A stretch of DNA of 64,000 bases from the human T2T-CHM13v2.0 reference genome, Homo sapiens: the NCBI GenBank assembly GCA_009914755.4, contig CP068257.2, positions 6,080,001 to 6,144,000 of the forward strand. Direction: 5' to 3'. The position numbers and the translations under genes were made by a program. Each line of letters opens with the position of its first letter. Within the stretch, counting starts at the first letter, position 1. Below the pieces are notes generated by a model that was not told where the DNA came from, did no database searches, and saw nothing but the letters and a program-made list of their open reading frames with translations. Of the stretch, positions 1 through 64,000 are shown in pieces.

Positions 1-420
1 TTTGTGACATATCTCTGCACTGAACACCCCAGGGAGGAAACAGTTGTATACACTCTGCCTACAGGAGGCTTTACCACTTATCCATTCCCTGATCACTGGG
101 TGACATAACACTTGTCTTGGCTCTGACTACACGGGAATTTTCACATATCTCTACACTGATCACCTAAGTGATGTAACCCTTGTCTAGGTTCAGCCTACTG
201 GGGATTTCTGACATACATTTGCACTGATCACCGAGGTCATGTAAATCATTTCCAGGCTTTTTGTACAGGGGACATTGTGATACATCTCTGCACTGATCAC
301 CTAAATAAGGCAAATCATCTCCAGGCTCCACAGGGAGGGGGCATTGTGATATATTTCTGAACTGATCATCCAGGAGATGTAACTATTCTCCAGGCTTTGA
401 CTAAAGATCGTCGTAAGGTG
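1..420 (-). repeat. Beta-satellite (68-69 bp Sau3A/BclI family) monomers, minus orientation
   Basis: Monomers of the form ctgcactgatcacc...gtaactcttgtctaggctctgcctacagg, the reverse complement of the consensus that dominates 2290-48670, each with a TGATCA/GATC site. Confidence 0.85.
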
Positions 421-1108
421 GTGGGAGAAACTCAGCCGGAATTTCAAGGACGGACAAGGGCACAGAGAGGCCAGTGGGCTCCCTTGCACATCAGCCGGGG
501 TACGCAATGAGTGCAGGTCTAGCCAGGAGGACTGCTAAGAGTGCTAGAAGTCTGCGTTCCGCCCCCAGGCGCTCCATGGTGGCAGCTGGGAGGCTGCAGG
601 GGAACGCGCGGGCCGGCTATGGTGGCATGGAGGTGCAGAGGATGCAAGCCACCGAAGGGAAGTCAGGAAAGGACGCTGCGTGGGCCCAGTGTTTCGCGGG
701 ACGGGGGTCTCCACCCAGGCCAGGGGAGTGCGCTTTTTCCGGGGGTGGGGTGTGGGGGTGGGAGGGGGTGGTCAGGCGGGGGTGGGGTGGTGGAAAGGCA
801 TGAGACCTCTTCCCGGGCTGCTCCCACAGCCCAGGCGGCTGCCCGCAAACCCGCGCGTGTGCAGTAGGCGGCCCACCTGCTGGTACCTGGGAGGGCTCTG
901 GGATCCCCGGGATGACCAGGAAATAATGGCAGTTCTCCGCTGTGTGGAGTCTCTCAACGGGCCTAGACCTAGAAGTCAGGAATCTCAGGCGGGTCAGACC
1001 GGTTGAGGGGGCGGGGGGAAGACACGGCCCTCATTAGCCAGCCAGGTGTTCCCCGCGAAAGAGAGGCAAGCGCCCTGCCAGGATCCGATCCCGTCCCAAC
1101 CCCGCGAC
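420..1108 (-). other. D4Z4-like unit A: non-coding tail downstream of the DUX4-like stop, minus orientation
   Basis: Colinear with the 3' tails of units G, H and I, for example ctttgactaaag...ccagcgaggcagcctcttccaag, and the reverse complement of the plus-copy tails. Confidence 0.75.
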
Positions 1109-1972
1109 CTAAAGCTCCTGAGCAGAGCCCGGTATTCTTCCTCGCTGAGGGGTGCTTCCAGCGAGGCAGCCTCTTCCAAGACCTCCAGCTCCCCCGGGGC
1201 CTCCATTTCTAGGAAAGGTTGCGCCAGCTGCAGAAACTCTGCGCTCTCCAGGAGCTCATCCAGCAGCACACTGGAGGGGAATGCAGAAGAGCGCCCTGGC
1301 TCCTGGAGTGCCTGGGAGGGTGCCGGGATGCCTAGGATCTGCCACTGCCGGGCAGAGGCCTCTGGGGCATGGGCTGGCGAGGTGGGGATGCCCTGGCTTG
1401 GGGTTCCCACGCCGCCCCGGCGACCTGCGGACACCGGCCACAACCCCATGATGGACTCCCCTGGGACGCAGGTGGCGCAAGGACACCTTGGCCCTGTGGG
1501 CCCGCCTGAGCGGGCCCAGGCTGTCCCACCGCGCAAGGGCCCAGCAAGCTGTCGCGCTGCGAGTCTCGGTCCTCCCGGCTTTTGCCCAGGTGCGGAGGCC
1601 ACCAAGGAGCCTGAGGATCGGAGAACGCCACTTCCAGAGGAGACAGGGCGGCGTAGGCAAAATCCCCGCATGCCGGGGAAGGTTGGGAGATCCCCTCTGC
1701 TGGCGCAGTCTGGCTGGGCTGGAGCACGGGGATGGCCCTCGCTCCCTGGCTCACAAAAGAACCCTGTGGGAGATCCCCAGGTGTGCAGGGCACGTGGGAT
1801 GCGGGAAGCCCCGTTCCCCATGCGCCGGTGTGGGCGAAGTGGACCCAGAAGGGAGCAGGGTGACAGCCACCGGGGGAGGCATTGTACGGGCCGCCTGCCT
1901 GCACGGGCACCCTACCCGCCTCTCCCGGGTGCCTGGTCCTTCGATTCTGAAACCAGATATCACTCCTGGTAT
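1109..1972 (-). pseudogene. DUX4L: DUX4-like pseudogene fragment A: the C-terminal ~2/3 (end of homeodomain 2 through the stop), truncated at an inversion junction
   Basis: The minus-strand frame gives ...[16 protein letters not shown]...[16 protein letters not shown]...[28 protein letters not shown]...EEEYRALL. The stop (cta, i.e. TAG) is at 1109-1111. Homology to the other copies ends near 1965-1975. Confidence 0.8.
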
Positions 1973-2290
1973 CCGGGCTGGGTGGAGACCAATGTCCCGG
2001 GAAACACCGGGCTTGCCCAGCATCCAGGCCTGACACCCCTCTGGCGGCTCGCCTCCTCTGCACCTCCACGCCACCGTCGCCGGCCCGCCTGTACACCTGC
2101 AGCCTCCCAGCTGCCACCATGGAGCTCCTGGCGGCGGAACTCAGACCTCTAGCTGTCTTTGCCGGCCTCCTGGCTAGACCTCTGATCATTGCGCACATCT
2201 GCTGACATGCAAGGGAGCCAGCTGGCCTCTCTGTGCCCTTGTCTGTCCGTGAAATTCCAGAGGAGGCTCTCCCAACACTTTCTGACACTC
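1973..2290 (+). other. Isolated 3' tail of a D4Z4-like unit in plus orientation, joined head-on to the truncated minus copy A
   Basis: Matches the 3' tails of the plus copies. An example is gggctgggtggagacc...gctgccaccatggagctcctggcgg...ctttagtcaaagcctggagaatagttacatc, as in 8800-9160. Confidence 0.8.
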
Positions 2291-5200
2291 TTTAGTCAAA
2301 GCCTGGAGAATAGTTACATCTCCTGGATGATCAGTTCAGAAATATGTCACAATGCCCCCTCCCGGTGGAGCCTAGAGAAGATTTGCATCATTTGGGTGAT
2401 CAGTGCAGAGATATATCACAATGTTCCCTGTACAAAAAGCCTGGAAACGATTTACATCACCACTGTTATCAGTGCATAGGTATGTCAGAAATCCCCAGTA
2501 GGCTGAACCTAGGCAAGGGTTACATCACTTAGGTGATCAGTGTAGAGATATGTGAAAATTCCCGTGTAGACAGAGCCTAGACAACTGTTACATCACCTAG
2601 TGATCAGTGCAGGGATACGTCATTAAGCCTCCAGTAAGCAGAGTGTACACACCTGTTTCCTCCCTGGGGTGATCAGTGCAGATATGTTACAAAGCCCCTG
2701 TAAGCGTAACCTTCACAAGGGTTACATCACCTGTTTGATCAGTGGAAATGTATATCACAAAGCCCCCTGTAGGCAAAGCCCAGACAATTGTTACATCACC
2801 TGGGTGAGCAGTGGAGAGATCTGTCACCATGCCCCTGTAGGCAGAGCTTAGAAAAGGGTTGCATCACCTGGTTGATCCATGCAGAGATATGTGAAAATTC
2901 TCCTGTAGGCTGAACCTAGACAATAGTACCATCACCTGGGTGATAAGTGCAGAGATATCTCACAAAGCCCCTGCAGGAGGAGCCAAAAAAGTGTTACATC
3001 ACCTGGGTGATCAGAGCAGAAATATGTCACAAAGCCCCTGTAGGCCGAGCCTAGACAAGAGTTACATCTCCTGGGTCATCAGTGCAAAGATATGTCACAA
3101 AGCCCCGTGTAGACAAATCCCAGAGAATTGTTATGTCACCTGGGTGATCAGTGGAGATATCTGTCACAATTCCCCTTTAGGCGCAGCTTAGACAAGCGTT
3201 ACATCACATGAGTGATCAGTGCGGAGATATGTCACTATGCCCCCATAGGCAGATCCAAGAATAGAGTCCATCACCTGGGTGATCACTGCAGAAATATGCC
3301 ACAACGCTGCCAGTAGGCAGATATAGACAAGCGTTACATCACCTGGGTGATCACTGCAGACATATGTCACAATGCCCCTGTAGGCAGACCCTAGACAAGA
3401 ATCCCATCACCTGGGTGATCACTGCAGAATTATGTCACAATGCCCCCTTTTGGCAGAGCCTAGACAAGGGTTACATCACATGGGTGATCAGTGCAGAGAT
3501 GTGTCACAAGCACCCTGTAGCCAGAGCCTAGACAACTGTTACATCAGCTGTGTGATCTGTGCAGTGACATGTCACAATGTCCCTGTAGCCATATCCTTGA
3601 GAAAAGTGACATCACCTGGGTGATCAGTGAGGAGATATGACACAATGTCTCCAGTAGACAGAGCCTAGACAAGAGTTACATTACCTGGGTGATCAGGGCA
3701 GAGATATGTCACAATGCCCCCTGTAAGCAGATCCCAGACAAGAGTTGCATCACCTCGGTGATCAGTGCAGAGATATGTCTCAATGCCCCCTGTCCACGAA
3801 GCCTATGCAAGAGTTACATCATCTCGGTGATCAGTGCAGTGATATGTTAAAATGCCCCTGTAGGCAGAGGCCAGACAAGTGTTACATCTCCTGGGTGATC
3901 AGTGCAGAGATATGTCACAATACCACCTGTAAGCAGAGCCTAGACAAGAGTTACATCACCTGGGTGATCAGTGCAGGGATATGTCATAAATACCACTGTA
4001 CATAAAGCCTAGACAAGTTTTACATCACCTCAGCGACCAGTGCAGAGATGTGTTCCAATGTCCCTCTAGGAAGAGCTTAGTCAAGTGTCACATCTACTGG
4101 GTGATCAGTGCAGAGATAAGTCACAGTGACCCCGTAGGCAGAGCCTAGAGTTACATATCCCGGGTGATCCGTGCAGAGTGATGTCACAACGCCCTCTGTA
4201 GGCAGAGACAAGAAAACAGTTACATCACCTGGGTGATCAGTGCAGAGATACGTCACAATGCTCCATGTAGGCAGAGCATAGAGAAGAGTCGCATCACCTG
4301 GGTGATCAGTGCAGAGATATGTCGCAATGTCCCCTGTAGGCAGAGCATAGAGAAGAGATGCATCACCTTTGTCATCAGTTCAGTGACATGTGAAAACGCC
4401 CCGGTAGGCAGAGCCTAGACACTATTTACATCAACTAGTTGATCAGTGCAGAGATATCTCACAATACCCCCTGTAGGCAGATCCTAGACAAGAGTTGAAT
4501 CACCTGGGTGATCAGTGCAGAGATATTTCACAATGAACCCTTTTGGCTGAGGGTAGACAAGAGTTACATCAGCTAGGTGATCAGTGCAGAGATTTGTCAA
4601 AATTCCCTGTAGGCAGTGCTTATAAAAGTGTTACATCACGTAAGTGATCAGTGAAGAGATATGTCACAAAGCTCCTGTAGGCAGAACTTAGATGAGTTAC
4701 GTCACCTGGGTGATCAGTGCAAAGGTATGTCACAATGCCACTTTAGGCAGAGCCTATACAAGAGTTACATGACCTAGGTGATCAGTGCAGAGATACCTTG
4801 CAATGTCCCTGTAGGCAGAGCCTTGACAAGTGGTACGTCACCTGGGTGATCATTGCAGGGATATGTCACAAAGCACCCTGTAGGCAGATCCTAGAATATA
4901 GTTACATCACCTGGTTGATCAGTGCACAGATATGTCACAATGCCACTTTAGGCAGAGCCTATAAAAGAGTTACATGACCTAGGTGATCAGTGCAGAAATA
5001 TGTCACAATGTCACTGTAGGCAAACCTAGACAAGTGTTACATGACCTAGGTGATCAGTGCAGAGATATATCACAATGCTCCTGTAGGCAGAGCCTTTACA
5101 AGTGGTATATCACCTGGGTGATCATTGCAGGGATATGTCACAAAGCACCCTGTAGGCAGATCTTAGAGAAAAGTTATATCATCTGGGTGATCAGTGCAGA

Positions 5201-6350
5201 GATATGTCACAAGCCCCCTCTAGGCAGAGCCTAGACAAGAGACATATCACCTGGGTGATCAGTGCAGTGATATGTCACAATGCCGTGTAGCCAGAGCCTT
5301 GACTAAAGTTACAGCAGCTGGGAGATCAGTGCAGAGGTATGTCACAACGTCCCCTGTAGGCAGAGACCAGGCAAGAGTTGGATCACCTTGGGATCAGTGC
5401 AGAGATATGTCTCAATCCCCCTGTGGGCACATCCTAGACAAGAGTTACATCAGCTCGGTTAACAGTGCAGAGTTGTCAACATGTCCCTGTAGGCAGAGCC
5501 TACACAAGTGTTACATCACTTAGGTGATCATTGCAGAGATATGTCACAATGCCCCCTGTGAGCAGAGCCTAGACAAGTGTTACATCACCTGGGTGATCAG
5601 TGCAGACATAAGTGACAAGGCGCCTTTAAGCAGTGCCTAGAAAAAAGTTTCATAACCAGAGTGATCAGTGCAGAGATCTCTCACCATGCCCCTTTAGGCA
5701 GAGCTTAGACCAGAGTTACATCACCTGGGTGATCAGTGCAGAGATATGTCACAATGCCCCCATAGGCAAGTACAAGACAAGAGTCCATCACCTGGGTGTT
5801 CATTGCAGAAATATGTGACAAAGCCCCCAGTAGGCAGAGCCCACAGAATAGTCCCATCACCTGGGTGATCAGTGCAGAGATATTTCACAATATCTCTGCC
5901 CTGCAGGCAGAGCGTAAGCAAGAGTTATGTCACCTAGATGATCAGTGCAGAGATATGTCACAAGGGCCCCTATAGGCATAGCCTGGACAAGAGTTACATC
6001 ACCTCGGTGATCAATGCAGTGATATGTCACTATGCCCCATAGGCAGAGCCTAGTCAAGCGTTACATCACCTGGGTGATCAGTGCAGAGTTATGTCACAAA
6101 GCCCCCATGCACAGTGCCTAGACAAGAGTCCCATCACCTGGGTGATCAGAGCAGAAATATGTCACAATGCCTCCATAGGCAGATCCAACACAAGAGTTAC
6201 ATCACCTGGGTGATCAGTGTAGAGATATGTCACAATGCCCCCATAGGCAGAGCCTAGACAAAAGTCCCATCACCTGGGTGATCAGTGCAGAGAATATCTC
6301 AAAGCCCCTGTAGGCAGAGCCTTGACAAGTGTTACATCACTTTTTTGATC
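2290..6350 (+). repeat. Beta-satellite array, plus orientation
   Basis: 68-69 bp periodicity. Short six-frame ORFs recur with a period of about 23 aa. Confidence 0.9.
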
Positions 6351-6992
6351 AGTTCAGAGATGTGTCATGCTCACTCTTTGCTCCCAGAGCTCTGCGGGCA
6401 CCCGGAAACATGCAGGGAAGGTTGGAAGACTGGCATGGTGCATTCGCTCTCCTTCCCAGTTTCCAAACCGGCCACACTGCAGACTCTCCATGTTGCCGCA
6501 CACGGGAAGCCATCCTCAGGCCATCATGCCGGTGAGGCATCTTCTCTCCGGGGTCTTGCTCTGGTCTCCTAGGTGGAAATGAACGAGAGCCACATCCTTG
6601 TGTGTGTGACACTGTCCTGGCAAAGGCAACACCCACAGGCACTGCCTCCTTCACGGAGAGAGGGCCTGGAACACTCAAGACTCCCACGGAGGTTCAGTTC
6701 CACACTTCCCTCCACCCTCTCAGGCCGGTTTCTCCCTGCTGAAGACATGTGGGAGCCCACAGAGCGGCTTCCAGTTCCCGTGGGATCCCTGGAGAGGTCC
6801 GGAGAGCCAGACCCTGAAACGCGCCCCCCTCACCCCTTCCCCCTCGCCCCCTTCCTCTTCGAGCCTCCGGCCCCACCACCGCCATCACAACGCCCTCAAC
6901 CCCCACCCCAACACCCTCCGGCCCCAGGACTCGAAGCCCTGGGCCCCTTCCGGGATGGGGCGGTATGTCCCAGGGCTCACCACCATTAATGA

Positions 6993-7145
<153 letters not shown>

Positions 7146-7163
7146 TGACCGGGTCTCACCGCG

Positions 7164-8432
<1,269 letters not shown>

Positions 8433-9159
8433 GACGCGGGGTGGGGACGTGGTCGGGTCCAGGCAGGGCGGTGGTCTCTCTTTCGCAAGGAACACCTGGC
8501 TGGGTATGGAGGGGCGTGTCTTCCCCACGCTCCCTCCACCAGGCTGACCGGCCTGGGATTCCTGCCTTCTAGGTCTAGGCCGGGTGAGAGGCTCCACACA
8601 GCGGAGAGCTGCCATTCTTTCCTGGGCATCCCGGGGATCCCAGAGCTGGCCCAGGTACCAGCATGTGTGCCGCCTACTGCACAACTGCGGCTTTTCGGGC
8701 AGCCGCCTGAGCTGTGGGAGCAGCCCGGGCAGAGCTCTCATGCCTTTCCACCTCCCCACCTCCGCCTGACCACCCCCACCCCAACCCCACCACCCAACCC
8801 CAGGAAATGAGTCCTCCCCTGGGCTAGGTGGAGACCCCCGTCCCATGAAACACCAGGCCCGCGCTGCGTCCAGGCTAGTCACCCCTCCGGCGGCTCACCT
8901 CCTCTGCGCCTCCACGCTACTGTCGCCGACACGCCCGTGCCCCTGCAGCCTCTCAGCTGCCACCATGGAGCACCTGGCGGTGGAACGCAGACTTCTAGCT
9001 CTCTTTGCCGGCCTACTGGATAGACCTGCGCTCATTGGGCACCCCGGGTAATGTGCAAGAGAGCACGCTGGCCTCTCCGTGCCCTTGTCCGTCTGTGAAA
9101 CTCCAGCTGAGGCTCTCCCAACACCTTCCGACGATCTTTAGTCAAAGCCTGGAAAATAG

Positions 9160-12100
9160 TTACATCTTCCTAGATGATCAGTTCAGAAATATGTCACAAT
9201 GCCCCCTCCCTGTGGAGTCTAGAGAAGATTTGCATCATTTGGGTGATCAGTGCAGAGATATATCACAATGTCCCCTGTACAAAAAGCCTGGAAATGATTT
9301 ACATCATCTAAGTGATCAGTGCATAAGTATGTGAGAAATCCCCAGTAGGCTGAACCTAGACAAGGGTTACATCACTTAGGGGATTAGTGTAGAGATATGT
9401 GAAAATTCCCATGTAGACAGAGCCTACACAAGTGTTACATCGCCTAGTGATCAGTGCAGGGACAAGTCGTAAAGCCTCCTGTAGGCAGAGTACAGAAAAG
9501 TGTTTCCTACCTGGGGTGATCAGTGCAGAGACATGTCACAAAGCCCCTGTAAGCAGAAAATTGACAAGGGTTACATCAGCTGTTTGATCAGTGGAAATGT
9601 ACATCACAAATCCCCCTGTAGGCAAAGCCGAGACAATTGTTACGTCACCTGGGTGAGCAGTGGAGAGATCTGTCACAATGCCCCTGTAGGCAGAGCTTAG
9701 ACGAGGGTTACATCACCTGGGTGATCAGTGCAGAGATATTTCAAAACGCTCCTGAAGGCTGTACCTAGACAGGAGTTACATCAACTGGGTTATCAGTGCA
9801 GAGATATGTGAGAATTCCCGTGTAGGCAGAGTCTAGACAAGTGTTACATCACCTAGATTATCAGTGCAGGTATAAGTCGTAAAGATTCCTGAAGGCAGAG
9901 TGTAGAAAAGAGTTCCCTCCCCAGGGTGATCAGTGCAGAGATGTGTCACAAAGCCCCTGTAGGCAGATCCTAGACAAGAGTTTCATCACATGGTTGATCA
10001 GTTCAGAGATGTGTCACGATGTCCATGTAGGCAGATCTAAGACAAGTGTCCATCACCTGGGTGATCAGTGCAGAGATATGAACCAATGTCCCCTGTAGGC
10101 AGTGCCTAGACAAGAGTTGCATCACCTCAGAGATCAGTGCATAGACATGTCACAAAGCGTTCTGTAGGCAATGCCCATACAAGGCTTACATCACCTAGGT
10201 GATTAGTGCAGTGATGTCACAAAAATCCCTGTAGACAGAGCCTAGACAATACTTACATCACCTGGGTGATCAGTGCAGATATTTGACACAATGCCCCTAT
10301 AGACAGAGCTTAAACAAGACTTCCATCACCTGGGTGATCATTGCAGACATATATCACAAATCCCCCTCCAGGCAGAGTATAGAGAAGAGTCCCATCACCT
10401 GGGTGATCAGTGCAGATATATTTCACAATGCACCCTGTAGGCAGAGAGGGGAGAAGAGTTACATAACCTAGGTGATCTGTGCAGAGCTATGTCAAAACGC
10501 TCCAGTAGTAAGAGCCTGGATAAACGTTACATCACCTGGGTGATCAGTGCAGAGATACGTCACAATACACCCTGTAGGTGTAGCCAAGACAACAGTTACA
10601 TCACCTGGGTGATCAGTGCAGAGATACGTCACAATACACCCTGCAGGTGTAGCCTAGACAACAGTTACATCACCTGAGTGTTCAGTGCAGAGATACATCA
10701 CAATACCCCTTGTAGGTGGAGCCTAGACAAGAGTTACATCACCTGGGTGATCAGTGCAGAGATATATCACAAAGCCCCTGTAGGCAGAGCCTAAAGAACA
10801 GTTACATCCCCTGGGTGATCAGTGCAGAAATATGACACAAAGCCCTTTATGCGGAGCCTAGACAACAGTTACATCTCCTGGGTGATCAGTGCAAAGATAT
10901 GTCACAAAGCCCCCTGTAGACAAATCCCAGAAAATTGTTACATCACCTGGGTGATCACTGGAGATATCTGTCACAATTCCCCTTTAGGCACAGGTTACAC
11001 AAGCGTTACATCACATGAGTGACCAGTGCAGAGATATGTCACTATGGCCCATAGGCAGATCCAAGACAAGAGTCCATCACGTGGGTGATCAGTGCAGAAA
11101 TATGCCATGATGCCACCAATAGGCAGATATAGACAAGAGTTACATCACCTGCGTGATCACTGCAGAGATATTTCACAATGGCCCTGTAGGCAGAGCCTAA
11201 ACAAGAGTTACATCACCTGGGTGATCAGGACAGAGTTATGTCAGAATGCCCCCTGTAAGCAGATCCCAGACAAGAGTTGCATCACCTCGGTGATCAGTGC
11301 AGAGATATGTCTCAATGCCCCCTGTTGGTGAAGCCTATACAAGAGTTACATCATCTCGGTGATTAGTGCAGTGATATGTTAAAATGCCCCTGTAGGCAGA
11401 GCCTAGACAAGAGTCCCATCACCTGGGTTATCAGTGCAGATTTATTTCACAATGCCCCTTTTGGAAGAGCCTAGACAAGGGTTACATCACCTGGTTGATC
11501 AGTGCAGAGATGTGTCACAAGCCCCCTGTAGCCAGAGCCTAGACAAGAGTTACATCAGCTGTGTGATCAGTGCAGTGACATGTCACAATGCCCCTGTAGC
11601 CATATCCTTGACAAAAGTGACATCACCTGGATGATCAGTGCGGAGATTTGTCACAATGTCTCCAGTAGGCAGAGCCTAGACAAGAGTTACATTACCTGGG
11701 TGATCAGGGCAGAGATATGTCACAATGCCCCCTGTAAGCACATCCCACACAAGAGTTGCATCACCTCGGTGATCAGTGCAGCCATATGTCACAATGCCTC
11801 CTGTAGGCAGAGCACAGAGAAGAGTTGCATCACCTGGGTGGTCAGTGCAGAGATATGTCACAATGTCCCCTGTTGGCAAAGCCTAGGCAAGAGTTACATC
11901 ACCTTTGTCATCAGTTCAGGGATATGTGAAAACGCCCCTGTAGGCAGAATATAGACAAGGGTTACATCACATAGTTGATCAGTGCAGAGATATTTCACAA
12001 TACCCCCTGTAGGCAGGTCCTAGACCAGAGTTGAATCACGTGGGTGATCAGTGCAGAGATATTTCCCAATGCCCCTTTTGGGTAGAGGGCAGACAAGAGT

Positions 12101-13895
12101 TACATCACCTAGGTGATCAGTGCAGAGATTTGTCAAAATTCCCTGTGGACAGAGCTTATAAAAGTGTTACATCACCAAAGTGATCAGTGCAGAGATATGT
12201 CACAAAGCTCCTCTAGGCAGAACTTAGATGAGTTACATCACCTGGGTTCTCACTGCAAAGGTATGTCACAAAGCCCCCTGTAGGCAAAGCCTAGACAATA
12301 GTTACATCACTTGGGTGATCAGTGGCGAGTTCTCTCACAATTCCCCTGTAGGCAGAGCTTATACAACAGTTACATCCCCGGGGTGATCAGTGCATACATA
12401 TGTCCCAATGCCCCCATAGGCAGATCCAAGACAAGAGTCCGTCACTTCGGTGATCCGTGCAGAAATATGTCACAATGCCCCCTTAGGCAGAGCTGAGACA
12501 AAAGCCTCATTACCTGGATGATCACTGCAGAGTTATGTCACAAAGTCACTTTAGGCAGAACCTAGACATGGGTTACATCACTTGGATGATCATTGCAGAG
12601 ATATGTCACAATGCCACTGTAGGCAGAGCCTCGACAAGAATTACATGACCTAGGTGATCAGTGCAGACATACATAGTAATGTCCCTGTAGGCATAGCCGT
12701 AACAAGTGGTACATCACCTGGGTGATCGTTGCAGGAATATGTCACAAAGCACCCTGTAGGCAGATCCTAGAAAAGAGTTACATCACCTGTATGATCAGTG
12801 CCGAGATATGTCACAATGCCACTGTAGGCAGAGCCTAGAGAAGAGTTATATCACCTGGGTCATAAGTGCAGTGATATGTCACAATGACGTGTAGGCGCAG
12901 CCTAGACAAAATTTAGAGCACCTGGGAGGTCAGTGCAGAGATATGTCACAATGTCCCCAGTAGGCAGAGACCAGACAAGAGTTGCATCACCTAGGAATCA
13001 GTGCAGAATATGTCTCAATCCCCCTGTGGGCACAGCCTAGAGAAGAGTTACAACACTTCGGTTAACAGTGCAGAGATATGTCAAAATGCCCCTGTAGGCA
13101 GAGCCTACACGAGTGTTACTTCACTTAGGTGATCAATGCTGAGATATGTCACAATACATCCTGTAAGCAGAACCTAGACAAGAGTTACATCACCTGGGTG
13201 ATAAGTGCAGAGATATGTGACAAAGCCCCTTTAAGCAGAGCCTAGACAATAGTTACATCACCTGGGTCATCAGTGCAGAGATATCTCACAATGCCCCTAT
13301 AGGCAAATCTAGTAAAATATACTGTCACCTGGGGAATCAGTGCAGAAATATGTGACAATGCCCCCAGTAGGCAGAGCCTAGAGAAGAGTGCCATCACCTG
13401 GATGATCAGTGCAGAGATATTTCACAATGCCCCTGCAGGCAGAGCATAAGCAAGTGTTACATCACCTAGATGATCAGTGCAGAGATATGTCACAAGGCCC
13501 CCTATACAAAGAGCCTGGACAAGAGTTACATCACCTCGGTGATCCATGCAGTGATATGACACTATGCCCCGTAGGCAGAGCCTAGTCAAGCGTTACATCA
13601 CCTGGGTGATCAGTGCAGATATGTCACAAAGCCCCCATACACAGAGCCTAGACAAGAGTCCCATCACCTGGGTGATCAGTGCAGAAATATGTCACAATAC
13701 CCCCATAGGCAGATCGAACACAAGAGTTACATCACCTGTGTGATCAGTGTAGAGATATGTCACAATGCCCCCATAGGCAGAGCCTAGAGGAAAGTCCCGT
13801 CAGCTGGGTTATCAGCGCAGAAATATGTCACAAAGCCCCTGTAGGCAGAGCCTAGACAAGGGTTACATCACTTTGTTGATCAGTTCAGAGATGTG
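9160..13895 (+). repeat. Beta-satellite array
   Basis: 68-69 bp monomers. Near-identical adjacent monomers at 10530-10740. Confidence 0.9.
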
Positions 13896-14520
13896 TCATG
13901 CTGACTGTTTGCTCCCGGAGCTCTGCAGGCACCCGGAAACATGCAGGGCAGGGTGGAAGACCGGCATGGTGCATTCGCTCTCCTTGCCAGTTTCCAAACG
14001 GGTCACACTGCAGACTCCCCATGTTGCCGCACACGGGGAATCCATCGTCAGGCCATCACGCCGGGGAGGCATCTTCTCTCTGGAGTCTCTCTCTGCTCTC
14101 CTACATGGAAATGAATGAGAGCCGCAGGCCTGCATGTGTGAGATGGTCCCGGCAACGGCGACACCCACAGGCACTGCCTCCTTCACGGAGAGAGGGCCTG
14201 GAACACTCAAGACTCCCACGGAGGTTCAGTTCCACACTCCCCTCCAACCTCCCAGGCCGGTTTCTCCCTGCTGAAGACGCATGGGATCCCAGAGAGTGGC
14301 TTCGAGTTCCTGTGGGATTCCTGGAGACGTCCGGAGAGCCCAAGAAACGTGCTCCCTTCACCCCTTCCCCCTCGCCGCCTTCCTCTTTGTGTCTCCGGCC
14401 CCAACACCGCCATCAACACGCCCTCCCCCGCAAACCCACCACCACCCGGCCGCAGGCCTGGAAGCCCTGGTACCTTTCCGGGGTGGGGCTGGCTGTCCCA
14501 GGGCTCACCGCCATTCATGA

Positions 14521-15960
<1,440 letters not shown>

Positions 15961-16689
15961 GTCGCGGGGCTGGGAGGGTGTCGGGTCGGGGCAGGGTGGT
16001 GTCTTCTCTTTCGCAGGGAATACCTTGCTGGCTATGGAGTGGCGTGTCTTCCCCCCGACCCCTTCACCGAGCTGACAGGCGTGGGATTCCTGCCTTCTAG
16101 GAATAGGCCCGGTGGGAGACTCTATAGAGCGTAGAAATGCCATTCTTTCCTGGGCATCCTGGAGATCCAAGAGCCGGCCCAGGTACCGGCAGGTGGGCCA
16201 CCTACTGCGCAAGCGCGGGTTTGAGGGCAGCCGCCTGGGCTGTGGGAGTAGCCCGGGCAGAGACCTCATACCTTTCCACCATCCCAACCCCGCCTGACCA
16301 GCCACACCCCACCCCCACACCCCAGCCCCGGAAATTGCATCCTCCCCTGGGCTGGGTGGAGAACCCCATCCCGTGAAAAAACAGGCCCGTGCAGCGTCCA
16401 GGCCTGACACCCATCTGGCGGCTCGCCTCCTCTGCCCATCCACGCCACCATCGCCTGCCTGCCGCTGCCACTGCAGCCTCCCTGCTGCCACAGTGAGTGA
16501 ATGGTGGGGGAACGCAGACCTCCAGCTCTCTTTGCCGGCCTCCTGGATAGACCTGCGCTCATTGCGCACTCTGGCTGACGTGCAAGGGAGCCCGCTGGCC
16601 TCTCTGTTCCCTTGTCCGTCCGTGAAATTCCAGCTGAGGCTATGCCAACACATTCCGACGATCTTTAGTCAAAGCCCATAGAATAGTTA

Positions 16690-19600
16690 CATATCCTGGA
16701 TGATCAGTTCAGAATTATGTCACAATGTCCCCTCCCTGCGGAGCCTAGAGAAAATTTGCATCATTTGGGTGATCAGTGCAGAGATATATCACAATGTCCC
16801 CTGTACAAAAGGCCTGGAAATGATTTACATAACCTCGGTGTTCAGTGCATAGGTATGTCAGAAATCCCCAGTAGGCTGAACCTAGACAAGCGTTACAAAA
16901 CTGAGGTGATCAGTGCAGAGATATGTGAAAATTCCCGCGTAGACAGGGCCTAGACAAGTGTTACATCACCTAGGGATCAGTGCACGGATAAGTCATAAAG
17001 CCTCCTGTAGGTGGAGTGTAGACAAGTGTTTCCTCCCTGGGGTGGTCAGTGCAGAGATGTGTCACAAAGCCACTGTAAACAGAACCTTGACAAGGGTTAC
17101 ATCACCTGTTTGATCAGTGCAAATGTATATCACAAAGCCCCCTGTAGGCAAAGCGCAGACAATTGTTACATCACCTGGGTGAGCAGTGGAGAGATCTGTC
17201 ACAATGACCCTGTAGGCAGAGCTTAGACAAGGGTTACATCACCTGGGTGATCAGTGCAGAGATATGTCAAAACTCTCCTGTAGGCTGAACCTAGAAATGA
17301 GTTACATCAACTGGGTGATCAATGCAGAGATATGTGAGAATTCCCGTGTAGGCAGAGTCTAGACAAGTGTTACATCACCTAGGTTATCAGTGTAGGTATA
17401 ACTCATAAAGCCTCCTGTAGGCAGAGCATAGAGAAGAGTTCCCTCCCCAGAGTGATCAGTGCAGAGATGTGTCACAAAGCCCCTGTAGGCAGAGCCTGGA
17501 CAAGAGTTTCATCACATGGTTGATCACTTCAGAGATGTGTCACAATGTCCATGCAGGCAGATCTAAGACAAGAGTCCATCACCTGGGTGATCCATGCAGA
17601 GATATGTATCAATGTCCCCTGTAGGCAGTGCCTAGACAAGAGTTGCATCACCTCAGAGATCAGTGAGTAGATATGTCACAAAGCCTTCTGTAGGCAAAGC
17701 CCACTAAAGGCTTACATCACCTAGGTGATCAATGCAGTGATATGTCACAAAAATCTCTGTAGACAGAGACTAGACAAGAGTTACATCACCTGGGTGATCA
17801 TTGCAGAGATATGTCACAAATTCCCCTCTAGGCAGAGTATAGAGAAGAGTCCCATCACCTGGGTGATCAGTGCAGAGATATTTGACACAATGTCCCCATA
17901 GACAGAGCCTAGACAAGACATCCATCCACTGGGTGATCAGTGCAGAGATATGTCACAAATCCCCCTCTAGGCAGAGTATAGAGAAGAGTCCCATCACCTG
18001 GGTGATCAGTGCAGAGATATTTCACAATGCCCCCTGTAGGCACAGGGTAGACAAGAGTTACTTAACTTAGGTGATCTGTTCAGAGCTATGTAAAAACGTC
18101 CCAGTAGGCAGAGCCTAGATAAATGTTACATCACCTGGGTGATAAGTGCAGAGACACGTCACAATACACCCTGTAGGCGGAGCCTAGACAAGAGTTACAT
18201 CACTTGGGTGATCGGTGCAGAGATACGTCACAATACCCCCTGTAGGTGGAGGCTAGACAAGAGTTACATCACCTTGGTGATCAGTGCAGACATATGTCAC
18301 AAAGCCCCCTGTAAGCAGATCCCAGACAAGAGTTGCATCACCTCGGTGATCAGTGCAGAGATATGTCTCAATGACCCTGTCGGTGAAGCCTATAAAAGAG
18401 TTACATCATCTCGTTGATCAGTGTAGTTATATGTTAAAATGCTCCTGTAGGCAAAGCCTAGACCAGAGTTACATTACCTGGGTGATCAGAGCAGAGATAT
18501 CTCACAATACCCCCTGTAAGCAGAGCCTAGACAAGAGTTACATCACCTGGGTGATCAGTGCAGCTACATGTCATAAATTCCACTGTAGGCAAAGCCTAGA
18601 CATATTTTACATCACCTCAGCGATCAGTGCAGAGATATGTCCCAATATCCCTCTAGGCAGAGCTTAGACAAGAGTCACATCTCCTTGGTGATCAGTGCAG
18701 AGATAACTCAAAATGCCCCCATAGGCCGAACCTAGACAAGATTTACATAATCCGGGTGATCCGTGCAGAATGATGTCACAACGCACTCCTTAGGCAGAGA
18801 CTAGAAAAGAGTTACATCACCTGGGTGATCAGTGCAGAGATATGTCACAATGCCCCCTGTATGCAGAGCATAGAGAAGGGTTGTATCACCTGGGTGATCA
18901 GTGCAGAGATATGTCACAATGTCCCCTGTAGGCAAAGCCTAGGCAAGAGTTACATCACCTTTGTCATCAGTTCAGGGATATGTGAAAACGCCCCTGTTGG
19001 CAGAGCGTAGAGAAGAGTTACATCACCTTTGTCATCAGCTCAGGGATATGTGAAAACGCCACTGTAGGCAGAGCCTAGACAAGAGTTACATCACCTAGTT
19101 GATCAGTGCAGAGATGTTTCACAATACCCCTGTAGGCAAATCCTAGACAAGAGTTGAATCACCTGGGTGATCAATCCAGATATATTTCCCAATGCCTCCT
19201 TTGGGCAGAGGGTAGACAAGAGTTACATCACCTAGGTGATCAGTGCAAAGACTTTTCAAAATTCCCTGTAAGCAGTGGTTATAAAAGTGTTACATCACAT
19301 AAGTGATCAGTGCAGAGATATGTCACAAAGCTCCTGTAGGCAGAACTTAGATGAGTTACATCACCTGGGTGATCAGTACAAAGGTATGTCACGAAGCCCT
19401 CTGTAGGCAATGCCTAGACAATAGTTACATCACTTGGGTGATCAATGACGAGATCTCTCACAATTCTCCTGTAGACAGAGTTTATACAACTGTTACGTCA
19501 CCTGGGTGATCAGTGCAGAGATATGTCACAGTGCCCCCACAGGCAGATCCAAGACAAGAGTCCGTCACCAGCGTGATCAGTGCAAAAATATGTCACAATG

Positions 19601-22600
19601 CCCACTTAGGCAGAGCCTAGACAAAAGCGCCATCACCTACATGATCTGTGCAGAGTTATGTCACAAAGTCCCTTTAGGCAGATCCTAGACAAGAGTTACA
19701 TCACTAGGATGATCAGTGCAGTGATATGTCACAATGCCGCTGTAGGCAGAGCCTAGACAAGAGTTACATGACCTAGGTGATCAGTTCTGAGGTACATCGC
19801 AATGTCCCTGTAGGCAGAGCCTTGACAAGTGGTACAACACCTGGGTGATCATTGCAGGGATATGTCAAAAAGCACCCTGTAGGCAGATCATAGAAAAGAG
19901 TTACATCATCTGGGTGATCAGTGCAGAGATATGTCACAAACCCCCTGTAGGCAGAGCCTAGAAAAGAGTTATATCACCTGGGTGATCAGTGCAGTGATAT
20001 GTCACAATGCCATGTAGCCTGAGCCTATACTAAATTTATAGCACCTGGGAGATCAGTGCAGAGATATGTCACAATGTCCCCAGTAGGCAGAGACCAGGCA
20101 AGAGTTGGATCACCTCAGGATAAGTGCAGAGATATGTCTCAATCGCCCTGTGGGCACAGCCTAGACAAGAGTTACATCACCTCGTTTAACAGTGCAGAGA
20201 TATGTTAAAATGCCCCTATAGGCAGAGCCTACACTAGAGTTACATCACTTAGGTATTCAGTGCAGAGACATGTCACAATACCCCCTGTAAGCAGAGCCTA
20301 GACAAGGGTTACATCACCTGGGTGATCAGTGCAGAGATATGTCACTATGCCCCCATAGGCAGATCCAAGAATAGAGTCCATCACCTGGGTGATGAGTGCA
20401 GAAATATGCCACAATGCCGCCAGTAGGCAGATATAGACAAGAGTTACATCACCTGCGTGATCACTGCAGAGATACGTCACAATGCCCCTGTAGGCAGAGC
20501 CTAGACAAGAGTCCCATCACCTGGGTGTCCAGTGCAGAGTTATGTCACAATGCCCCCTTTTGGCAGAGCCTAGACAAGGTTTACATCACCTGGGTGATCA
20601 GTGCAGAGATGTGGAAAAAGTGCCCTGTAGCCAGAGTCTAGACAAGGTTTACATCAGCTGTGTGATCAGTGCAGTGAGATGTCACAATGTCCCTGTAGCC
20701 ATATCCTTGAGAAAAGTGACATCACCTGGGTGATCAGTGTGGAGATATGTCACAATGTCTCCAGTAGGCAGAGCCTAGAAAAGGGTTACAGCACCTGGGT
20801 GATCAGGGCAGGGATATGTCACAATGCCCCCTGTAAGCAGATCCCAGAGAAGAGCTGAATCACCTCGGTGATCAGTGCAGAGATATGTCTCAATGCCCCT
20901 GTCGGCGAAGCCTGTACAAGAGTTACATCATCTCGGTCATCAGTGCAGTGATACGTTAAAATGCCCCCATAGGCAGAGCCTAGAAAAGAGTTATATCTCC
21001 TGGTTGATCAGTGCAGAGATATCTCGCAATACCCCCTGTAAGCAGAGCCTAGACAAGAGGTACATCACCAGGGTGATCAGTGCAGAGATATGTCATAAAT
21101 CCCACTGTAGGCAAATCCTAGACAAGTTTTACATCACCTCAGCGATCAGTGCAGAGATATGTCCCAATGTCCCTCTAGGCAGAGCTTAGACAAGAGTCAC
21201 ATCTCCTGGGCGATCAGTGCAGAGATAAGTCACAAAGTCCCCGTAGGCAGAGCCTAGACAAGAGTTACATAACCGGGGTGATCCGTGCAGAGTGATGTCA
21301 CAACGCCCTCTGTAGGCAGAGACTAGAAAATTGTTAAATCACCTGGGTGATCAGTGCAGAGATATATCACAATGCCTCCTGTAGGCAGAGCATAGAGAAG
21401 AGTTGCATCACCTGGGTAATCAGTGCAGACATATGTCTCAATGTCCCCTGTAGGTAGAGCATAGAGAAGAGTTGCATCACCTGAGTGATCAGTGCAGAGA
21501 TATGTCACAATGTCCCCTGTAGGCACAGCCTAGGCAAGAGTTGCATCACCTGGGTGATCAGTGCAGATGTATGTCACAATGTGCACTGTAGGAAAAGCCT
21601 AGGCAAGAGTTACATCACCTTTGTCATCAGTTCAGAGATATGTGAAAACGCCCCTGTAGGCAGAGCCTAGACAAGAGTTACACCACCTAGTTGATCATTT
21701 CAGAGATATTTCACAATAGCCCCTGTACGAATATCCTAGACAACTGTTGAATCACCTGGTTAATTTATGCAGATATATTTCACAGTGCCCCCTTTGGGCA
21801 GAGGGTAGAAAAGAGTTACATCACCTAGGTGATCATTGCAGAGATTTGTCAAAATTCCCTGTAGGCAGTTCTTATAACAGTGTTACATCACCTAATTGAT
21901 CAGTGCAGAGATATGTCACAAAGATCCTGCAGGGAGAAATTAGATGAGTTACATCACCTGGGTTATCTGTGCAAAGGTATGTCACAAAGCCCCTGTAGGC
22001 AAAGCCTAGACAATAGTTATATCACTTGGGTGATCAGAGGCGAGATCTCTCGCAATTCCCCTGTAGGCAGAGCTTTTACTACAGTTACATCACCTGGGTG
22101 ATCACTGCAGAAATATGTCAGAATTCCCCATTGGCAGATCCAAGACAAGAGTCCTTCACCTGGGTGATCAGTGCAGAAGTATGTCACAATGCCCCCTTAG
22201 GCAGAGCCTATACAACAGCCCCATCACCTGATTGATTAGTGCAGATTTATGTCACAAAGTCCCTTTAGGCAGATCCTAGACAAGATTTACATCACCTGGG
22301 TGATCAGTGCAGAGATATGTCACAATGCCAGTGTAGGCAGAGCATAGACAAGAGTTACATGACCTAGGTGATCAGTACTGAGATACATCGCAATGCCGCT
22401 GTAGGAAGAGCCTTGACAAGTGGTATATCACCTTGGTGATCATTGCTGGGATATGTCACAAAGCACCCTGTAGGCAGATCCCAGAGAAGAGTTATATCAC
22501 CTGGGTGATCAGTGCAGAGATATGTGACAAAGCCCCTTTAAGCGGAGCCTAGACAAGTGTTACATCTCCTGGGTGATCAGTGTAAAGATATGTCACAAAG

Positions 22601-25600
22601 CCCCCTGTAGACAAATCCCGGAAAATTGTTACATCACCTTGGTGATCAGCGGAGATATCTGACACAATTCCCCTTTAGGCACAGCTTATACAAGCGTTAC
22701 ATCACAAGAGTGATCAGTGCAGAGATATGTCACTATGCCCCCATAGGCAGATCCAAGACAAGAGCCCATCACCTGCGTGATCAGTGCAGAAATATGTCAT
22801 AATGCCACCAGTAGGCAGATATAGAAAAGAGTTACATCACCTGCGTGATCACTGCAGAGATATGTCACAATACCCCTCTAGGCAGAGCCTAGACAAGAGT
22901 CCCATCACCTGGGTGATCAGTGCAGAGTTATGTCACAATGATGTCCCCTTTTGGCAGAGCCTAGACAAGGGTTACATCACCTGGGTGATAAGTGCAGAGA
23001 TGTGTCACAAGCCCCTCCAGCCAGAGATTAGACAAGGGTTACATCAGCTGTGTGATAAGTGCAGTAACATGTCACAATGTCCCTGTAGCCATATCCTTGA
23101 CAAAAGTGACATCACCTGGGTGATCACTGTGGAGATATGTCACAATGTCTCTAGTAGGCAGAGCCTATACAACAGTTACCTCACTTGGGAGATCAGGGCA
23201 GATATACGTCACAATGCCCCCTGTAAGAAGATCCCAGACAAGAGTGGCATCACCTCAGTGATCAGTGGAGAGACATGTCACAATGCTCACTGTCGGTGAA
23301 GCCTATACAAGAGTTACATCATCTCGGTGATCAGTGAAGTGATATGATAAAATGCCCCTGTACGCAGAGCCTAGACAAGAGTTACATGACCTAGGTGGTC
23401 AGTGCAGAGATACGTCTCAATGTCCCAGTAGGCAGAGCCTTGACAAGTGGTACATTACCTGGGTGATCATTGCAGGGATATGTCACAAAGCATCCTACAG
23501 GCAGATCCTAGATAAGAGTTACATCACCTGGGTGATCAGTGCAGAGATATGTCACAATGCCACTGTAGGCAGAGCCTAGACAAGAGTTACATGACCTAGG
23601 TGATAAGTGCAGAGATACATCGCAATGCCCCTGTAGGCAGAGCCTTGACAAGTGGTATATCACCTGGGTGATCATTGCAGGGATATGTCATAAAGCACCC
23701 TGTAGGCAGATCCTAGAGAAGAATTATATCACCTGGGTGATCAGTGCAGTGATAAGTCACAATGCCATGTAGCCAGAGCCTGGAATAAAGTTACAGCACA
23801 TGGGAGATCAGTGCAGAGATATGTCACAATGTCCTCAGTAGGCAGAGACCAGGCAAGATTTGGATCACCTCGGCTTCAGTGCAGAGATATGTCTCAATCC
23901 TCCTGTGGGCACAGCGTAGACAAGTTACATCACCTCGGTTAACAGTGCAGAGATATGTCAAAATGCCCCTGTAGGTAGAGCCTACACAAGTGTTACATCA
24001 CTTAGCTGATCAGTGCAGAGATATGTCACAATACCACCTGTAAGCAGAGCCCAGACAAGTGTTATATAACCTGGCTGATCGGTGCAGAGATATGTGACAA
24101 GGCCCCTTTAGGCAGAGCCTAGACAATAGTTACATCACCTGAGTGATCATTGCAGACGTCTGTCACAATGCCCCTTTAGGCAGAGCTTAGACTAGAGTTA
24201 CATCACCTGGGTGATCAGTGCAGAGATATGTCACAATGCCCCCATAGGCAAATCCAAGACAAGAGTCTGTCACCTGGGTGATCAGTGCAGAAATATGTGA
24301 CAATGCCCCCAGGAGGCAGAGCCTAGAGAGGAGTCCCATCACGTGGGTGATCAAGGTAGAGATATTTCACAATGCCCCTGCAGGCAGAGCATAAACAAGA
24401 GTTACACCACCAAGATGATCGGTGCAGAGATATGTCACAAGGCCCCATATAGGCAGAGCCTGGACAAGAGTTACATCACCTTGGTGATCAATGAAGTGAT
24501 ATGTCTCTATGCCCCGTAGGCAGAGCCTAGTCAAGCGTTTTATTACCTGGGTGATCAGTGCAGATATATGTCACAAAGCCCCAATACACAGAACCTAGAC
24601 AAGAGCCCCTCACCTGGTTGATCAGTGCAGAGATATGTCGCAATACCCCCTGTAGGTGGAGCCTAGACAAGAGTTACATCACCTGGGTAATCAGTGCAGA
24701 GATATTTCACAATGCCCCCTTTGGGCAGAGGGTAGACAAGAGTTACATCACCTAGGTGATCAGTGCAGAGATTTGTCGAAATTCCCTGTAGGCAGTGCTT
24801 ATAAAAGTGTTACATAACCTAAGTGATCAGTGCAGAGATATGTCACAAAGCTCCAGTAGGCTGAGCTTAGATGAGTTACATCACCTGGGTGATCAGCGCA
24901 AAGGTATGTCACAAAGCCCCTTGTAGGCAAAGCCTAGACAATAGTTACATCACTTGGGTGATCAGTGGCGAGATCTCTCACAATTCCCCTGTAGGCAGAG
25001 CTTATACAACAGTTCCATCACCTGGGTGATCAGTGTAGAGATATGTCACAATGTCCCCATAGGCAGATCCAAGACAAGAGTCCATCACGTGTGTGGTCAG
25101 TGCAGAAATACGCCACAATGCCACCAGTAGGCAGATATAGACAAGAGTTACATCACCTGCGTTATCACTGCAGAGATATGTCACAATGTCCCTGTAGGCA
25201 GAGCCTAGACAAGTGTCCCAACACCTGTCTGATCAGTGCCGAGTTATGTCACAATGCCCCTTTTGGCTCAGCCTAGACAAGGATTACATCACCTGGGTGA
25301 TCAGTGCAGAGATGTGTCACAAGCCCCTGTAGCCAGAGCCTTGACAAGAGTTACATCAGCTGTGTGATCAGTGCAATGACATGTCACAATGTCCCTGTAG
25401 CCATATCCTTGCCAAAATGACATAACCTGGGTGATAGCCTAGACAAAAGCCCCATCACCTGGATGATCAGTGCAGAGTTATGTCACAAAGTCCCTTTAGG
25501 GAGATCCTAGACAAGTGTTACATCACTTGGATGATCAGTGCAGAGATATGTCACAATGCCATTGTAGGCAGAGGCTAGACAAGAGTTACATGACCTAGGT

Positions 25601-27095
25601 GATCAGTGTAGAAATACATCGTAATGTCCCTGTAGGCAGAGCCTTGGCAAGTTGTACATCACCTGTGTGATCATTGCAGGGATATGTCACAAAGCACCGT
25701 GTAGGCAGATCCTAGAAAAGAGTTACATCACCTGGGTGATCAGTGCAGAGATATGTCAAAATGCCTCTGTAGGCAGAGCCTAGAAAAGAGTTATATGACC
25801 TAGGTGATCAGTGCAGAGATATGTCAAAATGCCTCTGTAGGCAGAGCCTAGACAAGAGTTATATGACCTAGGTGATCAGTGCAGAGATACATCACAATGC
25901 CCCTGTAGGCAGAGCCTTGACAAGTGGTATATCACCTGGGTGATCATTGCAGGGGTGTCACAAAGCACCCTGTAGGCAGATCCTAGAGAAGAGTTATATC
26001 ACCTGGGTGCTCAGTGCAGAGATATGTCACAAGCCCCCTGTAGGCAGAGCATAGAAAAGAGTTATATCACCTGGGTGATCAGTGCAGTGATATGTCAGAT
26101 TGCCATGTAGCCAGATCCTAGACTAAAGTTACAGCACCTGGGAGATCAGTGCAGAGACATGTCACAATGTCCCCAGTAGGCAGAGACCAGGCAAGAGGTA
26201 GATCACCTCGGGATCAGAGCAGAGATATGTCTCAATCCTCCTGTGGGCACAGCTTAGGCAAGAGATACATCACCTCGGTTAACAGTGCAGGGATATGTCA
26301 AAATTCCCCTGTAGGGAGATCCTACACAAGTGTTACATCACTTAGGTGATCAGTGCAGAGATATGTCACAATACCCCCTGTAAATAGAGCCTAGACAAGA
26401 GTTACATAACCTGGGTGACCAGTGCAGAAATCTCTCACAATGCCCCTTTAGGCATAGCTCAGACCAGAGTTACATCACGTGGGTGATCAGTGCAGAGATA
26501 TGTCACAATGCCCCCATAGGCAAATCCAAGACAATAGTCCGTCACCTGGGTAATCAGGGCAGGCATGTGTGACAATACCCCCAGTAAGCAGAGCCTAGAG
26601 AAGGGTCCCATCACCTGGGTGATCAGTGCAGGGATATTTCACAATGCCCCTGCTGGCAGAGCGTAAGCAAGAGTTACATCTCCAAGATGATCAGTGCAGA
26701 GATATGTCACAAGGTCCCTTATACGCAGAGCCTGGACAAGAGTTACATCATCGCGGTGATCATTGCAGTGATATTTCAGTATACCCCGTAGGCAGAGCCT
26801 AGTCAAGCGTTACATCACTTGGGTGATCAGTGCAGAGATATGTCACAAAGCCCCCATACACAGAGCCTAGAAAGGAGTCCCAACACCTGGGTGATCAGTG
26901 CAGAAATATGTCACAATGCCACCATAGGCAGATCCAACACAAGAGTTACATCACCTGGTTGATCATTGTAGAGTTATGTCACAATGCCCCCATAGGCAGA
27001 GCCTAGACAAAAGTCCCATCACCTGGGTGATCCGTGCAGAGATATGTCACAAAGCCCCTGTAGGCAGAGCTTAGACAAGTGTTAAGTCACTTTGT
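16690..27095 (+). repeat. Beta-satellite array (~10.4 kb)
   Basis: 68-69 bp monomers. Landmark monomer blocks recur about every 2.2-2.4 kb. Confidence 0.9.
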
Positions 27096-27741
27096 TGATC
27101 AGTTCAGAGATGGGTCATGCTGACTGTTTGCTCCCGGAGCTCTGTGGGCACTCGGAAACAAGCAGCGAAGAGAGGAAGACCGGCATGGTGCCTTCGCTCT
27201 CTTGCGAGTTTCCAAACCGGCCACACTGCAGACTCCCCATGTTGCCGCACATGGGAATCCATCGTCAGGCCATCACCCCGGGGAGGCATCTTCTCTCTGG
27301 GGTCTCGCTCTCGTCTCCTACGTGGAAATGAACGTGAGCCACACGCCTGCGTGTGTGAGACTGTCCCAGCAACGGCGACACCCACATGCACTGCCTCCTT
27401 CACGGAGAGAGGGCTTGGAACACTCAAGACTCCCACGGAGGTTCAGTTTCACACTCCCCTCCACCCTCTCAGGCCGGTTTCTCCCTGCTGAAGACGCGTG
27501 GGAGCCCAGAGAGTAGCTTCCAGTTCCCGCGGGATTCCTGGCGAGGTCTGGAGATCCAGCCCCCGAAACGTGTCCCCCTCATCCCTTCCCCATCGCCCCC
27601 TTCTTCTTCGTCTCTCTGGCCCCACCACCACCATAAACACGCCCTCCCACCCCACCCCACCACCCACCGGCCGCAGGCCTCGACGCCCTGGGACCCTTCC
27701 AGGGTGGGGCAGGCTGTCCCAGGACTCACCGCCATTCTTGA

Positions 27742-29206
<1,465 letters not shown>

Positions 29207-29929
29207 CGTGGGGTTTGGACAGGATCGGGTCGTGGCAGAGCGGTGGCCTCTATTTCGGGGGGAACACCTGGCTGGCTATGGAGGGGCGTGTCTTCCCCCC
29301 GCCCCCTCCACCGGGCTGACCGGCCTAGGATTCCTGCCATATAGTTCTAGGCCCGGTGAGAGGCTCCACACAGTGGAGAACTGCCATTCTTTCCTGGGCA
29401 TACTGGGGATCGCAGAGCCGGCCCAGGTACCAGCATGTCGACTGCCTACTGCGCACACGCAGGTTTGCAGGTAGCCGCCTGGGCTGTGGGAGCAGCCCGG
29501 GCAGAGCTCTCATGCCTTTCCACCACCCAAACCCGCCTGACCACCCCCCCACCCCCACACCCCAACACTGGAAAATGGGTCCTCCCCTGGGCTAGGTGGA
29601 GACCCACGTCCCACGAAACCCTGGGAGCGTGCAGCGTCCAGGCCTGACACCCCTCTGGTGGCTCGCCTCCTCTGCGCCACTGTGCCACCGTTGTCGGCCC
29701 GCCCGTGCCCCTGGCAGCCTCCCAGCTGCCACCATGGAGCGCCTGTCGGTGGAACACAGACCTATAGCTCACTTTGCCAGTCTCCTGGATAGACCTGCGC
29801 TCATTGTGCACCCCGGCTGACGTGCAAGGGAGCCAGCTGGCCTCTCTCTGCCCTTGTCCGTCCGTGAAATTCTGGCTGAGGCTCTCCCAACACCTTCCAA
29901 CGCTCTATAGTCAAAGCCTGGAGAATAGT

Positions 29930-32900
29930 TACATCTCCTGGATGTTCAGTTCAGAAATATGTCACAATGCCCCCTCCCTGCAGACCGTAGAGAAGATTTG
30001 CATCATTTGGGTGATCAGTGCAGAGATATATCACAATGTCCCCTGTACAAAAAGCCTGGGAATGATTTACATCACCTCGGTGATCAGTGCATAGTTATGT
30101 CAGAAATCCCCAGTAGGCTGAACCTAGACAGGGGTTACATCACTTAGGTGATCAGTGTAGAGATATGTGAAAATTCCCGTGTAGACAGAGCCTAGACAAG
30201 TGTTAGATAACCTAGTGATCAGTGCAGGGGTAATTCGTGAAGCCTCCTTTAGGCAGAGTGTAGACAAGTGTTTCCTCCCTGGAGTGATCAGTGCAGAGAT
30301 ATGTCACAAAGCCCCTGTAAGCAGAACCTTGACAAGGGTGACATCACCTGTTTGATCAGTGGAAATGTATATCACGAAGCCCCCTGTAGGCAAAGCCCAG
30401 ACAATGGTTACATCGCCTGGGTGAGCAGTGGAGAGATGTGTCACAATGCCCCTGTAGGCAGAGTTAAGACAAGGGTTACATCTCCTGGATGATCAGTGCA
30501 AAGATATGTCCAAACGCTCCAGTAGGCTGAACCTAGACAGGCGTTACATCACCCGGGTGATCAGTGCAGAGATATGTGAGAATTCCCGTGTAGGCAGAGC
30601 CTAGACAAGTGTTACATCACCTAGGTAATCAGTGCAGGTATACGTCATAAAGCCTCCTGTAGGCAAGGCGTAGACAAGAGTTCCCTCCCCAGGTTGATCA
30701 GTGCAGACATGTGTCACAAAGCCCCTGTAGCAGATCCTAGACAAGAGTTTCATCACTTGGTTGATCAGTTCAGAGATGTGTCACAATGTCCATATAGGCA
30801 GAACTAAGAGAAGATTCCATCACGTGGGTGATCAATGCAGAGATATCTACCAATGCACCTGTAGGCTGTGCCTCGACAAGAGTGGCATCACCTCAGAGAT
30901 CATTGCATAGATATGTCACAAAGCCTTCTGTAGGCAAAGTCCATACAAGGTTTACAACACCTAGGTAATCAGTGCAGTGATATGTCTAAAAATCCCTATA
31001 GACAGAGCCTAGAAAAGAGTAACATCACCTGGATGATCAGTACAGATATTTGACACAATGCGCCCATAGACAGAGCTTAGAAAAGAGTTACATCACATCG
31101 GTGATCAGTGCAGATATTTGACACAATGCCCCCATAGACAGAGCCTAGACAAGACTTCCATCACCTGGGTGATCAGTGCAGAGATATGTCACAAATCGCC
31201 CTTTTGGCAGAGTATAGAGAAGAGTCCCATCACCTGGGTGATCAGTGCAGAGATATTTCACAATGCCCCCTGTAGGCAGAGAGTGGACAAGAGTTACATA
31301 ACCTAGGTGATCTGTGCAGAGCTGTGTCAAAAAGCCCCTGTAGGCTGAGCCTAGATAAATGTTACATCACCTGGGTGATCAGTGCAGAGATACGTCACAA
31401 TACACCCTGTAGGTGTAGCCTAGACAAGAGTTACATCACCTGGGTGATCAGTGCAGTGATATGTCACAATACCCCCTGTAGGTGTAGCCTAGACAAGAAT
31501 TACATCACCTGGGTGATCAGTACAGAAATATGTCACAAAGCCTCTGTAGGCAGAGCCTAAGCAGGAGTTACATCACCTGGGTGATCAGTGCAGAAATATG
31601 TCACAAAACCCCTGTAGGCCGAGCCTAGACAAGAGTTACATCTCCTGGGTGATCAGTGCAAAGATATGTCACAAAGCCCCCTGTAGACAAATCCCAGAAA
31701 ATCGTTACATCTCCTGGCAGATCAGTGGAGGTATCTGTCACAATTCCCCTTTAGGCGCAGCTTAGACAAGCATTACATCACATGAGTGATCAGTGCAGAG
31801 ATATGTCACTACGCCCCCGTAGGCAGATCCAAGAGAAGATTCCATCACCTGGGTGATCAGTGCAGAAATATGCCACAATGCCACCAGTAGGCAGATATAG
31901 ACAAGAGTGACATCACCTGCGTGATCACTGCAGAGATATGTCACAATGCCCCTGTAGGCAGAGCCTAGACAAATGTCCCATCACCTGGGTGATCAGTGCT
32001 GAGTTATGTCACAATGCCCCCTTTTGGTAAAGCGTAGACAAAGGTTACATCACCTGGGTGATCAGTGCAGAGATGTGTCACAAGCCCCCTGTAGCCAGAG
32101 CGTAGACAAGAGTTACATCAGCTGTGTGATCAGTGCAGTGACATTTCACAATGTACTTGTAGCCATATACTTGAGAAAAGTGACATCAGCTGGGTGATCA
32201 GTGCGGAGATATGTCACAAGGCCTGCAGTAGTCAGAGCCTATACAAGAGTTACATCACCTGGGTGATCAGGGCAGAGATATGTCACAATGCCCACTGTAA
32301 GCAGATCCCAGACAAGAGTTGCATTACCTCGGTGATCAGTGCAGAGATATGTCTCAATGCCCCCTGTCTGCGAAGCCTATACAAGAGTTACATCATCTCG
32401 GTAGTGAGTGCAGTGATATGTTAAAATGCCCCTGTAGGCAGAGCCTAGACAAGAGTTACATCACCTGGGTGATCAGTGCAGAGATATCTTACTATACCCC
32501 GTGTAAGCAGAGCCAAGATAAGAGTTACATTACCTGGGTGATCAGTGCAGACATATGTCATAAATCCCACAGTAGGCAAAGCCTAGAGAAGTTTTACATC
32601 ACCTCAGCGATCAGTGCAGAGATATGTCCCAATGTCCCTCTAGGCACAGCTTAGACAAGAGTAACGTCTCCTGGGTGATCAGTGCAGAGGTAAGTCACAG
32701 TGCCCCCATAGGCAGAGCCTAGACAAGAGTTACATAACCCGAGTGATCCGTGCAGAGTGATGTCACATCGCCCTCTGTAGGCAGAGACTAGAAAAGAGTT
32801 ACATCACCTGGGTGATCAGTGCAGAGATATGTCACAATGCCCCCTGTAGGCAGAGCAGAGAAGAGTTGCATCACCTGGGTGATCAGTGTAGAGATATGTC

Positions 32901-35620
32901 ACAATGCCCCTGTAGGCAGAGCATACAGAAGAGTTGCATCACCTGGGTGATAAGTGCAGAGATATGTCACAATGTCCCCTGTAGGCAAAGCCTAGGCAAG
33001 AGTTACATCACCTTTGTCATCAGATCAGGGATATGTGTAAACACACCTGTAGGCCGAGCATAGAAAACAGTTACATCACCTAGCTGATCAGTGCAGAGAT
33101 ATTTCACAATATCCCCTGTAGGCAGATACTAGACAAGAGTTGAATCACCTCGGTGATCAGTGCAGAGATATTTCACAATGCCCCCTTTGGGCAGAGGGTA
33201 GACAAGATTTACATCACATAGGTGATCAGTGCAGAAGTTTGTCAACTTTCCCTGTAGGCAGTGCTTATAAAAATGTTACATCACATAAGTGATCAGTGCA
33301 GACATATCAGAAAGCTCCTGTAGGCAGAAGTTAGATGAGTTATATCACCTGGGTGATCAGTGCAAAGGTATGTCACAAAGCCCCCTGTAGGGAAAGCCTA
33401 GACAATAGTTATATCATTTGGATGATCAGTGGAGAGGTCTCTCACAATTTCCCTGTAGGCAGAGCTTATACAACAGTTGCATCACCTGGGTGATCAGTAC
33501 GGAGATATGTCACAATGCCCCCATACGCAGATCCAAGACAAGAGTCCGTCACATGGGTGATCAGTGCAGAAATATGTCACAATGCCCCCTTAGGCAGAGC
33601 CTAGACACAAGCCCAATCACCTGGATGATCAGTGCGGATTTATGTCACACAGTCCCTTTAGGCAGATCCTAGACAAGTGTTACATCGCTTGGATGATCAG
33701 TGAAGAGATATGTCACAATGCCACTGTAGGCAGAGCCTAGACAACAGTTACATGACCTAGGTGATCAGTGCAGAGATACTTCGCAATGCGGCTGTAGGCA
33801 GAGCATTGACAAGTGGTATATCACCTGTGTGATCGTTGCAGTGATATGTCACATAACACTCTGTAGGCAGATAGAAGAGAAGAGTTATATCACCTGGGTG
33901 ATCAGTGCAGAGATATGTCACAGGACCCCTGTAGGCAGAGCCTAGACAAGAGTTATATCACCTGGGTGATCAGAGTAGTGATATGTCACGATGCCTTGTA
34001 GCCAGAGCCAAGACTAAAGTTAAAGCACCTGGGAGATCTGTGCAGACATATGTCACAATGTCCCCAGTAGGCAGAGAGCAGGCAATAGTTGGATCACCTC
34101 GGTATCAGTGCAGAGATATGTCTGAATCCCCCTGTGGGCACAGCCTAGAAAAGAGTTACATCACCTCGGTTAACAGTGTAGAGATATGTCAAAATGCCCC
34201 TGTAGGCAGAGCCTACACAAGTGTTACATCACTTAGGTGATCAGTACAGAGATATGTCACAATACCCCCTTTAAGCAGAGCCTAGACAAGAGTTACATCA
34301 CCTGGGTGATCAGTGCAGAGATATGTGACAAGGCCCCTTTAATCAGAGCCTACACAATAGTTACATCACTTGAGTGATCAGTGCAGAGATCTGTCACAAT
34401 GCCCGTTTAGGCAGAGCTTAGACCAGAGTTACATCACCTGGGTGATCAGTGCAGAGATCTGTCACAATGCCCCTATTGGCAGAGGTTAGACCAGAGTTAC
34501 ATCACCTTGGTGATCAGTGCAGAAATATGACACAATGCCGCCAGTAGGCAGATATAGACAAGAGTTACATCAACTGCGTGATCACTGCAGAGAAATGTCA
34601 CAATGCCCCTCTAGGCAGAGCCTAGACAAGAGTCCCATCACCTGGGTGATCAATGCAGAGTTATGTCACAATGCCGCCTGTTGGCAGAGCCTACACAAGG
34701 GTTACATCACCTGGGTGATCAGTGCAGAGATGTGTCAGTAGACCCCTGAAGCCAGTGCCTAGACAAGAGTTACATCACCTGGGTGATCAGTGCAGTGACA
34801 TGTCACAATGTCCCTGTAGCCATATCCTTGACAAAAGTGACATCACCTGGGTGATCAGTGTGGAGATATGTCACAATATCTCCAGTAGGCAGAGCCTAGA
34901 CAAGAGTTACGTCACCTGGGTGATCAGGGCAGTGGTATGTCACAATGCCCCCTGTAACCAGATCCCAGACAAGAGTTGCATCACCTCGGTGATCAGTGCA
35001 GTGATATGTCTCAATGACCCCACTCGGTGAAGCCTATACAAGAGTTACATCATCTCGGTGATCAGTGCAGTGATATATTAAAATGCCCCTGTAGGCAGAG
35101 CCTAGACAAGTTTTATCACCTGCGTGATCAGTGCAGAGATATCTCACAATACCCCCTGTAAGCAGAGCCTAGACAAGAGTTACATCAGCTGGGTGATCAG
35201 TGCAGGAATATGACATAAATCCCACTATAGGCAAAGCCTACACAAGTTTTACATCACCTAAGTGATCAGTGCCGAGATATGTCACAAAGCTCCTGTTGAC
35301 AGAAGTCAGATGAGGTACATCACCTGGGTGATCTGTGCGAAGGTATGTCAAAAAGCCCCCTGTAGGCAAAGCCAAGACAATAGTTACATCACTTGGGTGA
35401 TCAGTGGCGAGTTCTCTCACAATTCCCCTGTAGGCAGAGCTTACACAACAGTTACATCACCAGGGTGATCAGTGTAGAGATATGTCACAATGTCCCCTGC
35501 AGGCGGAGCATAGAGAAGAGTTTCATCACCTGGGTGATCAGTACAGAGATATGTCACAATGTCCCCTGTAGGCAAAGCCTAGACAAGTGTTACATCACAT
35601 TGTTGATCAGTTCGGAGATG
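29930..35620 (+). repeat. Beta-satellite array
   Basis: 68-69 bp monomers. Confidence 0.9.
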
Positions 35621-36250
35621 TGTCATGCTGACTGTTTGCTCCTGGAGCTCTATGGGCACCAGGAAACATGCGGGGAAGGGTGGAAGACCGGCATGGTGCC
35701 TTCGCTCTCCTTGCTAGTTTCCAAACCGGCCACACTGCAGACTCCCCATGTTGCCACTCATGGGAATCCATCGTCAGGCCATCAAGCCGGGGAGGCATCT
35801 TCTCTCGGGGGTCTCACTCTGGTCTCCTACGTGGAAATAAAAGAGAGCCACACGCCTGCGTCTGTGAGACGGTCCCGGCAACGGCGACACCAAGAGGCAC
35901 TGCCTCCTTCATGGAGAGAGGGCCTGGAGCACTCCAGACTCCCACGGAGGTTCAGTTCCACACTCCCCTCCACCCTCCCTTGCTGGTTTCTCCCTGCTGA
36001 AGACGTGTGGGAGCCCAGAGAGCAGCTTCCAGTTCCCGCGGGATTCCTGGAGAGGTCCGGAGAGCAAGCCCCCGAAACGCGCCCCCTTCACCCCTTCCCC
36101 TTCGCCCCTTTCCTCTTCCTGTCTCCGGCCCCACCACTGCCATAACCAGGCCCACCCACCGCACCCCACCGCCCCCCGGCCGCAGGCCTCGAGGCCCTGG
36201 GTACCTTCCGTGGTGGGGCGGGCTGTCCGAGGGCTTGCCGCCATGCATGA

Positions 36251-37690
<1,440 letters not shown>

Positions 37691-38419
37691 GACAAGGGAT
37701 TGGGACGGGGTCGGGTCGGGACACGGCAGTGCCCTTTCTTTCGCGGGGAACAACTGGCTGGCTATGGAGGGGCATGTCTTCACCCCGCCCCCTCCACCAG
37801 ACTGACCAGCATGGGATTCCTGCCTTCTAGGTCTAGGCCCGGTGAGAGGCTCCACACAATGGAGAACTGCCATTATTTCCTGGGCATCCCGGGGATACCA
37901 GACCCGGAACAGGTACCAGCAGTTGGGTCGCCTACTGTGCACGCGCGGGTTTGCAGGCAGCCGGCTGGGCTGCGGGAGCAGCCCGGACAGAGCTCTCATG
38001 CCTTTCTACCACCATACCCCGCCTGACGAGCCCCTCCCCACCTCCACAACACACCCCCAGAAAATGCGTCCTCTCCTGGGCTGAGTGCATACCACCGTCC
38101 CGCGAAACACCGAGCACGCACAGCGTCCAGGCCTGAAACACATTCGGCAGCTCTACTCCTCTGTGCCTCTGCGCTGCCATCGCTGGCCTACCCGTGCCCC
38201 TGCAACCTCCCAGCTGCCACCAAGGAGCGCCTGGTGGTGGAACGCAGACATCTAGCTCTCTTTGCCGGCCTCCTGGCTCGACCTGCACTCATTGCCCACC
38301 CTGGGTGACGTGCAAGGGAGCCCTCTGGCCTCTCTGTGCCCTTGTCCATCTCTGAAACTCCGGCTGAGGCTCTCCCAACACCGTCCGACGCTCTTAAGTC
38401 AAAGTCTGGAGAATAGTTA

Positions 38420-41400
38420 CATCTCCTGGATGATCAGTTCAGAAATGTGTCACAATGCCGACTCCCTGCAGAGCCTAGAGAAGATTTGCATCATTTCCGT
38501 GATCAGTGCAGAGATATATCACAATGTCCCCTGTACAAAAAGCCTGGAAATGATTTACATCACCTCGGTGATCAGTGCGTAGGTATGTCAGAAATCCCCA
38601 GTAGGCTGAACCTAGACAAGGGTTCCATCACTTAGGTGATCAGTGTAGAGATATGTGAAAATTCCCGTGTAGACAGAGCCTAGACAAGTGTTACATCACC
38701 TAGTGATCAGTGCAGGGATAAGTTGTAAAGCCTCCTGTAGGCGGAGTGTAGACAAGTGTTTCCTCCCTGGGGTGATCAGTGCAAAGTTATGTCACAAAGC
38801 CCCTATAAGCAGAACTTTGACAAGGGTTACATCACCTGTTTGATCAGTGGAAATCTACATCACAAAGCCCCCTGTAGGCAAAGCCCTGACAATTGTTGCA
38901 TCACCTGGGTGAGAAGTGGAGAGATCTGTCACAATGCCCCTGTAGGCAGAGCTTAGACAAGGGTTACATCACCTGGATGATCAGTGCAGAGATATGTCAA
39001 AACGCTACTGTAGGCTGAACCTAGGAATGAGTTACATCAACTGGGTGATCAGTGCAGAGATATGTGAGAATTCCCGTGTAGGCAGAGTCTAGACAAGTGT
39101 TACATCACCTAGGTTATCAGTGCAGGTATAAGTCATGAAGCATCCTGTAGGCAGAGCGTAGACAAGAGTTCCCTCCGCAGAGTGATCAGTGTACAGATGT
39201 GTCACAAAGCCCCTGTAGGCAGAACCTAGACAAGAGTTTCATCACTTGGTTGATCAGTTCAGAGACGTGTCACAATGTCCATGTAGGCAGATCTAAGACA
39301 AGAGTCCATCACCTGGGTGATCAGTGCAGAGATATGTACCAATGTCCCCTGTAGGCAGTGCCTAGACAAGAGTTGCATCACCTCAGAGATCAGTGCACAG
39401 ATATGTCACAAAGCCTTCTGTAGGCAAAGCCCGTACAAGGCTTACATCACCTAGGTGTTCAGTGCAGTGATATGTCACAAAAGTCCCTGTAGACAGAGCC
39501 TAGAAAGAGTTACATCACCTGGGTGATCAGTGGAGATATTTGCCACAATGCCCCCATTGACAGAGCCTAGAAAAAGACTTCCATCACCTGGTTGATCACT
39601 GCAGAGATATGTCATAAAACGCCCTTTTGGCAGAGTATAGAGAAGAGTCCCATTACCTGGGTGATCAGTGCAGAGATATTTCACAATGCCCCCTGTAGGC
39701 AGAGAGTGGACAAGAGTTACATAACCTAGGTGATCTGTGCAGAGCTATGTCAAAATGCACCTGTAGGCAGAGCCTAGATAAATGTTACATCACCTGGGTG
39801 ATCAGTGCAGAGATACGTCACAATACCCCCTGTAGGTGAAGCCTAGGCAAGAGTTACATCACCTGGGTGATCAGTGCAGAGGTATGTCACAAAGCCCCTG
39901 TAGGCAGAGCCTAGACAAGACTTACATCACCTGGGTGATCAGTGCAGAGGTATGTCACAAAGCCCCTGTAGGCAGAGCCTAGACAAGAGTTACATCACCT
40001 GGGTGATCAGTGCAGAGATATGTCACAAATACCCCTCTAGGCAGAGTATAGAGAAGAGTCCCATCACCAGGGTGATCAGTGCAGAGATATTTCACAATGC
40101 CCCCTGTAGGCAGAGAGTGAACAAGAGTTACATAACCTAGTGATCTGTGCAGAGCTATGTCAAAACGCCCCTGTAGGCAGAGCCTAGATAAATGTTAGAT
40201 CAACTGAGTGATCAGTGCAGAGATACGCCACAATACCCCTGAAGGTGGAGCCTAGACAAGAGTTACATCACCTGGGTGATCAGTGCAGAAATATGTCACA
40301 AATCCCATGTAGGCCGAGCCTAGACAAGAGTTATATCTCCTGGGTGATCAGTGCAAAGACATGTCAGAAAGCCCCCTGTAGACAAATCCCAGAAAATTGT
40401 TGCAACACCAGCGTGATCAGTGGAGATATCTGTCACAATTCCCCTTTAGGAGGAGCTTAGACAAGCGTTCCATCACATAAGTGATCAGTGCAGAGATATG
40501 TCACTATGGCCCCATAGGCAGGTCCAAGACAAGACTCCATCACGTGGGTGATCAGTGCAGAAATATGCCACAATGCCGCCAGTAGGCAGATATAGACAAG
40601 AGTTTCATCACCTGCGTGATCACTGCAGAGTTATGTCACAATGCCCCTGTAGGCAGAACCTAGACAAGAGTCCCATCACCTGGGTGATCAGTGCAGAGTT
40701 ATGTCAAAATGCCGCCTTTTGGCAGAGCCTAGACAATGGTTACATCACCTGGGTGATCAGTGCAGAGATGTGTCACAAACCCCCTGTAGCCAGAGTCTAG
40801 ACAAGTGTTACATCAACTGTGTGATCAGTGCAGTGACATGTCACAATATCCCTGTAGCCATATCCTTGACAAAAGTGACAACACCTGGGTGACCAGTGAG
40901 GAGATATGTCACAATGTCTCCAGTAGTCAGAGCCTAGACAAGAGTTACATCACCTGGATGATCAGGCAGCGATATGTCACAATGCCCCCTGTAAGCATAT
41001 CCCAGACAAGAGTTGCATCACCTCGGTGATCAGTGCAGACATATGTCTCAATGCCCCCTGTCGGCGATGCCTATACAAGAGTAACATCATCACGGTGATC
41101 AATGCAGTGATATGTGAAAATGCCTCTGTAGGCAGAGCTTATACAAGAGCTACATCACCTGGGTGATCAGTGCAGAGATATCTCACAATACCCCCTGTAA
41201 GCAGAGCCTAGAAAAGAGTTACATCACCAGGGTGATCAGTGCAGAGATATGTCATAAATCCCACTGTAGGCAAAGCCTAGACAAATTTTACAGCACCTCA
41301 GCGATCAGTGCAGAGATATGTCCCAATATCCCTCTAGGCAGAGCTTAGAGAAGAGTCACATCTCCTGGGTGATCAGTGCAGAGATAAGTCACAATGCCCC

Positions 41401-44400
41401 CGTAGGCAGATCTTAGACAAGAGTTACATAACCCAGGTGATCCGCGCAGAGTGATGTCACAACGCCCTCTGTAGGCAGAGACTAGAAAAGAGTTACATCA
41501 CCTGGGTGATCAGTGCAGAGACATGTGAAAAGTCCCCTTTAAGCAGAGCCAAGACAATAGTTACATCACCTGAGTGATCAGTGCAGAGATCTGTCACAAT
41601 GCCCCTTTAGGCAGAGCTTAGACCAGACTTACATCACCTGGGTGATCAGTGCAGAGATATGTCACAATGCCCCCATAGGCAAATCCAAGACAGGAGTCCG
41701 TCACCTGGGTCATCAGTGCAGAAATACGTGACAAGGCCCCCAGTAGGCAGAGGCTTAAGAAGACTCCCATCACCTGGGTGATCAGTGCAGAGATATTCAA
41801 TAATATATCTGACCTGCAGGCAGAGCATAAGCAAGAGTTACATCACCTACATCATCAGTGCAGAGATATGTCACAAGGCCCCCTACAGGCAGAGCCTGGA
41901 CAAGAGTTACATCACCTCAGTGATCAATGCAGTGATATGTCACTATGCCCCGTAGGCAGAGGCTAGTCAAGCGTTGCATCACCTGGTAGATCAGTGCAGA
42001 GATATTTCACAAATACCCCATACAAGGAGCCTAGACAAGAGTCCCATCACCTGGGTGATCAGTGTAGAAATATGTCACAATGCCCCCATAGGCAGATCCA
42101 ACACAAGAGTTACATCACCTGGGTGATCATTGTAGAGATATTTCACAATGCCCACATAGGCAGAGCCTAGACAAAACTCCCATCACCTGGGTGATCAGTG
42201 AAGAGATATGTCACAAGCCCCCTGTAGGCAGAGCCTAGAAAAGAGTTATATCACCTGGGTGATCAGTGCAGTGATATGTCACAATGCCGTGTAGCCATAG
42301 CCAAGAATAAAGCAATAGCACCTGGGAGATCAGTGCAGAGATACGTCACAATGTTCCCAGTGGGCAGAGACCAGACAAGAGTTAGAACACTTCGGGATCA
42401 GCGCAGAGATATATCTCAATCCCACAGTGGGCACAGCCTAGACAATAGTTACATCACCTCGGTTAACAGTGCAGAGATATGTCAAAATGCCCCTGTAAGC
42501 AGAGCCTACACAAGTGTTACATCACTTAGGTGATCAGTGCAGAGATATGTCACAATACCCCCTGTAAGCAGAGCCTAGACAAGAGTTACATCACGTGGGT
42601 GATCAGTGCAGAGATATGTGACAAGGCCCCTTTAAGCAGAGCCTAGACAATAGTTACATGACCTGAGTGATCAATGCAGAGATCTGTCACAATGTCATTT
42701 TAGGCAGAGCTTAGACCAGAGTTACAACACCTGGCTGATCAGTGCAGAGATATGTCACAATGCCCCCATAGGCAAATCCAAGACAAGAGTCCGTCACCTG
42801 GGTGATCAGTTCAGAAATATGTGAGAATGACACCAGTAGTCAGAACTTAGAGAAGAGTCCCTTCACCTGGGTGATCAGTGCAGAGATATTTCACAAAGCC
42901 CCCTTTGGGCAGAGGGTAGACAAGAGTTACTTCACCTAGATGATCAGTGCAGAGATATGTCACAATGTCCCCTGTAGGCAAAGCCTAGGCAAGAGTTACA
43001 TCACCTTTGTCATCAGTTCAGGGATATGTGAAAACGGCCCTGTAGGCAGAGGCTAGACAAGAGTTACATCACCTCGGTTAACAGTGAAGAGATATGTCAC
43101 AATACCCCCTGTAGGCAGATACTAGACAAGAGTTGAATCACCTGAATGATCAGTGCAGAGATATTTCACAATGCCACCTTTGGGCAGAGGGTAGATAAGA
43201 GTTACATCACCTAGGTGATCAGTGCAGAGATTTGTAAAATTTCCCTGTTTACAGTGCTTATAAAATTGTTACATCACCTAAGTGGTCAGTGCAGAGATAT
43301 GTCACAAAGCTCCTGTAGGCAGAACTTAAAAGAGTGACGTCAACTGGGTGATCATTGCAAAGGTATGTCACAAAGCCCCTGTAGGCAAAGCCTAGACAAT
43401 ACTTACATCACTTGGGTGATCAGTGGCGAGATCTCTCACAATTCCCCTGTAGGCAGAACTTATACAACAGTTACATCACCTAGGTGAACAATGCAGTGAT
43501 TTGTCAAAATTCCCTGTGGGCAGTGCTTATAAAACTGTTACATCATCTAAGAGATCTGTGCAGAGATATGTCACAAAGCTCCTGTAGGCAGAACTTAGAT
43601 GACTTACATCAGCTGTGTAATCAGTGCAAAGGTATGACACAAAGCCCCCTGTAGGCAAAGCCTAGACAATAGTTACATCACTTGGGTGATCAGTGGCAAC
43701 ATCTCTCACAATTCCCCTGTAGGCAGAGCTTATACAACAGTTACATCACCTGGGTGCTCAGTGCAGAGATATGTCACAATGCCCCCATAGGCAGACCCAA
43801 GACATGAGTCCGTTACCTGGGTGATCATTGCAGAAATGTATCACAATGCCCCCTTAGGCAGAGCCTAGACAAAAGCCACAACACCTGGATGATCAGTGCA
43901 GATTTATGTCACAAAGTCCCTTTAGGCAGATCCTAGACAAGAGTTACATCACTTGGATGATCAGTGCAGAGATATGTCACAATGCCATTGTAGGCAGAGC
44001 TTAGACAAGAGTTACATGACCTAGGTGATCAGTGCAGACATACATCACAATCTCCCTGTAGGCAGAGCCTTGGCAAGTGGTACATCACCTGTGTGATCAT
44101 TGCAGGGATATGTCACAAAGCACCATGTAGGCAGATCCTAGAAAAGAGTTACATCACCTGGTTGATCAGTGCAGAGATATGTCAAAATGCCACTGTAGGC
44201 AGAGCCTAGATAAGTTACATGACCTAGGTGATCAGTGCAGATATATATCACAATGCCCCTGTAGGCAGAGCCTTGACAAGTGTTATATCACCTGGGTGAT
44301 CATTGCAGGGATGTCACAAAGCACCGTGTAGGCAGATCCTTGAGAAGAGTTATATCACCTGGGTGATCAGTGCAGAGATATGTCACAAGCCCCCTATAGG

Positions 44401-45430
44401 CAGAGCATAGACAAGAGTTATATCACCTGGGTGATCAGTGCAGTGATATGTCACAATGCCGTGTAGCCAGATCATAGACTAAAGTTACAGCACATGGGAG
44501 ATCAGTGCAGAGATATGTCACAATGTCCCCAGTAGGCAGTGACCAGGCAATGTCCACCTGTGGGCACAGCCTAGACAAGAGATACGTCACCTCGGTTAAC
44601 AGTGCAGAGATATGTCAAAAAGCCCCTGTAGGCAGATCCTACACTACTGTTTCATCACTTAGGTGATCAGTGCAGAGATATGTCACAATACTCCCTGTAA
44701 ATAGAGCCTAGACAAGAGTTACATCACCTGGGTCATCAGTGCAGAGATCTGTCACAATGCCCCTTTCGGGAGAGCTTAGACCAGGGTTACATCACCTGGG
44801 TGATCAGTGCAGAGATATGTCACAATGCCCCCATAGGCAAATCCAAGACAGTAGTCCATCACGTGGGTGATCAGGGCAGACATGTGTGACAATGTCCCCA
44901 GTAAGCAAAGCCTAGAGAAGGGACACATCACCTGGGTGATCAGTGCAGAGATATTTCACAATGCCCCTGCTGGCAGAGCGTAAACAAGAGTTACATCACG
45001 TAGATCATCAGTGCAGAGATATGTCACAAGGCCCCCTATACGCAGAGCCTGGACAAGTGTTACATCACCTCAGTGATCAATGCAGTGATATGTCACTATA
45101 CCCCGTAGGCAGAGCATAGTCAAGCGTTACATCATCTGGGTGATCAGTGCAGAGATATGTCACACAGCCCCCATACACAGAGCCTAGAAGAGTCCCAACA
45201 CCTGGGTCATCAGTGCAGAAATATGTCACAATGCCCCCGTAGGCAGATCCAACACAACAGTTACATCACCTGGGTGATCAGTGTAGAGATATGTCACAGT
45301 GGCCCCATAGGCAGAACCTTGACAAAAGTCCCATCACCTGGGTGATCAGCGCAGAGATATGTCGCAAAGCCCCTGTAGGCAGAGCCTAGAGAAGAGTTAT
45401 ATAACTTTGTTGATCAGTTCGGAGATATGT
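38420..45430 (+). repeat. Beta-satellite array
   Basis: 68-69 bp monomers. Near-identical adjacent monomers at 39865-40000. Confidence 0.9.
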
Positions 45431-46048
45431 CATGGTGACTGTTTGCTCCAGGAGATCTTCAGTCACCCTGAAACATGCACGGAAGGTTGGAAGTCCAGCA
45501 TGGTGCAATTGCTCTCCTTGCCAGTTTCCAAACTGGCCACACTGCAGACTCCCCATGTTGCCGCAAACGGGAATCCTTCATCAGACTATCACGCCGTGGA
45601 GGCATCTTATCTCTGGGGTCTCGCTGTGGTCTCCTACGTGGAAATGAATGAAAGCCACAGGCCTGCCTGTGTGAGACTGTCTCCGCACACACAGGCACTG
45701 CCTCATTCACGGAGAGAGGGCCTGGAACACTCCAGACTCCCATGGAGGTTCAGTTCCACACTCCCCTCCAACCTCCCAGGCCGGTTTCTCCCTGCTGAAG
45801 AAGCGTGGGAGCCCAGAGAGCAGCTTCCATTTCCCGTGGGATTCCTAGAGAGGTCCAGAAAGCCAGCCCCCGAAACGCGCCCCCCTCACCACTTCCTCCT
45901 CGCCCCCTTCCTCTTCGTCTCTCCGGCACCACCACCGCCATCACAACGCCCTCTCCCCACACCCCACCACCACCAGGCCGCAGGCCTCGACCACCTGGGA
46001 CCCTTCCGGTGTGGGGCGGTCTGTCCCAGGTCTCACCCCCATTCATGA

Positions 46049-47454
<1,406 letters not shown>

Positions 47455-48194
47455 GATGCGGTGTTGGGACGGGGTCGGGTCGGGGCAGGGCGGTGGCCTC
47501 TCTTTCGCAGGGAACACCTGGCTGGCTATGGAGGGGCGTGTCTTCCCCCCACCCCCTCCACCGGGCTGACAGGCCTGGGATTCCTGCATTCTAGGACTAG
47601 GCCAGGTGAGAGACTCCACACAGCAGAGAACTGCCATTCTTTCCTGGGCATCCCAGGGATCCCAGAGCCGGCCCAGGTACCAACAGGTGGGGCGCCTACT
47701 GTGCATGCGAGGGTTTGCTGGCAGCCGCCTGAGCTGTGGGAGCAGCCCGGGCAGAGCCCTCATGCCTTTCCACCACCCCACTAAGGCCTGACCACCCCCA
47801 CCCCACCCCCACACCCACCCCCGGAAATTGTGTCCTCCCCTGGGCTGGGTGGAGACCCCCGTCCTGCGAAACACCGGGCCAGCGAAGCATCCAGGCCTGA
47901 CACCCCTCTGGCGGCTCGCCTCCTCTGTGCCTCTATGCCACCGTCGCCAGCCCGCCCCTACCCCTGCAACCTCCCAGCTGCCACCATGGAGTGCCTGGCG
48001 GCCGAACGCAGACCTCTAGCCGTCTTTGCCGGCCTCCTGGCTAGACCTGTGCTCATTGCGCACCCTGGCTGACCTGCAAGGGAGACCGCTGGCCTCTCTG
48101 TGCCCTTGTGCGTCCATGAAATTCCGGCTGAGGCTCTCCCAACACCTTCTGAAGCTCTTTAGTCAAAGCCTGGAGAATTTTTACATCTCCTGGA

Positions 48195-48670
48195 TGATCG
48201 GTTCAGAAATATGTCACAATGCCCCCTCCCTGAGGAGCCTAGAGAAGATTTGCATCATTTGGTTGATCAGTGCAGAGATATATCACAATGTCCCTTGTAC
48301 AAAAATGCTGGAAATGATTTACATCACCTCGGTGATCAGTGCATAGGTATGTCAGAAATACCCAATAGGCTGAACCTAGAAAAGGGTTACATCACTTAGG
48401 TGATCAGTGTAGAGATTTATGAAAATTCCCGTGGAGACAGAGCCTAGAGAAGTGTTACATCACCTAGTGATCAGTGCAGGGATATGTTGTAAAGCCTCCT
48501 GTAGGCAGAGTGTAGACAAGTGTTTCCTCCCTGGGGGGATCAGTGCAGAGTTATGTCACAAAGCCCCTGTAAGCAGAACCTTGTCAAGGGTTACATCACC
48601 TGTTTGATCAGTGGAAATGTATATCACAAACCCCCTGTAGGCAAAGTGCAGACAATTGTTACATCACCCT
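48195..48670 (+). repeat. Beta-satellite: the shared downstream flank of the D4Z4-like units, plus orientation
   Basis: Same monomer variants as those that follow every plus copy, for example gtttgatcagtggaaatgtatatcacaaa. Confidence 0.85.
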
Positions 48671-50284
48671 GTAGGGGGGTATTGTGACATATCTCTGCAC
48701 TGATCGCTCAGTTGATCTAATATTTATCTAGGCTCTGCCTACAGGGGCGTTTTGACATAGCTCTGCACAGATCACTAGGTTATGTAACTCTTGTTCACTC
48801 TCTGCCTACAGGGGGCATTGTGAAATATCTCTGCACTGATCACCCAGGTGATGGGACTCTTCTCTATACTGTGCCTTGAGGGGTATTTGTGACATATCTC
48901 TGCACTGATCACCCAGGTGATGTAACATTTATCTAGGCTCTGCCTACAGGGGCGTTTTGACATAGCTCTGCACGGATCACCTAGGTTATGTAACTCTTGT
49001 CCACTCTCTGCCTACAGGGGGCATTGTGAAATATCTCTGCACTGATCACCCAGGTGATGGGACTCTTCTCTATACTCTGCCAAAAGGGCGATTTGTGACA
49101 TATCTCTGCACTGATCGCCCAGGTGATGGAAGTATTTTCTAGGCTCTGTCTATGGGGGCATTGTGTCAAATATCTCCACTGATCACCCAGGTGATGTAAC
49201 TCTTTCTAGGCTCTGTCTACAGGGATTTTTGTGACATATCACTGCACTGAACACCTAGGTGATGTAAGCCTTGTACGGGCTTTGCCTACAGAAGGCTTTG
49301 TGACATATCTGTGCACTGATCTCTGAGGTGATGCAACTCTTGTCTAGGCACTGCCTACAGGGGCTATTGGTACATATCTCTGCTCTGATCACCCAGGTGA
49401 TAGACTCTTGTCTTAGATCTGCCTACATGGACATTGTGACACATCTCTGAACTGATCAACCAAGTGATGAAACTATTGTCTAGTCTCTGCCTACAGGGGC
49501 TTTGTGACACATCTCTGCACTGATCACCCTTGGGAAGGAACTATTGTCTACGCTCTGCCTACAGGAGGCTTCATGACTTATACCTGCCCTGATAACCTAG
49601 GTGATGTAACAATTGTCTAGACTCTGCCTACACGGGAATTCTCACATATCTCTGCACTGATCACCCAGTTGATGTAACTCATTCCTAGGTTCAGCCTACA
49701 GGAGCGTTTTGACATATCTCTGCACTGATCACCCAGACGTTGTAACCCTTGTCTAAGCTCTGCCTACAGGGGCATTGTGACAGATCTCTCCACTGCTCAC
49801 CCAGGTGATGTAACAATTGTCTGGGCTTTGCCTACTGGGGGTTTGTGATATACATTTCCACTGATCAAACAGGTGATGTAACCCTTGTCAAGGTTCTGCT
49901 TACAGAGGCTTTGTGACATAACTCTGCACTGATCACCCCAGGGAGGAAACACTTTTCTACACTCTGCCTACAGGAGACTTTACAACTTATCCCTGCACTG
50001 ATCACTAGGTGATGTAACACTTGTCTAGGTTCTGTCTACACGGGAATTTTCACATATCTCTACACTGATCACCTAAGTGATTTAACCCTTGTCCATGTTC
50101 AGCTTACTGGGGATTTCTCACATACGTATGCACTGATCACCGAGGTGATGTAAATCATTTCCAGGCTTTTTGTACAGGGGACATTGTGATATATCTCTGC
50201 ACTGATCACCCAAATGATGCAAATCTTCTCTAGGCTCCGCAGGGAGGAGGCCTTGTGACACATTTCTGAACCGATCATCCAGGA

Positions 50285-50285
<1 letters not shown>
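48670..50285 (-). repeat. Beta-satellite, minus orientation, after the orientation switch
   Basis: Monomers are now ctgcactgatcacc... There is a ~205-bp (3-monomer) tandem duplication at 48745-49155. Confidence 0.9.
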
Positions 50286-53094
<2,809 letters not shown>

Positions 53095-53095
<1 letters not shown>

Positions 53096-55420
53096 ATCAA
53101 AAGTGATGTAACTCTTGTCTAGACTCTGCCTACAGGGGCTTTGTGACATATCTCTGCACTGGTCACCCAGGGGATGGGACTTATGTCTAGGCTCTGCCTA
53201 TGGGAGCATTGTGACATATCTCTACACTGATCACCCAGGTGATGTAACTGTTGTGGTGGATCTGCCTATGGGGCATAGTGACATATCACTGCAATGATCA
53301 CCGAGGTGATGTAACTCTTATCCAGGTTCTACCTATAGGGGGCCTTGTGACATATATCTGCACTGATCCCATAGGTTATGTAACACTTGCTTACGCTCTG
53401 CCAGCAGGGGCATTGTGAAATATGTCAGCACTGATCACCCAGGTGATGGGACTCTTCTCTAGGCTCTGCCTACTGGGGGCATTGTCAAATATTTCTGCAC
53501 TAATAACCCAGGTAACGGACTCTTGCCTTGGATTTGCCTATGGGGGCATTGTGACATATCTCTGCACTGATCACCCAGGTGATGTAACTCTGGTCTAAGC
53601 TTTGCCTAAAGGGGCATTGTGACAGATCTCTGCACTGATCACTCAGGTGATGTAACTATTGTCTAGGCTCTGCTTAAAGGGGGCTTGTAACATATCTCTG
53701 CACTGATCACCCAGGTGATGTAACACTTGCCTGGGCTCTGCTTCCAGGGGGTGTTGTGACATATCTCTGCACTGATAACCAAAGTGATGTAACACTTGTG
53801 TAGGCTCTGCCTACAGGGGCATTTTGACATATCTCTGCACTGTTAACCTTGGTGATGTAACCCTTGTCTACGCTGTGACCACAGGGGGATTGAGACATAT
53901 CTCTGCACTGATCCCGAGGTGATCCAACTCTTGCCTGGTCTCTGCCTACTGGGGAAATTGTGGCATATCTCTGCACTGATCTCCCAGGTGCTGTAACTTT
54001 AGTCTAGGCTCTGGCTACACGGCATTGTGACATATCACTGCACTGATCACCCAGGTGATATAACTCTTGTCTAGGCTCTGCCTACAGGGGGCTTGTGACA
54101 TATCTTTGCATTGATCACCCAGATGATATAACTCTTCTCTAGGATGTGCCTACAGGGTGCTTTGTGACATATCCCTGCAATGATCACCCAGGTGATATAC
54201 CACTTGTCAAGGCTCTGCCTACAGGGGCATTGTGATGTATCTCTGCACTGATCACCTAGGTCATGTAACTCTTGTTTAGGCTTTACCTACAGGGGCGTTG
54301 TGACATATCTCTGCAGTGATCACGCAGGTGATGTAACTCTTGTCTATATCTGCCTACTGGCGGCATTGTGACATATTTCTGCATTGATCACATAGGTGAT
54401 GCAATCTTGTCTAAGATCTGACTATGGGAGAATAGTGAAATATTTCTGCACTGATCACTCATGTTATGTAACGCTTGTCTGAGCTGCGCCTAAAGGGGAA
54501 TTGTGACAGATATCTCCACTGATTACCCAGGTGAAGTAACAGTTTTCTGTGATTTGTCTACAGGGGGCTTTGTGACATGTCTTTGCTCTGATCACCCAGG
54601 AGATGTAACTCTTGTCTAGGATCGGCCTACAGGGGCTTTGTGTCATGTTTCTGCACTGATCACCCTGGGGAGGGAACTCTTGTCTACTCTCTGCCTACAG
54701 GAGGCTCTTTGACTTATACCTGCACTGATAACCTAGGTGATGTAACACTTGTCTAGGCACTGCCTACACGGGAATTCTCACATATCTCTGCACTGATCAC
54801 ACAGGTGATGTAACTCCTGTCTAGGTTCAGCCTATAGGAGTGTTTTGACATATCTCTGCACTGATCACCCAGGTGATGTAACCCTTCTCTAAGCTCTGCC
54901 TACAGGGTCATTGTGACAAATCTCTCCACTGCTAACCCAGGTGATGTAACAATTGTCTGGGCTATGCCTACTGGGGGTTTGTGATATACATTTACACTGA
55001 TCAAACAGGTGATGTAACCCTTGTCAAGGTTCTGTCTACAGGGGCTTTGTGACATATCTCTGCACTGATCACCCCAGGGAGGAAACACTTGTCTACACTC
55101 TGCCTAAAGGAGGCTTTACGACTTATCCCTTCACTGATCACTAGGTGATGTAACACTTGTCAAGGCTCTGTCTACACGGGAATTTTCACATATCTCTGCC
55201 CTGATCACCTAAGTGATGTTACCCTTGGCTAGGTTCAGGTTACTGGGGATTTCTGACATACCTATGCACTGATCACCGAGGTGATGTAAATCATTTCCAG
55301 GTTTTTTGTATAGGGGACATTGGGATATATCTCTGCACTGATCACCCAAATGATGCAAATCTTTTCTACCCTCCACAGGGAGGGGGCATTGTGACATATT
55401 TCTGAACAGATCATCCAGGA
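53095..55420 (-). repeat. Beta-satellite, minus orientation
   Basis: 68-69 bp monomers. Confidence 0.9.
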
Positions 55421-56325
55421 GATGTAACTATTCTCCAGGCTTTGACTAAAGAGCGTCGGAAGGTGTTGGGAGAGCCTCAGCCAGAATTTCACGGACGGAC
55501 AAGGGTACAGAGAGGCCAGCGGGTTCCATTGCAGGTCAGCCGGGGATTGCAATGAGTGCACCTCTAGACAGGCGTCCAGCAAACAGAGCTAGAGGTCTGC
55601 GTTCCCCCGCCGGGCGCTCCATGGTTTCAGCTGGGAGGCTGCAGGGGCACGGGCGGGCCGGCGACGGTGGCTTGGAGGCACAGAGGAGGCGAGCCGCTGG
55701 AAGGGTGTCTGGCCTGGACGCTGGGCGCCCCGGTGTTTCACGGGACTGGGGTCTCCACCCAGCCCAGGGAAGAACGCATTTTCCGGGGGTGGGTAGTGAG
55801 GGTGGGGAAGGTGTGCAAAGGCGGGGGTGGGGTGGAGGAAAGGCATGAGAGCTTTGCCTGGGCTGCTCCCACAGCCCAGGCGGCTGTCCCCAAACCCGAA
55901 CGTGTGCAGTAGGTAGCCCACCTGCTGGTACCTAGGCCGGCTCTGGGATCCCCTGGATTCCCAGGAAAGAATGACAGTTCTCTGCTGTGTGGAGTCTCTC
56001 ACCGGGCCTAGAACTACAAGACAGGAATCCCAGGCCGGTCAGCCCAGTGGTCGTGGCGGGGGGAAGACACTCCCCTCCATAGAGAGCCAGGTGTTCCCCG
56101 CGAAAGAGAGGCCACCGCCCTGCCCCGACCCGACCTCCTCCCAACCACGCGTCCTAAAGCTCCTCCAGCATAGCCCGGTATTACTCCACGCTGAGGAGTG
56201 CTTCCACCGAGGCGGCCTCTTCCAAGGCCTCCAGCTCCCCCAGGGCCTCCGGTTCTAGGAAATGTTGCACCTGCTGCAGAAACTCCGGGCTCGCCAGTAG
56301 CTCATCCAGCAGCAGTGCATCCTGC
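55420..56325 (-). pseudogene. DUX4L: Truncated D4Z4-like unit H: the 3' tail plus about 55 codons of the DUX4-like C-terminus
   Basis: Tail colinear with G and I. The stop (cta) is at 56153-56155. The coding remnant gives ...[17 protein letters not shown]...EEWS.. (the reverse complement of ...ctccagctcccccagggcctccggttctaggaaatgttgcacctgctgcagaaactccgggctcgccag...). Homology ends after ctcatccagcagcag, near 56313. Confidence 0.75.
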
Positions 56326-58690
56326 AGTGATCCTGCAGTGCAACCTCCAGTGATCACGCAGGTGATGTAACTCTTGTCTATATCTGCCTACTGGCAGCAT
56401 TGTGGCATATTTCTGCACTGATCACCCAGGTGATGGACTCTTTTCTTGGATCTGCCTATGGGGGCATAGTGAATTATCTCTGCACTGAAGATCACCCGGG
56501 TTACGTAACTCTTGTCTAGGCTCTGCCTATGGTGGCATTGTGACTTACCTCTGCATTGATCACCCAGGAGATGAGACTCTTGTCTAAGCTCTGCCTAGAG
56601 GGACATTGGGACATATCACTGCTCTGATCGCTGAGGTGATGTAAAACTTGTCTAGGCTTTGCCTACAGGTGGCTTTGTGACATACCTTTGCACTGATCAC
56701 CCAGGTGATGTAACTCATCTACCTTCTGCCTACAGGAGCATTGTGACATATCTCTGCACTGATCAGTTAGGTGATGTAACACCTTTATAAGCACTGCCTG
56801 CAGGGAATTTTGACAAATCTCTGCACTGATCACCTAGGTGTTGTAACTCTTATCTACCCTCTGCCCAAAGGGGGCATTGTGAAATATCTCTGCACTGATC
56901 ACCCAGGTGATTCAACTCTTGACTAGAATCTGCCTACAAGGGGTATTTTGAAATATCTCTGCACTGATCAACTAGGTGATGTAACTGTTGTCTAGGCTCT
57001 GCCTACAGGGGCGTTTTCACATATCCCTGAACTGATGACTTAGGTGATGTAACTCTTGCCAAGGCTTTGCCTACAGGGGACATTGTGACATTTCTCTGCA
57101 CTAATCATCCAGGTGATGCAACTCTTCTCTATGCTCTGCCTACATGGGACATTGTGACATATCTCTGCCCTGATCACCCAGGTGATGTAACTCTTTTCTA
57201 GTCTCTGCCTACAGAGTGCGTTGTGACATCACTCTGCAGGAATCACCCAGGTTATGCAACGCTTGTCTAGGCTCTGCCTATGGGGGCATTGGGACTTATA
57301 TCTGCACGGATCACCCGTTTTATGTAACTCTTGTCTAGGCTCTGCCAATGGTGGCATTGTGACTTATCTCTGCACTGATCACCGAGGAGATGTGACTATT
57401 GACTAAGCTCTGAATAGAGGTACATTGGGACATATCTCTGCACTGATCGCTGAGGTGATATAAAACTTGTCTAGGCTTTGCCTATGGTTTGATTTATGAC
57501 ATATCTCTGCACTGATCACCCAGGTGATGTAACTCTTGTCTAGGCTCTCCTTACAGGGGGTATTGTGAGATATCTCTGCATTGATCACCCAGGTGATGTA
57601 ACTCTTGTCTAGGCTCTGTCTACAGGGATTTTTGTGTCATATCACTGCACTGATCACCTAGGTGAGGTAAGCCTTGTATGGGCTTTGACTACAAAAGGCT
57701 ATGTGACATATCTTTGAACCGATCTCTGAGGTGATGCAACTCTTGTCTAGGCGCTGCCTACACGGGACATTGGTACATTTCTCTGCACTTTTCACCCAGG
57801 TGGTGGACCCTTGTCTTAGATCTGCCTACATGGACATTGTGACACATCTCTGAACTGATCAACCAAGTGATGAAACTCTTGTCTAGGCTCTGTCTACATG
57901 GGCTTTGTGACACATCTCTGCACTGGTCATCCTGGGGAGGGAACTTTTGTCTATGCTTTGCCTACAGGAGGCTTTATGACTTATACCTGCACTGATAACC
58001 TAGCTGATGTAACACTTGTCTAGGCTCTGCCTACATGGGACTTCTCACATATCTCTGCACTGATCACCCAGGTGATGTAACTCCTGTCTAGGTTCAGACT
58101 ACAGGAGGGTTTTGACATATCTCTACACTGATCACCCAGGTGATGTAACCCTTGTGTAAGCTCTGCCTACAGGGTCATTTTGACCTATCTCTCCACTGCT
58201 GATCCAGGTGATGGAACAATTGTATGGGCTTTGCCTACAGGGGGCTTTGTGATATATATTTCCACTGATCAAACAGCCGATGGAACCTTTTTCAAGGTTT
58301 TGCTTACAGGGGCTTTGTGACATATCTCTGTACTGATCACCCCAGAGAGGAAACACTTGTCTACACTCTGCCTATAGGAGGTTTTACGACTTATCCCTGC
58401 ACTGATCACTAGGTGATGTAACACTTTTCTAGGTTCTGTCTACACGGGAATTTTCATGTATCTCTACACTGATCAGCTAAGTATTCTGACCCTTGTCTAG
58501 GTTCAGTCTACTGGGGATTTCTGATATACCTATGCACTGATCACCGAGGTGATGTAAATCATTTCCAGGCTTTTTGTACAGCAGACTTTGTGATGTATCT
58601 CTGTACTGATCACCCAAATGATGCAAATCTTCTCTAGGCTCTGCAGGGAGGGGTCATTGTGACATAATTCTGAACTGATCATCCAGTAGA
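56325..58690 (-). repeat. Beta-satellite, minus orientation
   Basis: 68-69 bp monomers. About an 850-bp internal periodicity of variant monomers. Confidence 0.85.
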
Positions 58691-59422
58691 TGTAACAATT
58701 CTCCAGGCTTTGACTAAAGTGCGTTGGAAGGTGTTGGGAGAGCCTCATCCCGAATTTCACTGACGGACAAGGGCACAGAGAGTCCACCGGGCTCCCTTGC
58801 ACATCAGCTGGAGTGCGCAATGAGCGCAGGTCTAGCCAGGAGTACGGGAAAGAGAGCTAGAGGTCTGCGTTCTGCCGCCAGGCGCTCCATGGTGGCAGCT
58901 AGGGGTCTGCAGGGGCACCGGAGGGCGGGCGATGGTCGCGGGGAGATGCAGAGGTGGCGAGCCGCTGGAGGGTTGTCAGGCCTGGACGCTGTGAGGGTCC
59001 GTTTTTTCACCGGATTGGGGTCTCCACCCAGCCCAGGGGAGGATGCATTTTCCTGACCTGGGCGGTGGGGGTGGCTTGGGGCTGGTCAGGCGGGGGTGGG
59101 GAAGTGGAAAGGCATGAGAGTTCTGCCCGGGCTGCTCCCACAGCCCAGGTGGCTTCCCGGAAACCCGCACGTGCGCAGTAGGCGGCCTACCTCCTGGTAC
59201 CTCGGCCGGCTCTGGGATCCCTGGGATGCCCAGGAAAGAATGGCAGTTCCCTGCTGTGTGGAGTCTCTCACCGGGCCTAGACCTAGAAGGCAGGAATCCC
59301 AGGTCAGTCAGCCCAGTGGAGGGGGCGGGGGAAAGACACACTCCTCCATAGCCAGCCAGGTGTTCCCCGCGAAGGAGTGGCCACGGCCCTGCCCCGACCC
59401 GACACCTTCCCAACCCCGCTTC

Positions 59423-60692
<1,270 letters not shown>

Positions 60693-60824
60693 CGCGGGGA
60701 ACCCCGGCCAGAATTTCACGGACGGACACGGGCAGAGAGAGGTCGCGTGCTCCCGTGCACTTCAGCCGGCCTATGCACTGAAGCAGGTGCAGCCAGGGGG
60801 CCTGCCAGTACAGCCAGCCAGCGG

Positions 60825-60834
60825 CTCTTTGTAA
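60825..60834 (-). promoter_or_regulatory. Promoter box variant TTACAAAG (plus strand ctctttgtaa), in place of the TTTATAAGAG of the other copies
   Basis: Same offset upstream of the ATG, about 135 bp. It resembles the TACAA box described for the DUX4 promoter. Confidence 0.4.
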
Positions 60835-61504
60835 GGCCCGCAGGCAGGGAGGCTCCACACCTTCATGAATGGCGGTGAGCCCTGGGACAGCCCGCCCCAC
60901 CCCGGAAGGGTCCCAGGGCATCGAGGCCTGCGGCCGGGGGGTGATGGGGTGGTGGGGGAGACCGTGGTGATGGTAGTGGTGGGGCAGGAGAGACGAAGAG
61001 GAAGGGGGCGAGGGGAAGGGGTGAGGGGGGCGCGTTACGGGGGCTGGCTCCCCGGACCTCTCCAGGAATCCCGCGGGAACTGGAAGCCGCTCTCTGGGGT
61101 CCCACGCGTCTTCAGCAGGGAGAAACCGGTCTGGGAGGGAGGAGGGGAGAGTGGAACTGAACCTCCGTGGGAGTCTTGAGTGTTCCAGGCCCTCTCTCCG
61201 TGAAGGAGGCAGTGCCTGTGGGTGTCGCCGTTGCTGGGTCAGTCTCGCACATGCAGGCCTGTGGCTCTCGTTCATTTCCACGTGGGAGAACAGAGTGAGA
61301 TCCCAGAGAGAAGATACCTCCCCGGCGTGATGGCCTGACGATGGATTCCTATGTGCTGCAACATGGGGAGTCTGCAGTGTGGCCTGTCTGTAAACTGGCA
61401 AAGAGAGCGAAGGCACCATGCCGGTCTTCCACCCTTCCCTGCATGTTTCCAGGTGCCAGCAGAGAAACGGGAGCAAACAGTCAGCATGACACATCTCTGA
61501 ACTG

Positions 61505-64000
61505 ATCAACAAAGTGATGTAACTCTTGTCTAGGCTCTGCCTACAGGGGCTTTGTGACATATCTCTGCACTGATCACCCAGGTGATGGGACTTTTGTCTA
61601 GGCTCTGCCTATGGGGGCATTGTGACATATCTCTACACTGATCACCCAGGTGATGTAACCCTTGTGTTGGATCTGCCTATGGGGCCATTGAGACACATTT
61701 CTGCACTGATCACCCAGGTGATTGGACTCTTGTCTAGGCTCCGTATATGGGAGCTTTGTGATATATCTCTGCACTGATCAACCAGGTGATGTAACGCTTG
61801 ACTAGGTTCTGCCTACGGGGCATAGTGACATATTATTGCATTGATCACTGACGTGATGTAACTCTTGTCCAGGCTCTGCCTATAGGGGGCCTTGTGACAT
61901 ATCTCTGCACTGATGATCTACGTGATGTAACTATTGCTTGCGCTCTGCCTGCAGGGGCATTGTGAAATATCTCTGCACTGATTACCCAGGTGATGGGACT
62001 CTTCTCTAGGCTCTGCCTACTGGGGGCATAGTCACATATTTCTGCACTGATCACCCAGGTGACGGACTTTTGTCTTGGATTTGCCTATGGGGGCGTTGTG
62101 ACATAGCTCTGCACTGATCACCCAGGTGATGTAACTCTGGTCTAAGCTCTGCCAAAAGGGGCATTGTGAAAGATCTCTGCAATGATCACTCAGGTGGTGT
62201 AACTATTGTCTGGGCTCTGCTGAAAGGGGCCTTGTCACATATCTCGGCACTCATCACCCAGGTGATGTAACTCTTGTCTAGGCTCTGCTTACAAGGAGTA
62301 TTGTGATATATCTCTGCACCAATCATCTAAGTGATGTAACAATTGTGTAGGCTCTGCCTACAAGGGCATTTTGACATATCCCTGCACTGTTAACCCTGTT
62401 AACCGAAGTGATGTAACTCTGGTCTAGGCTGTGCCCACAGGGGAATTGAGACATATCTCTGCACTGATCCCGAGGTGATCCAAATCTTGCCTGTTCTCTG
62501 CCTACTGGGAACATTGTGACATATCTCTGCACTGATCTATCATAGTGGTGTAACTTTAGTCTAGGCTCTGGCTACACGGCATTGTGACATATCACTGCAC
62601 TGATCACCCAGGTGATATAACCTTTGTCTAGGCTCTGCCAACAGGGGGCTTGTGACATATCTCTGCAGTGATCACCCAGGTGATATAACTCTTCTCTAGT
62701 ATCTGCCTACAGGATGCTTTGTGACATATCCCCGCAATGATCACCCAGGTGATATACCTCTTGTCAAGGCTCTGCCTACAGGGGCATTGCGATGTATCTC
62801 TGCACTAATCACCTAGGTCATGTTACTCTTGTCTAGGCTCTGCCTACAGTGGCATTGTGACATATCTCTGCACTGATCACCCAGGTGATGTAACTCTTTT
62901 CCAGGATCTGCCTAAAGGGTGCATTGTGACATATCCCTTCAATGATCACCCAGGTGATGTACCACTTTTCAAGGCTCTGCCTACAGGGACATTCCGATGT
63001 ATTTCTGCACTGATCACCTAGGTCATGTAACACTTGTCTGGGCTCCACCTACAGTGGCATTGTGATGTATCTCTGCACTGATCACCCAGGTGATGTAACT
63101 CTTGTCTAGGCTCTGCCTACAGTGGCATTTTGACATATGACTGCACTGATCACTGAGATGATGTAACTGTTTTATAGTCTTCGCCGACAGGGGGCATTGA
63201 GACATATCTCTGCACTGATCACCGAGGTGATGCAACTCTTGTCTGGGATCTGCTTATTGGGGGCATTGTGACTTGTCTCTGCCGTGATCACCCAGGTGAT
63301 GTAACTCTTGTCTAGGCTCTGCCTTCTGGAGACATTGTGACATATCTCCACACTGATCACCCAGGTGATGTCACTTTTGTCAAGGATACGTCTACGGGGC
63401 ATTGTGACAAGTCACTGCACTGCTCACACACCTGATGTAAATCTTGTCTAGGCTCTGGCTACAGGGGACTTGTGAGATATCTCTGCACACATCACCCAGG
63501 TGATATAACCTTTGTCTAGGCTCTGCCAAAAGGGGGCATTGTGACATAATTCTGCACTGATCACCCAGGTGATGGGACTCTTGTCTAGGCTCTGCCTACA
63601 GGGGAATTGTGACATATCTCTGCTCTGATCATCCAAGTGATGTAACACTTGTCTAGGGACTGCCTAAAGAGACTTTGTGACATAACTCTGCACTGATCAT
63701 CCAGGTGATGGGGCTTTTGTCTAGGCTCTGCCTAAGGGGGCATTGTGACATATTTCTGCACTGATCACCCAAGTGACAGACTCTTGTCTTGGATCTGCCT
63801 ATGGCGGCATTGTGACATATCACTGCACTGATCACCCAGGTGATGTAACTGTTGTATAAGCTCTGCCTACTGGGGAATTGTGAGAGATCTCGCCACTGAT
63901 CACCCAAGTGATGTAACTATTGTCAAGGATTGGCCTATAGGGGGTTTTGTGACATACCTTTGCACTGATCACCCAGGTGATGGACTCTTGTCTTGGATCT
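61505..64000 (-). repeat. Beta-satellite, minus orientation
   Basis: 68-69 bp monomers. Confidence 0.9.

What the first reader, a model, noticed from the sequence alone, without database searches (positions are those of the whole stretch)
48640..48700. Second orientation switch, inside beta-satellite, at a palindromic cctgtagg/cctacagg core (tail-to-tail fold-back)
Plus-oriented satellite reads ...gttacatcaccctgtagg. It continues as gggggtattgtgacatatctctgcactgatc, the reverse complement of the normal continuation. The join sits on the 8-bp self-complementary core cctgtagg, which occurs in every monomer. Downstream, the minus-oriented units G, H and I follow. Units F (plus) and G (minus) therefore face each other 3' end to 3' end, about 2.1 kb apart. 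The arms are asymmetric: about 480 bp on the plus side and about 1.6 kb on the minus side. That pattern is the signature of a fold-back (hairpin) inversion mediated by a short palindrome.
Basis: seen in the sequence. Interest (0 to 1): 0.55.

Follow-up and report, generated by a model that had tools for sequence, protein, structure and literature searches.

The report
Old inversion breakpoint in beta-satellite
The 68-bp beta-satellite array really does flip strand here, between two decayed D4Z4/DUX4-like units, but it is an old, non-functional rearrangement scar of a kind already counted by the hundred in complete human genomes, and nothing shows that a palindrome hairpin made it.

Summary
The strand switch is real and sharp. 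Plus-oriented beta-satellite ends at 48668 and minus-oriented beta-satellite starts at 48676. It is one of only two switches in the window.

The GC-rich "units" are about 2.75-2.9 kb pseudo-D4Z4 elements carrying decayed DUX4-like double-homeobox frames. The window is therefore a beta-satellite/LSau (D4Z4-like) composite array.

The junction joins position 518 of unit F's conserved 3' flank to position about 1646 of unit G's inverted 3' flank (about 1853 in sister copy E). Seven nucleotides, CTGTAGG, lie between the arms, and neither arm's orthologues predict them.

- CCTGTAGG is not self-complementary. Its reverse complement is CCTACAGG, so only 6 of 8 positions are palindromic.
- The arms are not mirror images. 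They are 76.6% identical in mirror register, against a background of 75.2 ± 1.3%.

F and G are not sister copies; the copies form a near-star phylogeny.

Best reading: an ancient non-homologous join, by end joining or template switching, with a short templated filler. A fold-back duplication with a 1.1 kb (or 8.4 kb) loop is not excluded.

[quoted passage not shown] Interest is low.

The parts
45300..48150 (+). Unit F: a pseudo-D4Z4 (LSau/D4Z4-like) element with decayed, frameshifted DUX4-like coding remnants at about 46220-47454. The non-satellite core is about 45425-48179.
   Evidence: BLAST between copies gives 84-85% identity. tblastn with DUX4 maps the coding remnants. The orientation scan shows a non-satellite gap here. 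The sister copy E matches PDB DUX4 5z6z at E = 5.7e-77 and has two Pfam homeodomains.
48151..48668 (+). Plus arm: the first 518 bp of the conserved beta-satellite 3' flank of unit F. It ends at ...GTTACATCACC.
   Evidence: It is 89.7-93.4% identical to the 3' flank of every other unit, against at most 77% for out-of-register satellite. All of these alignments stop at 48668. The orthologues continue with TGGGTGAGCAG.
48663..48668 (+). ATCACC: the left half of the monomer's internal quasi-palindrome ATCACC|TG|GGTGAT. The plus arm ends exactly at its centre.
   Evidence: Read directly from the sequence. The palindrome occurs 119 + 37 times exactly in the window. With only one case, this may be coincidence.
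48669..48675 (+). Seven-nucleotide junction filler CTGTAGG. Together with C48668 it forms the plus-oriented core CCTGTAGG. Neither arm's orthologues predict it.
   Evidence: After ATCACC the plus arm should read TGGGTGAG. The minus arm should read ...CACCT(T/A)CAGGGG here. The 9-mer CCCTGTAGG (48667-48675) repeats 48633-48641, 34 nt upstream. The string ATCACCCTGTAGG is unique in the window, and half-monomer core spacing is rare, 3 of about 330 spacings.
48676..50321 (-). Minus arm: 1646 bp of the conserved beta-satellite 3' flank of unit G, inverted.
   Evidence: It is collinear with E's flank 38378-40039 at 93.2%. Its last 251 bp (48676-48926) are 97.2% identical to E 39989-40239, which means G lacks one 205-bp three-monomer unit. 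G and E share the derived variant TTAGATCAACTGAG.
48669..49803 (-). The 1135-nt 'spacer': the part of G's flank (positions 519-1646), plus the filler, that has no inverted counterpart on the F side.
   Evidence: the repeat finder pair I1 has arms 47902-48668 and 49804-50570, 90% complementary, with 1135 nt between them.
50322..53208 (-). Unit G: an inverted pseudo-D4Z4 element with a frameshifted DUX4-like frame at 51020-52282.
38387..40239 (+). 3' flank of unit E: the intact reference copy against which both breakpoints were mapped. The plus-arm break corresponds to E 38905 and the minus-arm break to E 40239.
1975..1977 (.). The other strand switch in the window, given for comparison. It lies inside a D4Z4-like unit and has a clean 3-nt GGG microhomology. 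It joins unit coordinate 46622 (minus, F numbering) to 47842 (plus).
   Evidence: Its phases do not match those of the 48668 junction, so the two switches are not the two ends of one simple inversion.

Best explanation
This is a fixed, old, non-functional rearrangement scar: an inversion-type breakpoint inside a beta-satellite/pseudo-D4Z4 (LSau-beta) composite array.

Shown:
- The array consists of diverged macro-repeats. Each has about 1.5 kb of conserved 5' beta-satellite, a D4Z4-like unit of 2.75-2.9 kb, and at least 1.6-1.85 kb of conserved 3' beta-satellite, plus variable satellite in between.
- The junction joins position 518 of one copy's 3' flank (F, plus) to position about 1646 of another copy's 3' flank (G, minus; about 1853 in sister copy E).
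- The two breakpoints lie at different monomer phases.
- A 7-nt plus-oriented copy of the monomer core (CTGTAGG) sits between the arms.

Inferred:
- The join was made by a homology-independent process. This could be end joining of two breaks (classical or polymerase-theta type) or a replicative template switch (MMBIR/FoSTeS).
- The 7 nt are a short templated filler copied from a neighbouring monomer.
- The quasi-palindromic core is a by-product of the repair, not the hinge of a hairpin.
- The partner junction, if there was one, lies outside the window.
For: Position and sharpness.

Breakpoint mapping:
- Every orthologue of the plus arm aligns at 90-93% and stops at 48668.
- The minus arm is collinear with E's flank, and its last 251 bp are 97.2% identical to E 39989-40239.

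Not homologous recombination and not a mirror fold-back:
- Mirror-register identity of 76.6% equals the background of 75.2 ± 1.3%; the orthologous register gives 93.4%.
- The breakpoints differ in monomer phase and in macro-repeat position.

Filler:
- Both arms' orthologues predict other bases at 48669-48675.
- The 9-mer CCCTGTAGG is present 34 nt upstream.
- The string ATCACCCTGTAGG occurs only here.

Short homology available at the join: CACC/TCACC is present both in the plus arm and in the expected minus arm. The window's other switch has a clean 3-nt microhomology.

Age and lack of sisterhood:
- In the 518-bp flank F has 18 private changes and G has 12, with only 1-2 shared.
- The copies are star-like. 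Flanks are 88-94% identical, unit bodies 84-86%, and non-CpG distances are 8.8-10.6%.

Context: D4Z4-like units with DUX4 homology.

Literature:
- LSAU-BETA composites in centromere-transition regions are 80-95% identical within an array.
- Pseudo-D4Z4 units about 0.6 kb shorter than D4Z4 lie in beta-satellite on the acrocentrics.
Against: - The local geometry is an inverted repeat whose left arm ends exactly at the junction, followed by a 1135-nt single-copy spacer. That is also the geometry of fold-back inverted duplications, which have spacers of 766-70,466 bp and either 2-8 bp of microhomology or insertions.
- F's nearest relative in the 518-bp flank is G, by a small margin (93.4% against 92.5%; 96% over the last 100 bp).
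- The minus arm begins at a point whose closest relative, E 40239, lies 8.4 kb upstream on the same molecule in the opposite orientation.
- No reciprocal partner breakpoint is visible in the window.
- The sub-mechanism (end joining or template switch) cannot be decided from one sequence.
- No reads were available to confirm the assembly.
Confidence: 0.8

Rival explanations
1. Fold-back or template-switch inverted duplication with a kilobase-scale loop (the 'disomic spacer' type). A broken or stalled 3' end paired through a few bases with the same molecule further back and copied it in reverse. There are two versions. In (i), F plus its 518-bp flank is an inverted copy of G plus its flank, with a 1.1 kb loop. 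In (ii), the G side was copied from E's flank starting at E 40239, with an 8.4 kb loop that contains F.
For: - Inverted repeat I1 has a 1135-nt spacer, and its left arm ends at the junction.
- Published fold-back junctions have spacers of 766-70,466 bp, with 2-8 bp of microhomology or short insertions.
- F's closest 3'-flank relative is G (93.4%; 96% over the last 100 bp).
- G's flank is closest to E (93-97%, with a shared derived variant).
- The non-CpG tree of unit bodies pairs E with G at 75% bootstrap.
- The window's other switch has the same geometry, with a 1.25 kb spacer and a 3-nt microhomology.
Against: - F and G share only 1-2 derived sites, against 12-18 private sites each.
- F's 5' flank is closest to D (92-96%), not to G.
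- G's 5' side best matches H's 5' flank and scattered array positions, not the mirror image of the E-D interval.
- The order and spacing of copies are not mirrored. E is full length but p is truncated, and the intervals are 6.8, 5.5 and 10.2 kb on one side against 2.1 and 2.3 kb on the other.
- A1 and A2 at the other switch are not sisters: 86% to each other, while A2 is 90% identical to F.
Confidence: 0.25
2. The literal first reading: a hairpin formed at the 8-bp palindrome CCTGTAGG, which is present in every monomer, and the strand turned back on itself there without a loop.
For: - A copy of the core sits exactly at the join.
- The outer CCT/AGG triplets are mutually complementary.
- Single-stranded DNA of 48620-48730 folds somewhat better than shuffled sequence (-14.8 kcal/mol, z = -2.5).
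Against: - The core is not self-complementary.
- The arms are not mirror images (76.6%, equal to background).
- The plus arm stops 33-34 nt short of its own next core, so an additional half-monomer deletion exactly at the junction would be needed. Such spacing is rare, 3 of about 330 spacings.
- The predicted stem is only the trivial pairing of oppositely oriented monomers across a 39-nt loop.
Confidence: 0.03
3. Assembly or read artefact: a chimeric join or a fold-back read.
For: No reads could be inspected. Satellite arrays are difficult to assemble.
Against: - Fold-back (missed-adapter or duplex) read artefacts give exact mirror palindromes, and these arms are not mirror images.
- Both arms differ by at least 2.8-6.6% from every other copy in the window, so accurate long reads can place them uniquely.
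- The junction carries a filler and lies at non-equivalent positions, as biological junctions do.
- Strand switches are a validated and common feature of beta-satellite arrays.
Confidence: 0.05
4. Non-allelic homologous recombination between oppositely oriented beta-satellite monomers or macro-repeats.
For: Inverted homologous copies are abundant in the region.
Against: - NAHR exchanges sequence within aligned homology and so cannot create a new strand switch.
- The two sides meet at different monomer phases (about position 31 against about 66-4) and at different macro-repeat positions (518 against about 1646/1853).
- Seven unexplained nucleotides lie between them.
Confidence: 0.02

Closest known systems
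Inversion breakpoints (strand switches) in human beta-satellite arrays, as catalogued in T2T-CHM13 (Altemose et al., bioRxiv 10.1101/2021.07.12.452052)
   Same: 68-bp beta-satellite lies on both sides, with an abrupt change of monomer strand, inside a beta-composite array interspersed with LSau/D4Z4-like elements. The paper reports over 200 such breakpoints in the beta-satellite arrays of chr1 and the acrocentrics together with chr9 HSat3B5.
   Different: Nothing tested differs. The catalogue gives counts rather than nucleotide-level junction anatomy. I could not verify which genome or chromosome the window comes from.
LSAU-BETA composite repeats (Hoyt et al., bioRxiv 10.1101/2021.07.12.451456) and pseudo-D4Z4 structures on acrocentric chromosomes (PMC13558733)
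   Same: - D4Z4-like units with DUX4-like frames are embedded in beta-satellite.
- Intra-array identity is 84-94% here, against 80-95% reported for centromere-transition arrays.
- The units are about 0.5-0.6 kb shorter than the 3.3-kb D4Z4, non-contiguous, and carry interrupted ORFs.
   Different: Those papers describe the repeat family, not this junction. Chromosomal location was not testable here.
Fold-back inverted duplications with a disomic spacer (Hermetz et al. 2014, PMC3907307)
   Same: Inverted arms are separated by a kilobase-scale single-copy spacer: 1135 nt here, against 766-70,466 bp reported. The junction has a short insertion or a few bases of microhomology.
   Different: - The arms here are not demonstrable sister copies.
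- The neighbouring copies are not in mirror order.
- The event is ancient and internal to a satellite array, not a recent terminal rearrangement with a deletion.
Palindrome- or cruciform-mediated rearrangements such as PATRR translocations (named from general knowledge, not tested here)
   Same: The breakpoints coincide with centres of (quasi-)palindromic motifs: ATCACC|TG|GGTGAT on the plus arm and CCT|GT|AGG at the join.
   Different: The motifs here are only 8-14 nt long and imperfect, far below the hundreds of base pairs of AT-rich palindrome that form cruciforms. With one junction, the coincidence is not statistically meaningful.

Membership tests
Beta-satellite strand-switch (inversion breakpoint) in a beta-composite array | 68-bp beta-satellite monomers on both sides of the point | tested here: met
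   TRF finds period-68 arrays at 48319-48668 and 48682-50312. Consensus scoring agrees.
Beta-satellite strand-switch (inversion breakpoint) in a beta-composite array | Abrupt change of monomer orientation | tested here: met
   The change from plus to minus occurs between 48668 and 48676. The strand-diagnostic 8-mers change over at the same place.
Beta-satellite strand-switch (inversion breakpoint) in a beta-composite array | Array interspersed with LSau/D4Z4-like elements | tested here: met
   There are ten full or partial GC-rich unit copies with DUX4 homology. PDB 5z6z matches at E = 5.7e-77 and Pfam finds two homeodomains.
Beta-satellite strand-switch (inversion breakpoint) in a beta-composite array | Location on chr1 or an acrocentric short arm of a human or ape genome | not testable with these tools
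   No human genome collection is available. The junction 20- and 25-mers are absent from the metagenome and prokaryote collections.
Fold-back (hairpin) inversion at a short palindrome, no loop | A self-complementary sequence at the turn | tested here: not met
   The reverse complement of CCTGTAGG is CCTACAGG, so only 6 of 8 positions are palindromic.
Fold-back (hairpin) inversion at a short palindrome, no loop | Arms that are reverse complements of each other, in mirror register from the junction | tested here: not met
   Mirror-register identity is 76.6%, against a background of 75.2 ± 1.3% (maximum 78.2%). The orthologous register gives 93.4%.
Fold-back inverted duplication with spacer (Hermetz type) | Inverted arms separated by a single-copy spacer of about 0.8-70 kb | tested here: met
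   Pair I1 has arms 47902-48668 and 49804-50570 with a 1135-nt spacer. Published spacers range from 766 to 70,466 bp.
Fold-back inverted duplication with spacer (Hermetz type) | The two arms are copies of one another (sister sequences at the time of the event) | tested here: inconclusive
   F-G is F's best pair, but only marginally (93.4% against 92.5%). F and G share 1-2 derived sites against 12-18 private ones each. The phylogeny is star-like. F's 5' flank is closest to D.
Fold-back inverted duplication with spacer (Hermetz type) | Sequence beyond the arms continues in mirror order | tested here: not met
   G's 5' side matches H's 5' flank and scattered positions, not the mirror image of F's or E's left side. 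The inter-unit intervals and the truncated copy p are not mirrored.
Fold-back inverted duplication with spacer (Hermetz type) | Inverted microhomology of 2-8 bp, or an insertion, at the junction | tested here: met
   There is a 7-nt insertion, CTGTAGG. CACC/TCACC is shared by the plus arm and the expected minus arm.
Microhomology-mediated or alternative end joining, or MMBIR, with templated insertion | Breakpoints at non-homologous positions | tested here: met
   Flank position 518 is joined to position about 1646/1853, at different monomer phases.
Microhomology-mediated or alternative end joining, or MMBIR, with templated insertion | Short insertion identical to nearby sequence | tested here: inconclusive
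   CCCTGTAGG (48667-48675) equals 48633-48641. The motif is the most common 8-mer of the satellite, so identity to a neighbour is weak evidence of templating.
Microhomology-mediated or alternative end joining, or MMBIR, with templated insertion | Dependence on polymerase theta or on replication restart | not testable with these tools
   This is an enzymatic history and cannot be read from one sequence.
NAHR between inverted repeats | Exchange point inside aligned homology, at the same phase on both sides | tested here: not met
   The phases and macro-repeat positions differ, and 7 unexplained nucleotides lie between the arms.

The most novel reading that the evidence does not exclude
Both strand switches in this window might be single-junction inverted duplications made by fold-back or replicative template switching with kilobase loops. 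The spacers would be 1.14 and 1.25 kb, or 8.4 kb if E was the template, with 3-5 nt of microhomology or a short filler. The break points might preferentially fall at the centres of the monomer's two quasi-palindromes, ATCACC|TG|GGTGAT and CCT|GT|AGG. If that pattern recurred at the other beta-satellite strand switches, it would identify a sequence-encoded fragility that drives orientation mosaicism in beta-satellite/D4Z4-like arrays.
Probability: 0.12. Interest if true: 0.35.

Novelty: already known. Interest (0 to 1): 0.12.

Why it matters
It matters little on its own. It is one nucleotide-resolved example of the strand switches already counted in beta-satellite composite arrays.

Its modest value is methodological. 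The conserved, position-specific flanks of the D4Z4-like units allow both breakpoints of a satellite inversion to be mapped to the base against intact sister copies. The same approach, applied to all beta-satellite strand switches in T2T and pangenome assemblies, could show whether they arise by end joining, by template switching or by fold-back, and whether they prefer particular monomer phases.

These arrays lie next to rDNA and next to the recombining acrocentric short arms. Orientation mosaics there could influence ectopic exchange, but this window offers no evidence on that point.

Tried and rejected
1. Mirror-palindrome test. I aligned the left arm to the reverse complement of the right arm from the junction outward, over 68-500 bp. 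Identity was at background level, so this was rejected.
2. One simple two-break inversion spanning 1976-48668. Undoing it does not restore continuity at either end: unit coordinate 1323 would abut flank position 518, and unit coordinate 2543 would abut flank position 1646. Rejected.
3. F as a recent inverted copy of G. Identity matrices, derived-site counts, non-CpG trees and 5'-flank profiles gave a near-star phylogeny with no F-G clade.
4. G side as a mirror copy of the E-D side. The 3' flank and, weakly, the unit body support this, but everything beyond the unit does not.
5. Clean microhomology join at CACC/TCACC followed by point mutation. This needs about 3 inserted bases plus 2-3 substitutions within 8 nt, which is less parsimonious than a filler.
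6. A pre-existing half-monomer (33-34 nt) deletion in the last plus monomer, which would place the join on the core. Such spacing is rare and the string is unique, so this is not favoured. It is not excluded.
7. Independent copies of the junction in public collections. The 25-mer and a 20-mer were absent from the metagenome and prokaryotic genome contigs. Only tiny contaminant beta-satellite contigs were found with the consensus. These collections do not hold primate genomes, so the negative result says little.
8. Pfam and PDB searches with ORFs of unit F alone found nothing. The better preserved unit E gave the DUX4/homeodomain matches.
9. A hairpin energy argument. The fold is only modestly better than shuffled sequence, and it reflects the trivial pairing of opposed monomers.
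Full report
**What the window is.** Tandem Repeats Finder shows long arrays of a 68-bp repeat whose consensus is the primate beta satellite (...GATCAGTGCAGAGATATGTCACAATGCCCC TGTAGGCAGAGCCTAGACAAGAGTTACATCACCTGGGT...). GC-rich blocks interrupt the arrays every few kilobases. BLAST of one block against the window finds ten full or partial copies: A1 263-1977 (-), A2 1975-2433 (+), B 6236-9280, C 13766-16806, D 26985-30048, E 35501-38536 and F 45300-48300 (all +), then G 53204-50172, p 56315-55308 and H 61619-58576 (all -).

The blocks carry a decayed double-homeobox reading frame. tblastn with human DUX4, recalled from memory, gives 76-80% amino-acid identity over residues 1-424 in several copies. 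Independently of memory, the N-terminal 159 codons of unit E match PDB DUX4 (5z6z) at E = 5.7e-77, and Pfam finds two homeodomains. No copy has an intact frame.

The window is therefore a beta-satellite/LSau (D4Z4-like) composite array. This is the "beta-composite" class of Altemose et al. and the LSAU-BETA composite of Hoyt et al., which is 80-95% identical within arrays in centromere-transition regions. It also matches the "pseudo-D4Z4" units, about 0.6 kb shorter than D4Z4 and embedded in beta-satellite on acrocentric chromosomes.

**The observation.** Scoring 40-nt windows against the monomer consensus in both orientations shows plus orientation up to 48640-48679 and minus orientation from 48660-48699. 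A scan of the whole window finds only two switches: one inside a D4Z4-like unit near 1975 and this one inside beta-satellite. The quoted sequence is correct. Units F and G face each other 3' end to 3' end, and the arm lengths are 518 and 1646 bp.

Two details are wrong. First, CCTGTAGG is not self-complementary. Its reverse complement is CCTACAGG, and the two forms are strand markers, with 132 copies of one left of the junction and 34 of the other, almost all right of it. Second, the motif is exact in only about a quarter of the roughly 610 monomers.

**Mapping the two breakpoints.** The beta-satellite next to each D4Z4-like unit is not generic. The first 518 bp 3' of unit F (48151-48668) align to the 3' flank of every other unit at 89.7-93.4%, whereas out-of-register satellite gives at most 77%. 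All of these alignments end at the same base, 48668. In all eight full-length orthologues the sequence continues ...ATCACC|TGGGTGAGCAG; in F it continues CTGTAGGGGGGTATTG.

The right arm, read in G's orientation, is collinear with E's flank from the unit outward, at 93.2% over 1659 bp. Identity per 100 bp is 92-99% for 1.4 kb and then appears to drop. The drop arises because G lacks one 205-bp three-monomer unit. The last 251 bp (48676-48926) are 97.2% identical to E 39989-40239 and share a distinctive derived variant, TTAGATCAACTGAG.

The junction therefore joins flank position 518 (plus) to flank position 1646 of G, equivalent to position 1853 of E (minus). E and paralogous positions predict that the minus arm should read ...(T/C)CACCT(A/T)CAGGGG(G)TATTGTG in window orientation. 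The observed sequence is ...ATCACCCTGTAGGGGGGTATTGTG. Neither arm explains the seven bases CTGTAGG at 48669-48675. Together with the two preceding Cs they repeat the 9-mer at 48633-48641, half a monomer upstream. The string ATCACCCTGTAGG occurs nowhere else, and half-monomer core spacing is rare, 3 of about 330 spacings.

**Testing the fold-back reading.** A hairpin at the core predicts arms that are reverse complements in mirror register. Over 68-500 bp the mirror identity is 74.5-78.1% (76.6% over 500 bp). This cannot be distinguished from the left arm's identity to random plus-oriented satellite (75.2 ± 1.3%, maximum 78.2%). The orthologous register gives 93.4%. The repeat finder describes the same structure differently: arms 47902-48668 and 49804-50570, 90% complementary, with 1135 nt between them.

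That geometry is the hallmark of fold-back inverted duplications with a loop. Hermetz et al. report spacers of 766-70,466 bp, with 2-8 bp of microhomology or insertions at the junction. I therefore tested whether the arms are sister copies.
- In the 518-bp flank, F has 18 private derived changes, G has 12 and E has 16. Only 1-2 are shared by F and G, 1-2 by G and E, and 2 by all three.
- Pairwise identities are star-like, 88-94%.
- Unit bodies are 84-86% identical for every pair. At non-CpG sites the distances are 8.8-10.6%, with weak E-G (75%) and C-H (77%) bootstrap pairs.
- F's 5' flank is closest to D (92-96% over 1.6 kb), while G's is closest to B and H.
- Beyond unit G, the best matches are H's 5' flank and scattered positions, not a mirror image of the left side.

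Neither version of the fold-back model gets more than partial support. This holds for F copied from G with a 1.1 kb loop, and for the G side copied from E's flank at 40239 with an 8.4 kb loop. Neither version is excluded.

**Other mechanisms.**
- NAHR cannot create a strand switch. It is also contradicted by the different phases and positions of the two breakpoints and by the 7-nt filler.
- The two switches in the window are not the two ends of one simple inversion, because undoing it restores continuity at neither end.
- The other switch, at 1975-1977, is a clean join with a 3-nt GGG microhomology between unit coordinates 46622 (-) and 47842 (+). It too leaves a spacer of about 1.25 kb.
- A read or assembly fold-back artefact would give an exact mirror palindrome, which this is not. 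Both arms differ by at least 2.8-6.6% from all other copies, so they can be placed uniquely. Without reads this is an argument, not a proof.

**Most likely history.** *Shown:* this is a non-homologous junction between two diverged macro-repeat copies in opposite orientation, at non-equivalent positions, with a 7-nt plus-oriented core copy between them.

*Inferred:* it arose by end joining of two breaks or by a replicative template switch, with a short templated filler. The quasi-palindromic core is a product of the repair, not a hinge. The event is old, or at least the arms are not recent copies of one another. Each arm carries 2.3-3.5% private substitutions since the copies separated, which at primate neutral rates suggests tens of millions of years. 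That figure is rough, rests on my own estimate and does not date the junction itself. The feature has no function.

**Comparison with what is known, and novelty.** Strand switches in beta-satellite arrays are documented. [quoted passage not shown] This junction meets every testable criterion of that class. The individual junction anatomy (518 | CTGTAGG | 1646/1853) is probably not described anywhere, but it adds no new kind of feature.

One small curiosity remains. The plus arm ends exactly at the centre of the monomer's internal quasi-palindrome ATCACC|TG|GGTGAT, and the filler is the other quasi-palindrome. With a single case and a post-hoc choice of motifs, this may well be chance. It could be tested across all beta-satellite breakpoints.

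**Limits.** No primate genome, read set or second haplotype was available. The junction 20- and 25-mers were absent from the metagenome and prokaryotic collections. Those collections contain beta-satellite only as tiny contaminant contigs, so the negative result carries little weight.

Noticed in passing
window 1975-1977 (context 263-2433): The window's other strand switch lies inside a D4Z4-like unit. It is a clean join with a 3-nt GGG microhomology between unit coordinate 46622 (minus, F numbering) and 47842 (plus). It leaves a spacer of about 1.25 kb, the same geometry as at 48668. The inverted arms A1 and A2 are only 86% identical to each other, while A2 is 90% identical to F.
   Followed up: partly
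window 36422-37690 (+), unit E: The DUX4-like reading frame of unit E has a single in-frame stop (codon 35) in 424 codons. It keeps both homeodomains and the C-terminal ...[11 protein letters not shown] motif. Unit C has six stops, and F and G are frameshifted. For a copy whose DNA is about 15% diverged from its neighbours, this frame is unusually well preserved.
   Followed up: partly
window 55308-56361 (-), copy p: This D4Z4-like copy is truncated at its 5' end, so only the last 1 kb or so remains. It ends within the DUX4 C-terminal coding region and abuts beta-satellite through a 23-bp mini-repeat present twice (56312-56361).
   Followed up: no
window 48676-49131 versus 39579-40239: The 3' flanks carry a three-monomer (205 bp) higher-order periodicity. 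G lacks one 205-bp unit relative to E. G and E alone share a copy with the derived variant TTAGATCAACTGAG in place of TTACATCACCTGGG.
   Followed up: yes
window-wide, unit bodies versus flanks: Unit bodies are uniformly 84-86% identical for all pairs, while their beta-satellite flanks range from 88 to 97%. The units have GC 0.65 and CpG observed/expected 0.51, against 0.15 in the satellite. The near-constant unit distances probably reflect saturated CpG decay on top of a star-like radiation. Weak cross-orientation pairs appear at non-CpG sites: E(+)-G(-) at 75% and C(+)-H(-) at 77% bootstrap.
   Followed up: partly
window 33400-35500 (5' flank of unit E): B, C, D, F, G and H share a conserved 5' beta-satellite flank of about 1.4-1.6 kb. 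E has lost it beyond about 200 bp, where identity falls to the background of 74-82%.
   Followed up: no
beta-satellite monomer; for example 48663-48668, 4223-4326 and 53550-53725: The monomer contains two quasi-palindromes, ATCACC|TG|GGTGAT and CCT|GT|AGG. TRF reports local 33-bp (half-monomer) periodicity at 4223-4326 and 53550-53725. The core at the junction lies exactly 34 nt after the previous core.
   Followed up: partly
loci L001-L017 (genome contigs): A 26-nt beta-satellite consensus string occurs in 17 very short (272-2029 bp) contigs of bacterial and archaeal assemblies. Most contig names that record coverage show it below 1x. This is almost certainly human DNA contamination of those assemblies.
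   Followed up: no
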